The notes: generated by a model not told the origin, from the letters alone. A stretch of DNA of 64,000 nucleotides from an uncultured Dehalococcoidia bacterium (GCA_951812395.1 CATOSD010000001.1:1211108-1275107); one strand, 5' to 3'; shown: positions 1 through 64,000, counted from the stretch's first letter. A program made the numbers and translations.

Positions 1-58
1 ATAGAGCCAGGGGGCGCAGCGTGTACAGCCGCAGCCAAGACGGAAAGGAGAACCCGAC

Positions 59-370
59 ATGGCCGGATACATATACCTGGTCCAGATGGACATCCCCCCG
101 GAACTCGAAGACGACTTCAACCGCATCTACGACACCCAGCACGTGCCCAACATCCTCACCGTCCCCGGCGTTGGCTCGTGCACGCGCTACCGCGTGGAGT
201 CGGGGGACGTGGAGGGTGTGGCGCGATACGCCGCCGTCTACGAAATAGACTCGCCCGACCTGCCCACCACCGACGTGTGGAAGGCCGCGTCGGACAAGGG
301 CGACTGGATTACGCATATTCGTCCCCACGCAACCAACCGCACGCGCGTCGTGTACAAGCGCATTGCGTAG
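59..370 (+). CDS. small alpha+beta barrel protein (EthD/DUF4286-like), function unknown
   Basis: 103-aa ORF with AGGAG-type RBS (aaaggagaacccgacATG). The sequence YIYLVQMDIPPELEDDFNRIYDTQHVPNIL resembles the small stress/monooxygenase-like barrel families. Family assignment is from memory only. Confidence 0.5.
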   Translation: MAGYIYLVQMDIPPELEDDFNRIYDTQHVPNILTVPGVGSCTRYRVESGDVEGVARYAAVYEIDSPDLPTTDVWKAASDKGDWITHIRPHATNRTRVVYKRIA

Positions 371-442
371 TGGCCAGTTATCAGTTTTCGGCAATCAGCT
401 GTCAGGTCTGGGTGGCTACTAACCACTGACCACTGGCCACTA
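368..442 (+). other. structured intergenic inverted repeat (11-bp perfect arms tagtggccagt / actggccacta with nested stems)
   Basis: Arms at 368-378 and 432-442. Inner stems are gtcag/ctgac and gtgg/ccac. It overlaps the TAG stop of the upstream ORF and has no U-tract. Confidence 0.5.
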
Positions 443-460
443 TTCCCCAAGGAGAACATC

Positions 461-1318
461 ATGGATCTCACCAGCAGGCGCGAGCGCTTCAGAGAAATCC
501 TCGAGGGCGACGAGTGCGTGCACCCCGCGTCGGTGTTCGACCCCATATCGGCGCGCATAGCCGAAGACCTGGGCTTCGACGTGGGCATGTTCGCGGGCTC
601 GATCGGCGCGGCGACCGTCATCGGCGCGCCCGATCTGATCACGCTGACCCTGACCGAGTTCGCCCAGCAGGCGTACCGCATATGCCGCGCCGGCTCGATC
701 AGCCTGATGGTGGACGCCGACCACGGCTACGGCAACGCCCTGAACGTGAGGCGAACCGTGGAGGAGCTGGAGAGCGCCGGCATCGCCGCGCTCACGATCG
801 AGGACACGCTGCTGCCCCTGCCTTTCGGCGGCGAAGGCGGGCTGATCTCGCTCGAGGAGGGCGTGGGCAAGATGAGGGCCGCGCTGTCGGGGCGGCAGGA
901 CGCCAGCCTGGTGGTGGCGGGCCGCACCAGCGCGCTGCGCCTGGCGGACGTGAACGAGACGGTGCGCCGCGTCAGCGCGTACGAGCGGGCTGGCGTGGAC
1001 GCCATCTTCCTGGCGGGAGCGCAGACGCTGGAGGAACTGCGGGCCGTTCGCTCCGGCACGTCCCTGCCTCTACTCCTGGGTGGCACCACGCCGGAATTGT
1101 CGGACCGCTCTGTGCTCGCCGAAAACGGCGTGCGCGTGGCCCTGCAGGGGCATCTGCCGTTCCAGGCCGCAGTGAAGGCGGTGTACGAAACGCTGCGTGC
1201 GCTGCGGGAGGGCGCCGAGCCGGAGGCGCTGGCGGCGAGCGCGACGTCGCCGGAGTTGATGGCGAGCGCGACGCGGCAGGCCGACCACGACGGCTGGATC
1301 GAGGAGTTTTTGGGCTAA
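461..1318 (+). CDS. isocitrate lyase/PEP mutase superfamily enzyme (oxaloacetate decarboxylase / methylisocitrate lyase-like)
   Basis: 285 aa. N-terminal FRE.L......P.VFD..SARIAE..GF and the MVDADHGYGNALNV motif are typical of the PEP mutase/ICL family. Confidence 0.8.
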   Translation: MDLTSRRERFREILEGDECVHPASVFDPISARIAEDLGFDVGMFAGSIGAATVIGAPDLITLTLTEFAQQAYRICRAGSISLMVDADHGYGNALNVRRTVEELESAGIAALTIEDTLLPLPFGGEGGLISLEEGVGKMRAALSGRQDASLVVAGRTSALRLADVNETVRRVSAYERAGVDAIFLAGAQTLEELRAVRSGTSLPLLLGGTTPELSDRSVLAENGVRVALQGHLPFQAAVKAVYETLRALREGAEPEALAASATSPELMASATRQADHDGWIEEFLG

Positions 1319-1460
1319 GGCCGGCGGCCCGGCAGCCGGATTCACGTCGTGCCCGGTCGCGCGGCAGCGCGCTTTCCGACTCTGAACAGGGCCGTCTTCT
1401 ACAACCCTTTCGCCCCGGTTTACGGCTCTCTGCGGCACCCATTCCGGGTTCGGGCGGCAG

Positions 1461-1469
1461 CGAGTGGGT
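1461..1469 (+). promoter_or_regulatory. extended -10 promoter element TGCTATAAT upstream of prs
   Basis: tgcTATAAT lies about 155 nt upstream of the prs ATG. There is no clear -35. Confidence 0.4.
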
Positions 1470-1625
1470 ATGCTATAATGCGGCTGTAGCGGCGGGGTGG
1501 CTGCGGCCGCCAAGCGTCGTCCGCTCCGCCCGAGCAACCGCAAATTTCATACGCGGCGGCGCTGTTTTCGCCAGCCCAAAAGCGCGGGGCGCGTTCTGCT
1601 GTGCCCCTCTTTTCGAGGAAGTGAA

Positions 1626-2579
1626 ATGCCCGCGTTCGACGAACTGAAAGTGTTCACCGGAAAGGCTCACCCCAAGCTGGCACAGGACATCTGCTCTTAC
1701 CTGGGCATAGGCCTTGGTGTCTGCGAAGTGTTCAAGTTCAAGAACGACAACACCTTCGTGAGAGTCCGGGAGAACATCAGGGGCCGGGACGTCTTTCTGG
1801 TCCAACCGATAGCGGCGCCGGTCAACGACAACATCATGGAGCTGCTTATCATGATCGACGCCGCCAAGCGGGCGTCGGCCGAGCGCATTACCGCAGTGAT
1901 TCCCTACTACGCCTACGGGCGCAGCGACAAGAAGGACCAGCCGCGCGTGCCCATCACGGCCCGCCTGGTGGCCAACCTCATCGAGGTCGCCGGGGCCGAC
2001 AGGGTGCTAACGGTGGACTTTCACGCCGGCCAGATCCAGGGCTTCTTCAACATACCCGTGGACGAGCTTACCGCCATTCCCATGCTCTCGCGGCCCTTCG
2101 CAAGCCGGAACGGCGACAACCTGGTTGTCGCGGCGACCGACACGGGCGGCACGCGCAGGGCGCGGGACACGGCGAACATCCTGAACACGCCCATCGCGAT
2201 CGCCGAGAAGCAGCGGGTGGCGAACGCCGACAGCATCATGGAGTCGATCATCATAGGCGAGGTGAGCGACAGGGACGCCCTGGTGGTGGATGATGAGATA
2301 AGCACCGGCGGCACGATGGTTTCGACGATGAACGTGCTGCGGGAATTCGGCGCAAACGACATCTACTGCGCCGTAACGCACGGCGTGCTGTGCGGAGACG
2401 CGCCGGCGATCATGGCCGAGAGCGGCGCGAAGGAGTTCTTCGTCACCGACACCCTGCCGATACCCGAGTGCAAGAGGACAGACGCCATGCGGGTGATGTC
2501 GGTGGCGCCGCTGCTCGGCGAGGCCATTCACCGCATCCACAACGGCCTGTCCGTGGGCGCGCTGTTCGACGAGGTGTAG
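1626..2579 (+). CDS. prs: ribose-phosphate pyrophosphokinase
   Basis: The ORF is open from 1497, but the conserved N-terminus starts at ATG 1626 (MPAFDELKVFTGKAHPKLAQDI). It also has the motifs RSDKKDQPRVPITARLVA and DDEISTGGT. Confidence 0.93.
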   Translation: MPAFDELKVFTGKAHPKLAQDICSYLGIGLGVCEVFKFKNDNTFVRVRENIRGRDVFLVQPIAAPVNDNIMELLIMIDAAKRASAERITAVIPYYAYGRSDKKDQPRVPITARLVANLIEVAGADRVLTVDFHAGQIQGFFNIPVDELTAIPMLSRPFASRNGDNLVVAATDTGGTRRARDTANILNTPIAIAEKQRVANADSIMESIIIGEVSDRDALVVDDEISTGGTMVSTMNVLREFGANDIYCAVTHGVLCGDAPAIMAESGAKEFFVTDTLPIPECKRTDAMRVMSVAPLLGEAIHRIHNGLSVGALFDEV

Positions 2580-2612
2580 CCCCCGCGCGCCAGAGGAAAG
2601 AGACGGCGCATT

Positions 2613-5263
<2,651 letters not shown>

Positions 5264-5267
<4 letters not shown>

Positions 5268-7024
5268 ACAATCAGCGCATTGCGGAGGTGTTCGACGACA
5301 TAGCGGGCCTTCTGGAAATCAAGGGCGAGAAGGTATTCACCGTCCGCGCGTACCAGCGCGCCGCACGGACCATATCTCGGCTGCCCACCGAACTGGAGAC
5401 CATGCTCAGCGACGGCGAGGACCTACGACAGATTCCGGGAATCGGAAAGGCAATCTCCGACAAGATCGGCGAGCTTGTGGATACAAACCGCATGAGGTTC
5501 TACGACAACCTCAAGTCCGAGTTCCCCGACGGTATGCTGGACTTGCTGAGCGTTCCCGGACTGGGCCCGAAGACGATTTCCAGGGTATGGAAAGAGCTTG
5601 GCGTCACGTCGGTTGTAGAGCTGGAGCAGGCCGCGTCCGACGGACGGCTGGCGTCGTTGCCCCGGCTGGGCCAGAAGACGGCCGACAACATACTGCGCAG
5701 CATCCAGTTCGCCCGGACGCAGGACCAGCGCACGCCCATCGCCGACGCTCTGCCCGCCGCGGAGCGACTCGTCGCCGCGCTGCTCGAACGCAACACCGCC
5801 ATCCTGGCGCTTGCGCCCGCGGGCAGCCTGCGCCGGTTCGAGGAGACCATCGGCGACCTGGACCTGGTGTGCGCTACCCACGACGCGGAAAGCGTTCTGG
5901 CCGATTTCGTCGCGCTGCCTGGAGTGGCCGAGGTGCTCGGGCACGGCGGCACGAAGGCGTCCGTGCTGCTCGACGACGGGCTTCAGGTCGACTTCAGGGC
6001 TGTGCCGCCTCGGCAGTACGGCTCGCTGATCCAGTACTTCACCGGCTCCAAGCAGCACAACATCCTGCTCAGGGAGCACGCCAACCGGCTGGGTCTGTCC
6101 CTCAACGAGTACGGCATTTCCGATGCCAAGACGGGCGAGTTGGAGGAGTTCGACGACGAAGAGAGCTTGTACCGACGTCTAGGCCTTCAGTACGTGCCGC
6201 CGGAACTGCGTATGGGCGAATCCGAGGTGGTCCTGGCCCGTGAGGGCGCCATACCCGCGCTGGTGCAGGTGGGCGACCTGAGGGGCGACCTGCACGTCCA
6301 CACCGACTGGAGCGATGGGCGCGACCCGATCGAGGTCATGGTGGTGGCGGCCCGAGAGTGCGGCCACGAGTACGTTGCCATCACGGACCACTCGGCCGGA
6401 CTCGGCGTGGCGAACGGGCTGAGCCCAGGGCGGCTCGCCAGCCACAACGCGCGGCTGAAGGAGGTGGAGCGCGACGCGGGGGGCATCGCGGTGCTGCGCG
6501 GCTCCGAGGTGGACATTCGCGCCGACGGCAGCATGGACTATCCAGACTGCGCCCTGGCGGAGCTTGACTGGGTCGTCGCGTCCGTGCACTCGGCGATGAA
6601 CCAGCAGCCCGACGTGATGACCGAACGCATAGTGAGCGCGATTCGCAATCCCCACGTCACCGCCATCGGTCACCTGACCACGCGGCTCATCGGGCGCCGC
6701 CAGCCCATAGAGGCGGACTTTGACACGATATTCCGGGCGGCGGCGGACACAGGCACCGTGCTCGAGATCAACGCCTCGCTCGAGCGGCTCGACCTCAAGG
6801 ACGTGCACGTCCGCAGGGCTCGGGAGCTTGGCGTGACGTTCGTAATCGACAGCGACGCCCACACCGCCGAGCACCTGGACAACCTGAGATTCGGCGCCGC
6901 CGTGGCCCGACGCGGCTGGTGCCGGGCGGAAGACGTGCTCAACACGCTGCCCGCCTATGAACTGCTCGCCCTGCTGCGGCTGCCCAAGCCCGAGCGCGCC
7001 GGGGCGCTGAGGGCCCGTAGGTGA
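5264..7024 (+). CDS. polX: family X DNA polymerase with C-terminal PHP phosphoesterase domain
   Basis: ATG 5264 overlaps the secA stop (ATGA). The N-terminal HhH region is IPGIGKAISDKI and VPGLGPKT. The PHP domain has DLHVHTDWSDG and TDHS. Confidence 0.9.
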
Positions 7025-7719
7025 GCCAACAGGCGGTCCAGACTGTCGGATCGGAAGAAATCGCGGCGCGGTTGCGCCGCGCAGTGCTCGACGGAGAGGA
7101 CTGGCCCATAGCCGTGCTCGACGCCATGGCCGCCTGGACCGCGCCCGTGGAGCAGTTTCGGGGCGCGCGCCACACCTACTTCATCGCGGGCGAGGCGTTC
7201 GACTGGCTTACGCTGGCGCAGCGCCTGAGTGTCGAGCTGTCGGGCCTGGCGCCCGATGACGAGGTGGAGCGATTGTTATTCAGCGGCAGGCTGCCGGCGC
7301 GGATCGACGAGAGCGTGTTTCGCGACGTCCTGGGTGTCGAGAAGATCCGGGGCATTCTCAACTACTTCTACGGCGTAACGGTTGAAGAGGCGCTGCTGTA
7401 CGCAGTGGAGCGCGAAATCCAGAAGCGGCTGTTGAGCAACGGCGTCCAGTTTAACGGCGATCTGTCCGAGCGGGCGTTCCTGCGGCTGTATCGGCGCAGC
7501 GAGGCGGAGCTGCTATGGCTGTTCAGGGAAGAGATGGGCTATCCGCAGCGCACCTCGATCTCCTTCAGCCACTACAAGGAGTTCACCTACTGGCTGTTCA
7601 AGTATCGTGTCCGTAACTCGGACAAGGCCAAGACCGCCAGCGACACCCGCAAGGGACTCGAGCAGCTTGAAGAGATGACCGCCGCCCATCGCGTGGCGCG
7701 CTCGCTCGCGGTCCGCTAG
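7021..7719 (+). CDS. hypothetical protein translationally coupled to PolX
   Basis: 232-aa ORF starting at a GTG that overlaps the polX TGA (GTGA). I recognise no family. Confidence 0.6.
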
Positions 7720-7747
7720 GCCAGACGCTGCGAGTGTTGACGCTGGG

Positions 7748-7805
7748 GTGACCGTCCGCCACGCCACCCCCATCCTAACCTTCCCCCTGCGAGGGGGAAG
7801 GGACT
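7748..7805 (+). repeat. family-1 REP-like hairpin repeat (ccccatcctaaccttccccctgcgagggggaagg)
   Basis: Intergenic. Perfect hairpin ccttccccc-tgcga-gggggaagg preceded by the conserved catcctaacc flank. Confidence 0.85.
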
Positions 7806-7821
7806 TTGAAAGGGCCATGCT

Positions 7822-9876
7822 ATGCCTAATCGCCTGATCGACGAGACAAGCCCATACCTTCTTCAGCACGCTAACAACCCCGTCGACTGGTATCCATGGG
7901 GCCCGGAGGCGCTCGAACGGGCCAGTGCGGAAGACAAGCCCATTCTGCTCAGCGTCGGCTACTCGGCCTGCCACTGGTGCCACGTTATGGAGCGCGAGTC
8001 GTTCGAGGACCTTTCCATCGCCGCGATAATGAACCAGTCCTTCGTTTGCATCAAGGTGGACCGGGAGGAGAGGCCCGACATCGACTCAATCTTCATGACG
8101 GCGGTGCAGGCGCTCAGCGGCCAAGGCGGCTGGCCGATGACGGTGTTCCTCACGCCCGACTGCAAGCCATTCTACGGCGGCACCTACTTTCCGCCCGACG
8201 ACCGCCACGGAATGCCCGGCTTCCCCAGGGTGCTGGCCGCCATGGCAGCCGCATACCGCGAAAGACGCGGCGACGTGATTCGCGCCACCACGCAGCTAGT
8301 GAGCCGGATGCAACAGCTCACTCAGAGCGTGCGGAGCCTGGACCCGCTCACCGACGAGGTGTTACGTCAGGCCTATCTGGGCATCGCCGGTCAGGTGGAC
8401 GACCGCTTTGGCGGCGTGGGTACGCAGCCCAAGTTCCCGCAGCCGATGACATTCGAGTTTCTGCTGCGCCACCACATCCGCACGGGAGACCCGCAGTGCC
8501 TCGAGCTGGTGGAGCTGACCCTGGACAGCATGGCCCACGGCGGGATCTACGACCACGTCGGCGGCGGCTTCCATCGTTATTCCACGGACGCCTTCTGGCT
8601 GGTGCCTCACTTCGAGAAGATGCTCTATGACAACGCACTGCTCGCGAAGCTGTACCTGCACGCCTTCCAGGTGACTGGAAGCCCGCTCTATCGGCGCGTC
8701 GTCGAGGAGACGCTGGACTACGTGCTGCGAGAGATGAGCGGTCCGGAAGGCGGTTTCTACTCCGCACAGGACGCGGACAGCGAGGGCGTGGAAGGCAAGT
8801 TTTACGTGTGGACGCCCGAGGAGCTGATCGACGCACTGGGAGAGGACGACGCCCGACTGTTCGCCCGCTGCTACGGAGCCACTCCGGAAGGCAACTTCGA
8901 AGGAGCCAACATCCTGCATCTCGCCGTGAACCCCGCCGCAGTGGCGAGCCAGGCCGGCGTCAGCGAGGAGGCGTTCGACGAGTTCCTGCGTGGAGCGAAG
9001 ACGCGAGTCCTGGAGGTCCGCTCCGGGCGAGTGGCCCCCGAACTGGACAACAAGGTGCTCACGGCCTGGAACGGGCTCACGATGCGGGCGCTGGCCGAGG
9101 CCGCCGGCGTGCTGGGTCGCCCCGACTACGCGGAGGCCGCCGCGCGCAACGCCGACTTCGTGCTGCGCTCGCTGCGCCGGGACGGCCGGCTGTTGCGGAC
9201 CTACCGGCGCGACCCGGCGACCGGTGAGGTCCGGGCTAAACTAAACGGCTACCTGGAAGACTACTCGTTCCTGATAGACGGTCTGATCGCGCTGCATGAG
9301 GTCACCCTGGAGGAACGGTGGCTGACGGCGGCGATAGAGCTAGGTAACGACATGGTCGAGCTTTTCTGGGAGGAGGCGTCGGGCCAGTTTTACGACACAG
9401 GGACGGACCACGAGGAGCTTATAGTGAGACCCAGCGACTCGTCTGACAACGCCGCGCCGTGCGGCAACTCGATGGCGGCGGACGTGCTGCTGCGGCTGGC
9501 CGTCATCACGGGCGATGGCGACCTTGAGCGGCGGGCCGTGACCGCGCTGCGCTCCACCCGCGAGCTGATGGCCCGCTTCCCCTCTGCGGCCGGCCACTGG
9601 CTGTGCGCCCTGGACTTCTACCTGTCCACGCCCAAGGAAATTGCCATACTGGGCGGCGCCGAGGACGCCGACACGCGGGCGCTGCTTGCCCAGGTGTACG
9701 CCAGGGCCCTGCCCAACCGTGTGCTGGTGGGCGGCGCCGAGGACGCCGCTGACATCCCGCTGCTGCGTGACAGGCAGCGCATCGACGGACGCGCCACCGC
9801 CTACGTGTGCCGCAGCTACGTGTGCAACCTGCCGGTCAACGAGCCGGCGGTGCTGGCGAGGCAGCTAGCGGAGTAG
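7822..9876 (+). CDS. thioredoxin-domain protein, DUF255/YyaL family (N-acylglucosamine 2-epimerase-like C-terminus)
   Basis: 684 aa. Motifs: [46 protein letters not shown]. Confidence 0.9.
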
Positions 9877-9951
9877 GACGAGGGCCGGCGTGATCCAATA
9901 CCTGGCAATTGGCAGTGCCCGATTCATGCGCCGGACCTGGAGCAAACAAAC

Positions 9952-10317
9952 ATGGCATCCGACACCCGCGTCGAGTATTGTAACGCTGCAGGCCGTGATT
10001 TCCTGCAGAGGGCGTGGGCGTATCTGGCCGATGGCGACCTGCTGCAGGCGTCAGAGAAGGGCTGGGGCGCCGCGGCCCAGATGGTAAAGGCCGCTGCAGG
10101 GACCCGCGGCTGGAGGCACCAGGATCACCGTAGCTTGTACGAGGCCGTAGATCGCCTTGCCAGAGGGACCGGAGACGCTAGCATTAGAACAGGATCTAGC
10201 GAGGCAGGAGCGCTGCATACCAACTTCTACGAGGGTTGGCTGCCCCTAGAGGCCGTCGAACACAGCCTGTCCCAGGTCGCCGAGCTGGTGGACAAACTGG
10301 CGGCGCTCAGGGGCTGA
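9952..10317 (+). CDS. four-helix PaREP1/HEPN-like protein
   Basis: 121 aa. The pattern FL.RA..YL..GDL.QASEKGWGAAAQ.VKA ... ALHTNFYEG resembles the PaREP1 family as I remember it. RBS is weak. Confidence 0.45.
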   Translation: MASDTRVEYCNAAGRDFLQRAWAYLADGDLLQASEKGWGAAAQMVKAAAGTRGWRHQDHRSLYEAVDRLARGTGDASIRTGSSEAGALHTNFYEGWLPLEAVEHSLSQVAELVDKLAALRG

Positions 10318-10536
10318 CTATTGGCCCATGTCGCCGACTTCGAGATACAACCCGGGCGGCAGTTCGCGCCCGCGTTCTTCGTACAGTTCGACCGCTGTGA
10401 TGAGAACGTGATTTGCGTTCTCCGGCACCGACTCAAACGAGTCTCCCTCCGCCACGAACTCCGGTAGCAACGTAGAAGTTACCGTGAACCCTTCTTCCGG
10501 TTGGGGTGAGAGCGTGGACGGAAGGCTGGCTATCAT
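10318..10536 (-). CDS. HicB-like (UPF0150) antitoxin-fold small protein
   Basis: The last 72 aa of a longer ORF, starting at ATG 10536. GFTVTSTLLPEFVAEGDSFESVPENANHVLITAVELYEERG matches the HicB/UPF0150 pattern (PdLPG..seGdT.EEA..na.eAi.l.le). Upstream the reading frame runs into a repeat element. Confidence 0.5.
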   Translation of the reverse strand: MIASLPSTLSPQPEEGFTVTSTLLPEFVAEGDSFESVPENANHVLITAVELYEERGRELPPGLYLEVGDMGQ

Positions 10537-10542
10537 TGGCGG

Positions 10543-10580
10543 GCACCCCCGTCCTAACCTTCCCCCTCGCAGGGGGAAGG
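10543..10580 (+). repeat. family-1 REP-like hairpin repeat
   Basis: cacccccgtcctaaccttccccctcgcagggggaagg, lying between the Mo-hydroxylase stop and the HicB-like start. Confidence 0.85.
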
Positions 10581-10595
10581 TGTTCTTGGTACTGG

Positions 10596-12851
10596 TTACT
10601 CCCCAGCCTCGGCGATCGCCTTGGACACGGCGCCAGGGTTCATCGGCAGGTTGGACATGCGGACGCCCGTCGCGTTGTGGACGGCGTTGGCTATTGCGGC
10701 CAGTGGCGGCACGATGTTGGCCTCGCCCACGCCACGCACTCCGTAGGGATGGCCGGGATTGAAGACTTCCACAATCACGCTCTCGATCATTGGCAGGTCG
10801 AGCGAGGTGGGCATCCGGTAGTCCAGCAGGCTGGAGTTCGCCATGGCGCCCTCGTCGTTCAGGTAGTACTCCTCGTTGATCGCCCATCCCACGCCCTGCG
10901 CGGTGCCGCCCTGGATCTGGCCCTCCACATAGCTTGGGTGAATCGCGAACCCCACGTCCTGGAACGCGGTAACTCGCAGAATGTCTATCTTTCCGGTGTC
11001 GGGGTCGACTTCGACGTCGATGATGTTTGCCGCGTAGGAGCCGCCTGACCCGCCCGGGTTCATGTTGGCGCGTCCGACCACGGGGCCGCCCGTCTGCGGC
11101 AGCACGCCAGCGACCTCCTCGAACGTCATGCTCAGCTCGGGGTCGGACGCGTGGCGCAGCGCGCCGTCCGCGTACTCCACCTGGTCGGGGGTCGTCTCCC
11201 AGAGTAGGGCTGCGCGCTCGATTAGCTGGCGCTTGACGTCGTTTGCGGCCTCGTAGGCTGCCCAGCCGGTCTTGAACGCTACGCCGCTGCCGCCGGTGTT
11301 GGACGTGTAGCCGATGGTGTCGGTGTCGGCGACCTGCGGGATCACGTTCTCGACCGGGATTCCGAGCACCTCGGCAAACTGCTGCGCCACCGCCGTGCGC
11401 GTGCCTCCGATGTCAACCGAGCCTTCGACCAGGCTGACGTTACCGTTCGAGAGTACGTTGGCCACCACGCAGGACATTCCGGTGTTGTTGCGGCAGAAGC
11501 CCATGCTGACGCCGCGCCCGCGGTTGGGGCCTTCGAGGGGCGTGTTGTAGTGCGGGTGGGCCTTGATGGCCTCCATAACCTCCTGGGCGCCGATGCGAAG
11601 GTTCATCACGCCGTCTGCACGGCGCGTGCCCTCTCTGGCCGCGTTCTGCAGGCGCAGGTCGACTGCGTCCATGCCCAGGCTTTCGGCCAACTCGTCCACG
11701 ACGCACTCGACAGCGAAGGCGACTATGGGCGCGCCGGGGGCGCGGTACGGCGACGTCTTCGGCTTGTTGTCGACCACGTCGTAGGAGTCTATCTGGACGT
11801 TTTCGATGTTGTAGGGCGCGAAGATGGCGGCGTTGGCGCCGGACAGCGGCGCGCCGGGATATGCGCCCGCCTCGAATGCGTAGTAGGCGTGCGCGGCCGT
11901 GATGCGGCCGTCGGTGGTTGCGCCGATCTTGATGCGCAGGTGCGCCCCTGAGGTGGGGCCGGTGGCCTCCATGACCTCGGCGCGGCTCATCGTAATCTTG
12001 ACGGGGTGGCCGCTCTTCTTCGAGAGCGTTGCCGCCACCGGCTCAAGGTAGGGGTTCAGCTTTCCTCCGAACCCGCCGCCAATCTCCATCGGAACTACTT
12101 TGATGTCTGAGACGGGTACGCCCAGCACCTTGGCGGTGCTGTCCCGAACGCCGAAGTGGCCCTGGCTGCTGCACCAGATCGTAAGCCTGTCGTTGGGTGC
12201 CCACCAGGCGGTGGCGTTCTGCGGCTCGATGTAACCCTGGTGGACGGTCTTGGTGCGGAACTCGCGCTCCAGCACCACGTCGGCCTGTGCGAAGCCGGCG
12301 TCCGGGTTACCGAACCTGTGCTGCTCGAAGCCCGCGATGTTGCGTCCCTCTGTGGAGTCGCCGCCGGGTGTGGGCCGATTCTCCCAGTGCTCGTGGAGAA
12401 CGGGCGCCCCTTCCCGCATAGCGTCCTCGACATTGGTGACCGCGGGCAGAGGCTCGTAATCGACGTCTATCAGCGCCAGCGCCTCTTCGGCGACGTGCGG
12501 GCTGCTCGCGGCCACGGCCGCCACAGGGTGGCCCTTGTAGAACACCTTGCCCTTGGCCAGGATGTTCTCGCTGATCGGTGAGCCGAGCACCGCCATCTGG
12601 GGCGTCGGGGGCGTGGGCGCCAGGTCTGCGGACGTAACCACCGCCAGGACTTCGGGGTGGGCCTCGGCTCTGCTGGTGTCTATGGACTTGATGCGGGCGT
12701 GGGAGTGCGGGCTGCGAAGCACCTTGCCGTGCAGCAGACCGGGCAGCCGCATGTCGGCGCCGTAGAGCGCCCTGCCCGTAACCTTGTCGACACCGTCGTG
12801 CCTGATGGGACGGGTGCCGACTACTTTATACTCTCTCGTTTCGGTGGCCAT
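10596..12851 (-). CDS. xanthine dehydrogenase/aldehyde oxidase/CoxL-family molybdopterin-binding large subunit
   Basis: 751 aa. N-terminal VVGTRPIRHDGVDKVTGRALYGADM and LHGKVLRSPHSHARIKSID. C-terminal GVGE...PP.AAIANAV. Confidence 0.9.
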   Translation of the reverse strand: MATETREYKVVGTRPIRHDGVDKVTGRALYGADMRLPGLLHGKVLRSPHSHARIKSIDTSRAEAHPEVLAVVTSADLAPTPPTPQMAVLGSPISENILAKGKVFYKGHPVAAVAASSPHVAEEALALIDVDYEPLPAVTNVEDAMREGAPVLHEHWENRPTPGGDSTEGRNIAGFEQHRFGNPDAGFAQADVVLEREFRTKTVHQGYIEPQNATAWWAPNDRLTIWCSSQGHFGVRDSTAKVLGVPVSDIKVVPMEIGGGFGGKLNPYLEPVAATLSKKSGHPVKITMSRAEVMEATGPTSGAHLRIKIGATTDGRITAAHAYYAFEAGAYPGAPLSGANAAIFAPYNIENVQIDSYDVVDNKPKTSPYRAPGAPIVAFAVECVVDELAESLGMDAVDLRLQNAAREGTRRADGVMNLRIGAQEVMEAIKAHPHYNTPLEGPNRGRGVSMGFCRNNTGMSCVVANVLSNGNVSLVEGSVDIGGTRTAVAQQFAEVLGIPVENVIPQVADTDTIGYTSNTGGSGVAFKTGWAAYEAANDVKRQLIERAALLWETTPDQVEYADGALRHASDPELSMTFEEVAGVLPQTGGPVVGRANMNPGGSGGSYAANIIDVEVDPDTGKIDILRVTAFQDVGFAIHPSYVEGQIQGGTAQGVGWAINEEYYLNDEGAMANSSLLDYRMPTSLDLPMIESVIVEVFNPGHPYGVRGVGEANIVPPLAAIANAVHNATGVRMSNLPMNPGAVSKAIAEAGE

Positions 12852-12945
12852 GTCTACTCCTTAGACGTGATGGATTCGTGGTCCGGGGCGGCGACGCGAG
12901 GCCGTTAAAGGCGCGTGGGCGCCGCGAAGCAATCTTATCATACCC

Positions 12946-13002
12946 GTCACCCCCATCCTAACGTTCCCCCTTCGAGGGGGATGGGGATTTAGGTGGGGAA
13001 GG
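12946..13002 (+). repeat. family-1 REP-like hairpin repeat (variant)
   Basis: gtcacccccatcctaacgttcccccttcgagggggatgggg, abutting the ggt stop codon. Confidence 0.8.
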
Positions 13003-13003
13003 C

Positions 13004-14746
13004 CTACACGCCGTAATCGACGTCCTGGCGGGCGGGGCCGCCGGAGATGCCGACGGGAGCGCCGTCGGCGCGCCAGCACGCCGCGCCTTGGATGAGGCCG
13101 GCGGCGTGGTCGAACATCACGCCGTTCATGCCGCCCGCCACGCGGGCCACCACGCTCACGTCGTGGCCCTTTGCCGCGAGCGCCTCACCGGTGGCAGCGG
13201 ACACGCCCTCCTCGACCTCCACCTGCTGCCCCTGCGTCCAGATTCGTGGCGCCTCAACCGCTTCCTGGAGGGTCATGCCGTGGTCAATGACGTTCACGAT
13301 GGCCTGGAGCACGGACGCGAAGATGCGGGCGCCGCCGGGGGCGCCCAGGGCGAACAGCGGGCGCCCGTCCTGAAGCACGACGGTGGGCGACATGCTGGAG
13401 AGCATTCGCTTGCCCGGCGCGATCGAGTTGGCGGTGCCCGGGTGGGGGTCGAATATGTACATGTTGTTGTTCAGCAGCATTCCGGTGCCGGGCACGGTCA
13501 CTTTGGAGCCGAACGCCTCGTGAATGGTCTGCGTCATGGAGACGACGTTGCCGTCGCCGTCGGCCACTGTGAAGTGCGTGGTGTTGTTGGACTCCCCGAG
13601 CACCGCCGTAACCTCGCCCGGGGCGTAGGGGCGGGCGCGGTCCAGGTCGATTTCCGCCCTTCTGCGGTCGGCGTAACTTTTGGACGTGAGCCACTCGACG
13701 GGCACCTCTACGAAATCGGGATCGCCGAGGTACTCGAACCGGTCCGCAAATGCTATTTTGAGCACCTCTGCCAGTATGTGCGCGGACTGGCCGGCGCCAA
13801 AGCCCATCGCACCCACGTCGAACCCTTCCAGGATATTGAGAGCCTGGACTATGTGAACGCCGCCGGAACTGGTGGGACCCACCGCCACTATGTCCCGTCC
13901 GCGATAGTTGCCCCGCACCGGCTGGCGGTACTTGAGCTCGTAGCCGCGCAGGTCTTCCAGCGTGATGATGCCGCCGTTCGTGCGCATGTCCTCGGCGACG
14001 GTGCGACCGAGTTCGCCGCCGTACAGCTCGTCCGCGCCGTTCTCGGCTATGCGCCGCAGCGTGTGGGCGTAGTCCCTGCGCAGGATGGTCTGGCCCACGG
14101 CGGGAGGCTCGCCGTGGGGGAGGAACACCTCTTTCGTGGCGGGGAAACGCGCCAGATCTTCCTGGTTGTCGGCGATGATTTTCACCAGGTAGGCGCTCGC
14201 CGGAAAACCCCTGTCGGCGTAGCGAATGGCCGGCTGGATAACGGTGTCGAGGTCGAGCCTGCCGTATCTCTCCACGAGGTGGCACCAGCACTTGAGATTG
14301 CCGGGCACGCCCACCGCCAGGTATCCGAGGCGGTTCTTGCGTCCGGCGGCCTCCAGGTAGTCGGGCCAGGTGTTTGATACCGGCTCGTACATGCGATCGG
14401 TCGCCGCGGCGGGTGCGACGGCGTAGTTGTCTATGGTTATGGACTCGCCGGAGGATGCGTCGTGGTAATTCACCATGCCGGCGCCGAAGATGCCGACCAT
14501 CATCGGCTCTACCACGGTGAGGGCGAACGCGGTTGCCACGGCGGCGTCCACGGCGTTGCCGCCCATAGACAGAATCTCCGCGCCCGCGGCCGAGGCCATG
14601 GGGTGGTTGGAAGACACCATGCCGCGGGAACCGGCGGCGGCCCGTTTAAGTGGGACGAATGGACTGCCTGCACGCTCGCGCCAGCCGTTGTTCACGTGGA
14701 CACCTCGTATGTGGAGTATTGTGTGCCGATTGTACCATACGGGCAT
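13004..14746 (-). CDS. ggt: gamma-glutamyltranspeptidase
   Basis: 580-aa ORF. Motifs: GGNAVDAAVA, TTHFTVADGDGN (autoprocessing Thr), SSMSPT. The true start may be the internal ATG at 14620 (MVSSNHPMAS). No signal peptide is visible. Confidence 0.9.
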   Translation of the reverse strand: MPVWYNRHTILHIRGVHVNNGWRERAGSPFVPLKRAAAGSRGMVSSNHPMASAAGAEILSMGGNAVDAAVATAFALTVVEPMMVGIFGAGMVNYHDASSGESITIDNYAVAPAAATDRMYEPVSNTWPDYLEAAGRKNRLGYLAVGVPGNLKCWCHLVERYGRLDLDTVIQPAIRYADRGFPASAYLVKIIADNQEDLARFPATKEVFLPHGEPPAVGQTILRRDYAHTLRRIAENGADELYGGELGRTVAEDMRTNGGIITLEDLRGYELKYRQPVRGNYRGRDIVAVGPTSSGGVHIVQALNILEGFDVGAMGFGAGQSAHILAEVLKIAFADRFEYLGDPDFVEVPVEWLTSKSYADRRRAEIDLDRARPYAPGEVTAVLGESNNTTHFTVADGDGNVVSMTQTIHEAFGSKVTVPGTGMLLNNNMYIFDPHPGTANSIAPGKRMLSSMSPTVVLQDGRPLFALGAPGGARIFASVLQAIVNVIDHGMTLQEAVEAPRIWTQGQQVEVEEGVSAATGEALAAKGHDVSVVARVAGGMNGVMFDHAAGLIQGAACWRADGAPVGISGGPARQDVDYGV

Positions 14747-14763
14747 TTATCTCAAAGTTCATC

Positions 14764-14793
14764 TTGACACATTTCACGATACTGATTTATTCT
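14764..14793 (+). promoter_or_regulatory. candidate sigma70-type promoter for the His-rich ORF (TTGACA-N18-TATTCT)
   Basis: Lies in an AT-rich 100-bp intergenic stretch. The -35 is perfect and the -10 matches 4 of 6. Confidence 0.4.
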
Positions 14794-14844
14794 GAGATTT
14801 AGGGATTAAATCATCACATGCTTTTTGTTTGAAGGAGGATCTCC

Positions 14845-15051
14845 ATGCCGCACGACCAGCACGAATGTGACGCGCACGAGCACCACGGCGGACCGGGCCA
14901 CGTTCACGATCCCCACGAGTGCGACGACCATGAGCACCACGGGCACGACCACGACCAGCACGAGTGTGACGAGCACGAGCACCACGGCGAGCCCGGGCAC
15001 GTCCACGACCCCCACGAGTGCGACGACCACGAGCACCACGGGCACTCCTAA
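14845..15051 (+). CDS. His/Cys/Asp-rich small metal-binding protein (internally duplicated)
   Basis: 68 aa with 24 His and 4 Cys, all Cys in HECD motifs. A 31-aa unit is repeated twice, at 14854-14946 and 14953-15045. Strong RBS gaAGGAGGatctccATG. It sits upstream of a CDF transporter. Confidence 0.75.
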   Translation: MPHDQHECDAHEHHGGPGHVHDPHECDDHEHHGHDHDQHECDEHEHHGEPGHVHDPHECDDHEHHGHS

Positions 15052-15070
15052 CTCTACCTAGCGTCGGCGG

Positions 15071-15100
15071 GTTGAGAGCGTGCTTCGGCACCTTCTCAAC
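15071..15100 (+). other. stable hairpin with UUCG tetraloop downstream of the His-rich ORF
   Basis: gttgaga-gc-gtgc-ttcg-gcac-ct-tctcaac. No trailing U-tract, so it is not a canonical intrinsic terminator. Confidence 0.5.
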
Positions 15101-15122
15101 TCGCTTCACAATTCCTCCGCAA

Positions 15123-15171
15123 CCCTTGGGATTTGCACGTCTTGCACCCTATTGCGTGGAAATCCAAAGGG
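15123..15171 (+). promoter_or_regulatory. 12-bp imperfect inverted repeat enclosing TTGCAC direct repeats, upstream of the CDF gene
   Basis: Arms are cccttgggattt and aaatccaaaggg, with one mismatch. The loop holds TTGCAC-N3-TTGCAC-N4-TTGCGT. Candidate operator or RNA structure. Confidence 0.35.
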
Positions 15172-15389
15172 TGTGCACGTGTCCGGGCAGTCGTCGGCAA
15201 GGGCTTCGCCAGTAGGCCCATTCCGCCACCTTCCCTAGTGATACCTCCATCGAGGGGCAGAAAGTGAGACTGGACAGGATGCTAAATGTCAGGCGCTCCC
15301 TCCAGGAATTGCTATCGTCCCTGAGGCCCACTCCGGCCCTACGCATGAGCGCGGCAGGCCCCGTTCGAATTGGTTCCAACCACCTCTAC

Positions 15390-16571
15390 ATGGCATCCTC
15401 CGGTAGGCAGGAAGGACACGGTCACAACGGCCACAGCGACCATGACGACCATGGTCATAATGGGCATAGCGGCCAGGATCGCAACGGCCATACCGGCCAC
15501 GACCATAACGGACATGCCGCTCACGACGACCACGGTGACCATGAGGGCCACGACCACGACGGAGATGATGACCACGAGGGCCACGACCACGGCGGGCACG
15601 ACCACAGCGGGCACGATCACCAAGACGAGCTGAGATTCGCCAGCCGGAGAAGCCTGGTCATCGGCCTTGTGCTTATCTCGACCTATATGTTCGTCGAGAT
15701 TGTCGGCGGCGTGCTGTCCGGCAGCCTGGCGTTGCTGGCGGACGCCGGTCACATGGCGACCGACGGGGCGGCCATCGCGCTCGCTCTGCTGGCCATGTGG
15801 CTTGCCGACAAAGGCCCCACGGCAGAGCGCACGTTCGGCTTCTACCGCACCGAGATTCTGGCCGCGCTTTTCAACGCCGTCAGCCTGTGGGTCGTCGCCG
15901 GCTACATCCTCTTCGAGGCCTACCACCGCTTTGTAGACGTGCCGCACATCGAGGGCGTGCTGATGATGGTGGTCGGCGTCGGCGGCCTTGTAATCAACAT
16001 CATCACTGCCTGGGTGCTGCACGGCGCATCCCAGCACAGCCTGAACGTGGAAGGCGCGTTCCAGCACGTCCTCGGCGACCTGCTCGGCTCGGTCGCGGTG
16101 GTCGTCTCCGGCATATTCATTCTCACGCTGGAATGGTACATAGTCGATCCCATTCTAAGCGTGTTGATAGCGCTGTTCATCGTCTACAACACGCGCCACC
16201 TGGTTCGCAAGATTGCGGTAGTGCTGGTGGAAGGCACGCCCCCGCACATCGACCTATACGAGCTGTTCGACAGCCTGGAGGACGTGGAGGGCGTCACCAT
16301 CGTACACGACCTGCACGTGTGGACGATTTCGTCGGGCTACGACGCGCTGAGCACGCATGTGCTGGTGGACCGTAACTACCACGGCGGCTTCGACGCACTG
16401 CTGGACGCGCTGCGAGAGGTGATCAAGGGCGAGTACGGCATTACTCACGTTACCGTGCAGATGGAGTACTCGACCACGGAGTGCGACGAGGCCCACCCGC
16501 CGTGGAGCCTGCTCACCGAGAAGCGGCTGGCCCGCGCCGAGAGGCTGCTGGGGCCGGATGCCGCGGGCTGA
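15390..16571 (+). CDS. cation diffusion facilitator (CzcD/ZitB-type) transporter with long His-rich N-terminal tail
   Basis: The conserved TM core begins at LVIGLVLISTYMFVEIVGGVLSGSLALLADAGHM. About 80 N-terminal residues are GH/DH repeats. ATG 15390 was chosen as start; the ORF is open from 15264. Confidence 0.9.
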   Translation: MASSGRQEGHGHNGHSDHDDHGHNGHSGQDRNGHTGHDHNGHAAHDDHGDHEGHDHDGDDDHEGHDHGGHDHSGHDHQDELRFASRRSLVIGLVLISTYMFVEIVGGVLSGSLALLADAGHMATDGAAIALALLAMWLADKGPTAERTFGFYRTEILAALFNAVSLWVVAGYILFEAYHRFVDVPHIEGVLMMVVGVGGLVINIITAWVLHGASQHSLNVEGAFQHVLGDLLGSVAVVVSGIFILTLEWYIVDPILSVLIALFIVYNTRHLVRKIAVVLVEGTPPHIDLYELFDSLEDVEGVTIVHDLHVWTISSGYDALSTHVLVDRNYHGGFDALLDALREVIKGEYGITHVTVQMEYSTTECDEAHPPWSLLTEKRLARAERLLGPDAAG

Positions 16572-16576
16572 TTGGG

Positions 16577-17608
16577 TCAGCCCGGCTGCGCCTCCGACTC
16601 GCCGTAGTAGCGAGCCAGTTCGTCTCTGTCAAATTCCGGCAGCGGCGCCGTCCCCGACGGCGTTCGCATCGTCAGCACCTCCACCGACGGCGTAACCCGG
16701 CCGATCTCCCATGCGGGGATGTCCTCGACGTCCAGCGCCTCGATGAGCGGCGCGGCGTCTTCGGCCGCGACGGTCGCCAGCAGCGCGCCGGACGCAATCA
16801 GCCCCAGCGGGTCCAGCCCCAGAGCGTCGCAGAAGGCGCGGCAGGCAGGCAGAACGGGAACCGCCGCCAGGTCCAGCTCCAGCCCCACGTCCGCGGCCGC
16901 GGCAAGCTCGCGCAGCGCCGTGGCCAGCCCTCCCTCGGTCGGGTCGTGCATCGCGTGGACCGGAGCCGCCCTTCGGGCGACCTCCGCGTCCTTTCGGACG
17001 CTGATGCCCGGTGAGAAGAGCAGCCCCTTCGCATCCTCGACCATCTCCGGCGACACGCCCGCCGCGACCAACTCGGCCCTGGCCTCGCGCGCCAGTATGG
17101 ACGTGCCCTCGATAGCGATGCCCTTGGTGAGCACCACGCTGTCGCCCGGACGAGCGCCCGACGTGAGCACCACCTCGTCTTTGGCGACCTCACCGAGCAG
17201 CGCTCCAACCGCGATGGGCCGGGGCAGGTCGTAAGTCACCTCGGTGTGTCCGCCGACGAGAGCTATGCCGTGCAAACGGCAGGCGTCTAGCAGTTCGTCG
17301 AATATGTGCCGAACCGCGTCCTCGGACACGCCATCCGGCAGCAGCAGCGTCGCCATCAGCCAGCGCGGGGTGGCGCCCATCACGGCGAGGTCGTTCGTGT
17401 TGACCTGCACCAGGTACCAGCCGATGAGGTCTGTAGCGAAGGTTATCGGGTCGGACTTGGCCACCAGGTAGCGGTCGCCGATGTCGACAAGCGCGGCGTC
17501 CTCTCCGGGGCGCGCGCCCAGCACCACGTTCGGGTCGACGAGGTCGATCCTGCCGAGCAGTTCCTCCAAGAAGTCCAGGGGTAGCTTACCCGCGAGCATT
17601 TCGCGCAC
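16577..17608 (-). CDS. AIR synthase-related (PurM/HypE-like) protein
   Basis: 343 aa. GEDAALVDIGDRYLVAKSDPITF and VNTNDLAVMGATP match the HypE/ThiL/PurM fold. There is no C-terminal Cys motif as in HypE, and no N-terminal Cys/Sec loop as in SelD. Confidence 0.75.
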   Translation of the reverse strand: MREMLAGKLPLDFLEELLGRIDLVDPNVVLGARPGEDAALVDIGDRYLVAKSDPITFATDLIGWYLVQVNTNDLAVMGATPRWLMATLLLPDGVSEDAVRHIFDELLDACRLHGIALVGGHTEVTYDLPRPIAVGALLGEVAKDEVVLTSGARPGDSVVLTKGIAIEGTSILAREARAELVAAGVSPEMVEDAKGLLFSPGISVRKDAEVARRAAPVHAMHDPTEGGLATALRELAAAADVGLELDLAAVPVLPACRAFCDALGLDPLGLIASGALLATVAAEDAAPLIEALDVEDIPAWEIGRVTPSVEVLTMRTPSGTAPLPEFDRDELARYYGESEAQPG

Positions 17609-17636
17609 CTCACGTGTGTTCCGGGAACGCCGCCGA

Positions 17637-17645
17637 TGCTATCAT
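17637..17645 (+). promoter_or_regulatory. extended -10 (TGcTATCAT) 6 nt upstream of the HAD ATG; leaderless-type arrangement
   Basis: TATCAT at 17640-17645 and ATG at 17652. Confidence 0.45.
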
Positions 17646-17651
17646 AGCGCG

Positions 17652-18377
17652 ATGATGATTGGCGCGGTTTTCTTCGATCTGTACGGTACCCTCGTGGGGT
17701 TCAGTCCCTCTCGATTCGAAATCCAGTCCACGGCCTGCGCGGACTTTGACATCAGCGTGACGCCGGAGGGTATTCTAAGGGGCTACAGGCTGGCCGACGC
17801 CTTCATGGCGGAGCAGAACCGGGTCAGGCCGCTGCGGTCGCTGAGCGACGCCGAACGCGAGGCTTTCTTCGCCAAATACGAGCAGCGAGTGCTGAAGGGC
17901 GCGGGCGCCGAGGTGACGGTGGAGCGGGCGGGCGAGGTCTGGCGGCGCGTCCGGCAGGTGCCCTACGGCATGGCGCTGTTCGACGACGTGGCCCCGACTC
18001 TGGAGACGCTCAGGTCGCGCGGGCTGATGCTGGGCGTGGTGAGCAACATGAACCGGGCCAGTGCTGAGATACTGGCGGATTTCGGACTGGTGGGGCTGGT
18101 GGACTTCGCGGTCACGTCCATCGAGGTCCAGTCGGAGAAGCCGCACGCCCCCATCTTCCTCGAGGCTCTGCGCAGGGCCAACGCGAGGCCGGGAGAGACC
18201 GTGCACGTCGGCGACCAGCTCGAGTCCGACGTGGAGGGCGCGCGCAGCGTGGGCATCACGCCGGTGCTGCTCGACCGCGACGGCAACCATCCCGGGGTGA
18301 CGCACTGCCACCGCATCGAAACGCTGCCCGAACTCCCTGCACTGCTGGAGTCACTTGCCAGCGAAGGCAAGTCTTGA
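17652..18377 (+). CDS. HAD-superfamily hydrolase
   Basis: Start MMIGAVFFDLYGTLV carries the DxYGT motif I. Also SNMN and VHVGDQLESDVEGA (motif IV). Confidence 0.85.
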   Translation: MMIGAVFFDLYGTLVGFSPSRFEIQSTACADFDISVTPEGILRGYRLADAFMAEQNRVRPLRSLSDAEREAFFAKYEQRVLKGAGAEVTVERAGEVWRRVRQVPYGMALFDDVAPTLETLRSRGLMLGVVSNMNRASAEILADFGLVGLVDFAVTSIEVQSEKPHAPIFLEALRRANARPGETVHVGDQLESDVEGARSVGITPVLLDRDGNHPGVTHCHRIETLPELPALLESLASEGKS

Positions 18378-18389
18378 ATTTACTCCTCA

Positions 18390-19571
18390 TTATACGTCGA
18401 CTTCCCTCAGAGCATTCGCCACTTCCTTACCCTTGTTCTGGAGAAACTCCTCCATCTTCTCATCTATCTTCTGGCGGATCTCTTCTTCATCGAGCTCATC
18501 GTAATCCTTCTTGGATAGCCAAGGAATTGAGAAGAAAGTGTGCCACTTCGACGACAACTTGGGCTTTGGCCGGCCGAATACTCTAGGCACGCTCCTTGCC
18601 TTAATGTACACCTTCTGCCGCAACTCCTGATTGCCTGGCCCTAAAATCACCTTGAGCCTGAGCCCGAAGTTTTCTCGATTTTCCAACTCACAAAGTACTA
18701 TCCGTTTGCTACTAGTCCATCCCGAACCCTCGTGAGGGAGGGAGTCCATGCAATGGGGTAAGAAGCGTATACAAGTCTTGCTGCTGTCGTCCGCAATCAG
18801 GTCGTCCCTTGAAGCGATGTAACCTTCTGTAATCTGGCGCACCTCGGCCGCGCGGTCCGGCCTGTTTTCGAAGATAAGGTCCAAGGCCTTACGGTGGTTC
18901 TTGTAGAGCCTGCGACAAAGCTCTTGGATTTCCGACTCTTCCAAAATGTACCTCCGCACCATGTCAATGTACTGCTGCACGAACAACCTAACATCGTCAT
19001 TGAGTTGGCTTTTGCGTCTTTCAAGGGCGTGTTCGACTATGCAGACCAGGTCTCTGTGACTCAGGCGGACATAGTTTTCGTCCGATGGGGGCTCACCAGA
19101 GACGGTCAGGAAGACAAACGCCTTCTTGTACTGACCAAAGGTTCCTTCGACGAATTCTCGGTATCGCTGAAGCTGATTGGCATGTTCGCCAGCGTCCACT
19201 TTGTTTTCAATGGCGCAAACGAAGAGATTGTCTTCATCTACGATTAACAGGTCGATGTTGCGCCATTCGCTGCGGACCTCCGCTCGGCCAAGGTTCCAGC
19301 CATCCAGATCGAACAGCGAAGGGAAGTCGTCGTGGTGGACCTCACCATCTTTGATTACCTTCAGGAGCAACTGGCGCAGCCAGTAATCGCCGAGGCCATG
19401 AGTCTCAGATGGGTCCAACAACCAACGGATGAAGGCGGAATGGCGAAGCTCCTGGCGAACGATATCTAGAGACGCAAACAGGTTGAATCGGTCAAGAGTT
19501 GCTTCTAGCTGTTCCAGGTCTGGGTTGTCATCAACAAAAGCCTTCAGCTCTTCAATATCGTTTCCGCTCAA
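18390..19571 (-). CDS. PD-(D/E)XK nuclease family protein (PDDEXK_4-like)
   Basis: 393 aa. N-terminal FNLFASLDIVRQELRHSAFIRWLLDPSETHGLGDYWL. Catalytic-type IDLLIVDEDNLFVCAIENKVDAGE (D...ExK). The DNA is visibly lower in GC than its flanks. Confidence 0.8.
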   Translation of the reverse strand: MSGNDIEELKAFVDDNPDLEQLEATLDRFNLFASLDIVRQELRHSAFIRWLLDPSETHGLGDYWLRQLLLKVIKDGEVHHDDFPSLFDLDGWNLGRAEVRSEWRNIDLLIVDEDNLFVCAIENKVDAGEHANQLQRYREFVEGTFGQYKKAFVFLTVSGEPPSDENYVRLSHRDLVCIVEHALERRKSQLNDDVRLFVQQYIDMVRRYILEESEIQELCRRLYKNHRKALDLIFENRPDRAAEVRQITEGYIASRDDLIADDSSKTCIRFLPHCMDSLPHEGSGWTSSKRIVLCELENRENFGLRLKVILGPGNQELRQKVYIKARSVPRVFGRPKPKLSSKWHTFFSIPWLSKKDYDELDEEEIRQKIDEKMEEFLQNKGKEVANALREVDV

Positions 19572-19621
19572 AACACCCCTCAGTCTTTTCGCCTATCCGC
19601 AGTGAAACAGTGGACAGCATT

Positions 19622-22600
19622 CTAGTGCACGGAGGCCAGCTCAGATACCACCCGCGCGCGGAACTTGGCGAGCCGGCCTAGGGCCTCGGCGAGAGCAGAC
19701 TCCCAGCCGGACGCGGCGCCGTCCACCCTCATGCGTAGCTGGGTGTCGCCCACCTCGACCGCGCGACCCACGGCGCGTTGGAGCGCGGGCCTCGCGCCAC
19801 CCACGCTGTCTTTCAGTTGGATGACGATCCGGTCGTCCTGGCGCGTGATGGCTACGACGCTGGCGTCGCGGGCGCTGAGCCTGAGCCGGGTCGCGTAGAG
19901 CAGGTTCTGGGCCTGCCAGGGGACCGGGCCGAACCGGTCTCTCAGTTCGTCCTCGACCTCGTCCACGTCCTCGAGCTTGGACAGGGCGGCCAGCCTGTGG
20001 TACAGGTCGATGCGCGCGGGCAGGTGCTCCACGTACTCCTCCGGCAGACTCACTGGTATGCCCAGGTCCAGCTTCGGGCCCTGCGCCGGCGGTTGGGCGG
20101 TGGCGAAAGGCCCGGACTCGCGTCCGATCTGCTCCGCTTCCGCGTCGCCGCTGCCGTTCCGTCCCGCGCCGCCCCCGGCGCGAAGCTCCTCGACGGCGTT
20201 GGATAGCAGCTGCGTGTACAGGTTGAAGCCGACGGCGTGGATGTGTCCGCTCTGCTCGGCGCCCAGGATGTTTCCAGCGCCCCTGATTTCGAGGTCCTTC
20301 ATGGCGATGCGGAACCCCGCGCTAAGCTCGGACGCCGCCAGCATAGCCCGCAGCCGCTTGTCCGCCGCCTCCGTGAGGCTGCGCGCTTTCGGCACGAGCA
20401 GGTAGGAGTACGCGCGGCGTGAGCCTCGGCCCACCCGGCCGCGAAGCTGGTAGAGCTGGGCCAGTCCGAACGCGTCGGCGCGATTGATTATCAGCGTGTT
20501 GACGTTCTGGATGTCGAGGCCCGACTCGATGATCGTCGTGCACACCAGCACGTCCGTCTTGCCCTCAGCGAAGTCCAGCATTGTGTTCTCTAGCTGGCCC
20601 TCGGCCATCTGCCCGTGGGCGACCCCGACCTCGGCCTCGGGCACGAGCCGCCGGATGTAGCCGGCCATGTAGTCGATGTTGTAAACACGGTTGTGCAGGA
20701 AGTAGACCTGTCCCTGCCGGTCTAATTCGCGGAGTATCGCCTCGCGCACCAGGTCCTCGCTGAACTCAGAAACGTAGGTCTTGATGGGCAGGCGCTCCTC
20801 GGGCGGCGTCTCGATGGTGCTCATGTCGCGCACGCCGGCCAGGGACATGTGGAGCGTCCGCGGTATGGGCGTGGCCGTCATGGTGAGCACGTCCACCTGC
20901 TCGCGCATCTGCTTCAGCCGCTCCTTGTGGGCCACGCCAAAGCGCTGCTCCTCGTCCACGACCACCAGCCCCAGGTTCTTGAAGCTCACGTCCTTCTGCA
21001 GCAGGCGGTGCGTACCAACGCAGATGTCCACCTCGCCCTCGACCAGCCGGCGCACGATGTCGCGCTGCTCGCGGTCGGTGCGGAACCGGCTGAGCGCCTC
21101 GATCCTTACCGGGTAGGCGCCCAGGCGCTGGGTGAACGTCATGTAGTGCTGTTGGGCCAGCACGGTCGTCGGCACCAGGATGGCGACCTGCATACCCTCC
21201 ATCACCGCCTTGAACGCTGCACGCAGCGCGATCTCCGTCTTGCCGTAGCCGACGTCGCCGCATATGAGCCTGTCCATGGGCTTGGCCGACTCCATGTCGG
21301 ACTTGACCTCGGAGATAGTGGATAGCTGGTCGGGCGTCTCCTCGAATGGGAATGACTCCTCCAGTTCGGCCTGCCAATGGGAGTCCGGGGCGAAGGCGTA
21401 GCCCTCCGACAGCTCCCGCGACGCGTACAGCGACAGCAGCTCGGAGGCCATCTCCCGTGTGGAGCGCTCAGCCCGCGCCTTGGCGCGCCGCCACTCCTGC
21501 GTGCCGAGGCGCGTGAGCGATGGCGGGCGGTCGAGCGGGGCCACATACGGGCCCACGCGGTCGAGATGCTCCATGGGCACGTACAGCTTGTCGCCCTGGG
21601 CGTACTGGAGCGTGAGGAATTCGCCTTCCTGGCCGCGCGGCCCCTTGCCGGCGCCGACGAATCTGCCGATGCCGTGCTCCACGTGTACCACGTAGTCGCC
21701 CGGGGACAGCTCGGACAGGAAGGCCGCCCGCCGCATCGTGTTGCGCCTGGCGGAGCTTCGGCGCTTGGCGACGCCGAAAACCTCGGTGTCGCTGAACACC
21801 ACTAGCTCGCCCGTCGGGGTGGAAAGGGTGAAGCCCTCCTGAAGCCCCGCGCCTTCCGCCTGGAGCACGCTTACCTTGCCGGGCGGCGTGTCGACGTCGA
21901 GGTTCGCGCCGACCTCCGCGTCCACTCCGTACCCGTCGAGTATCTCGCCCAGCCGCCTCGAGTGGGACGTGACGGCGACCACGCGCCGGTCGTTGGCGGC
22001 GAAGTCGTCCACGTCCTCGACAAAAGACTCGAGCTTGCCGTAGTAGGATGGCGCCTCTCCGAACGGCAGAACGTGCGAGGCTGCCTCGTCGCGCTCGCCT
22101 GCGGCGGACGGCTCCACGTCGAGCCGCCTATCGAATCGGTCCATCCGCTCCTCTACCTCGCGCCACGCAAAGTGGGACGACGGGAACAGCCGCGGTAGTT
22201 CGCCCCGCCCTTCCTTCGCCTCGCGCAGGTGCTCGGTGCGCTCCTCCACGTCCCACGCGGCGCCGGCGACGCGGGCGGGGCGCACCAGCACCAGCACGCT
22301 GTCGTCGGGCAGGTAGTCGAACAGAGAGCCGTGATTGAAGAAGCCTGCGTAGAATTCAAGCTCCTCCACGTCGTAGCCGTCCAGAAGCGCGTTGAATTCG
22401 TCCTGGAGCCGCTCGGCGGACGCCGAGGCGCAGTTGGAGACGTCGACGCGGCCCAGACGCGCGTCGAGCAGCTCGCGGGGTGTAAGGGAGGGCAGGGTCT
22501 CGCGCGCCGGTATGATGCCGACTCTCTCGACAGCGCGGGTGGAGCGCTGGGTGGCCGGATCGAACTCGCGGATAGTGTCGATCTCGTTGCCCCACAGCTC

Positions 22601-23197
22601 GATGCGGGCCGGGGCCTCCGCGCCGATGGGGAAGACGTCGATGATGCCGCCGCGGCGGCTGAACTGGCCCGGACCGACGACGGAGCTTTCGAAGCGGTAG
22701 CCGATGCGGCTCCACAGGTCCAGCGTCTCGTCGAGGTCCACGCTCTCGCCCTTCCGGATGTCGTGGCTGCTCTGCGAGAAGCTGCTCGTGTCCAGCGTCT
22801 TCTGCGTCGCCGCGGAGGCGGAGGCGATCACCGCGGGCGGGCGGGAGCCGTTTCCGGCGGTGTGGAGCGCCGCGAGGACGGCAAGACGCTGCTGGATGGC
22901 GCCGTCGTCCGAGGCCAGGCGCTCGAACGGCAGCGTCTCGGTCTCCGGGAAGTGAAGCGCGCAGGAATCGCCGCCCCACAACTGCATCTGGTCGTACAGC
23001 TGGCGCGCGTGCTCGGGAAGCGGCGCGACGACCACCATGGGCGCATCAAGTTCGCACCAGAGCTGGGCGAGCGCGAACGCTGCGGACTGTTCCGGTACGA
23101 TCACCTTGTCGTGGGTGTTGGGCTGCCGGAGCGAATCGCGCAGTTTCGCGAACTGCGGCGTGTCTCCAAGCAGCCGCCCCAGCGAGCTAAGCTTCAT
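19622..23197 (-). CDS. mfd: transcription-repair coupling factor
   Basis: 1191 aa. RNAP-interacting motif GDYVVHVEHGIGRF. Helicase motifs GDVGYGKTE, DEEQRFGV, TATPIPRTL. A TRG region is present. Confidence 0.97.
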   Translation of the reverse strand: MKLSSLGRLLGDTPQFAKLRDSLRQPNTHDKVIVPEQSAAFALAQLWCELDAPMVVVAPLPEHARQLYDQMQLWGGDSCALHFPETETLPFERLASDDGAIQQRLAVLAALHTAGNGSRPPAVIASASAATQKTLDTSSFSQSSHDIRKGESVDLDETLDLWSRIGYRFESSVVGPGQFSRRGGIIDVFPIGAEAPARIELWGNEIDTIREFDPATQRSTRAVERVGIIPARETLPSLTPRELLDARLGRVDVSNCASASAERLQDEFNALLDGYDVEELEFYAGFFNHGSLFDYLPDDSVLVLVRPARVAGAAWDVEERTEHLREAKEGRGELPRLFPSSHFAWREVEERMDRFDRRLDVEPSAAGERDEAASHVLPFGEAPSYYGKLESFVEDVDDFAANDRRVVAVTSHSRRLGEILDGYGVDAEVGANLDVDTPPGKVSVLQAEGAGLQEGFTLSTPTGELVVFSDTEVFGVAKRRSSARRNTMRRAAFLSELSPGDYVVHVEHGIGRFVGAGKGPRGQEGEFLTLQYAQGDKLYVPMEHLDRVGPYVAPLDRPPSLTRLGTQEWRRAKARAERSTREMASELLSLYASRELSEGYAFAPDSHWQAELEESFPFEETPDQLSTISEVKSDMESAKPMDRLICGDVGYGKTEIALRAAFKAVMEGMQVAILVPTTVLAQQHYMTFTQRLGAYPVRIEALSRFRTDREQRDIVRRLVEGEVDICVGTHRLLQKDVSFKNLGLVVVDEEQRFGVAHKERLKQMREQVDVLTMTATPIPRTLHMSLAGVRDMSTIETPPEERLPIKTYVSEFSEDLVREAILRELDRQGQVYFLHNRVYNIDYMAGYIRRLVPEAEVGVAHGQMAEGQLENTMLDFAEGKTDVLVCTTIIESGLDIQNVNTLIINRADAFGLAQLYQLRGRVGRGSRRAYSYLLVPKARSLTEAADKRLRAMLAASELSAGFRIAMKDLEIRGAGNILGAEQSGHIHAVGFNLYTQLLSNAVEELRAGGGAGRNGSGDAEAEQIGRESGPFATAQPPAQGPKLDLGIPVSLPEEYVEHLPARIDLYHRLAALSKLEDVDEVEDELRDRFGPVPWQAQNLLYATRLRLSARDASVVAITRQDDRIVIQLKDSVGGARPALQRAVGRAVEVGDTQLRMRVDGAASGWESALAEALGRLAKFRARVVSELASVH

Positions 23198-23328
23198 TTG
23201 TCGCCGTCACTGCGGCCTCCTCGCGCCCTGTCACGGCGCCGGTTTTTCAGCACACGCCAAGCCGCCGGCCCGGCAGGCCCGGACCGGCTCGCTTTTGTGT
23301 TTCTTCTCGCCCCTGTCTTGACGCCGAG

Positions 23329-23413
23329 TGCCGAAGGTCGGAGTCGAACCGACACGGGATTTAACTCCCAACGGTTTTTGAGACCGCCGCGTCTACCATT
23401 CCGCCACTTCGGC
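23329..23413 (-). tRNA. tRNA-Leu (anticodon CAA)
   Basis: Reverse complement reads GCCGAAGTGGCGGAATGGTAGACGC...GGT-CTCAAAA-ACC... with a long variable arm, T-arm GTCGGTTCGACTCCGAC and acceptor CTTCGGCA. Folded by eye. CCA is not encoded. Confidence 0.88.
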
Positions 23414-23488
23414 GCGACTCGGGCGAGGCCCGGCTGAGCCGGGCCCGTATATTATCCGCTAGTGGGGGCAGCCGGTCAATTGGGGTGG

Positions 23489-23537
23489 CGATGCGGAATG
23501 ACCGCATTAGATTCCTCGGCTGCGCTCGGAATGACAC
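23489..23537. repeat. family-2 small repeat (cggaatgac...attcctcggctgcgctcggaatgac)
   Basis: Matches the motif gtcattcc-agcg-a-gc-gaggaat also seen at 30919 and 57293. Confidence 0.6.
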
Positions 23538-23655
23538 GGTGGGGCGCCGGTTGGGATGGCACACCTGGGCGTCGGCTCGGATGGCACACGTGGGCCCCGG
23601 CTGGGATGGCACACCTGGCGCCGGCTCGAATGGCACACCTGGCGCCGGCTGGGGA
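23528..23655. repeat. tandem array, 5 copies of a 25-bp unit (consensus GGATGGCACACCTGGCGCCGGCTCG)
   Basis: Unit starts at 23530, 23555, 23580, 23605 and 23630. There are no unique spacers. Confidence 0.85.
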
Positions 23656-23675
23656 TCGCCGGGCGTTTCTGCTCC

Positions 23676-23843
23676 TCACATGTCGATTTTCTTTTCGCCG
23701 GACAGGTAGGCTTCCGGCTCCCTCTGGAAGGCCCGGTTGCAGCCCGGGCCGCAGAAGTAATACGTGACGCCCTCGTACTCCCAGGTGCCGCCGTTGGGCC
23801 GTTTCGTGTCCACCTGCATGTGGCAGACGGGATCGGTCGCCAT
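23676..23843 (-). CDS. YHS-domain (TRASH-type) metal-binding protein
   Basis: MATDPVCHMQVD....YEGVTYYFCGPGCNRAF.REP is the classic YHS pattern. It lies immediately downstream of copA. Confidence 0.85.
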   Translation of the reverse strand: MATDPVCHMQVDTKRPNGGTWEYEGVTYYFCGPGCNRAFQREPEAYLSGEKKIDM

Positions 23844-23897
23844 CAAATCTTCGCCACGCCTGCTGAAAAAAGGTATACGCAAAGTCGCCGCCTCCGC

Positions 23898-26369
<2,472 letters not shown>

Positions 26370-26493
26370 CGGGGTACCTCTGGAAACTCCGAAGCGCTAC
26401 ACCCGCCCACGACTACGAGCAGGCCTATCGACATGATAAGCGCGGGCCAATCCGCCGGTCAACGCATGGGCGCGGAAGGAGCGCTCCCTTAAT

Positions 26494-26531
26494 CCCCTCT
26501 CCCCACTGCGGGAGAGGGTTAGGGCGAGGGC
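26494..26531 (-). repeat. family-1b REP-like hairpin repeat (ctctcccc-actgc-gggagag + ggttagggcgaggg)
   Basis: Lies between the YceI-like gene end and the copA start. Confidence 0.7.
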
Positions 26532-26541
26532 CGTGGAGGAA

Positions 26542-27360
26542 TCACGGCGTCACAGTCGCCAGGAATTCGATCTCCAGCCGTATCTCGTCGTCCAGGCTCA
26601 GGATGAAAGCCAGCCTGGGCTTGCTCATCTCGAAGTAGTCGAACGTGAATACCGCCACTGCCTGGCCTGTAATCTCAGGTCCGAACTGCGCCGTGACGTC
26701 CCACTTCACCACTTTGGTCACGTCCCGCACGGTGAAGTCGCCTATCAGCACAAAAGTGGCCTCGCCGCTTTCCGGCAGCGGCCAAGGCAGGTCGACGACC
26801 TCGTTCACCACCAGTGTCGCCTCGGGGTAGGCGCCCGTCTGCAGCGAGTTGCCGCGCAGGTAGTTGTCGCGACGGTCCGAGTCGCTCACCAGCGTGGACA
26901 CGTCCACCACGAGGCTGGAATGCTCGGGCACCACTTTGCCGTCCGCGTCGAAGACGATGCTGCCGGATACGTTCGAAGTCTCGCCGATGGCATCGTTGGG
27001 CAGATCGCGGTTGGCGAGCTGCTCGCCGATGACGTAGCGGGCCAGCGTCCCGTCGCCGATGGTGATGGTCACCTGGCCGTCGCCGCCCATCGCGCCGGGC
27101 TGCGTTGGTTCAGGCGTCCGGTCCTGGGCGGGGGCAAGCTCGTTGGCGCTTGGAGTGTCCGGCGGTATAGCGGGCTGTTCGGCCACCGCGGTTGGCGGGA
27201 CCGTTGGCGTCGGCGGCTGTTGGGCTGGGGCAGCCCCCGTAGCGGTAGGAGGCCTCGGCGGCGCGGCGTCCTCGTCCGTGTCAGTGGAGGAGCCGCAGGC
27301 GACCGCGGAAAGCAGCGCCAATGCGCCGACGAGGACGGCAGCAACAAAGAGCAGTCTCAT
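26542..27360 (-). CDS. YceI-like domain lipoprotein with Pro-rich linker
   Basis: Signal plus lipobox (LLSAVACGSS). A Pro/Ala/Thr-rich linker is followed by a YceI-like beta-barrel segment (FVLIGDFTVRDVTKVVKWDVTAQF). Confidence 0.75.
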   Translation of the reverse strand: MRLLFVAAVLVGALALLSAVACGSSTDTDEDAAPPRPPTATGAAPAQQPPTPTVPPTAVAEQPAIPPDTPSANELAPAQDRTPEPTQPGAMGGDGQVTITIGDGTLARYVIGEQLANRDLPNDAIGETSNVSGSIVFDADGKVVPEHSSLVVDVSTLVSDSDRRDNYLRGNSLQTGAYPEATLVVNEVVDLPWPLPESGEATFVLIGDFTVRDVTKVVKWDVTAQFGPEITGQAVAVFTFDYFEMSKPRLAFILSLDDEIRLEIEFLATVTP

Positions 27361-27373
27361 GCGAGCAAACGCC

Positions 27374-27853
27374 CTACTGGACGTTGATGATGCCCACCAT
27401 CCCGTTCAGCTCGTGCGGGATGCAGATGAGGTCGAAGGCGCCCGCCTCGTCGAACGTGTAGGTGACCGTCACTACTTCTTCGACGTCTACGTCTACGTCG
27501 ACGCTCGTGCCGTCGATGGTGAAGGTGTGGTACACCGCTTCGGAGGTGAGCGTGAATGTCACCGTCTCGCCGACCGAGAAGCTGAAGTCCGCAGGCTCGT
27601 ACGAGTAGGGGCCTCTGCCGTCGCTGTCCAGCAGGTCGACAGTGACGGGGGTGCCTCCGCCTGGCCCATTTGGCCCTGGTGTGGGTGTGGCCAAGTCTTC
27701 AGCAGCAATGGGCGCTGGAGGCGGTGGGGGAGGCGAAACCCTCTCATCCGTTACTGCCATGGTGGCTGCCATCGGCGTCTCGCTGCCGCACGCGGCAATC
27801 GCGAGCATGAGCAGACCCAGAATCGGCGCTGAGAGGACCAATCTCTTAAGCAC
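27374..27853 (-). CDS. cupredoxin (plastocyanin/azurin-like) lipoprotein
   Basis: Lipobox LAIAACGSE. Type-1 Cu ligand pattern: H (VYHTF) and C-x-P-H-x4-M (CIPHELNGM). Confidence 0.8.
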   Translation of the reverse strand: MLKRLVLSAPILGLLMLAIAACGSETPMAATMAVTDERVSPPPPPPAPIAAEDLATPTPGPNGPGGGTPVTVDLLDSDGRGPYSYEPADFSFSVGETVTFTLTSEAVYHTFTIDGTSVDVDVDVEEVVTVTYTFDEAGAFDLICIPHELNGMVGIINVQ

Positions 27854-27976
27854 TTCGCCTCCGGTAACAGCGAAAATCGGCCTCGAGTGCAGGTTGGCCT
27901 AGCCTGGCACAGGCATTAGTTACTTATTTCACAGAGCTTATCATCTCGCGCCAGGCAAGTCAATTCAGAGTCTGTG

Positions 27977-28625
27977 TCAGATTACCAGGCGCCCCCAAAA
28001 GCCATCTCCCTTGCCAAAACCTGCCCCGGAGCCCAACTCTGAACCTACGACCATCGCCTTGACGCTGTGGAGCCAATGTCCCCCTGCTAACGCCCCAACG
28101 TACCCCCCTGCCGCTCCCCCTCGCCCAAACCCGACCCCTTCGCTACCCGGCACCCCGAAAGAAACCGTCACCTTCCCGCGCCGCCCGTGTTCTGGCCCTA
28201 CCCCACACAAGTCCTGCGCTCGCCAAACCACGCCCCCAGGTCTGCGCAATTTCTCCCCACCGTTCCGGCCAAATCCCGCAATCTCGCCCGTTACTGTTCA
28301 GACTTCGTGAGTGTCACGAGCCCCTCCCTACTTTTCGCCACGCCCTCTTGCAATAGCCGCACATACGTGCTAACCTCGTCCAGGCGAAGGACAGACCCCG
28401 CGGCCCGGAATCCCTACACGCAATCGGGATTATTCCACAGGCATTCGTAGGGGCGTCGATAACTGGCCTCCGGTCACCGGCCACCGACCCCCCTGTCCTA
28501 GTCTGTCACGCGGCGCGACACTTGTGCTCAGATATCCCGCGCTCGGCATTACAGATTCGCGCAGGAACGCCGGCACTCCCAGCTAAGAACACAACACAAT
28601 GTCGCAGAAACAAACAGAATTCGCT
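27977..28625 (+). repeat. large dispersed non-coding element, copy A
   Basis: Collinear blocks are shared with the reverse complement of 47873-48420. Examples: aaaccgtcacNNtcccgcgcc, caatttctccccacc, gcacatNcgtgct, gaccccgcggcNcggaa, accggccaccg, ctgtcacgcggcgNgacactt, cattacaga, aatgtcgcagaaacNaacaga. No conserved ORF. Confidence 0.8.
28358..28386 (+). promoter_or_regulatory. promoter-like module TTGCAA-N17-TAACCT with GCAC-ATAC-GTGC palindrome filling the 3' end of the spacer
   Basis: The same geometry recurs at 48153-48181 (minus strand), 57365-57393 and 34748-34776. Confidence 0.5.
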
Positions 28626-28698
28626 TTCCCTCTTTCGCTGGGACAGCAGTTGGGGGGCGCCGAATAAACTGAAACACGATCGTCAATTCAAACGGCGC

Positions 28699-28727
28699 TT
28701 GACACGGCTGTTCTGCCTTGGTACACT
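28699..28727 (+). promoter_or_regulatory. lexA promoter candidate TTGACA-N17-TACACT
   Basis: Near-consensus hexamers with a 17-nt spacer, 54 nt upstream of the lexA ATG. Confidence 0.6.
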
Positions 28728-28731
28728 TTGC

Positions 28732-28745
28732 CGAACATTTGGTCA
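28732..28745 (+). promoter_or_regulatory. candidate SOS box CGAACATTTGGTCA just downstream of the lexA -10
   Basis: Matches 11 of 14 positions of the Gram-positive/Dehalococcoides-type consensus CGAACRNRYGTTYC, as I remember it. Confidence 0.3.
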
Positions 28746-28780
28746 AGTTACGTATTGTACGTGCGCAATGGGGGTGACAC

Positions 28781-29428
28781 ATGGCAAAAGGCAGAGTTTC
28801 CGCGAGGCAACAGCGGATTCTGGAATTCATCCGCGACTTTCTGGTCGAGCACCACTACCCGCCAACCGTCCGAGACATCCAGACGGGCTGCGAGGTCAGC
28901 TCCACCTCGGTGGTCGACTACAACCTCAAGATTCTGCATCGCGAGGGTTACCTGAAACGCTACGCCGGTGTGTCCCGTGGAATCGAGCTGACGGACGGCT
29001 GGAGCGGCATACCCGGCCCCGAAATCCTACGCGTTCCGGTTCTCGGCAGCATCGCCGCGGGCGACCCGCTTCCCACGTTCGCCTCGGACATTCCCACCGA
29101 CGACGACTACGAGAACGTCGAGATCCCCCCGTCGCTCACCAATGGCAGGTCGGACGTCTACGCTCTCAGGGTAAAGGGCACCTCGATGATCGATGCCCTC
29201 GTCGCGGACGGCGACCTGGTGCTGCTCGAGCCGGTGGGGCAGCCAGAAAACGGCGACATGGTGGCGGCGTGGCTCTTGAACGACGAAGAGGTCACGCTGA
29301 AGCGTTTCTACCTGTATGGCGACACGGTCAGGCTGCAACCCGAGAACGAGACCATGGCGCCAATCGACCTGCCGGCGGACCAGGTGGCCGTCCGCGGTCG
29401 CGTCATCGGAGTGTTCCGCACGCTGTAG
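28781..29428 (+). CDS. lexA: LexA repressor
   Basis: 215 aa. Winged-helix N-terminus (RQQRILEFIRDFLVEHHYPPTVRDIQ). Cleavage site region VLGSIAAGDP. Ser/Lys peptidase motifs VKGTSM and VTLKRF. Confidence 0.95.
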   Translation: MAKGRVSARQQRILEFIRDFLVEHHYPPTVRDIQTGCEVSSTSVVDYNLKILHREGYLKRYAGVSRGIELTDGWSGIPGPEILRVPVLGSIAAGDPLPTFASDIPTDDDYENVEIPPSLTNGRSDVYALRVKGTSMIDALVADGDLVLLEPVGQPENGDMVAAWLLNDEEVTLKRFYLYGDTVRLQPENETMAPIDLPADQVAVRGRVIGVFRTL

Positions 29429-29495
29429 GCCCCGTTTGGGCTTTACGCCGTACGAACAAATTATCTGGGCGGCCGGTCCTGAGGGGCCGGCCGGA

Positions 29496-30625
29496 CTACC
29501 CATCGCTTTGCTGTGGCGCGGGTTCAGGCTTCGTGGATTCAGGCGCGGTTTCGGTCTCGGCCGAGGAGCCACCCCCGTTGCCGCCCCACTCGTTGTAGAA
29601 GTAGACGAACACGTCCCGCGCGGCCGCGACGAGCGGCACCGCGACTATCACACCCCACAGCCCGGCGATCTCGCTCGCGAGCACCAGTGTGGCCATGATG
29701 ATCGCGGGGTTTAGGCGGACGGCGCTCCCTTGTATACGAGGCGCGATCAGGTTGTTCTCGATCAACTGGACCGCCACATAGACGAGGGCGACTCCGATGA
29801 CTTTCTCAGGCGAACTCGCGAGTGCGACGAGCAGGCCGGGCACTGCTCCCAAAAGAGGGCCGATTATCGGAATCAGGCCGAACAGTCCGGCCACCAGACC
29901 CAGGACAGCGGCGAATTCGATCCCGAGAATGGTCAATCCCACAAAGATTAGCAGGCCGACGATGGTGGCGCTCGGAAGCTGGGCGCGCGCGTACGAGCCC
30001 ACGACCTCATTGACTAGGAGTACTACGTTTCTGGTGTGCATGCGCCCGGTAGGGGGCAACATCGTGTATAGGCCGCCGACCACCTTTTCGCGGTCTTTGA
30101 GCGCGTAGAACAGGAAGAACGGCACCACGGCAAGACTGATGACAAGCGTCACCGCGTTGGATACCCTACTGATCGTACGTTCGATGACGCCCCGCGCGGC
30201 GTCCGCGAGCACGTTTCCACCACCGGCGACCGCCTCTCCGAGCTGAGTCCGCACTTCCTCTGGGATGCGCTCGGTGATTTCGTGGGACCAGCTTTCGATC
30301 GTGATCCTGGAACGCTCGTACAACTCAGGGAAGGTCCTGGCCAGTTCTTCAGCCTCGTGGAACAGCGGCGGTATCGTCAGATACAGGACTCCGGCGACAA
30401 ACCCGCGAAGGCGAGGTAAGTCGCGAGAATCGAGACGATGCGGGCCGCGCCGGGCGCACGGTGGCGGCCCGGCATCCGCTCCTCCAGGAAGACAACCGCC
30501 GGGTAGAGGAGCTGTGCCAGCACTATGCTGATGACAAACGGGAACAGCGCCCCCCGCGCTGCGCAAAGCAGGCCGGACACCACGAGCATCGCGACGGCCA
30601 CGAGGCCCGCCCGACGCCATCTCAC
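29496..30625 (-). pseudogene. AI-2E family (PerM/YhhT, UPF0118) transporter interrupted by a frameshift
   Basis: The N-terminal TM segments (WRRAGLVAVAMLVVSG...FPFVISIVLAQLLYPAVVFLE...ILATYLAFAG) are in the frame of ORF 30377-30874. The rest (FVAGVLYLTIPPLF... to the end) is in the frame of ORF 29496-30629. The switch is near 30380-30415, at a ggg/ttt run. Confidence 0.7.
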
Positions 30626-30770
30626 CCACGTCTGGATGGCGACGCTATGTCGCTCCGGCTCCGACCGCTCTCGGTCCGTCAACTGCCACGCTCCAAGTGG
30701 ATATCTGTAACACGGGCATTTCGGCGCACGTACTCCGTCACCCGTTTCGCTCGCCGTGTTTCCCCGTTTC

Positions 30771-30796
30771 GAAAGCGCGCTAAGAAAGCGCGCTAA
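30771..30796. repeat. perfect tandem duplication 2 x 13 bp (gaaagcgcgctaa)
   Basis: Seen directly. Each unit contains the palindrome agcgcgct. Confidence 0.9.
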
Positions 30797-30918
30797 AGGG
30801 GTAACGGCGACAGGTGTCCACACCAGTAGCCTCTCATGCCTGCCGCGGTTGGTCCGGGGTGGTTCTAGACCCACCCAGTTTCTTGTGGTTATCTGTTACT
30901 TACGGCGTTTTCCTCCAT

Positions 30919-30978
30919 GTCATGCTGAGCGCAGTCGTGGCATCTCAGACCCTTCGATTACGCTCAGGGTGACATGAT
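30919..30978. repeat. family-2 small repeat (gtcatgctgagcgcagtcgtggcatc...cgctcagggtgacatg)
   Basis: Resembles the widespread element that translates as ..SEAK/ERS..LRMT-like strings. Intergenic, upstream of hppA. Confidence 0.55.
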
Positions 30979-31108
30979 GGGACAATGGGAAGATCCTACC
31001 GACCGGCCGCCTTTGCTTGACCTCGCGTTCGCCGCTATGTTAGCTTTTTTGCGGAGCGACGCCTGAACACGCTCGACCCCATGTCTTCCCAAACGCAGGG
31101 GAGATTTT

Positions 31109-33166
31109 TTGTGGAGGCCGGCCTTGATAATTCTCTACCTCGCAATCGCTGCGGGAGTTGTCGCGCTGATTTTCGCGCTGCTGCTGACCCTCAACATCCT
31201 TCGCCAGGACGAGGGTGACGAGACGGTGCGGTTCATAGGCAAGGCCATACAGGACGGGGCGAGAGCCTTTCTGACGCGCGAGTACACCGTGCTGGCCGTG
31301 TTCGTGGTCATCGTATTCGTCATACTCGCCGCATTTATAGACTACGACGTGCTCGGCCGGGAGGACGGCGGAGGCGTTTCAGGCCTTCCTTCCACTGCGA
31401 TCGCGTACCTTGCGGGCGCCTTCGGCTCTGCACTGGCCGGATACATCGGCATGAGCATCGCGGTGAGAGCTAACACGCGCACCACTGTAAAGGCGATGAT
31501 CGGCCTCAATCCCGCGCTGAGGGTCGCCTTCAACAGCGGCTCGGTGATGGGCATATCGGTCGTGGGCATCGGCCTTATTGGCATCGCCGCCGCGTACTGG
31601 ATATTCCAGGACGCCAACATAATCGCAGGCTTCGGCTTCGGCGCGTCGTCCATCGCGCTTTTCGCCAGGGTGGGCGGCGGAATCTACACCAAGGCCGCGG
31701 ACGTTGGCGCCGACCTGGTGGGCAAGATCGAGCAGGGCATTCCCGAGGACGATCCGCGCAACCCCGCGACCGTCGCCGACAACGTGGGCGACAACGTGGG
31801 CGACGTTGCCGGCATGGGAGCCGACCTGTTCGAGTCCTACGTCGGCTCTATCATCGCGACCATCACCCTTGCCGCCGTGGGGGCGGTCGCGCTCGGCATG
31901 GCCGAGCCGTCGGGCTTCGACTCGGACCTGTTCCTGCTGCCGTTGCTCATCGCCGCCATCGGCATATTCGCCTCCATAATCGGCACCTTCCTGGTGCGCA
32001 CCGGCGAGGGTGCGAGCATGGGCCGGCTGCTGTGGGCGCTTCGCACCGGCATATTCACGTCTGGGGCGCTCGTGCTGGTGGGCACCGCGATAGCGCTGAC
32101 CATGCTGGACATGAGCTTCGACCTGTTCTGGGTCGTTCTGGTCGGTTTGGTGGCGGGCCAGATAATCGGCACCGCCTCCGAAACCTTTACCTCATACGAA
32201 TTCGGCTTCACCCGCGACATTGCCAAGCAGTCCGAAACCGGTCCTGCCACCGTCATCATCGCCGGCCTCGGCTTGGGTATGCTGAGCACCGTGGCGCCCG
32301 GCTTGGTCGTGGTTGTGGCGATGTGGCTCTCCTACGAGTTGGCCGACACCTACGGGGTGGCGCTCGCCGCCGTCGGTATGCTCTCCACGCTCGGCATCAC
32401 CCTTGCGACCGACGCCTACGGCCCGGTCGCCGACAACGCGGGCGGAATCGCGGAGCAGGCGGGGCTCGATCCCGAGGTGCGCGAGCGCACAGACGCGCTG
32501 GACTCGCTCGGCAACACGACGGCGGCCACGGGCAAGGGTTTCGCCATCGGCTCGGCGGTGCTCACCGCCCTCGCGCTGATGGCAGCCTACTCGCAGGTGA
32601 CCGGCATTGACTCGTTCGACCTGCTGGACATCAAAGTGCTGATGGGACTTATCGTCGGAGCGATGCTGCCGTTCCTGTTCGCCGCGCTCACCATGCAGGC
32701 CGTGGGCCGCGCTGCGAACGCGATGGTGCAGGAGGTACGCCGCCAGTTCCGCGAGATAGCCGGGCTTATGGAGGGCACCGCAAACGCGGACTACGCGCGA
32801 GCGGTGGACATCAGCACCAGGGGCGCGATGAGGGAGATGGTGCTGCCGGGGCTCCTGGCGATAATCGCCCCCGTCGTGGTGGGCTTGATCCTGGGCGCGG
32901 CGGCGTTGGGCGGAATGCTCATAGGAGCCATCGCCACGGGCTTCCTGCTCGCTATCATGATGGCCAACGCGGGCGGCGCGTGGGACAACGCCAAGAAGTA
33001 CATCGAGGCCGGCAACCTGGGAGGCAAGGGCTCCGACGCCCACGCGGCCGCGGTGGTCGGCGACACGGTGGGCGATCCGTTCAAGGACACCTCCGGACCT
33101 GCCCTCAACATTCTAATCAAGCTCATGTCCATAGTCGCGCTGGTGTTCGCACCGCTTTTCCTCTAG
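31109..33166 (+). CDS. hppA: membrane-bound proton/sodium-translocating pyrophosphatase
   Basis: 685 aa, GTG start. Motifs: GGGIYTKAADVGADLVGK, DNVGDNVGD, GDTVGDPFKDTSGP. Confidence 0.95.
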   Translation: MWRPALIILYLAIAAGVVALIFALLLTLNILRQDEGDETVRFIGKAIQDGARAFLTREYTVLAVFVVIVFVILAAFIDYDVLGREDGGGVSGLPSTAIAYLAGAFGSALAGYIGMSIAVRANTRTTVKAMIGLNPALRVAFNSGSVMGISVVGIGLIGIAAAYWIFQDANIIAGFGFGASSIALFARVGGGIYTKAADVGADLVGKIEQGIPEDDPRNPATVADNVGDNVGDVAGMGADLFESYVGSIIATITLAAVGAVALGMAEPSGFDSDLFLLPLLIAAIGIFASIIGTFLVRTGEGASMGRLLWALRTGIFTSGALVLVGTAIALTMLDMSFDLFWVVLVGLVAGQIIGTASETFTSYEFGFTRDIAKQSETGPATVIIAGLGLGMLSTVAPGLVVVVAMWLSYELADTYGVALAAVGMLSTLGITLATDAYGPVADNAGGIAEQAGLDPEVRERTDALDSLGNTTAATGKGFAIGSAVLTALALMAAYSQVTGIDSFDLLDIKVLMGLIVGAMLPFLFAALTMQAVGRAANAMVQEVRRQFREIAGLMEGTANADYARAVDISTRGAMREMVLPGLLAIIAPVVVGLILGAAALGGMLIGAIATGFLLAIMMANAGGAWDNAKKYIEAGNLGGKGSDAHAAAVVGDTVGDPFKDTSGPALNILIKLMSIVALVFAPLFL

Positions 33167-33218
33167 AGGCTCGCCGGCATCCGATGCCGGCGTCCGGACG
33201 GAGGCGAATGCGCCGTCA

Positions 33219-33304
33219 AGCCCAGGTGGCGGAATGGAAGACGCGGCGGACTTAAAATCCGCTTCCCTAACAGGAGTGGGGGTTCGAATCCCTTCCTGGG
33301 CACC
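33219..33304 (+). tRNA. tRNA-Leu (anticodon TAA), CCA encoded
   Basis: GCCCAGGTGGCGGAATGGAAGACGC, anticodon arm GCGGA-CTTAAAA-TCCGC, long variable arm, T-arm GGGGGTTCGAATCCC, then CCTGGGCACCA. Confidence 0.9.
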
Positions 33305-33311
33305 AACTCGA

Positions 33312-33354
33312 AAAGACGAAACGCCCCGCGCCAAACAGCCGGGGCGTTTCGTCT
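33312..33354. terminator. bidirectional hairpin terminator between tRNA-Leu/hppA and dnaN
   Basis: 15-bp perfect stem aagacgaaacgcccc / ggggcgtttcgtctt with a 13-nt loop, flanked by aaa on one side and t/c-rich (tcttct) sequence on the other. Confidence 0.7.
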
Positions 33355-33389
33355 TCTGCAGGCTGGTAAGGAAGGTCAGGACAGGCCCG

Positions 33390-34547
33390 CTACCACTGTA
33401 CGAACATCGGCATGACCACGTGCACGTAGTCGTCCGTGGACTCCGCCCCGTCCTTGTGGAGCACGGGGCGTATCACGCCGGGACTGGAGGGGGTCGTAGT
33501 CTCCAGGGCCACCTTGCCTTCCTCCAAGACGTCCAGAACGTCGACCAGGTACTTGCTGTTGAAGGCAATCTTGGCCTCGTCACCCTCGACCTGGCCGTCG
33601 ATCTCGCCCTGGTTTTCTCCGAGCTCCTCTGCCCTGGACGAGATGGAGATGCGCCCCATGTCCGAGTCTTCGGACGGCTCGGAGATCTGCAGCCTCACGA
33701 TCCCGCTTCCGTCCCTGGCGAATATGGACGTAGACTTGGTGGCCTGCGAGAACTGGTTCAGGTCCACGACCACGCGCGTGCCCCAGGTCTCGGGGATGAG
33801 CTGACCGTAGTTAGGGAAGGTGCCCTGGATGAGCTGCGAGGTCAGCTCCACATTCTCAAACTTGAACAGCGCCTGGCTCCTCGCCGTGGTGACGGTGAAC
33901 TCGACCTGTTCCTGCTGGCTGCCGATAAGCCGGCTGACTTCCTGCATCGCTCTGCTCGGTATTATGAAGTCGAGCTCGCCGTCCAGCGGTTCTGCTAGCT
34001 TACCCTTGTACACGGCGAGCCGGAATCCGTCCGCCGCGGCGAAAGTGAAGCCGTCCCCTGCGGCCTCGACCTTGATTCCCGTCAGCACGGGGCGGGAGTC
34101 TTCCGTAGCCGCGGCGAACTCCACGTGGCTGATGGCCTTTCTCAACACGTCCGCCTCAATCCTGCACACCACGCCGTCCTCTACGGAGGGTATGGGCGGG
34201 AAATCCTCGGCGTCCGTACCGTTGATGTTGGCCTCGAATCGCGCACACCGGAAGCTCAGCCCCTTCGGCTGCTCCATCGCGTCCACGTCCACACGCTCGT
34301 TGGGAAGCGAGTTGACGAAGTCGGTCAGGAGGCGGGCGGGAATGGTGATGGCCCCTTCGTCCTCAACCTGGGCGCCAACCCACGTGCTGATGGCGATCTG
34401 CAGGTTCGTTGCAGAGAGCTTAAGCCTCGACCTGTCGGTGGACAGCAACACGTGTTGGGTGATCGGCAAGGTGGTGCGGGTGGCCACTGCTCTGCCCACG
34501 ACGCCAAGCCCCCGGCTGAGATTCTCTTGAAGGCACGTAAGCCTCAT
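33390..34547 (-). CDS. dnaN: DNA polymerase III beta sliding clamp
   Basis: 385 aa. MRLTCLQENLSRGLGVVGRAV..R.TLPI..HVLL and the three-domain length are typical. Confidence 0.95.
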   Translation of the reverse strand: MRLTCLQENLSRGLGVVGRAVATRTTLPITQHVLLSTDRSRLKLSATNLQIAISTWVGAQVEDEGAITIPARLLTDFVNSLPNERVDVDAMEQPKGLSFRCARFEANINGTDAEDFPPIPSVEDGVVCRIEADVLRKAISHVEFAAATEDSRPVLTGIKVEAAGDGFTFAAADGFRLAVYKGKLAEPLDGELDFIIPSRAMQEVSRLIGSQQEQVEFTVTTARSQALFKFENVELTSQLIQGTFPNYGQLIPETWGTRVVVDLNQFSQATKSTSIFARDGSGIVRLQISEPSEDSDMGRISISSRAEELGENQGEIDGQVEGDEAKIAFNSKYLVDVLDVLEEGKVALETTTPSSPGVIRPVLHKDGAESTDDYVHVVMPMFVQW

Positions 34548-34747
34548 TCCTCGAAACCTCCGTTTGAGTGCGAAACAGTATAGTTTTGCACCACCGTACA
34601 GTCAACAAGCCGGTCAATAGGGAAGATGTGTCAAGTTACTAGGTGCGCGAGAAATCTCCTTCCCGTGCGAGCCGGAATCCGGGAGGGCCAGGGCCTCCCT
34701 GTGTTGTACGCCTGGTAGTCTGAGGCAGGCCAACTCTCAATCCCCCA

Positions 34748-34776
34748 TTGACACTCCAGCACATGCGTGCTGCTCT
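34748..34776 (+). promoter_or_regulatory. promoter-like module TTGACA-N17-TGCTCT with GCAC-ATGC-GTGC palindrome
   Basis: Same -35, 5 nt, 12-nt palindrome, hexamer geometry as at 28358. The -10 is poor. Confidence 0.35.
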
Positions 34777-35143
34777 TCTCCACATGCCAGCCACAACCAC
34801 CGTATCCGCCGCCCGTTTCCTCCGGGCCGTCGCCGCGTCGCTCGCCCGAACTACCCGACTTTCGACCAAGGGAGTCCCGTCTAACACCAACTCCAAAACC
34901 TCTCATGACCGCCTTGTACGCTCTCAAATTGCTCTCAACCGGGCGTCCCAAGCGATGAGTCTCAAGTACGAATCCTGCAAAACGAACCGAAGTTAGACAC
35001 CTTTACCGAAAATTCCCATTCGGCAGCCGTCATCTCCTGCCGATAAACGCGTGTGATTGAGCGGCTATCCCCGGCGGCGCCCGTTGACCCAAGTCATCCG
35101 CCTACCCTACCATCGACTCACGTTTGGGACGAGGAGGCAACGG

Positions 35144-36037
35144 TTGAAAGATGGCGATTCCCTACCGGACGACGTGCCGGACAACATCAAAGAGTTCATT
35201 CGCCGAATTAGCAGGGGCGACTTCCCGGACGAACTGCCGGCGAATCTATCTGACTATTTCTCCTCGATCGCCATGCTCAGTTCTTCGGGCATGGGTGCGC
35301 CGCCGGCCATGTCGCGCGAACCCGATGGCGTTGAGTTGCTGAAAGGCGTCGCCCCCGCCGAATGGGTAGCCGAACGGCTCTGGAGAAGCGCACCGCATAA
35401 GGGACTATTGGTGGGGTCGTTAATCCCGGAGGGATTCGAAGCCTACGCGCGCATATTCCACCCGGCCAGTTACCAGTCGGACGACAGGGAGTGGCACAGG
35501 GTGAGTTGGGCCACCGTGGCGGATTGGTACGGCAAGGTCGTCCATCCCCAAATGACCTTTCCCCGACTGGTAAACCTGGACTGGCTCGAACATCCCTCGT
35601 GGGGTTCGCTCCCAGAGATGGGCACTCTGCCCGAAGTGGAATGTAAGCCCCTGCTGGACGTTCTCAGGGAGTTCACCACCACGCCCGAAAGTTGCTACTT
35701 CGCCGTCTGGGAAGGCTATGGCGGTTTCGACGAACGCGTTGGCAAGGGAGTGGCCAAGCTGGCGTCCCCGTTTCTCGACAGGAAATACTATATCTTCCAC
35801 GGCCCCTTGGACAGCGTCATGTCGTTCTGCCAGTGGGAATTCTTCCTCCAGGCTCCCAACATCTGGTGGCCGGAAGACCGCGCCTGGTGCGTGGCCACCG
35901 AGATAGACGACCTCGAAACCTTCGTCGGCGGCAGCGCGGCCTGCATAGAGCGCGTGCTCGCCCACCCGGAACTGGAGGCGTTGCCAATCGCCCTCGACGC
36001 GCGCGTGGACGCCTTCGGGGATACGGTTAACGGGTAG
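35144..36037 (+). CDS. hypothetical protein
   Basis: TTG start 6 nt after GAGGAGG. The ORF is open from 35057. Conserved-looking C-terminal block APNIWWPEDRAWCVATEIDDLETFVGGS. I cannot name a family with confidence. Confidence 0.6.
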   Translation: MKDGDSLPDDVPDNIKEFIRRISRGDFPDELPANLSDYFSSIAMLSSSGMGAPPAMSREPDGVELLKGVAPAEWVAERLWRSAPHKGLLVGSLIPEGFEAYARIFHPASYQSDDREWHRVSWATVADWYGKVVHPQMTFPRLVNLDWLEHPSWGSLPEMGTLPEVECKPLLDVLREFTTTPESCYFAVWEGYGGFDERVGKGVAKLASPFLDRKYYIFHGPLDSVMSFCQWEFFLQAPNIWWPEDRAWCVATEIDDLETFVGGSAACIERVLAHPELEALPIALDARVDAFGDTVNG

Positions 36038-36059
36038 GGCAGGGCGAGCAAACGCCCAA

Positions 36060-36077
36060 GGCGGCTCGCGAGCCGCC
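36060..36077. terminator. perfect 18-nt palindrome ggcggctcg/cgagccgcc between convergent genes
   Basis: Seen directly. No clear U-tract. Confidence 0.45.
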
Positions 36078-36100
36078 GATGCACGGGAACTGCGGGTCCC

Positions 36101-37960
36101 TCAGCCCTCCCTGCCGATGGGCAGCACCACGCACGAGGCGCGCTCCGCGTCGTGGTAGATGGTCTGGTGCGCCACCACGCTGCGCTGCTCCACGCCCAGC
36201 GGGCCGCCCGTGTTAGGGTTCGCGTCGAAGCGTGGCCAGTTGCTGCTGCTCACGTCCAGGCGTATGCGGTGCCCCGCCTTGAACACATTGGACGTGGGAT
36301 AAAGCTGGAAGACAAGCTCGTAAGCCTCGCCAGGCTCCATAAGCTCCGGCGTCTCCCAGCCGTTGCGGTAGCGCGCGCGGATGATCGAGTCCGTCAGGTT
36401 GATCGCCAACCCGTCGGGGTGATCGGAGCCGGGCGGATAGACGTCCAGCAGCTTGGCGGTGAAGTCGGTGTCCGGCGCGGATGACGACGCCCACAGCCGC
36501 ACCTCGATAGGCCCGGTGACCTCCACCGGGCGCTCAAGCGGCTCCGTCTGGAACGTCAACACATCCTGGCGGGCATTCAGCGGCAGCGTGTCGTCGCAAC
36601 CGAAGAAGTCCGCGCGGCCCCGCTGGTCGAAAGCCCCCGCCTTCATGATCGTTTCGGCAGCCGAGATGCCGCCGCCGATCGTGGGTACAGGGTTGGCCGG
36701 GTCGAACGTGTAGCGGCTCGGGGCGACCTCCACGTCCTCAGGACTGGCCGGCGAAAGCGTCCCGCCGGCCCTCAGGTAGTAAGGCGTGAAGCTTGTGTCG
36801 GGCACCGGCCAGTCGGCCTCGTCGCGCCAGTAGCCGCCGTGGTTAATCAGGCCCGCGTATTCTTCATTCGCGCCGGGCGACCCGAGGATGTCCCGCGCGC
36901 CGTCGCCGGTGCCCATCGTGAATATTCGCACCGGGGCCCAGTCCGCCGCGGAGGACCGAAGCCCCTTGAGGTGGTGGTCGTAAAACGCAAGCCGCAGGTC
37001 GTTGTAGTGGATCTGCGCGTCCGGCCCGAAATCCAGGTCCCCGGAGTGGGTGACCTCGTACTGGCCGTGCGTCCACGGCCCCATCAGCAGATGATGGGAC
37101 GAATTCTTCATCTTGCTCAGCGCGGCGTAGCTCGCGCAGGTGTTTCGGGCGTAAGAGTCGTACCAGCCGCCCAGGTAGAGTGTGGGCACGTCGGCGTGCT
37201 CTTCGTAGTACTCATCCGGCGCGTAGCCCCGCTCCCGCCAGTAGTCGGAGTACTCGCCGTGCGTCAGCAGGTCGATGGCCCAGCGCTCGTAGGACGGCAG
37301 CCGCCGCAGGATGGTCGTGCCCTCCTTCAGGGGGAAGCTCCTGACGTGGTCGGGAAGCCGCTGAGTGTACTCGCGGATGAGCGCCGCCTTGAGCGACGGG
37401 TCGGCGTCCGCCTCCCGGCTCGTGACAGCCATGCGGAAGGCGTAGATGAGAAAACGCTGCTCCAATGCGCCGTTCTGGCGCATGGAACTGTGGTAATAGT
37501 TGGACGCCCCCACTGCGACCACCATTGCAGACAGATGCGGCGGGTCGAGCGTCGCCAGCGCGGCCTGGTCGCTGCCTGCGTAGGAGTCGCCCATAGTGCC
37601 AATCTTACCGTCGCACCAGGGTTGGGACGCGATCCACTCCACTGCGTCGAAGCCGTCCGGGGCCTCTTTCGCGAAGGCGTAGAATTCGCCCTCCGAATCG
37701 AAGCGGCCCCGTACGTCCTGGATTACGCACACGTACCCGCGGCGTGCGAAATAGTGGCCCTTGTTGGCCTGGCGCGGCGCCGTCTTGCCGTAGGGCGTGC
37801 GCTCCAGCACGACCGGGAAGGCGCCTTCCGCCCTCTGTCCGCCAAGCGCCGGATAGTACACGTCCGCCGCCAGGGACACGCCGTCGCGAGTCCGCATCGT
37901 CACGTTGCGCTCGGCTATCGAGTCGTATTGCTGTATCGAGCCATCGTATGTAGTATTCAT
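36101..37960 (-). CDS. CocE/NonD family alpha/beta hydrolase (X-Pro dipeptidyl-peptidase S15-like)
   Basis: 619 aa. RDGV.LAADVYYP, PVVLERTPYGK, nucleophile elbow GDSYAG and the C-terminal beta-sandwich domain. Confidence 0.85.
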   Translation of the reverse strand: MNTTYDGSIQQYDSIAERNVTMRTRDGVSLAADVYYPALGGQRAEGAFPVVLERTPYGKTAPRQANKGHYFARRGYVCVIQDVRGRFDSEGEFYAFAKEAPDGFDAVEWIASQPWCDGKIGTMGDSYAGSDQAALATLDPPHLSAMVVAVGASNYYHSSMRQNGALEQRFLIYAFRMAVTSREADADPSLKAALIREYTQRLPDHVRSFPLKEGTTILRRLPSYERWAIDLLTHGEYSDYWRERGYAPDEYYEEHADVPTLYLGGWYDSYARNTCASYAALSKMKNSSHHLLMGPWTHGQYEVTHSGDLDFGPDAQIHYNDLRLAFYDHHLKGLRSSAADWAPVRIFTMGTGDGARDILGSPGANEEYAGLINHGGYWRDEADWPVPDTSFTPYYLRAGGTLSPASPEDVEVAPSRYTFDPANPVPTIGGGISAAETIMKAGAFDQRGRADFFGCDDTLPLNARQDVLTFQTEPLERPVEVTGPIEVRLWASSSAPDTDFTAKLLDVYPPGSDHPDGLAINLTDSIIRARYRNGWETPELMEPGEAYELVFQLYPTSNVFKAGHRIRLDVSSSNWPRFDANPNTGGPLGVEQRSVVAHQTIYHDAERASCVVLPIGREG

Positions 37961-38043
37961 GGGTGCAACTCTCCTAGTGCAGTGGACGGGTGAACCCCGT
38001 AGTCAGCGGTTCATGGCGCTGTGGTGCTGCAAATGTGGAGTGT

Positions 38044-38088
38044 AGTCCCTTCCCACTTGATGGGGGAAGGCTAGGTTGGGGGTGACGG
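38044..38088 (-). repeat. family-1 REP-like hairpin repeat (reverse orientation)
   Basis: agtcccttccc-acttgat-gggggaagg-ctaggttgggggtgacgg. Confidence 0.8.
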
Positions 38089-38183
38089 CCCCCTGTCCAA
38101 GACCACGTTTGTTCTTGACGCCAACCCCCTCTTGAACTCGCGTGCCAGATTGCGGCCAGCACACCCATCAGAACGGGTTGAAT

Positions 38184-38636
38184 TTACTGGTCCGGCTTCC
38201 TCCCGTACGTCCTGGCCGGCGTGCCGGGGTTGAGCGAGAAATGGGTGTGGGTCGCCAGCCACACGCCGACGCGACACTCCAGCGTGACGGTCGCCCTGCC
38301 CGGCCTGAAGAACGCCTCGCCGTCCTCGTGGAAGCCGGTGGACGTCCACGTGGCGACGCCCCAGGCATGGTTCGCGTCCCCGCCCGAACGCACGCTGTCG
38401 AGCTCTATCCGGAACTCCGCTATGTTCGGCCAGATGCCCTCCCATTGGTTGCGGCGCAGCGGGCCCAGCCCGGTTACGACGTCGGCCCTGGTGCCGAACG
38501 ACACGACGTCCGGCGCGAAGATCGCCTCCGCGGAGTCGTAATCCACGGCGGCGCAGCAGCGCCCCAGCTCGGCGAACCAGGCGCGCGCTGCGGCGGCGGG
38601 GTCGGTTGCTGTGATGGGGTGTCCGGCGTCGGACAT
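38184..38636 (-). CDS. SnoaL-like / NTF2-fold (DUF4440-like) protein
   Basis: 150 aa from ATG 38636, with GGAGG RBS. The pattern W...........D.......F..D....G......G.......W is typical of the NTF2-like fold. Low-specificity call. Confidence 0.6.
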   Translation of the reverse strand: MSDAGHPITATDPAAAARAWFAELGRCCAAVDYDSAEAIFAPDVVSFGTRADVVTGLGPLRRNQWEGIWPNIAEFRIELDSVRSGGDANHAWGVATWTSTGFHEDGEAFFRPGRATVTLECRVGVWLATHTHFSLNPGTPARTYGRKPDQ

Positions 38637-38767
38637 CGTCTGAGGCCTCCACTTGGCATGGGCGCAGCGGCATAGCCGGCCGCCGGCCACATGGTACACT
38701 ATTGCGCGTGACGCGGCCAACGGAGCCTCGCCAACAGGAGCCGCGACCCTTGCCCAACCTCGCCGAC

Positions 38768-39985
38768 ATGCTGAACACTGCGCTCTCTCCCGAGCAGGCG
38801 CAACTGCTGTCACACGTCGCCGTCGAGTCGGCGCGGCTGGGCGCTCGCGTGTACCTTGTGGGCGGCGCGATTCGGGACGCGCTGTTGGGCCGGCCGGTGG
38901 CGGATCTGGACGTCACGGCGTCCGGCGGCCCGCGCTTCGGGTTCGCGCTGGCGGACGCTCTAGGCGGCGAGGTCGTGTCGTCGTCAGAGTTCGGCACGCA
39001 CGAGCTTCGGGCGGACGGCGTCGCGTTCGACCTGGCGATGGCGCGCACCGAGAGCTACGCCGAGCCGGGCGCGCTGCCGAGCGTGAGGCCGGGTAGCATC
39101 CGCGAGGACCTGGCCAGGAGGGATTTTACTATCAACGCCATGGCCGTGGAGATACTCGCCGACTCGTGGGGAGACCTGCAGGACGAGTTCGGCGGCGTCG
39201 AGGACCTACGTCTCGGCCTAGTGCGCACGCTGCACGGCGGCAGCTTCCGCGACGACGCCACGCGCATAGTCCGAGCGGCTCGATACGCTGGCCGCTACGC
39301 CTTCCAGCTGGACGACGACACGGCGCGGCTGCTGGCGCGAGACCTGCGACACCTGGACGCCATATCGGGCGACCGGGTGCGCCATGAACTTGAGAAGGTA
39401 TTCGACGAGCCGCGCGCAGCCGCCATCCTGCGCCTGCTGCGAGACTGGGGCGCTCTGCGGGCCATCCACTCGTCGCTGCGCGCCGACGACGCCACGCTCG
39501 CGCTCATCGACGACCTGGCGAGCGAACCGGAGCGCGGCGGACGGGCCGTGACGCTGTCGCTGTTCGTGTCGTCGCTCCCCGCAGAGGCGGCGCCGGCGCT
39601 GGAACGCAGGCTGAACATGGGCGCGGACTGGGCGCGGGTGGTGCGCGACACCATTGCTTTGCGGGATGTGCCGGGCCGGCTGCGACGCCCCGGCCTGCTT
39701 CCCAGCGAGGCGGATGACCTGCTGCGCGACTACGATGAGCACACGCTACGCGCCGCCGCTCTTGCGGGCGAAGACATGGCTGCGGACTGGGTGCGCCGCT
39801 ACCTGAACGAGCTGCGCCACGTCCGCCCGCTGCTGGACGGCAACGACCTTCTGGTCCTTGGCGTAGAGAGAGGACCTTCAGTGGGCGAGTTGCTCCGAGA
39901 GCTCAGGCGCGCGCGGCAGGACGGCCACCTCCGCACCCGCGACGACGAGGTGGCTTACGTGCGGGGACGGCTGGGCGTGAACTAA
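38768..39985 (+). CDS. CCA-adding enzyme / poly(A) polymerase family nucleotidyltransferase
   Basis: YLVGGAIRDALLGRPVADLDV matches the GGxVRDxLLGxxxxDxD motif. Also ERD.TINAMA-like RRDFTINAMA. Confidence 0.85.
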   Translation: MLNTALSPEQAQLLSHVAVESARLGARVYLVGGAIRDALLGRPVADLDVTASGGPRFGFALADALGGEVVSSSEFGTHELRADGVAFDLAMARTESYAEPGALPSVRPGSIREDLARRDFTINAMAVEILADSWGDLQDEFGGVEDLRLGLVRTLHGGSFRDDATRIVRAARYAGRYAFQLDDDTARLLARDLRHLDAISGDRVRHELEKVFDEPRAAAILRLLRDWGALRAIHSSLRADDATLALIDDLASEPERGGRAVTLSLFVSSLPAEAAPALERRLNMGADWARVVRDTIALRDVPGRLRRPGLLPSEADDLLRDYDEHTLRAAALAGEDMAADWVRRYLNELRHVRPLLDGNDLLVLGVERGPSVGELLRELRRARQDGHLRTRDDEVAYVRGRLGVN

Positions 39986-39990
39986 CGCCC

Positions 39991-41418
39991 CTACCCCACC
40001 GCCACACCGGCGCCGAGGCCCGGCTCGGTCATCGAGCTTGGGTCGAGTATCTCGTCCAACTCCTCGCCACTGAGGCTCGTCGCCTCGATGGCGACCTCCT
40101 TCACCGTCCTGCCGGTGGCCTGCGCCTCCTTGGCTATCGCGGCGGAGGCGTCGTAGCCCACGTGCGGCACAAGCGACGTAACGATGGCGAGACCGCGCTC
40201 GACCATCTCCGGGCCGCGCTGTGTCGCCTGCAGGCCGCTCACGCACTGCTCGGCCAGGTTGTCGGCCGCGGCCGACAGCAGGTCTATCGACTGCAGCAGG
40301 TTGTACGCGGCGACCGGCATCATGACGTTGATCTCGAAGTTGCCGGACTGCCCGGCCACGGCAATAGCAGCGTCGTTGCCAATCACCTGCGCGGCGACCT
40401 GGCACACCGACTCGGGTATCACGGGGTTGACCTTGCCCGGCATGATGGAGCTGCCGGGCTGCACCTCCGGCAGATCGATCTCGCCGAGACCGGCGCGGGG
40501 GCCGGAGCCCAACCAGCGGATATCGTTGCAGATCTTCATCAGGCTGACGGCGATCGTCTTCAGCGCGCCGCTCGCCGCCACCACGCCGTCAAGCGTGCTC
40601 TGCGCCTGGAAGTGACCGTCCGCGTCGGTCTCCGTCACCGCGACGCCGAGCATCTCGGTCAGCTTCTCGCACACCCGCGCGGCGAACTCGGGATGGGTGT
40701 TTATGCCGGTGCCCACGGCGGTGCCGCCCAGCGCGACCTCGGACAGCTCCGCCCGCGCGTGGTCGAGCCTGCGGAGGGAGCGCTCCATCTGCGCCGCGTA
40801 GCCCTGGAACTCCTGGCCAAGCCGCACTGGTGTGGCGTCCTGCAGGTGGGTCCTGCCGGTTTTGATGATCGGCATGAACTCCTCGGCCTTGCGCTCGAAC
40901 TCCCGTTGGAGTTTGGCGATGGCCGGGGCGAGGTCGTCCTCGATGGCCTTGAGCGCCGAAATGTGGATGGCCGTGGGGATGACGTCGTTAGACGACTGGC
41001 CTATGTTCACGTGGTCGTTGGGGTGTACGGGACTGCGGGAGCCGATCTCGCCACCAAGCAACTCGATCGCCCGGTTGGAGATCACCTCGTTGGCGTTCAT
41101 GTTAGTCGACGTGCCGGAGCCGGTCTGGAAGATGTCGACCACGAACTGGTCGTCCAGGCCGCCGTCGGCCACCTCTTGTGCCGCGCTCGCGATGGCGTCG
41201 GCCAGGCCGCCGTCCAGCAGCTCCAGCTCGCGGTTCACCTGTGCGGCGGCGAGCTTGATCTGGGCCACGGCCCGGATGAAGGACCTCGGAAACCGAAGGT
41301 CGCTGATGGGGAAGTTAAGCACCGCGCGCATCGTGTTCGCGCCGTAGTAGGCGTCCGCGGGCACGTCAAACTCGCCCATGGAGTCGCGTTCTTTTCGAAA
41401 GTTGGTCTGTTCCGCCAA
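39991..41418 (-). CDS. class II fumarase/aspartase family lyase (aspartate ammonia-lyase-like)
   Basis: 475 aa. ERDSMGEFDVPADAYYGANTMRA and the signature GSSIMPGKVNPVIPE. The PVIPE variant resembles aspartase more than FumC, from memory. Confidence 0.88.
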   Translation of the reverse strand: MAEQTNFRKERDSMGEFDVPADAYYGANTMRAVLNFPISDLRFPRSFIRAVAQIKLAAAQVNRELELLDGGLADAIASAAQEVADGGLDDQFVVDIFQTGSGTSTNMNANEVISNRAIELLGGEIGSRSPVHPNDHVNIGQSSNDVIPTAIHISALKAIEDDLAPAIAKLQREFERKAEEFMPIIKTGRTHLQDATPVRLGQEFQGYAAQMERSLRRLDHARAELSEVALGGTAVGTGINTHPEFAARVCEKLTEMLGVAVTETDADGHFQAQSTLDGVVAASGALKTIAVSLMKICNDIRWLGSGPRAGLGEIDLPEVQPGSSIMPGKVNPVIPESVCQVAAQVIGNDAAIAVAGQSGNFEINVMMPVAAYNLLQSIDLLSAAADNLAEQCVSGLQATQRGPEMVERGLAIVTSLVPHVGYDASAAIAKEAQATGRTVKEVAIEATSLSGEELDEILDPSSMTEPGLGAGVAVG

Positions 41419-41446
41419 GTGTCGCTCCTGTTCTCTAAATCTCGCT

Positions 41447-42097
41447 CTAGCCGGAAATCCCCAGTTCCTCAGCCACGAACGCCGCCACTAGTTCGCCCAC
41501 ATCCGCCTCGCTGCCCAGCATGTTGTGGGCCGCGCCCGCGATTTCGGCGTACCGAGCGGGCTGCCGCATATCGTCCAGGGCGCTCTGCAGGCCCACGGGG
41601 GGAGAAATGCGGTCGTTCTGGCCAGTGGCGAACAGCTTGGGACGCTTGTCTGAGGCTATCCGCGAGTCTCTGACGGCGGCGATGGGGGGCGCCACGAACG
41701 CCAGGCAGCGAGCAACGCCACACCGTCGCAGCCCGCCGAGCACGACGGACGCGCCGAATGAATAGCCGGCGACGGCCACCCGCTTGCCATCCAGACCTGG
41801 CCATCTCCGGGCGACCTTCAGCGCCGCCTCCAGGTCGCGCTGCTCTCCCCTGCCGTTGCTGAACTCGCCCTCGCTGTCCCCCACTCCGCGAAAGTTGAAA
41901 CGCAGCGTCGCGAGCCCCCGGCTGTCGGCGGCCCGGCAGATCGCAGTCACCACGGCGTTCTCCATGTCACCGCCGAGCACCGGGTGAGGGTGGCACACCA
42001 CCAGCGTGGGCAACTCTCCCCCTATGCCCTGCGGCGAGGTGAGCACGCCCTCCAGGCTGAGGCCCTGACTGCGGAACCCAATTGCGGTCTGACGCAT
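41447..42097 (-). CDS. alpha/beta hydrolase (COG2945-like)
   Basis: CHPHPVLGGDMENAVV, LRFNFRGVGDSEG, nucleophile GYSFGA. Confidence 0.8.
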   Translation of the reverse strand: MRQTAIGFRSQGLSLEGVLTSPQGIGGELPTLVVCHPHPVLGGDMENAVVTAICRAADSRGLATLRFNFRGVGDSEGEFSNGRGEQRDLEAALKVARRWPGLDGKRVAVAGYSFGASVVLGGLRRCGVARCLAFVAPPIAAVRDSRIASDKRPKLFATGQNDRISPPVGLQSALDDMRQPARYAEIAGAAHNMLGSEADVGELVAAFVAEELGISG

Positions 42098-42115
42098 TCG
42101 CGGGAAGCCCCCCGG

Positions 42116-42895
42116 CTAGATTCCGCCCACGTCGCCTGGCGTGCGGTCGCCGAGCCACCGCGCCATGAACGCCGCCGTGAGATCCCCTATCTCCGGCTCG
42201 TGGCCTCCGAAGAAGTGGTCCGTGCCGTACTGCACGTGCACCTGCTTAGGCTCCATGAACCTTCTCGACAGAAAGCGGAAATGCTCGACCGGGAAGTCGT
42301 GGTCGAACTCGCCGCACACGAGCAGCTTGGGCTGAAGCAGTTCGTTGACGCCCAGCGCGGTGTAGGCGCTCATGGGGCAGGCTATCGACGCCACCGCCTG
42401 TATCGTGCCGCTCAACCTGCTGGCCTCCAGCGCGATCCACGCGCCGAACGAGTAGCCCGCCACGCCCACTCGGGTCGTCTCGACGCGGTCGTGCAAGGCA
42501 AGGTAGTCTACCGCGGCCATGGCGTCGTCTACCTCTCCCACGCCCTGGGAGAACGACCCATCGCGCCCGCCGACGCCGCGGAAGTTGAAGCGCAGGACCG
42601 CTATGCCGGCCGCGCGTAGGCTACCGGCCATCGCGGTGACGACGGAGTTGTGCATGTTGCCGCCGTAGCGCGGGTGGGGGTGGCAGAGCACCACGCCGGA
42701 GAACTTATCCCGCTCTTCGGCGGGCAGGTGCAACGCCCCTTCGAGCGTCACGCTGGAGCCGCCGAACGTCACCGGCTGAGAGTCTGGCCCTGTGGGTGGA
42801 TTTGGCATATCTGAGATCGGCTCGCGTAAGGCCGGCGCATTGCGTCCGGCCGGGAAGTGTCCGCTCATGTTATGAGAGGCTATGGCGTTTGGCAA
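42116..42895 (-). CDS. alpha/beta hydrolase (COG2945-like), tandem paralog
   Basis: CHPHPRYGGNMHNSVV, LRFNFRGVGGRDG, GYSFGA. The start may be the internal ATG at 42808. Confidence 0.8.
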   Translation of the reverse strand: MPNAIASHNMSGHFPAGRNAPALREPISDMPNPPTGPDSQPVTFGGSSVTLEGALHLPAEERDKFSGVVLCHPHPRYGGNMHNSVVTAMAGSLRAAGIAVLRFNFRGVGGRDGSFSQGVGEVDDAMAAVDYLALHDRVETTRVGVAGYSFGAWIALEASRLSGTIQAVASIACPMSAYTALGVNELLQPKLLVCGEFDHDFPVEHFRFLSRRFMEPKQVHVQYGTDHFFGGHEPEIGDLTAAFMARWLGDRTPGDVGGI

Positions 42896-42974
42896 GCTGT
42901 GTGCTAGAATCTATCCAGCCTTGAAGTCAATGCCGCCAGCCGGTGTTGGCCCCCGTCCCCACGAAGGAGGAAGC

Positions 42975-44015
42975 TTGCGAATCGTAGACTTGCGCAGCGA
43001 CACCGTAACCCACCCCACGCCGGAGATGCGCCGGGCCATGGCAGAGGCCGAGGTCGGCGACGACGTCTATGGCGAAGACCCCACGCTCAACCGCCTGGAG
43101 GCGATGGCCGCGGAACGGCTGGGCAAAGAGGCCGGCATGTTCGTCGCGAGCGGCACCATGGGCAACCTCGTGTCGACCCTCACGCACGCGCAGCGCGGAG
43201 ACGACATCATCCTGGGGGACAAGTCCCACATCTTCCGCAGCGAGGCGGGAGGCGCGTCCGCGCTGGGCGGTATCTCCTTCCACACAATCCCCAACGACAG
43301 CAGGGGTATGCTGGACCCCGACCAGGTGGAGGCGGCGATTCGTCCCAACGACGTCCACTTCCCGCGCACCGCGATGATCGCGCTGGAGAACACCCACAAC
43401 GCGTGCGGCGGCGCAACCCTGACGCCGGAGGACACTCGCACTATCGCCGAGGTCGCCCACCGGCATGAGATCCCGTTGCACATTGACGGTGCGCGCATCT
43501 TCAACGCAGCCGTCAGTTTGGAGACGCCGGTGTCCGAGCTGGTCAAGGACGCGGAAAGCGTGACCTTCTGCCTGTCGAAGGGACTGAGCGTCCCCATCGG
43601 ATCCGTAGTGTGCGGCAGCAACGAGTTCATTGAGCGGGCGCGCAGGTGGTGCAAGATGGTCGGCGGCAGCATGAGGCAGGTCGGCATCATCGCCGCCGCG
43701 GGCATAGTGGCTCTCGACAGCATGGTCGAGCGCATGGCCGAAGACCACGCCAACGCCCGCAGGCTGGCGCAGGGCCTGGCCCAGATACCGGGCATCTCCA
43801 TCAATCCCGACGCGCTGCCCACGAACCTCGTCTTCTTCGAGGTCGAACGCGGCGATCCGGCCGAGCTGGCCCGCAGGATCAACGAGCGGGGCGTGAAAGG
43901 CGGCTCTCCGGCGCGCAGGTGGAGGTTCGTTACCCACTACGGCATCACCGCCGAGGACGTGGACTACGCGCTGGACGTGGTGGAATCGACCTTCCGGGAG
44001 TATGCTCCGGCGTAG
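42975..44015 (+). CDS. ltaE: low-specificity L-threonine aldolase
   Basis: TTG start 4 nt after [45 protein letters not shown] and the PLP lysine context CLSKGL. Confidence 0.88.
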
Positions 44016-44147
44016 CTGCGTGGCGGGGTCACGCCCCACACAGCCGTATTCTGTTTTGCCCGACGGGCATCTTCTACCGGGGGTGGGTCTTGTACCCGCC
44101 CCTTCAGTCATCACACCTATTTCACACACCGCTTTGCGCCGTTTGCC

Positions 44148-45380
44148 ATGATTCTTCTCGTTCGCAACTCCAAGTTCCGACTGCTCTGGGTCGCCGGCCT
44201 GTTCAGCGACGTGGCCATCACGCTGTACATCCTGGCGCACGGCTGGTTGGCCCTGCAGGTCACCGACTCGGCGTTCTGGGTGGGCGCGACCGCCGGAATG
44301 GCCGGGCTGGGCATGATGCTGTGCGCCGGTTTCGCGGGAGTGATGGCCGACAGGCTGGACCGCCGCGTGCTGTTCATCGTCTCCCAGGCGGCGCAGGCGG
44401 CCATTTTCGCCGGCGTCGCGGTGCTGGTGTTCACCGACCGCATCGAGCTTTGGCAGATACTGGCGACGGCGCTCGCGGACGGCATCCTCATGGCCGTCAA
44501 GCTGCCGGCGCGCATGACGCTGGTGCTGGACGTTGCGGGCCGCGAGAACCTGCTCAAGGCGAACGCTGCCAACTTCGTCGCCATGACCATCGCCGGCATC
44601 ACCGTGCCGCTGCTGGCCGGCCCGGTCGTGGACACGTTCGGCATCGGCTGGATTTATGCCGTCATGGTCGGAGCGCTTGCGTTGTCCGGCGTGTTGATGG
44701 TGTTTCTGCGCGGCTTCGGGACTTCGGGTCGGAAGCGGGAAACCTCTCCGCTTGCCGACCTGAAGGAGGGCGTTCGCTTCACGCTGGGCACGCCCCAGAT
44801 TCGCATCCTCATCCTGATGATGCTGTCGTCTGAGGTGTTCGGATGGTCCCACGAGACGATGCTGCCGGTTATGGCGGGCAAGGTTCTGGACGTCGGGCCC
44901 ACGGGGCTGGGTTACATGTTCTCGGCGGGCAGCGCCGGCGCGCTCATTTCGTCGCTCACGCTGTCGGCGCTCGGCGAGGGGCGCAGCGCGGGCCGGCTGC
45001 TGGTGTTCGGGTACATGGGCTTCGGCGCGTTCCTGATGCTGTTCGCGGCGTCGTCCTGGCTGCCGCTCTCGCTTGTGCTGCTGCTGGCGGCCTACGGATC
45101 GGGCGTTCTCTACGAGGCTACGCTGATCACTGTGCTGCAGCGGGCGGTGCCCCACGACATGCGTGGTCGCGTGCTGAGCATTCAGTCGTTCACCTGGGGC
45201 ATGACAGGGTTCTCCGGATTCTACACCGGAAGCATAGCCACCCTGCTGAGCGCCCCCGTAGCGATAGCCATAGGCGGCTCGGTGCTGGCGTTGAACGGAC
45301 TGCGGGTGTCGCGGCGGGTAATCCGCTTGTACTCCATCGCCACTGCCCAGACCGAGCCTGCCCAGGCGGACACTCCCTAA
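44148..45380 (+). CDS. MFS transporter (EntS/DUF894-like)
   Basis: 410 aa, about 12 TM segments. N-terminal RNSKFRLLWVAGLFSDVA and GVMADRLDRR. Confidence 0.85.
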   Translation: MILLVRNSKFRLLWVAGLFSDVAITLYILAHGWLALQVTDSAFWVGATAGMAGLGMMLCAGFAGVMADRLDRRVLFIVSQAAQAAIFAGVAVLVFTDRIELWQILATALADGILMAVKLPARMTLVLDVAGRENLLKANAANFVAMTIAGITVPLLAGPVVDTFGIGWIYAVMVGALALSGVLMVFLRGFGTSGRKRETSPLADLKEGVRFTLGTPQIRILILMMLSSEVFGWSHETMLPVMAGKVLDVGPTGLGYMFSAGSAGALISSLTLSALGEGRSAGRLLVFGYMGFGAFLMLFAASSWLPLSLVLLLAAYGSGVLYEATLITVLQRAVPHDMRGRVLSIQSFTWGMTGFSGFYTGSIATLLSAPVAIAIGGSVLALNGLRVSRRVIRLYSIATAQTEPAQADTP

Positions 45381-45422
45381 GTCCCTTCCCCTAGCATGGG
45401 GAAGGCCAGGATGGGCGTGAGG
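45381..45422 (-). repeat. family-1 REP-like hairpin repeat (reverse orientation)
   Basis: gtcccttcccc-tagca-tggggaagg-ccaggatgggcgtgagg, starting right after the MFS stop codon. Confidence 0.8.
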
Positions 45423-45428
45423 CACCCC

Positions 45429-45773
45429 CTATGCTACGAACCAGTCCTTCGCCGCGGCCTCGTCCGGCCACAGGAAGTCGAACCCCGCCTTCAGCGCCAT
45501 CTGCTTGTCCAGGTCCTCGCGGTCGCCAATGTGGACGTAGGCGTCGGCCTGGAACTTGGTTTTGACCTCGGCGAGCATGTGCTTGGGAGACACGAAGTCG
45601 GCCTCGATCTTGTATTCGTCCCACATGGCCCGCTGCCTGCTGGGTGGACGGTCCGAGCAGCTCCCAATCAGGAAGCCCTTTTGCTTGGTGATCCGCACCA
45701 TCTCCATGGTGAGCGGCCCGGGCGGGTCGCCCACCTCCAGCGTTCCGTCGATGTCGTAACTGATGAGTATCAA
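45429..45773 (-). CDS. small HAD-like phosphatase-fold protein
   Basis: 114 aa. ISYDIDGTL (DxDxT motif), GSCSDR, HIGDRE.D. Confidence 0.6.
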   Translation of the reverse strand: MILISYDIDGTLEVGDPPGPLTMEMVRITKQKGFLIGSCSDRPPSRQRAMWDEYKIEADFVSPKHMLAEVKTKFQADAYVHIGDREDLDKQMALKAGFDFLWPDEAAAKDWFVA

Positions 45774-45802
45774 GGCTGGCTATACCTCTTCGTAACCGTG
45801 GT

Positions 45803-47134
45803 CTAGTCCGGCGTTGAGCTCCACACGGTGAAGTTGCCGCCGAACGGCATGGGTCCGCCGGACACGGCGACCTCTGGCTTCACGCCGGTCACCTGTCTCT
45901 CGCCGGCGCGTCCCTGGATCTGCTGAATGGAGTCGGTGTGCATCCAGAAGCGGCTGCGGCCGCCGCCGATGTTGCCGCCGCTGGGCATGATCGGGTCCGG
46001 GCCCTCGATGCTGATGTCGCCCTGGTAGAAGTCCAGCGCGTCGCCCTGCTTCATGCCGCGGTAGCCGATTCCCTCGATGTGGAACTGGTGGAACTGCACG
46101 AAGCCGTCGTACATGTTCTCGAACGATAGGTTGTCCGCGGTGATGCCGGCGGCCTCCAGTATCTTCCTGCCGGTGCTTGCGCACTCAGCCTCGACCTCGG
46201 CCAGCGTGGGCGTGAGGCTGCGGGTGGCGCCGCGGCTGGAGGCGTGGCCGAGTATGTAGACCGGCTTCTGCCGCATGTCCTGGGCGCGCTCGGCGGTGGT
46301 GAACAGGTACGCGGCCGTGCACATTATGGGTATGTCGTTGTCGAACAGGTTGGCGGGCTTGGCGATCCAGCGCGCGCTAAGGTAGTCCTCCGGCGGCAGC
46401 GGCTCGGGGCGGTGCTGCGCCCAGTAGCCTTCGGGGAACATCAGGCCGTTGCGGCGGGAGTTCTCCATGAACGGCGCGAGCATGTCGTGGTGCTTGCCGT
46501 ACTTGCGGCAGTACTCGGCGAACTGCAGCGCCGTGCCGTAGCATCCGGGCGGTCCCCAGATGGAGCGTCCGGCTCCGATGGCGAAGGAGCCGGGCACTTC
46601 GTTTGCGCCGCTGATGCCGCCGTGGTTGTACCGACCCTCCAGGTTGTGCCAGCCCTTGACCACCAGGCACGTCTTGGCGAGTCCGTCGCCGATGGCCTGC
46701 GCCGCGACAGTCAGGGCCGCGGACATGCAGCCGGGGGCGTGCACCTTGTACTTGACGTTGGTCAGTTCCAGCATATTGATTTCGAGCCAGTCGGCGCTGA
46801 GCTGGCCGAGTCCGTCCAGCGGGTCGTCGGTCTGGTTGTAGGCGCCGATCACGTCCTGCGGGATGGGCGTGTCCTCAGGCCAGTGGGCGCCCGTGGTGGT
46901 GACCGGCACAATCACCAAGCCGTCGACGTCGGCGGGGTCTACGCCCGCGTCCGCCATCGCCCGGCGCATCGACAGGATGGCGCCGGCGCCGACGGTGGTG
47001 TCCGGCTTGCCGTCCCAGCGGCGCGAGGTGGGCGAGTGGCCTATGCCCACTGCCGCGACTTTGCCCCTGTGCTCCCAGACGCCCAGTCCCTCGACGGACC
47101 TATACATGGATTCCGGCGCGTATTGAGTAGTCAT
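45803..47134 (-). CDS. thiolase-like (SCP-x/lipid-transfer-type) protein
   Basis: 443 aa. Fold-level match to thiolase-like enzymes that pair with DUF35 proteins. A DUF35 gene lies upstream on the same strand. Confidence 0.8.
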   Translation of the reverse strand: MTTQYAPESMYRSVEGLGVWEHRGKVAAVGIGHSPTSRRWDGKPDTTVGAGAILSMRRAMADAGVDPADVDGLVIVPVTTTGAHWPEDTPIPQDVIGAYNQTDDPLDGLGQLSADWLEINMLELTNVKYKVHAPGCMSAALTVAAQAIGDGLAKTCLVVKGWHNLEGRYNHGGISGANEVPGSFAIGAGRSIWGPPGCYGTALQFAEYCRKYGKHHDMLAPFMENSRRNGLMFPEGYWAQHRPEPLPPEDYLSARWIAKPANLFDNDIPIMCTAAYLFTTAERAQDMRQKPVYILGHASSRGATRSLTPTLAEVEAECASTGRKILEAAGITADNLSFENMYDGFVQFHQFHIEGIGYRGMKQGDALDFYQGDISIEGPDPIMPSGGNIGGGRSRFWMHTDSIQQIQGRAGERQVTGVKPEVAVSGGPMPFGGNFTVWSSTPD

Positions 47135-47170
47135 TTCTGTCGCCCCCTAACTCCTGTGTTTACACTTGGG

Positions 47171-47213
47171 CCTCCTCTCCCTTGATGGGAGAGGGTTGAG
47201 GTGAGGGTGAAGG
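47171..47213 (-). repeat. family-1b REP-like hairpin repeat
   Basis: cctctccc-ttgat-gggagagg-gttgaggtgagggtgaagg. Confidence 0.75.
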
Positions 47214-47233
47214 TGTCTTGCCGGTGCGCGGCT

Positions 47234-47313
47234 GTCACCCCCATCCTAACCTTCCCCCTGCGAGGGGGAAGGGACTTTCGAATCCTGACCTTCCCCTGCG
47301 AGGGGGAAGGGAC
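47234..47313 (+). repeat. family-1 REP-like repeat, two tandem hairpins
   Basis: gtcacccccatcctaaccttccccctgcgagggggaagggac, then ctgaccttcccctgcgagggggaagggac. Confidence 0.9.
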
Positions 47314-47330
47314 TATTGGAAAAAACCCCC

Positions 47331-47741
47331 TTAGCCGGGGACCTTCCATTCCGGCACGAGTTGGCCGTTGGCGGTTTCCTCGAACACCACCTCGACAGCC
47401 GCGCCTACCGGCACGTCGTCGACCGGCACCCCCGGCAGGTGGGAGTACATCTGAATGCCCTGGTCCTCGTCCAGCATCACCACGGCCAGGTTGAACGGCT
47501 GGTCCTCCTGGAGCGAGGCTATCGGGCAGTCGTACACCACGCAGTAGTTGTAGATGGTGCCCTTGCCGCTCATCTGCTTCCACTCCAGTCCGTCGGACGA
47601 GCCGCACTGCGAGCAGGACGGCAGCGGCGGGTTCTGCAGCCGGTCGCACACGCTGCAGTTCTGGATGACGAGGCGCTGCTCGTTGGCCGCGTCCCAGAAA
47701 GGCTTGGTAAGTTCGTCGGGTATCACGCCCTGTTTCACCAT
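47331..47741 (-). CDS. DUF35 OB-fold/zinc-ribbon acyl-CoA-associated protein
   Basis: Start MVKQGV with GGAGG RBS. Zn ribbon C.VCDR....P...CS.CGS followed by an OB fold. Typical partner of the thiolase-like gene. Confidence 0.85.
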   Translation of the reverse strand: MVKQGVIPDELTKPFWDAANEQRLVIQNCSVCDRLQNPPLPSCSQCGSSDGLEWKQMSGKGTIYNYCVVYDCPIASLQEDQPFNLAVVMLDEDQGIQMYSHLPGVPVDDVPVGAAVEVVFEETANGQLVPEWKVPG

Positions 47742-48152
47742 GTTGGTCGGACCTCCATTGTGGTTGCGACAGATGATAGTACAAAGCGCGCGCGATTCCA
47801 ACCGGCGGGCCTAGCGCGCTGCCCGCACCGCCATCTCGTTGCCTCACATCGTGATCCCTTCGAATGCGTCGGGGCGAAATCTGTTAGTTTCTGCGACATT
47901 CTGTTGTATTCGTAGCTGGGGGCGCCGGCGGTTCTGCGCAACTCTGTAATGCTGGCGTGGGCAATTCGGGGCAGAAGTGTCACGCCGCGTGACAGAGTGG
48001 GACAGGGGCCGGTGGCCGGTTTTCGACGCCACAGGGCACCCACAAGGGACGCCCGTACGGATGCCTGGGGCATTGTCCCTATTGGGGGTAGGGTTTCCGC
48101 GCCGCGGGGTCGGTCCCTCGGGCGGGTTTGAAGCCCGCACCTAACATGAGCG

Positions 48153-48181
48153 ATAATAGCACGGATGTGCGTGCAATACAA
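48153..48181 (-). promoter_or_regulatory. promoter-like module TTGTAT-N17-TATTAT with GCAC-ATCC-GTGC palindrome (minus strand)
   Basis: Points toward the DUF35/thiolase operon. Same geometry as at 28358. Confidence 0.5.
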
Positions 48182-48388
48182 GACAGATGGCGAGATTGCC
48201 GTCTGAAGCCGGATTGGTGGGGAGAAATTGAGCAGGCGCGGGGATGAGATTGGGCGTTCGTGGGGTTCGGATGGAGCACGGCCGGGGCACGGGTGGCGCG
48301 GGAGAGTGACGGTTTTTTTGGAGTACGAGGGGCGAATGGGGTCGGGCGTGGGCCAGAGGGCGCGTTCGGGGGGCATGGCTCTACGCGC

Positions 48389-48417
48389 TTGCCATCCCCC
48401 ACAACCCCCACTAGAAT
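48389..48417 (+). promoter_or_regulatory. TTGCCA-N17-TAGAAT promoter, 6 nt upstream of ATG 48424 (leaderless-type)
   Basis: Hexamers and spacing seen directly. No Shine-Dalgarno is possible in the 6 nt. Confidence 0.6.
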
Positions 48418-48423
48418 CCGCCA

Positions 48424-49782
48424 ATGAGCTCGCTTTCCAAATCCGGCCTTCCGCGTTGGCCGTCCTGGGCGGGCGGCAGCGACTTCCAGGGCCGCGCCGG
48501 GTCCGCCATCACGCACCCCGCGACCGTCGCGGCGCTGGGCGTGCTGTTGCTGAACGACCTGCTGTTCAAGTCGCTGTGGCCCCACTGGTGGCTCACCGGC
48601 AAGCTCAGCGACCTCGCGTGGGTGGTGTTCGCGCTTCCACTGCTGGCGTTCCTGCTTTCGTTCGCCGCGCGGCGGAACGTCCGCGCCTGCCGCCTGGCGT
48701 TCGTCGCAGCCTACGTTGGTCTGCCGCTCCTCTACGCCGCGTTCAACACGTTCGAGCCGGTGCACGACGTGATCATGCGCGGCATCTCGCTCGCGGGCGG
48801 CGCCGCCGGCTCCCCTCGGGACGCGACAGACTCGCTGGTCATCCCGCTCGCGTGGGGTGCGGCGCTGTGGGTATGGCGGAGGGAGGTGCCCGCTGCGGGC
48901 GCGATGCGGCTGCGGTGGGCGGTGCTGGTGGCGGGGGTGGCGGCGCTGGCGAGCGTGGCGACGAGCGAAAGTGGGCCAGTCTATGGTGTGCAGAGGATCG
49001 GCGTTTCTCATGACGGACTGGTTGTCGCCGACGTCGACTACGGTGGATTCTGGAGCCTGGACGGCGGCTTGACCTGGAACCCTATTGAACACCAACTTGG
49101 TGATATTGCTTGGGGAGATCAAGATGTGGAAACGCCCAGGGGCCGCTACATACTCGATGGGCCGCGTGTGCTGCGGGTCAGTGCCGACGGCGCCAAGGAA
49201 GAGGTCGTCTACTCCGCCGAGTACCTGAAACAGGACGGTAACGTCTGGGTCCAAACGGTCTCTACTGAGAGTCTCGGACGGCGAAGTATCGGAACCCAAC
49301 CGGTGGCGATGGTCTACGACGAACGGAGCGGCAATCTTGCGCTGGCAATGGGTATCCAGGGTGTGGTGGTCGGAACGCCAGATGGCCAATGGGTCCCCAG
49401 AACCGTAGCGCAATTCAAACCTACTGACTTCTCGCTCGAGACGAAGACACGGCTTTTGCTATTTGACTTCGATTTCCACACCTCAGTACTGATACTTGCC
49501 TTGGCGATGACAGGAGCAGCCTTCATAGCCTCCCAGCATAGGCGACAAGATTTGCTGAGGAGCGTACTCATTGCTCCCATCGCAGGAATTGCGGCAATGT
49601 TTATGGTGGGCACTCTTTTCTTGCTTCCTCTATATCTAGCACTCTTTGTTCCGCCGGTATCTAACGTACCTCAGACCGTCATAGTGCTCCTGGTGGTTCC
49701 ACTCGGATCGGGCTTCGTCATAGGCTCGGAAGCGCGACGAAGCGAATTTTGGAACATCGGCGTGATGGAGTTGGAATACTAG
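48424..49782 (+). CDS. multi-TM protein with central Asp-box (BNR) region, paralog 1 (N-terminal part of a split gene?)
   Basis: 452 aa. The first ~168 aa are nearly identical to the ORF at 50767. Asp-box SLDGGLTW at 49054-49077. The C-terminus has TM helices. Confidence 0.7.
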   Translation: MSSLSKSGLPRWPSWAGGSDFQGRAGSAITHPATVAALGVLLLNDLLFKSLWPHWWLTGKLSDLAWVVFALPLLAFLLSFAARRNVRACRLAFVAAYVGLPLLYAAFNTFEPVHDVIMRGISLAGGAAGSPRDATDSLVIPLAWGAALWVWRREVPAAGAMRLRWAVLVAGVAALASVATSESGPVYGVQRIGVSHDGLVVADVDYGGFWSLDGGLTWNPIEHQLGDIAWGDQDVETPRGRYILDGPRVLRVSADGAKEEVVYSAEYLKQDGNVWVQTVSTESLGRRSIGTQPVAMVYDERSGNLALAMGIQGVVVGTPDGQWVPRTVAQFKPTDFSLETKTRLLLFDFDFHTSVLILALAMTGAAFIASQHRRQDLLRSVLIAPIAGIAAMFMVGTLFLLPLYLALFVPPVSNVPQTVIVLLVVPLGSGFVIGSEARRSEFWNIGVMELEY

Positions 49783-49790
49783 CCATATCA

Positions 49791-50657
49791 ATGTCAGGCC
49801 TCTCAACTGCTTCTTTTGTTGTCTCATACGACGAAGGTAGCGGGTATCTTCGAGGTATGTTCCATCCACTCGATTCGGACCAAGTTTTGCCTTGGGTGTT
49901 GGCAGTAGCCTCCCTTGCCGTCTCTTGGCCGCTGCTATTGCGCCATTGGGTTGTGGTTGTTGCGTCCATCGTAGGGATGACAACCCTTGTAGTGATCGCA
50001 TTCTTACTGTGGCTTCACTTAGGCGTCAGTAACGAACTGACTCAGTTCTCGGCCATCGCCTTGAGCGGCGTGATAGCCATCCTGCTTGCCGTGCACCTAA
50101 GTCGTCGAACGCGGTTCGAGGGGAACCCATGTTGGGCCTGTGGGAAACCCACGATCGCTCTCTACACTGGATGCCCCAACTGCGGCGCTCTATTGATGGG
50201 CAGCGAAAAGGATCATCCGATGTCTTCACCTCTTGGCGCGTCAGTACAGGGGCGTTGCGCCAGTCTGGGACCTCGAATTCTTGCAGGTATGATGGACCTT
50301 TCGATTGTACTCATCGTGGTAGGGATCGGGTCTTTCATTGTGTGGTTCCTCGACTCGGGCATTTACCATATATTCGATCTCATCTCACATATTCTCTTCC
50401 TGTTGGCGTTTAGCCTCCTCTACAATCCGATTCCGGTGGGCAGATTCGCCGCCACCCCCGGCAAGCGCGCGCTCAAGCTCCGCGTGGTCAGGTCCAATGG
50501 CTCACGCGTCGGCTATCGACGTGCGCTCGTGCGAGAGCTCGCCAAGTTCGGCCCTCTACTGACGGTCAACGCAGTTGTGATGGCCTTCCGCTCCGACCGC
50601 CGCGGCCTACACGACCTGCTCGCGGACACCGTCGTGGTGCGGCTCGATGGTCAATAG
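49791..50657 (+). CDS. TM + zinc-ribbon + RDD-domain membrane protein (possible C-terminal part of paralog 1)
   Basis: The ORF is open from 49749; ATG 49791 lies 8 nt after the upstream stop. The N-terminal half aligns with the C-terminal 130 aa of paralog 2, including the ribbon CWACG...CPNCGA. The C-terminus has RDD-family features (RF...PGKRAL.L.VV, GLHDLLADTVVV). Confidence 0.7.
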   Translation: MSGLSTASFVVSYDEGSGYLRGMFHPLDSDQVLPWVLAVASLAVSWPLLLRHWVVVVASIVGMTTLVVIAFLLWLHLGVSNELTQFSAIALSGVIAILLAVHLSRRTRFEGNPCWACGKPTIALYTGCPNCGALLMGSEKDHPMSSPLGASVQGRCASLGPRILAGMMDLSIVLIVVGIGSFIVWFLDSGIYHIFDLISHILFLLAFSLLYNPIPVGRFAATPGKRALKLRVVRSNGSRVGYRRALVRELAKFGPLLTVNAVVMAFRSDRRGLHDLLADTVVVRLDGQ

Positions 50658-50731
50658 CCAAGTGTCGGGTTGTCAGTCTCCTCTCCCTCGAGAGCGAGTT
50701 GAGTCAGAATGGGGGTGAAGAGCCCCCACGC

Positions 50732-50760
50732 TTGCCATCCGCCGCACACGCGCCTAGAAT
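50732..50760 (+). promoter_or_regulatory. TTGCCA-N17-TAGAAT promoter, 6 nt upstream of ATG 50767 (leaderless-type)
   Basis: Duplicate of the 48389 promoter. Confidence 0.6.
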
Positions 50761-50766
50761 CCGCCA

Positions 50767-52518
50767 ATGAGCTCGCTTTCCAAATCCGGCCTTCCGCGTT
50801 GGCCGTCCTGGGTGGGCGGCGGCGACTTCCGGCGCCGCGCGGAGTCCGCGCTGACGCATCCCGCCACCGTCGCGGCGCTGGGCGTGCTGTTGCTGAACGA
50901 CCTGCTGTTCAAGGCGCTGTGGCCCCACTCGTGGCTTACCGGCAAGCTCAGCGACCTCGCCTGGCTGATACTCGCACTGCCGCTGCTTGCGTTCCTGCTC
51001 TCGTTTGCCGCCCGCGGCAGCCTCCGTGCTCGCAGGTTGGCGTTCCTGGTCGCCTACGCGGGGTTGCCGCTCCTCTACGCCGCGTTCAACACGTTCGACC
51101 CGGTGCACGACCTGATCATGCGCGGCATCTCCCTCGCGGGCGGCGCCGCCGGTTCCCCTCGCGACGCCACGGACTCCCTCGTCATCCCGCTCGCGTGGGC
51201 CGCGGCGCTGTGGGTGTGGCGGCGGGAGGTGCCCGCTGCGGGCGCGATGCGGCTGCGGTGGGCGGTGCTGGTGATGTGCTTTGCTGCGCTTGCGATAGGG
51301 TCGTCGTGTGAGAGAGAGCCGCTGTATGGGGTCAAGAGAATCGGCGTTTCCGGCGATGGAGCAATTGTCGTAGAGGCCGAATACGGCCCGTTCAAAAGCG
51401 TAGATGGCGGCATGACATGGAACACGAGTGAGGGGCTGTCAGGACCAGTTCATTGGGGCGGCGGAAGCGCGGATACTCCGTGGGGTCGTTTCGTGATCGA
51501 CGGCCCGCGTGTGGTCAGCGTAGGCGACGACCGAGTTGTCTACTCGACAGAGTACCTAGCAAGGGACGGCAACTTGTGGGTACAGAAGGTGTCGACTGAA
51601 AGGTTGAATTCGACGAGAGAGATTTCCCTCACTCCGAGAGGAATCGCATTTGACGACCAAAGTGGCAACTTGGTGCTGGCCCTGGGAATACAGGGAGTCG
51701 TGGTTGGGGCAGCCGACGGGGAGTGGCGGGCCATCGCCGTAGGCCCATTTGAACCGACCGAGTTTTCGTTAACTGGTAAGACGCTACTGCTGGTGACTGA
51801 TCTCAAGTTTTGGACGGCGACTTTGGCTCTAGCACTCTCCATGACTGGGGTCGGACTCATAGCATCCCGGTACCCGTGGCGGGTCTTACGGTGGTCGGTT
51901 CCTACCGCGCTGCTGTCAACAATCATGGCTATAGTGCTTTTGGTCAACATAGTCACGGGACCGAGGAATTCAATAGGAGACACCTTTGGCCTGCTCATCG
52001 CGCTATGTGTGCCCTTTGGTCCAATCGTGGTAGCCATTGCAGTCGACTCGACGCCCCGATACGGAAACATCCGGGCCCTGGCATCAATCAACGTTGCCGT
52101 TTTCCCACTTCTGGCCTCTGTAGTACTACTCTTCGCTTTCGGCTATTCAGACGACGAGCGCGGCGGAATCTCCGATCTCCTCATTTATGCTGTTTCGATA
52201 CTGGCCTATTTCCTAGTGGTTGTGTCGCTGTTGGTGTCCTGGGATCGGCTCAGGCGCTGGCCTCTGGTTATAGCGTCAGTTGCTGGCATGACGGTGCTCG
52301 TCACTCTAGTGTTCATGTTGTGGTTGCACCTGAGCGTCGATGAAATTGTGACCAAGTCCGCTACGGTCGCGCTATGCGGAGTCGCAGCTGGCATTCTTGC
52401 CGGATACATAGGTCACACAACTCCGGTGGAAGTGGGGTCATGCTCAACCTGCGGAAGTTTCGTTTTGGCTTCAGAAAGGCAGTGTAACGATTGCGGAGCG
52501 TTGCAAACTCAAGACTGA
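50767..52518 (+). CDS. multi-TM protein with central Asp-box region and C-terminal zinc ribbon, paralog 2
   Basis: 583 aa. Asp-box SVDGGMTW. C-terminal ribbon CSTCGSFVLASERQCNDCGA. Confidence 0.75.
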   Translation: MSSLSKSGLPRWPSWVGGGDFRRRAESALTHPATVAALGVLLLNDLLFKALWPHSWLTGKLSDLAWLILALPLLAFLLSFAARGSLRARRLAFLVAYAGLPLLYAAFNTFDPVHDLIMRGISLAGGAAGSPRDATDSLVIPLAWAAALWVWRREVPAAGAMRLRWAVLVMCFAALAIGSSCEREPLYGVKRIGVSGDGAIVVEAEYGPFKSVDGGMTWNTSEGLSGPVHWGGGSADTPWGRFVIDGPRVVSVGDDRVVYSTEYLARDGNLWVQKVSTERLNSTREISLTPRGIAFDDQSGNLVLALGIQGVVVGAADGEWRAIAVGPFEPTEFSLTGKTLLLVTDLKFWTATLALALSMTGVGLIASRYPWRVLRWSVPTALLSTIMAIVLLVNIVTGPRNSIGDTFGLLIALCVPFGPIVVAIAVDSTPRYGNIRALASINVAVFPLLASVVLLFAFGYSDDERGGISDLLIYAVSILAYFLVVVSLLVSWDRLRRWPLVIASVAGMTVLVTLVFMLWLHLSVDEIVTKSATVALCGVAAGILAGYIGHTTPVEVGSCSTCGSFVLASERQCNDCGALQTQD

Positions 52519-52577
52519 GGACTTCTGCTCTGACCCGCAGGCGTCCGAACGTTCGCTCGCCAGGCTATATCCCCATC

Positions 52578-53942
52578 CTATCCCTCTACCTGAGGCAATG
52601 GGGACTGGTCGGCGCCGCCCTTCCCCTCCCCCCACCAACGCCGCATCCGCTGCGCCACTTCGCGCTCGTAGCCCTGGTCGCTCGCGTCGTAGTAGCGGCG
52701 ACCCGCCAGGCTGTCCGGCAGGTTCTGCGTCGGGGTGAAGTGTCCCTCGTACTCGTGGGCGTAGCGGTAGCCCTTGCCGTAGCCCATGTCCTTCATCAGG
52801 CCCGTCACCGCGTTGCGCAGGTGCAGCGGCACAGGCTCGTTGCGAGTCTCGCGCACGTCCGCCATGGCGCGCTCGATGGCCGAGTAGGCGGCGTTGCTCT
52901 TGGGCGCCGTCGCCAGGTAAACCGTCGCCTCCGCGAGCGGGATGCGCGCCTCGGGCATGCCGATGAAGTGCACCGCCTGCTGCGCCGCCACCGCCACCGT
53001 CAGCGCCATGGGCGCCGCCATGCCTATGTCCTCGGCCGCCAGCACGACAAGCCGCCGCGCCACGAAGAGCGGGTCCTCACCCGCCTCCAGCATCCGCGCC
53101 AGCCAGTACACCGCCGCGTCCGGGTCGGACGCCCGTACCGACTTGATGAACGCCGAGATTGTGTCGTAGTGAAGGTCGCCCGCCTTGTCGTGGCGCAGCG
53201 AGCGGCGCTGCATCGCCTCCTCGACCACCGATTGCGTCACGAGCCGCGCGCCGTCCGCGTCCGGGGGCGTGGCGGACACCGCGAGCTCCAGCGCGTTGAG
53301 CGCCGAGCGCGCGTCGCCGTTGGCCAGGTTCACCAGGGCGGCCAGCCCCTCGTCGTCGAGCGCGGCGTTCAGCCCGCCGAGTCCACGCTCGCGGTCCGTC
53401 AGGGCTGACGCGACGATGCCGGCCACCTCGTCGTCGGTGAGGGACTCGAGCGCGAACACCCGCGCCCTCGAAAGCAGAGGCGACACGACCTCGAACGACG
53501 GATTCTCCGTGGTGGCGCCGATGAGGGCGAAGGTGCCGTCCTCGACGTAGGGAAGGATGACGTCCTGCTGCGCCTTGTTGAAGCGGTGAATCTCGTCCAC
53601 GAACAGCAGCGTGCGCTCGCCGTGCGCGCCCAGCCGCTCCCTGGCCTCCGCGGCAATGCGCCGCAGGTCGGCCACGCCCGACGCCACGCCGCTGACGCGC
53701 TCGAAGTGGCTCCTGGTCTGGCCGGCTATCAGCGTGGCCAGCGTGGTCTTGCCGGCGCCGGGCGGCCCCCACAGGATGACGGACGGGAGCCGGTCGGCCT
53801 CGATGCTGCGGCGGAGCACCGACTCGGGGCCGACGACGTGACTTTGCCCCACGAACTCGTCGAACGTGCGGGGACGCATCCGCGCGGCCAGCGGGGCGCC
53901 GGTAGCGAGTTCGCGCTTTGCTCTGTCCTCGAACAGCGTCAA
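52578..53942 (-). CDS. rarA: replication-associated recombination protein A (AAA+ ATPase)
   Basis: 454 aa. PLAARMRPRTFDEFVGQ, Walker A GPPGAGKTT, LFVDEIHRFNKAQQD, C-terminal MgsA domain YLARML. Confidence 0.93.
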   Translation of the reverse strand: MTLFEDRAKRELATGAPLAARMRPRTFDEFVGQSHVVGPESVLRRSIEADRLPSVILWGPPGAGKTTLATLIAGQTRSHFERVSGVASGVADLRRIAAEARERLGAHGERTLLFVDEIHRFNKAQQDVILPYVEDGTFALIGATTENPSFEVVSPLLSRARVFALESLTDDEVAGIVASALTDRERGLGGLNAALDDEGLAALVNLANGDARSALNALELAVSATPPDADGARLVTQSVVEEAMQRRSLRHDKAGDLHYDTISAFIKSVRASDPDAAVYWLARMLEAGEDPLFVARRLVVLAAEDIGMAAPMALTVAVAAQQAVHFIGMPEARIPLAEATVYLATAPKSNAAYSAIERAMADVRETRNEPVPLHLRNAVTGLMKDMGYGKGYRYAHEYEGHFTPTQNLPDSLAGRRYYDASDQGYEREVAQRMRRWWGEGKGGADQSPLPQVEG

Positions 53943-53980
53943 ACCTTCTGCCTCACAAGTCCCTTGCCCCTCGCTCGATA

Positions 53981-54024
53981 GTCCCTTCCCCCTTGCAGGG
54001 GAAGGTTAGGATGGGGGTGACGGT
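53981..54024 (-). repeat. family-1 REP-like hairpin repeat (reverse orientation)
   Basis: agtcccttccccc-ttgca-ggggaagg-ttaggatgggggtgacgg. Confidence 0.85.
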
Positions 54025-54030
54025 CGCTCC

Positions 54031-54720
54031 CTAGTTGCTGCGGTTGGTGGGCAGGAACGGGAGCAGGATGCTGGCTAGCGACTGGACGTTGCGTGTCTGA
54101 ATCCACACGTTGCCGTTGCCGCGGAACTTCATCACCAGACCCTCGCCGCCGGCAATCAGCGAGCGGATTCCGCCCACCTTGTCCACGGAGTACTCCACGT
54201 CGTCCGAGAACGCCACGAGGTGGCCGGTGTCGATCACAAGCTCCTTGCCCGGCTGCACGCGCACCTGCTTGATCGCGCCGTACGAGGTCACGTACACCGT
54301 GCCGGAGCCGCCCTTGGAGAAGGCCCGCAGGAAGAAGATGCTTTCTCCGCTGAACATGCCCCTGAGTCCCTGGAACTGCGTGTCGGTCTCCACGTTGTCG
54401 GTGGATGCCATGTAGGACGTGCCCTGGATGAACAGGCTTTTGCCCGGGTCCAAGTGGAACGAAGCGATGTCCCCCGGTGTGGACGGCGCGAGACTCACCC
54501 AGCCACCGCCGCGCTGGGCGGTGAAGCTGTTGACGAAGAACGACTCGCCGCCGAGCATTCTCTTCAGGCCGCCCATTATGCTGCCGGAGCCCATGCCCGT
54601 GGTCATGTCCACGCCCTCCTGGGCCACCATCGCGCCCGGTTCGGCCTTGATGACCTCGCCCGGGTCGAGCTCCAGTGTCAGCAGTGTGTAGCTTGGGTCG
54701 TATTCTATGGTAGGTCTCAC
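54031..54720 (-). CDS. TIGR00266/AIM24 (DUF124) family protein
   Basis: 229 aa. L.L.L.PGE.I.AE.GAMV at the N-terminus, and the later GEG.....F.G.G.VW.Q pattern. Confidence 0.8.
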   Translation of the reverse strand: MRPTIEYDPSYTLLTLELDPGEVIKAEPGAMVAQEGVDMTTGMGSGSIMGGLKRMLGGESFFVNSFTAQRGGGWVSLAPSTPGDIASFHLDPGKSLFIQGTSYMASTDNVETDTQFQGLRGMFSGESIFFLRAFSKGGSGTVYVTSYGAIKQVRVQPGKELVIDTGHLVAFSDDVEYSVDKVGGIRSLIAGGEGLVMKFRGNGNVWIQTRNVQSLASILLPFLPTNRSN

Positions 54721-54799
54721 GATGCACTCTCCTGTTCATCGATCTCTGGTATGTTCCAACTACAATTGCGTTCGTAACCTCGGCCTCGGTGGGCCTCGA

Positions 54800-56206
54800 T
54801 TAGTTCCCCAGCGCCCCCACCAGTCCGGCGAGCAGGGCGTCGTCCTCGTCCTCCAGCACCGTGCGCGGGTCCAGCAGCAGCGCGTCGCGCTCCACACGCC
54901 CGATCACCGGCGGGTCCGCCGCGCGCAGACGCTCGGCCAGTCGCGCGGCGTCAACGCCGGACACTGACAGCGCCCACGTCGGCAGGGTTTCGCCTGGCAG
55001 ACTGCCGCCGCCGATGGCGGACGTCGACTCGAGGACCCGCGCGTCGCCCGGCTTGCCGGCCAGCGCGCGCCTCCACCGCTCAGCCCTGGCGCGGATGTCG
55101 TCCGGCTTCGCGCCGATCATGCACCACACCGGCACTTCGCGCTCGGCCTCGCCCTTGACGTAGTGGAGCAGCGTCGAGTTCAGCGCCGCCATGCTCAGCT
55201 TGTCGATGCGCACCGCACGCGCCAGCGGATGGCGAGACACGATGTCCAACATACGACGGCTGCCGGCGATGATGCCCGCCTGTGGCCCGCCCAGCAGCTT
55301 GTCGCCGGAGAAGAACATCACGTCCACGCCCGCAGCGGCGCTCTCCTGCGGCATCGGTTCGTGCGCCAGGCCGAACGGCTTGGTGTCCAGCAGGCAGCCG
55401 CTGCCCAGGTCGTGGAGCACGGGAACGCCACGCCTGCGGCCTATCTGCGCAAGCTCGGCTATGCCGGGCGAGTGGGTAAATCCCATCACGCGGAAGTTGC
55501 TCGCGTGGACAAGCAGCAGCGCGCCGGTGTCGTCGCCGATGGCGTCCTCAAAGTCGCGTGCGTAGGTGCGGTTGGTGGTGCCGACCTCGACGAGCTCCGC
55601 GCCGCTCTGCCTCAGCACGTCGGGAATGCGGAAGCCGCCGCCGATCTCCACGGCCTCGCCGCGCGAAACTATCACCTGCTTGCCGGCCGCGATGGCTGCC
55701 AGACCCAGCAGCACGGCGGAGGCGTTGTTGTTCACGACCGTCGCCGCCTCTGTGCCGGTCAGCTCGCAGATGTGACGCGCGACCGCCGCCTGACGGGAGC
55801 CGCGCCGTCCGGTGGCAAGGTCCAGCTCCAGGTCGCCAAAGCCCGCGGCGGCCTCTCGCACCGCGTCCGCCGCCGCGGCGCTGAGTGGCGCGCGCCCCAG
55901 GTTGGTGTGGAGTACCACGCCCGTGGCGTTGATCACGCGGCGGGGCCAGGTAGCGAATCGCGACCGTGCCTGCGCCGAGACCTCGCCCGCCAGTTCGTCG
56001 AGACCGGGAGCGTCGTCGCCGTTCTCCGCGATGCGCCGCCTTGCGACGGCGAGCCGGTCCCTCACCAACTCCAACACCGCGCGCCGCGAGTAGGCTCGCG
56101 ACAGCGCATCCACGCGCGTGTCGCTCATCACCCGGTCGACGCTCGGCAGCGCCCTGAATCGCGATGCCATCCTCATCCCCCGTGCGAAAGTGTCGCACAC
56201 CTCCAA
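54800..56206 (-). CDS. selA: L-seryl-tRNA(Sec) selenium transferase
   Basis: 468-aa ORF. VINATGVVLHTNLGRAPLS, VVNNNASAVLL, VSRGEAVEIGGGFRIPDV, FSGDKLLGGPQAGII. The start could be ATG 56176 or 56170. Confidence 0.9.
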   Translation of the reverse strand: MEVCDTFARGMRMASRFRALPSVDRVMSDTRVDALSRAYSRRAVLELVRDRLAVARRRIAENGDDAPGLDELAGEVSAQARSRFATWPRRVINATGVVLHTNLGRAPLSAAAADAVREAAAGFGDLELDLATGRRGSRQAAVARHICELTGTEAATVVNNNASAVLLGLAAIAAGKQVIVSRGEAVEIGGGFRIPDVLRQSGAELVEVGTTNRTYARDFEDAIGDDTGALLLVHASNFRVMGFTHSPGIAELAQIGRRRGVPVLHDLGSGCLLDTKPFGLAHEPMPQESAAAGVDVMFFSGDKLLGGPQAGIIAGSRRMLDIVSRHPLARAVRIDKLSMAALNSTLLHYVKGEAEREVPVWCMIGAKPDDIRARAERWRRALAGKPGDARVLESTSAIGGGSLPGETLPTWALSVSGVDAARLAERLRAADPPVIGRVERDALLLDPRTVLEDEDDALLAGLVGALGN

Positions 56207-56388
56207 TTATACCCCACCGCCTGATGTCGATATTGGCGCCTTGGCTGCGCAATTCAGAAACAAAGAGTCCCTTAGTCGGCCAGAGTCGGCCAGCGGTCTG
56301 ACGCTCGCCGTTGACAAACTTCCCCATTGCCGAAAGAATCGAGTACCAACACCCTTACCGACATCATGACGAAAGAGGCTCCCTCGAC

Positions 56389-57219
56389 ATGCTGCGAAAC
56401 ACCTTCCTGCACCTGCCCGGCGTCGGCTACAAGTATGAGCGGCTGCTGTGGGAGTCGGGCGTGCTGACGTGGGAGGACTTTCTGAGCGCGCCGTCGCTGC
56501 CGTCCGCGCTGGACGGACGCAGAGACCGGCTGAGGCGGCTGGTCGAAGAGTCGGTCGCCCGCCAGGAAACGGGAAACGCGGCCTACTTCGCGAGAGCGCT
56601 GCCGCCCCGCGAGGTGTGGCGGCTGTACGCGGACTACCGTAACAGCGCGGCGTTTCTGGACATTGAGACGACCGGACTTTCGCCTTACTCAAGCTACCTG
56701 ACGCTGGTGGGCATACTGGACCGTGACGGCTACCGCGGATTCGTGCGCGACGATAACCTGCTCGATTTGCGAGAGGCGTTGGAGCAATACGACCTGGTGG
56801 TCACGTACAACGGCGCGAGCTTCGATCTGCCCTACGTGGAGCACACGTTCGGCAGCGTGTTCAGGCACGTCGCGCACCTGGACCTGATGTATCCGCTGCG
56901 CCGGCTCGGCTACGGCGGAGGACTGAAGCACATAGAGGCTCGGCTGGGCGTGGGGCGTCCGTCGGAGCTGAGCGGGCTGAGTGGATACGACGCGGTGCGT
57001 ATGTGGCGCATGTGGACGATGGGCAGCGCCGGCGCGCTCGATACGCTGGTGCGCTACAACGCCGAGGACGTGGCGTCGCTGCCCGCGCTGGCCGACCTGG
57101 TGTACAACAGATCTGCCGAGAAGCTCTGGCCGGACCTTCCACGGGTCGAACCGTCCCCACGCCACGACATCGACCTGCCATACGACCCGGCCATAGTGGC
57201 GGCGCTGACCCGGGCCTGA
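56389..57219 (+). CDS. RNase H-like fold exonuclease (YprB/RNase_H_2-like) with N-terminal HhH-like segment
   Basis: LHLPGVGYKYERLLWESGV, then FLDIETTGLSP...VTYNGASFDLPY (exonuclease motifs I and II). Confidence 0.7.
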   Translation: MLRNTFLHLPGVGYKYERLLWESGVLTWEDFLSAPSLPSALDGRRDRLRRLVEESVARQETGNAAYFARALPPREVWRLYADYRNSAAFLDIETTGLSPYSSYLTLVGILDRDGYRGFVRDDNLLDLREALEQYDLVVTYNGASFDLPYVEHTFGSVFRHVAHLDLMYPLRRLGYGGGLKHIEARLGVGRPSELSGLSGYDAVRMWRMWTMGSAGALDTLVRYNAEDVASLPALADLVYNRSAEKLWPDLPRVEPSPRHDIDLPYDPAIVAALTRA

Positions 57220-57229
57220 GAGCATGACC

Positions 57230-57450
57230 CAAGCCCTTAACTCCCAACTGAGCACACCCCCTACACCCATTTCGAGCGGAGCGCTCTCTCTCGTCATTCC
57301 TAGCGAAGCCGAGGAATACGAAGCGTCCGTCGGCAAGGCCTCCTTCCCTTTCTCGACAACCCTCTTGATTTCTACGCACATCCGTGCGATTCTCCCCATG
57401 ACGAGGGACTGACCCCCTATCCGGCGAGCACGGACGGCCAGGTACGAGGC
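57230..57450 (+). repeat. diverged partial copy (copy C) of the large dispersed element, with a family-2 repeat inserted at 57293-57323
   Basis: cctccttccctttctcgacaaccctcttgatttctacgcacatccgtgcgattctcc...gagggactgacccc parallels copies A and B around the promoter-palindrome module. Confidence 0.5.
57365..57393 (+). promoter_or_regulatory. promoter-like module TTGATT-N17-GATTCT with CGCAC-ATCC-GTGCG palindrome
   Basis: Same geometry as at 28358. The -10 is weak. It points toward comM. Confidence 0.4.
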
Positions 57451-57634
57451 ACATGCGCACTGTGTCATTCTTGGGCGGTTATGGTGCTTTCATAGCTGAG
57501 TCTGTGTATGGAGGCGTGCCAGACCGTAGCAGCCATGCAGCCTTCCCAGCTATGGAATGGCACAGAAAGACCCAGGATGACACACATTTCGGCCAATTCG
57601 CCGACGGTTCGCCCCATCATCGCCCTCACAGAGC

Positions 57635-57663
57635 TTGACGGCGTGTTCCGAACGTACTAGAAT
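57635..57663 (+). promoter_or_regulatory. comM promoter candidate TTGACG-N17-TAGAAT
   Basis: Hexamers and 17-nt spacer seen directly, 33 nt upstream of the ATG. Confidence 0.55.
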
Positions 57664-57696
57664 AGGCGTGCTAATCCTGTTTTCGGAGTCCAGCCA

Positions 57697-59235
57697 ATGC
57701 TCGCCAAGTGCAAGACCTGCGCCGTCGTCGGCCTGAACGGCCTGATAGTCGAAGTCGAGGTAGATATCCTCCCCGGCCTGCCTGCGTTCAACATCGTCGG
57801 CCTGCCCGACGCCGCCGTGAAGGAGGCCAGCGAGCGGGTGCGCTCGGCCATCCGCAACGCCGGCTGCGAGTTCCCCATGCGCCGCATCACAGTCAATCTC
57901 GCGCCCGCCGACCACCGCAAGGCCGGCCCCGCCTACGACCTGCCCATCGCCGTCGCGCTGCTCGTCAGCTCCGGCCAGATCGAGGACGTCCCCAGATCAT
58001 CCATATTCTTGGGAGAGTTGTCCCTCGACGGGACGCTCCGCCACACCAATGGCATACTGCCGATGGTGGCCGTCGCGCGCGAAGAGGGCATGCAGCGCGT
58101 GTTCGTGCCGGCCCCCGACGCCAACGAGGCCGCCTTGGTGGACGGTGTGGAGACCATCCCGGTCTCCTCGCTGGGGCAACTGCTTCACCACCTGAACGGT
58201 GGTCCCAGAATCTCACCCGCGGCGAGCGACATCGCCGCCGACACCAACGGCTTTGTGTCCGCGGACGACTGCCGTGGAGGTGTGGACATCGCCGACATTC
58301 GCGGCCAGGAGCACGCCAAGCGCGCCATCGAGGTCGCCGCGGCGGGCGGGCATAACCTGCTCATGAGCGGTCCGCCCGGAAGCGGCAAGACGCTGCTCGC
58401 GCGCAGCCTGCCATCCATCCTCCCCAGGCTGACCCAGGACGAGGCGCTGGAGGTCACCAAGATATTCAGTATCAGCGGGCTGCTCCCCTCGTCGTCCCCG
58501 CTCATCAACCGGCGCCCCTTCCGGTCGCCGCACTATACCATCTCCAACGCGGGACTCGTGGGCGGCGGCCGCATCCCCAGGCCCGGCGAGATTACGCTGA
58601 GCCACCGGGGCGTGCTGTTCCTCGACGAGCTGCCGGAGTTCGGGCACACGGTTCTGGAGGTGTTGCGCCAGCCCATCGAAGACAAGGTGGTTACCATCAG
58701 CCGCGCCCAGGGCACCGTAACCTTCCCCGCAAACTTCATGCTCGTGGCTGCCATGAACCCCTGCCCTTGCGGATTCGCCGGAGACCCAGGCAAACAGTGC
58801 GTCTGCTCCCCAAGCCAGGTCACCCGCTACTCCAAGCGGATCAGCGGCCCGCTGATGGACAGGATTGACCTGTTCGTCGAAGTGCCCAGGGTCGAATACG
58901 AGAAGCTCACCAGGCCGCCCGAGACGGACACTTCGGCCCGGACGCGCGATCGGATCGAGGCGGCGCGCCTGGTGCAGGCCAGGCGTTTCGAGGGCACGGG
59001 GCTGATCACCAACTCCGAGATGGGGCCGGTCGAGGTGTGGGAGTACTGCAAGGTGGACGACGCGGCCGCCGGCCTGCTGCGCATGGCGACCAGCAGACTG
59101 CACCTGTCGGCGAGGGCGTTCCACCGCGTCCTCAAGCTCGCCAGGACCATCGCCGACCTCGGCGGCGCCGAAAACGTTGAGGCGCCGCACCTCGCCGAGG
59201 CGCTCCAGTACCGCCCCGCCGAGCAGACCGCGTAG
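57697..59235 (+). CDS. comM: YifB/ComM family Mg-chelatase-like ATPase
   Basis: 512 aa. N-terminal Lon-like domain (VEVEVDI.PGLPAFNIVGLPD), Walker A GPPGSGKT, FLDELPEF. Confidence 0.93.
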   Translation: MLAKCKTCAVVGLNGLIVEVEVDILPGLPAFNIVGLPDAAVKEASERVRSAIRNAGCEFPMRRITVNLAPADHRKAGPAYDLPIAVALLVSSGQIEDVPRSSIFLGELSLDGTLRHTNGILPMVAVAREEGMQRVFVPAPDANEAALVDGVETIPVSSLGQLLHHLNGGPRISPAASDIAADTNGFVSADDCRGGVDIADIRGQEHAKRAIEVAAAGGHNLLMSGPPGSGKTLLARSLPSILPRLTQDEALEVTKIFSISGLLPSSSPLINRRPFRSPHYTISNAGLVGGGRIPRPGEITLSHRGVLFLDELPEFGHTVLEVLRQPIEDKVVTISRAQGTVTFPANFMLVAAMNPCPCGFAGDPGKQCVCSPSQVTRYSKRISGPLMDRIDLFVEVPRVEYEKLTRPPETDTSARTRDRIEAARLVQARRFEGTGLITNSEMGPVEVWEYCKVDDAAAGLLRMATSRLHLSARAFHRVLKLARTIADLGGAENVEAPHLAEALQYRPAEQTA

Positions 59236-59240
59236 CGGAC

Positions 59241-59264
59241 GGCGAGTGGACCGGTCCACTCGCC
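59241..59264. terminator. perfect 24-nt palindrome ggcgagtggacc/ggtccactcgcc just after the comM stop
   Basis: Seen directly. It is followed by a degenerate family-1b repeat at 59259-59292. Confidence 0.5.
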
Positions 59265-59627
59265 ATCGGGGAGAGGGCCAGGGTGAGGTTGGATGCCCAT
59301 GTGCAACACGCACCCGTGTTTGAGTTAGAATGGACGCTGCATTCTACATTGACCCAGAGACAGGTTTGCCACATGTTTTGTTGCACGATGTATCCGATGT
59401 ATCTCAGCACGAAACGGTCACCGAGGATGAGGCCGCCTTCGAGGACTCTACACAAACAGCGATGGCGAATCCTAACGAACTCGTGCCGACGGTACGCGCA
59501 TTGCCTGCTGACTTCGCAAAGTGGGGTCAGGAGGAATTGTTGACAGCCCAAAGCCTCAACGCTATTCTCACACTCACACTATCGAGGCTCGTCAACACGC
59601 TGCCCAATTGCACACCAGGGGGAAACT

Positions 59628-60494
59628 ATGCCGCACGACTACATCGAGGTTGCCGACGTTGGCAACGTGATGGTCATCACCATGGACGACCCGACGACCA
59701 GGAACGCCATCGGCGGAGAAATGTCCGCCGAGATCAACTCCGAGCTCGACCGGCTGGAGGCGGACCCTAACCTGCGGGCCGTCGTACTCACCGGCCGCGA
59801 CCCGTCCTTCTGCTCAGGCGCCAACGTCAAGCGCATGGACCAGTCTGTCCAGGAGCGCAGCAAGGTCGCCGAAGAGCCCATCCCCACCGACTTGACCGCC
59901 TGGGATTACCTGGAGCACCAGTGGGCCCAGCAGGATGAACCTTCGGATGAAGAGGGCGCGGAAAACATCCGCTTCCTCCCGCTGAGGCTGCACGACCTGC
60001 AGAAGCCGTCTATCGCAGCCGTGAACGGCTACGCCATGGGGCTTGGCCTCGGCATCGCGCTGTCCTGCGACATCCGGCTGCTGTCGGAGAACGCCCGGCT
60101 CTCCGAGACGTTTATCCGGCGCGGGCTGATTCCCGCCGACGGCTCCTGCTGGCAGCTACCCCGCATGGTCGGTCTGGGCAACACGTTCCTCATGCAGTAC
60201 ACAGGCGACGTGCTCGACTCTGCGGAGGCCCTGCGGCTCGGGCTGGCGAGCAAGGTGGTGTCCCACGACGATCTGATGGAGACCACCATGGAGCTGGCCC
60301 AGCGCATAGCCGACGGCCCGACCTACTCCATGGCCCTCATCAAGAAGCTGGTGCAGAAGTCGCTCTACATCGACCTCGAGGAGAGCTTGCGGCTTGCCGG
60401 CCCCGCGCAGGAGATAAGCCGCCGCACCGAGGACCACAAGGAGGGCGTGCGCGCGTTCGTGGAGAAGCGCCGACCCGCCTACACCGGTCGATAG
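59628..60494 (+). CDS. enoyl-CoA hydratase/isomerase (crotonase) family protein
   Basis: 288 aa. ITMDDPTTRNAI, VLTGRDPSFCSGANV, AAVNGYAMGLGLGIALSCDIR. Confidence 0.9.
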   Translation: MPHDYIEVADVGNVMVITMDDPTTRNAIGGEMSAEINSELDRLEADPNLRAVVLTGRDPSFCSGANVKRMDQSVQERSKVAEEPIPTDLTAWDYLEHQWAQQDEPSDEEGAENIRFLPLRLHDLQKPSIAAVNGYAMGLGLGIALSCDIRLLSENARLSETFIRRGLIPADGSCWQLPRMVGLGNTFLMQYTGDVLDSAEALRLGLASKVVSHDDLMETTMELAQRIADGPTYSMALIKKLVQKSLYIDLEESLRLAGPAQEISRRTEDHKEGVRAFVEKRRPAYTGR

Positions 60495-60522
60495 GCGCTA
60501 CGACCGGAAGACGGCGAATCGC

Positions 60523-61722
60523 ATGGAGATGGACAAGCACCTCCTCGGCGGCATCACGGCCCTGGACCTCAGCGAAGGCGTGTCCGGGCCATACTGCGCT
60601 AAGCTGCTGGCCGGCATGGGAGCGGAGGTCATCAAGGTCGAGGCGCCGGGAGTCGGCGAGGCGTCCCGACGCGAAGGCCCCTTCTTTGGCGACGTGCCTC
60701 ACCCGGAGGGTAGCGCGCTCCATCTCTACCTCAACACCGGCAAGAAGAGCGTGACGCTGGACCTGGACTCCGAGCGGGGCGCCGACGCGCTGCGCCGCTT
60801 GGCCCAGTCCTCCGACGTGCTGATCGAGAGCGCCGCGCCCGGCCGCATGGAGGGCCTGGGACTGGGCTACGACGCGCTGGCCGCGAGCAATCCCGGCCTG
60901 GTGTACGTCTCCATAACCCCGTTCGGCCAGACCGGCCTGTATCGCGACTACCAGGGTAGCGACATCGTTGCGCAGGCTATGGGCGCCCTGATGCACACGG
61001 TCGGCCTGCCCGACCGCGAGCCGCTGAAGATAGGCGGCAGCGTCGTACTCTACGCCGTAGGCACCGCGGCGTTCTCCGGCGCGATGCTGGCGCTGTACGC
61101 GCGCGACTTCACGGGCGAGGGCCAGCACGTCGACGTGTCGGCCATGGAAGCCATCACTGTCGCCCAGATACACGCCTCCATCCACCACCAGTTCGGGCGC
61201 ATTCCCGCGAGAAGGGAAAGCGCCCTGGTGCGCACCACCGACGGATGGGTCAGCCCTGGCCTGGAGATCGGCGTGAAAGAGGACATCTGGGCCAAGGTTT
61301 GCGATCTGATGGGCGTGCCTGAGCTGGCGGACGACCCCGCATTCAGCACGCGAGAGGCGCGCCGCGAGCACCAGCAGGACGTGCTGGCCATCGTCGGCGA
61401 GTGGGCCGCCGCGCAGGCCAAGGAGGATATCTACCATACGCTCCAGGGCATGCGCACAATCGCGGGCTACGTGGCGGACGTGAAGGACCTGCTGGATTCC
61501 GGCCAGCTAAACGCGCGAGACTTCTTCCAGAACATCGAGCATCCCCACGTGGGAACCGCAACCTACCCTGGCGAGCCCATCCGCGTGAGCGGCCACGCCT
61601 GGCGCCACGAGCGCGCCCCGCTGCTGGGCGAGCACAACGGCGAGATACTGGGCGGCCGCCTCGGCCTCAGCAAGGCCGAGATTGCGGAGACGGTGGACTC
61701 GGACAGGCGAGACCATGAATGA
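60523..61722 (+). CDS. family III CoA-transferase (CaiB/BaiF)
   Basis: 399 aa. LDLSEGVSGPYCAKLLAGMGAEVIKVE, and YVSITPFGQTG with GSDIVAQAMGG-like. Confidence 0.9.
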   Translation: MEMDKHLLGGITALDLSEGVSGPYCAKLLAGMGAEVIKVEAPGVGEASRREGPFFGDVPHPEGSALHLYLNTGKKSVTLDLDSERGADALRRLAQSSDVLIESAAPGRMEGLGLGYDALAASNPGLVYVSITPFGQTGLYRDYQGSDIVAQAMGALMHTVGLPDREPLKIGGSVVLYAVGTAAFSGAMLALYARDFTGEGQHVDVSAMEAITVAQIHASIHHQFGRIPARRESALVRTTDGWVSPGLEIGVKEDIWAKVCDLMGVPELADDPAFSTREARREHQQDVLAIVGEWAAAQAKEDIYHTLQGMRTIAGYVADVKDLLDSGQLNARDFFQNIEHPHVGTATYPGEPIRVSGHAWRHERAPLLGEHNGEILGGRLGLSKAEIAETVDSDRRDHE

Positions 61723-62986
61723 TCTGCCCTTGAAAGGCCTTCGCATACTCGACCTGACCCAGATCGCCGTGGGCCCCTATGCGACCATGCTGCTAGGCTT
61801 CATGGGCGCGCAGGTTGTCAAGGTTGAGTCCTGTACGCGGATGGACACCAGCCGCGGCTTCGCCCGGCCCTCGACGACCGGCGCGTACAACCTTTATCCC
61901 GGTGGCGTCCCCGGAGAGCGCCCGTGGAATCGCTCCGCGCACCACGTTCACCGCAACGTGAATAAGCTGGATGTGACTCTGGACCTGGCGACACAAGAGG
62001 GCAAGGAGCTCCTGCTGAAGCTCGCCGCCGTCTGCGACGTGCTCGTCGAGAATTTCCGCGCGTCGGTCATGGACCGGCTGGGCCTGGGCTACGACGCCGT
62101 ATCGCGGGCCAATCCGCAGCTAGTCTATGCCAAGATCAGTAGCCAGGGCGCGAGCGGTCCGGAGATGGACTACGGCTCGCTCGGATCAACTCTGGAGCAG
62201 ACCGCCGGCCTCGCCTCCATCACCGGTTACGAGGGAGGTCAGCCACTTATGTCCAACGAGACGTTCCCCGACCCGGTAGTAGGCGTCCTGACCGTGGGCG
62301 CGCTCATGGCCGCACTGAGGGCGCGCCTCCGAACCGGCAAGGGCGCGTTCATCGACCTGTCGCAGCGTGAGGTCACAGTCGGCATGATGGGCGAGGCGTT
62401 CCTGGACTACGCCATGAACGGCCGGGTGGCCGGACTAACCGGCAATCGCCATCCCGTTCACGCGCCCCAGGGCGTCTACCCCTGCGTAGGCGACGACTCG
62501 TGGGTCGCGGTGAGCGTGAGGTCGGACGACGAGTGGCGGGGGCTGTGCGACGCCATGCGCCGGCCCGACTTGGCCCGCGACGCGCGGCTGGCGGCGGCCG
62601 CCGGCCGGCGCGAACACCACGCCGAGATAGACGAGGCCATTGCCGCGTGGACTCGCGAACGCGGCCACTACCAGGCCATGCACCTGCTTCAGGCTCGCGG
62701 CGTGCCGGCTGGCGCGGTGCTCAAGGGCGGGGAGACGATTGTCGACCCGCACCTGGAGGCGAGAGGCTTCTGGGACACCGTCGACCACCCCGAGGCCGGC
62801 GAGTACAGGCAGGTGACCACGCCTTGGCGAATGTCGAAGAGCCGACGCATCCACGCGGCGCCCGCGCCCGGCCTTGGCGAGCACAACACGTTCGTGCTGG
62901 GCGATCTGCTTGGGCTGCCGGCATCGGAGCTGGACGCGCTGGAGCGCCAGGGTATCATTGGCACGCGGCCGGTGGGCGCCGACTGA
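61715..62986 (+). CDS. family III CoA-transferase (CaiB/BaiF), second paralog
   Basis: Start MNDLPLKGLRILDLTQIAVGPYATMLLGFMGAQVVKVE. It overlaps the upstream gene by 8 nt. Confidence 0.9.
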   Translation: MNDLPLKGLRILDLTQIAVGPYATMLLGFMGAQVVKVESCTRMDTSRGFARPSTTGAYNLYPGGVPGERPWNRSAHHVHRNVNKLDVTLDLATQEGKELLLKLAAVCDVLVENFRASVMDRLGLGYDAVSRANPQLVYAKISSQGASGPEMDYGSLGSTLEQTAGLASITGYEGGQPLMSNETFPDPVVGVLTVGALMAALRARLRTGKGAFIDLSQREVTVGMMGEAFLDYAMNGRVAGLTGNRHPVHAPQGVYPCVGDDSWVAVSVRSDDEWRGLCDAMRRPDLARDARLAAAAGRREHHAEIDEAIAAWTRERGHYQAMHLLQARGVPAGAVLKGGETIVDPHLEARGFWDTVDHPEAGEYRQVTTPWRMSKSRRIHAAPAPGLGEHNTFVLGDLLGLPASELDALERQGIIGTRPVGAD

Positions 62987-63039
62987 CCCACGCGGCTGCC
63001 GTTCACACAAAGCACCCAATACACCCAGGGAGGTATACG

Positions 63040-63885
63040 ATGGGCCCCAAACTGGTTGACTACCTGTTGTATGAGCCGGAGGACACCGGAATTCTGTGGA
63101 TCAAGTTCAATCGCCCGGAGAGGCTGAACGCGCTGATTGGCTCGGCTGAGGTCAACGGCACCGTGGCAAAGGTGGGCGAGTACATGCGCGCGGGCGACGA
63201 CGACCCCAACGTCAAGGTGATCGTGCTGACGGGCGTTGGCCGCGGCTTCTGCTCCGGCGCGGACATGCGCGGCGACACCCCGGACGAGTTGAAAGGCCCC
63301 AAGTTCTCCGGCGACTACGGGCCGGACGGGCCGGACGCCACTCGCGAGCACTTCTACCACGGCTTCACCAAGCTGCACCGCGACATCTCGCTCATCCGCA
63401 AGCCCACGATCGCCATGATCAACGGCCCCGCCGTCGGCTCCGGCATGGATATGGCTCTCCACTGCGACATACGGTTGGGCTGCGAAACCACTCGCTTCAT
63501 CGGCTACCACCAGCTTGGCCAGATCGTCGAGAACGGCGGGTCCTACTACCTGCCGAAGATGGCCGGATTGGGCCGGGCCTTGGAGTTCGCCTACACGGGC
63601 CAGGTGGACGCCAAGCGAGCCTTCGAGTGGGGTCTGCTGAACTACCTGGTGCCGTCCGAGGAACTGGAGCAGACCACCCGCGAGCTGTGCGACCGCATTA
63701 TGCGAGTGCCGCCGCTGGTGCAGTGGATAAGCAAGCGCATCATGCGCACCGCGATGGACACCACCATCGAGAACACCATGGTGCTGACCTCGAACGCGGG
63801 CGGCATTCTGGGAGGCTCGGACGATGCCCAGGAGGCGCGCCGCGCCTTCCTCGAGAAGCGCAGCCCCGTTTTCCACGGCCGCTAG
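63040..63885 (+). CDS. enoyl-CoA hydratase/isomerase (crotonase) family protein
   Basis: ILWIKFNRPERLNAL, VLTGVGRGFCSGADM, AMINGPAVGSGMDMALHCDIR. Confidence 0.9.
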   Translation: MGPKLVDYLLYEPEDTGILWIKFNRPERLNALIGSAEVNGTVAKVGEYMRAGDDDPNVKVIVLTGVGRGFCSGADMRGDTPDELKGPKFSGDYGPDGPDATREHFYHGFTKLHRDISLIRKPTIAMINGPAVGSGMDMALHCDIRLGCETTRFIGYHQLGQIVENGGSYYLPKMAGLGRALEFAYTGQVDAKRAFEWGLLNYLVPSEELEQTTRELCDRIMRVPPLVQWISKRIMRTAMDTTIENTMVLTSNAGGILGGSDDAQEARRAFLEKRSPVFHGR

Positions 63886-63968
63886 GCGCTAAACGAGCAG
63901 CAACCGCCGGCGCCGGCTATATCAGACGGAACCAATAAATCATCGCTATGAGTCAAAAGGAGAGACCA

Positions 63969-64000
63969 ATGATTTACGAAATGCGTACCTATGACCTCAA
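63969..64000 (+). CDS. partial ORF at window edge, NIPSNAP-like N-terminus
   Basis: AGGAG RBS then MIYEMRTYDL, which resembles the usual MIYELRTY start of NIPSNAP proteins. Only 10 codons are visible. Confidence 0.4.
   Translation, partial: MIYEMRTYDL

Follow-up and report, generated by a model that had tools for sequence, protein, structure and literature searches.

A tandem pair of Skillet-3 Lipocone genes with a shared 5′ module and divergent bodies in an uncultured Dehalococcoidia bacterium

The Skillet-3 Lipocone family was described by Burroughs, Nicastro & Aravind (eLife 2025; PMC12419801) and has been defined computationally only. It belongs to the same superfamily as YfiM and VanZ/Llp1, which are lipid-linked oligosaccharide pyrophosphatases, and VanZ shares the VanZ-Skillet clade with it; YfiM has been shown to cleave polyprenyl-PP-glycans in a Ca-dependent manner, and the same is reported of VanZ/Llp1. 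The commonest Skillet-3 fusion is to C-terminal beta-propeller repeats (268 loci in the published network), Skillet-3 adjoins Skillet-3 in 35 loci of that network, and VanZ-1 is paired with RDD more often than with any other membrane domain (PMC12419801). The same authors remark on the ‘extreme variability’ of the ectodomains fused to Skillet-3 and propose an arms race (PMC12419801).

Here we analyse a locus from an uncultured Dehalococcoidia bacterium, within a 64-kb stretch of DNA (the window, W), that consists of two tandem paralogues, A and B, of one polytopic membrane-protein family. The reading that we consider probable combines a Lipocone module evolving in concert, modular exchange of the remaining gene bodies, an enzymatic function inferred from relatives, and frequency-dependent selection.

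Gene layout and family assignment

The features of the locus, in window coordinates, are as follows.

48386..48930, + strand: gene A 5′ module (promoter plus codons 1-169), 88.1% identical to 50729-51273
48389..48417, + strand: gene A promoter, TTGCCA-17 nt-TAGAAT, −10 box ending 6 nt before the ATG
48424..49782, + strand: gene A, first reading frame (452 aa; Lipocone, TM5, Asp-box ectodomain, ~3 TM helices)
48514..48882, + strand: predicted Skillet-3 Lipocone domain of A (residues 31-153; HMM positions 1-121 of 121, 77 bits, E=8e-20)
48964..49443, + strand: predicted variable extracytoplasmic beta-rich domain of A with Asp-box SLDGGLTW (homology to the AF2 model of B; BNR match)
49050..49310, + strand: recently exchanged ectodomain tract of A (4 mismatches in 261 nt against L004_A, 98.5%)
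49749..50657, + strand: gene A, second reading frame (remaining TM helices, C4 zinc ribbon, RDD domain)
49762..49768, + strand: gene A frameshift, one base missing (three-frame translation against intact orthologues)
50121-50192, + strand: candidate C4 zinc ribbon of A (weak zinc-ribbon matches)
50259-50624, + strand: RDD domain of A (Pfam PF06271, E=4.4e-20)
50729..51273, + strand: gene B 5′ module, counterpart of that of gene A
50732..50760, + strand: gene B promoter, TTGCCA-17-TAGAAT, arranged as in gene A, 6 nt before the ATG
50767..52518, + strand: gene B, intact short form (583 aa)
50857..51225, + strand: predicted Skillet-3 Lipocone domain of B (residues 31-153; full model length, 74 bits, E=5e-19)
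51307..51771, + strand: predicted variable extracytoplasmic beta-rich domain of B with Asp-box SVDGGMTW (AF2 strands 189-323)
51802..52419, + strand: predicted second membrane block of B, seven TM helices (residues 346-551; AF2 model)
52429..52515, + strand: C-terminal C4 zinc ribbon of B (CxxC...CxxC in sequence; predicted cytoplasmic)

An earlier note had delimited the two ORFs 48424-49782 and 50767-52518, both of which are present and encode 452 and 583 aa, and had attached an RDD module to the first. The RDD domain is indeed there, but comparison with intact orthologues indicates that ORF 48424-49782 is only part of gene A and that the gene continues in another frame as ORF 49749-50657, which carries the RDD domain and aligns to the C-terminal part of the long forms P0002, P0009 and P0020. 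Intact long-form orthologues are single ORFs of 729-737 aa, and P0009 (737 aa), the closest relative of gene A, is uninterrupted across the frameshift position. The frameshift may be genuine or may stem from an assembly error. Disruption was found in four of the 11 family copies examined (the frameshift in W_A, a split by IS elements in L001_B, a CAG-to-TAG nonsense codon in L003_B and a frameshift in L005), the disruptive indels sitting outside homopolymer and repeat tracts. The TTGCCA-17-TAGAAT promoter precedes all 10 copies examined in the window and at loci L001-L005, and is also present in L008. Since the −10 box of gene A lies 6 nt from the ATG, and there is no Shine-Dalgarno sequence, its mRNA is probably leaderless.

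The architecture had at first been left without a named family. This proved wrong for the N-terminal module, which in both proteins can be assigned by sequence comparison to the Skillet-3 family of the Lipocone superfamily; because that family is defined only computationally, the match is not one to a well-characterised family. An HMM built from 30 published Skillet-3 sequences (E-values at Z=1e6) aligns over its whole length to residues 31-153 of A and B, and hhalign of the A and B module against Skillet-3 gives a probability of 99.7% (E=8.7e-26), against 0.1% for a control with the TM2 block. The domain carries the motifs HP..NDxxxK, TGKLSD and DATD, in keeping with the HP..ND..K, TGKLSD and D(P/A)TD motifs of Skillet-3 (PMC12419801), and the published file of Skillet-3 sequences contains TGKLSD 166-176 times. 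Among 78 homologues N44, D45, K49, G59, K60, S62, D63, D133 and D136 are invariant, and the module is the most conserved region. The ExxQ motif of Skillet helix H3 (PMC12419801) is not evident in the modules of this family, which have F-N-T-F-[ED] at that position where published Skillet-3 sequences have V-K-T. The Pfam VanZ and DUF2809 models do not match the family proteins.

The AF2 model of B (pLDDT 82.6; ~90 for the ectodomain and most TM helices) has five N-terminal TM helices, a beta-rich region at 189-323 that includes the Asp-box, seven more TM helices and a CxxC...CxxC ribbon, an arrangement that agrees with the earlier note. Its Lipocone domain has four helices, with a further one in the H3-H4 loop, and its ectodomain, with ~12-13 strands, resembles a partial beta-propeller, although propeller matches are weak. 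In the predicted family architecture a single TM helix links the Lipocone domain to the Asp-box beta-rich ectodomain, which is followed by seven TM helices and a C4 zinc ribbon; the long form has an RDD domain in addition. Pfam zinc-ribbon models match 7-14 of the 78 family members (DZR 14, Zn_Ribbon_1 9; best E=2.5e-13). The second membrane block is the least conserved part across the family; the motifs conserved in the bodies include the Asp-box, NVWVQ and GIQGVVVG, and intact homologues of 550-750 aa number in the hundreds.

Recombination in the 5′ module and the gene bodies

The 5′ modules of A and B align without gaps over 545 nt, starting 38 nt before each ATG, so that the shared stretch takes in the promoter, as had been claimed. 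The first ~168 residues had been called almost identical; a shared module is real, but at 87.6% amino-acid and 88.1% DNA identity the wording was too strong. In 60-nt windows of the nucleotide alignment, identity is 0.83-0.97 over most of the module, with a dip to 0.68-0.80 near 48610-48700, and past ~48940 it drops to 0.28-0.72 (mostly 0.45-0.65), giving the sharp breakpoint after ...MRLRWAVLV that had been proposed. Divergence is thus not uniform along the pair, the module standing at 88% and the DNA beyond it at 50-65%. Amino-acid identity declines in parallel, from 87.6% (residues 1-169) to 53.5% (170-345) and 30.4% (346-447).

Of the two explanations offered earlier, gene conversion is supported for the 5′ module. 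Between W_A and W_B, dS is 0.30 in codons 1-169 and 2.2 or saturated downstream (NG86, which underestimates dS at a GC3 of 0.91), and the paralogues within this genome are 88.6% identical, compared with 80.7-84.7% to positional orthologues. The first 15 residues are common to both paralogues within the window, and likewise in L001, while they differ between genome groups. The PHI test is significant (0.437 versus 0.495±0.009, p<0.0005), 46% of site pairs are incompatible, nearest neighbours are of A type in some blocks and of B type in others, and at 44 of the 46 sites that differ between W_B and L002_B, W_A has one of the two alleles, in runs. A tandem long and short pair also occurs in genomes with a thiolase dS of 0.33-0.35 from the window. 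These data show the promoter and Lipocone module evolving in concert, through gene conversion between slots and homologous recombination between genomes, which keep all module copies within ~80-95% identity and at native codon usage.

The bodies behave differently from the module. Per 100 nt, the window and the close strain L002 differ at 0-1 positions in the B body, at ~50 in the A body and at 3-18 in the B module (8-18 over 50866-51165), the gene B 5′ module holding the right-hand end of a recombination tract that sets the two apart. In a strain ~99.5% identical over most of the downstream flank, the gene-A body is completely different. The tract at 49050..49310 is flanked on both sides by sequence only 54-87% identical between W_A and L004_A, and the housekeeping flanks of these genomes are ~90% identical; at 10% divergence such tract identity has P=4e-8. 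L001_A, L003_A and L004_A are identical from TM2 to RDD, yet the L004 ectodomain is 30-40% different, and the TM/zinc-ribbon segment in the second frame of gene A (W_A2) is nearest (65%) to that of a short form. The cassette-like diversification envisaged earlier holds only to the extent that ectodomain and TM2/zinc-ribbon/RDD segments reassort across strains, species and slots; nothing points to a programmed intragenomic cassette system. These segments form deeply diverged allelic classes with saturated dS and move independently of one another, not only among strains but also among species ~10% apart and from one slot (A or B) to the other. Crossover takes place in the conserved blocks on either side of them, namely the Lipocone module, the linker GNL..GIQGVVVG and the 3′ end of RDD, and copies are frequently knocked out. 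Because dN/dS in the variable parts is 0.15-0.4, even between saturated alleles, these alleles are old, maintained and under purifying selection, with no detectable positive selection.

Base composition and alternative explanations

The fall in GC noticed earlier past the shared module is clear: the modules have a GC of 0.69-0.745, the bodies one of 0.50-0.60, and GC3 goes from 0.91 to 0.56-0.69, flanking genes having 0.82-0.92. The step recurs in L001 and L003-L009 and is weaker in L011/L012 and L015; it is missing from some distant Skillet-3 genes (L010, L013, L014). Body GC3 is nearly constant (0.55-0.65) across hosts with a genomic GC of 0.57-0.67, and module GC3 tracks the host. This near-constancy may be the mark of a shared pool moving between lineages, the resident 5′ module, unlike the bodies, having presumably ameliorated to each host genome. 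A competing account, to which we give a real though minority chance, is that the bodies have decayed locally rather than circulated: alleles too diverged to recombine together would escape GC-biased gene conversion (or GC selection) and drift to an AT-biased mutational equilibrium, and the recombining module would stay GC-rich. In its favor, the GC of a position along the locus rises with its conservation between genomes (Spearman 0.65, p=2e-6), the step is present even at the single-copy locus L008, and GC is high again at the 3′ end of RDD, a part that the alleles have in common. However, body segments do recombine between lineages, and a body GC3 that is about the same whatever the host GC is no less compatible with a shared pool. 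Both accounts may hold together.

Stronger constraint on the N-terminal module is part of the contrast between module and body, and one may ask whether purifying selection alone, acting on an old duplication with a slow catalytic N-terminal module and a fast remainder, would suffice without conversion or exchange. The family-wide conservation of the module, a dN/dS that is low everywhere (at most ~0.3-0.4) and the compression of synonymous distances by high GC3 all fit, but protein constraint cannot hold dS at 0.30 beside saturated dS, make orthologues less alike than paralogues, or yield so many incompatible site pairs and a significant PHI test; it also leaves the 98.5% tract between genomes 10% apart unexplained, and identity extends into the 38 non-coding nucleotides upstream. 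This explanation, already disfavoured, we regard as improbable. Slightly less credible still, and also already disfavoured, is the idea that the bodies have lost their function and, under relaxed constraint, are decaying, the pattern having no adaptive meaning: the frequency of disrupted copies and the atypical body codon usage would agree with it, while the low dN/dS even between saturated alleles, the confident AF2 model of ectodomain and most TM helices, the conserved body motifs and the hundreds of intact homologues speak against it. Programmed intragenomic variation (a pilE/pilS-like expression locus with donor, a shufflon, a phase-variable pair or a DGR target) might be suspected from the tandem layout, the constant 5′ part with variable 3′ parts and the copies that are often switched off. 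Each copy, however, has its own complete promoter and start codon, the 64-kb window contains neither silent copies nor further family copies or promoterless fragments beyond A and B, and no DGR reverse transcriptase or invertase gene was found in the gene calls for the locus and its syntenic relatives, nor was any template repeat seen there. Moreover, copies are disrupted by an IS insertion, by a nonsense substitution and by indels away from homopolymer and repeat tracts, and 40-70% of residues differ throughout the variable parts rather than at targeted sites. With no silent cassettes, reverse transcriptase or invertase, exchange therefore appears to be population-level, and a programmed system is highly improbable. 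We attach an equally small likelihood to a mosaic created by chimeric MAG contigs or collapsed repeats: every sequence comes from metagenome assembly and two 545-nt repeats could mislead an assembler, but modules only 88% identical are easily resolved, domain boundaries and breakpoints coincide, and several independent assemblies, some with contigs of 0.15 to 3.7 Mb, repeat the two-gene layout together with its promoter, its breakpoint and its GC step.

Proposed function and comparison with known systems

Together with the concerted module and exchanged bodies, we favor, by analogy with the superfamily, an enzyme that is tuned by ligands and works on lipid-linked glycan head groups. The Lipocone domain would form a four-helix membrane ‘cone’ with conserved polar residues towards the outer leaflet and, judging from superfamily membership (PMC12419801), may be a divalent-cation-dependent enzyme acting on outer-leaflet lipids, cleaving off their phosphate-linked head groups or transferring them; polyprenyl-pyrophosphate-linked glycans would be the likeliest target. 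Superfamily membership likewise suggests that the variable Asp-box ectodomain confers ligand or glycan specificity, and the 7TM, zinc-ribbon and RDD part could provide coupling to the cytoplasm. Allelic diversity might be kept by frequency-dependent selection from phages or other envelope-recognising agents; no conserved phage, defence or glycan-synthesis neighbours lie next to the locus.

Skillet-3 proteins share the plan of Lipocone domain, TM helix and extracellular ligand-binding domain, and tandem genes are also on record (PMC12419801). The published network contains no zinc ribbon, RDD or second multi-TM block as partners, whereas here the 7-TM block and C4 ribbon are constant and RDD defines the long paralogue. 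Nor does PMC12419801 describe, for Skillet-3, a GC3 step within a gene, concerted evolution of the Lipocone module or segmental exchange between species. VanZ/Llp1 and YfiM sit in the membrane and have acidic active-site residues at its outer face, as predicted here. Compared with VanZ-RDD fusions, the family and motif set differ, as the absence of Pfam VanZ and DUF2809 matches reflects, RDD follows the ectodomain, seven TM helices and zinc ribbon rather than the Lipocone domain directly, and the activity is a predicted one.

More distant parallels lie in recombining surface loci. Helicobacter babA/babB and Neisseria opa are paralogous surface-protein families homogenised by interlocus gene conversion; their products are outer-membrane adhesins, the bacteria are host-associated, and phase variation is often programmed. 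The present locus resembles them in the conserved 5′ regions shared by paralogues, the variable exposed regions, the mosaic alleles and the frequent loss or switching off of copies. It differs in that conservation falls on a predicted enzyme domain within a polytopic membrane protein, the host is a free-living, uncultured member of the Chloroflexota, and the locus has no phase-variation tract. Among Rhs/CdiA-type polymorphic toxin loci, Rhs genes have a GC-typical conserved core, a sharp breakpoint and lower-GC hypervariable 3′ parts replaced by recombination, a layout that resembles ours, although toxin/immunity pair, orphan tips and secretion-system context are lacking here. O-antigen wzx/wzy loci offer another likeness, wzy being a highly diverged low-GC polytopic membrane gene at a strain-variable envelope locus, in their case unlike ours surrounded by a glycan-synthesis gene cluster. 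An enzyme-like front end that is kept alike while exposed parts are swapped is a pattern typical of cell-surface arms-race genes.

A tandem gene pair with a shared 5′ module

The two open reading frames (ORFs) named in the earlier note are present, 48424-49782 (452 aa) and 50767-52518 (583 aa), and their 5′ parts are indeed alike: 48386-48930 aligns with 50729-51273 over 545 nt without a gap, starting 38 nt upstream of each ATG. They had been called almost identical over the first ~168 residues; the shared module stands, and its true degree of likeness is 88.1% at the DNA level. Identity in 60-nt windows is mostly 0.83-0.97 here, but only 0.68-0.80 around 48610-48700; past ~48940 it is 0.28-0.72, mostly 0.45-0.65. 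Protein identity is 87.6% for residues 1-169, 53.5% for residues 170-345 and 30.4% further on. We call the promoter with codons 1-169 the module and the divergent remainder of each gene the body. The drop in GC noticed beyond the module was also borne out, from 0.69-0.745 in the modules to 0.50-0.60 past the breakpoint. The first ORF, taken previously as a gene unit, is only part of gene A, which lacks one base near 49762-49768 and continues in another frame as the ORF 49749-50657 (A2), where an RDD domain, transmembrane (TM) helices and a CxxC...CxxC ribbon are encoded. In intact relatives, this long form is one uninterrupted ORF of 723-749 aa.

Each gene has its own promoter, TTGCCA-17 nt-TAGAAT (48389-48423 for A and 50732-50766 for B, up to the ATG), identical at all ten copies of the window and the related loci L001-L005 and at the L008 copy; the exact pattern had no match in JGI metagenome contigs. 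Since the −10 box ends 6 nt from the ATG and there is no Shine-Dalgarno sequence, the mRNAs of these copies are probably leaderless. A dispersed, REP-like repeat of 20-22 nt, CCCTGCGAGGGGGAAGGGAC, occurs five times in the window (0.01 expected), always between genes:

7785-7804 (+), intergenic repeat
10555-10574 (-), intergenic repeat
47256-47275 (+), intergenic repeat
47294-47313 (+), intergenic repeat
53981-54000 (-), intergenic repeat

Inverted 22-nt copies at 47256-47316 and 53975-54000 were considered as mobile-element ends and rejected, because the repeat is dispersed over the window and the interval holds housekeeping genes; that copies flank the gene-pair region is chance, not an element boundary.

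Homologues number more than 426, nearly all unnamed and from Chloroflexota/Dehalococcoidia metagenome assemblies, and fall into two length classes, ~560-600 aa without RDD (short form) and ~720-750 aa with RDD (long form). No window ORF other than A and B matches the family HMM, leaving two copies in the window. Protein scans found only seven distant loci in JGI metagenome contigs and no relatives in IMG/VR viral contigs. In several assemblies the locus lies between ChsH2/thiolase genes and MgsA/AIM24/SelA:

L003, L004 and L005, Dehalococcoidia MAGs: same ChsH2/thiolase to MgsA/AIM24/SelA setting
L001 and L008, ENA contigs: same ChsH2/thiolase to MgsA/AIM24/SelA setting
L002, a strain closely related to the window organism: spans the locus on its MgsA/SelA side only

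The pair is arranged as long form then short form in L001, L003 and L004, as in the window, and L005 and L008 have a single copy each. Identity of the housekeeping flanks between the window and these genomes is 88-94% (thiolase dS 0.27-0.35), and L001, L003, L004 and L005 are mutually 92-98% identical. Most of the downstream flank differs from L002 at 0-1 sites per 100 nt; patches in selA, the mgsA region and AIM24 (54865-55464, 53066-53165, 54065-54164) carry 8-15 mismatches per 100 nt, which we take as ordinary recombination and thus as a sign of a freely recombining population.

Further copies were seen outside this setting. In the more distant L006, a tandem family pair (505 + 577 aa; 3015-7734) lies directly 3′ of an N6_N4 methyltransferase/ThaI restriction gene. 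An RDD-only ORF of 180 aa lies directly 5′ of the long-form gene in L007 (5380-5922); its end is 61% identical to that of A2, and it is likely a remnant of another long copy. About 90 database entries are short ORFs of 100-284 aa with the Lipocone module (described below) only, two of which, P0121 and P0156, are on one 3.7-Mb chromosome (OZ245405, the L005 genome), which suggests further, often truncated, family copies elsewhere in these genomes. The window's other low-GC patch (GC 0.57-0.59), at 18390-19571 (-), is a PD-(D/E)XK nuclease (PDDEXK_4) gene adjoining mfd/TRCF (19622-23197) and probably another accessory gene.

A Skillet-3 Lipocone domain in a membrane protein

The N-terminal domain of A and B, part of an architecture that the earlier note could assign to no named family, is a Skillet-3 Lipocone by both HMM and hhalign. 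Skillet-3 is one of 30 families, defined by computation alone, of the Lipocone superfamily, which was introduced in a paper that names both RDD and zinc ribbons (PMC12419801). An HMM made from 30 published members (121 model positions) matches residues 31-153 of A and B over positions 1-121 of 121, scoring 77 bits in A and 74 in B (E ~1e-19 at a search space of one million sequences), and hhalign to Skillet-3 gives 99.7% probability (E = 8.7e-26, 121 columns), with 0.1% for the second TM block as a negative control. The motif TGKLSD occurs 166-176 times in the Skillet-3 supplementary sequence file and essentially nowhere else there (PMC12419801). The Skillet active site was described as an Asp in H2 and DxxD at H4 (PMC12419801); D63, within TGKLSD, and D133-x-x-D136 are invariant in 78 homologues and align with GKLSD and DPTD of the published Skillet-3 sequences. 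An ExxQ motif in H3, said to be 'largely' unifying for Skillet families (PMC12419801), is not present in the A/B family, which reads ..YAAFNTF[ED]P..; since the published Skillet-3 sequences mostly read ..F.LVKT.. at this position, the motif seems not to define Skillet-3.

The AlphaFold2 model of the gene B protein, for which 78 homologues were used (mean pLDDT 82.6), has N-terminal helices at 32-51, 56-81, 86-109, 136-152 and 158-178, with a short helix (111-123) in the H3-H4 loop and an H1-H2 linker of only 4 residues; the Lipocone fold is a four-helix cone with helical 'handles' in these two linkers (PMC12419801). TM5 (158-178) leads into a beta-rich domain (189-323) with a single Asp-box, followed by seven long helices across 346-551 (the second TM block) and a small C-terminal ribbon, an order that matches the architecture 'Lipocone + TM + extracellular ligand-binding domain'. 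From the alternation of Arg/Lys in the loops (positive-inside), the N-terminus and ribbon are predicted to be cytoplasmic and the beta domain outside. An RDD domain (PF06271) spans residues 171-292 of A2, where its 72.8 bits clear the Pfam gathering score of 24.1 (E = 4.4e-20); gene B lacks this domain.

Each protein has one SxDGGxTW Asp-box, scoring 12 bits, under the Pfam threshold of 27, and the modelled ectodomain has ~12-13 strands, fewer than a closed propeller needs. Propellers head the Foldseek matches of the model, at an E of 0.16 or more; nothing in PDB or BFVD reached E ≤ 0.001, and no solved Lipocone structure was matched. A PDB sequence-profile search likewise gave Asp-box-level matches only (E at least 0.017), among them weak ones to sialidases and xyloglucanase. 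Pfam, NCBIfam, PADLOC and PHROGs searches of A, A2 and B returned, beyond RDD, only sub-threshold Asp-box and zinc-ribbon matches and noise; PADLOC and PHROGs gave no match to anti-phage defence or phage families, and BFVD no significant fold match. Three other assignments were set aside: Acyl_transf_3, weak in 8 of 78 homologues (best E = 6e-5) and treated as hydrophobic noise; 7TMR-type models, with isolated matches only (7TMR-DISM_7TM in one member, 7TM-7TMR_HD on gene A); and a seeming resemblance to LspA-like or DUF2809-like motifs, for which the matching Pfam models give no match and which Skillet-3 replaces.

Concerted evolution of the module and exchange of the bodies

Evolution of the module is concerted. 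A comparison of A with B by the Nei-Gojobori method puts dS at 0.30 for codons 1-169 and at 2.2 for the ectodomain, with saturation across the second TM block; dN/dS is ~0.2 throughout. By our own estimate, synonymous saturation at a GC3 of 0.91 lies near pS 0.58, so that the module (pS 0.25) is well short of it and the bodies (0.71-0.76) are saturated. The tandem pair is older than the split from L001, L003 and L004 (suffixes A and B hereafter denote the long and short copy of a locus, W the window), yet the two window modules are 88.6% identical to each other and only 80.7-84.7% identical to their positional orthologues. The first 15 residues and a 'REVPAAG' segment are common to both paralogues of the window and L002 and different in other genomes, and the first nine residues follow this pattern in L001. 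In a set of 11 modules, incompatibility affects 46% of the informative site pairs, PHI is 0.437 against 0.495 ± 0.009 in 2000 permutations, and the nearest neighbours shift from block to block across the A/B divide (e.g., L001_A and L004_B, 95% identical). Furthermore, W_B and L002_B have identical bodies and modules that differ at 46 sites, at 44 of which W_A holds one of the two alleles, in alternating runs. Purifying selection alone would leave a conserved 5′ part, but fails to explain the pattern, being contradicted by the synonymous sites, by the likeness of paralogues over orthologues and by the PHI test. The sequences instead bear the mark of conversion in short tracts, repeated within a common pool of module variants, and not of slow evolution alone, and the gene conversion proposed in the earlier note was right.

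The bodies are exchanged in segments. Between the window and L002, mismatches per 100 nt are 0-1 in the gene B body, 3-18 in the B module (8-18 over 50866-51165), 9-32 at the RDD 3′ end and ~50 in gene A upstream of it, which is a different allele; this profile indicates one recombination event, by which the A body was replaced and whose right-hand end lies within the B module. W_A and L004_A differ at only 4 positions in 49050-49310, flanked by segments 54-87% identical, in genomes whose housekeeping genes are ~90% identical (P = 4e-8 at 10% divergence). From the second TM block through the RDD end, identity among L001_A, L003_A and L004_A is 99-100%, whereas the L004_A ectodomain is 30-40% different from those of L001_A and L003_A. 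The TM/zinc-ribbon segment of window A is nearest (65%) to short forms such as L004_B and the homologue P0014, not to other long forms. Crossovers fall in family-wide conserved blocks, namely the Lipocone module, a linker (GNL..GIQGVVVG..DG.W) and the RDD 3′ end. Inactivation is frequent, with 4 of the 11 copies examined disrupted:

Gene A of the window, near 49762-49768: frameshift
L001_B, L001 11239-13845: split into 288-aa and 272-aa ORFs by two DDE_Tnp_1 IS transposase genes
L003_B, L003 ~10130, codon 278 of the short copy: the Gln codon of the conserved NVWVQ motif changed from CAG to TAG
L005: frameshift

The in-frame TAG of L003_B is a substitution, which suggests a genuine pseudogene and not a long-read indel error. 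Homopolymer or repeat tracts, which would point to phase variation, were sought where the copies are disrupted; none was found, and phase variation was rejected on that ground.

Cassette-like diversification, the other idea of the earlier note, holds at the population level only. Programmed switching of the pilE/pilS, shufflon or diversity-generating retroelement (DGR) kind fails, since there are no silent donor copies in the window, no site-specific recombinase or reverse transcriptase genes at the window locus or the syntenic loci, and nothing bearing on such a system in a repeat search of the window. Nor are the bodies useless genes in decay, in spite of the disrupted copies: dN/dS in the bodies is 0.15-0.4, the model is confident and hundreds of homologues are intact. 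Together with saturated dS, these ratios make the diversity look like old alleles kept by frequency-dependent selection rather than the product of rapid positive selection. An assembly artefact, which could also yield mosaics, is made unlikely by the recurrence of the pattern across several independent assemblies.

The GC step admits two equally live readings. Both modules have a GC3 (third-position GC) of 0.91, against 0.56-0.69 for the bodies; nine flanking genes have 0.82-0.92. The step is found in L001, L003, L004, L005, single-copy L008 and the more distant L006, L007 and L009, is weaker in L011/L012 and L015, and is absent in L010, L013 and L014. Body GC3 stays at 0.55-0.65 across hosts with a locus GC of 0.57-0.67, and Lipocone GC3 follows the host from 0.76 to 0.95, a pattern we read as that of bodies which may form a pool moving between lineages and a module which would be resident. 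Equally, the low-GC bodies could reflect AT-biased decay in rarely recombining segments; along the window locus, GC tracks between-genome conservation (rho = 0.65, p = 2e-6).

A possible role and comparison with known systems

The predicted targets of Lipocone domains are the phosphate-linked head groups of lipids in the outer leaflet (PMC12419801, section 7); enzymatic action of this kind has been demonstrated only in Lipocone families other than Skillet-3. VanZ/Llp1 and YfiM, the closest relatives with experimental work, are lipid-linked-oligosaccharide pyrophosphatases that depend on Ca (bioRxiv 10.64898/2026.09.16.752124). By analogy, we infer that the A/B Lipocone would act on such head groups. 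Asp-box domains are a typical feature of propellers that bind or process glycans, and the weak sialidase and xyloglucanase matches point the same way. The most economical model would be an enzyme on lipid-linked envelope glycans, whose swappable ectodomain might set its specificity or regulation and whose 7-TM, zinc-ribbon and RDD part might link it to the cytoplasm. Phage pressure is the usual driver at such loci and may drive the A/B allele diversity. It is possible, if on balance doubtful, that the promoter-Lipocone module is the resident recombination anchor of a two-slot locus at which Dehalococcoidia populations trade ectodomain and TM/RDD modules across species, retuning the envelope glycan or ligand of a lipid-head-group enzyme under phage pressure. 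Were the recombination-anchor reading true, an intragenic GC3 step would be a general signature for exchange loci in uncultured bacteria. The locus is in any case an intragenic case of the rule of a GC-rich core and GC-poor variable part, and could help to separate GC-biased conversion from pool composition.

The authors who defined the superfamily proposed an arms race, possibly evasion of phage attachment, from the variety of fused ectodomains (PMC12419801). The locus gives direct population-genetic evidence for this guess: exact breakpoints, concerted evolution of the enzyme module, repeated knock-outs, a 260-nt ectodomain tract transferred between species and complete allele replacement between near-identical strains. 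It also offers a natural experiment on what Skillet-3 enzymes recognise, in which ectodomain alleles can be set against strain-specific envelope glycans or phage host range. A literature search on hypervariable membrane proteins in Dehalococcoidia found nothing. We regard the pair as a variant, new in architecture and in evolution, of a recently described, computationally defined family, not as a new kind of system, and since the organisms are also uncultured its immediate impact is moderate; its interest is that of a worked example and of a way into Skillet-3 function.

In the published Skillet-3 network (PMC12419801), beta-propeller repeats are C-terminal in 268 of 683 cases, and adjacent Skillet-3 genes occur in 35 cases, like the tandem pair; a zinc ribbon or RDD partner is not recorded there, whereas both occur in the A/B family. 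The named family and the general theme are already published (PMC12419801). What is new is the previously unlisted architecture of a 7-TM block and zinc ribbon with or without RDD, which ties Skillet-3 to the enigmatic RDD domain, otherwise linked with VanZ, together with the tandem long/short pair and its evolutionary anatomy.
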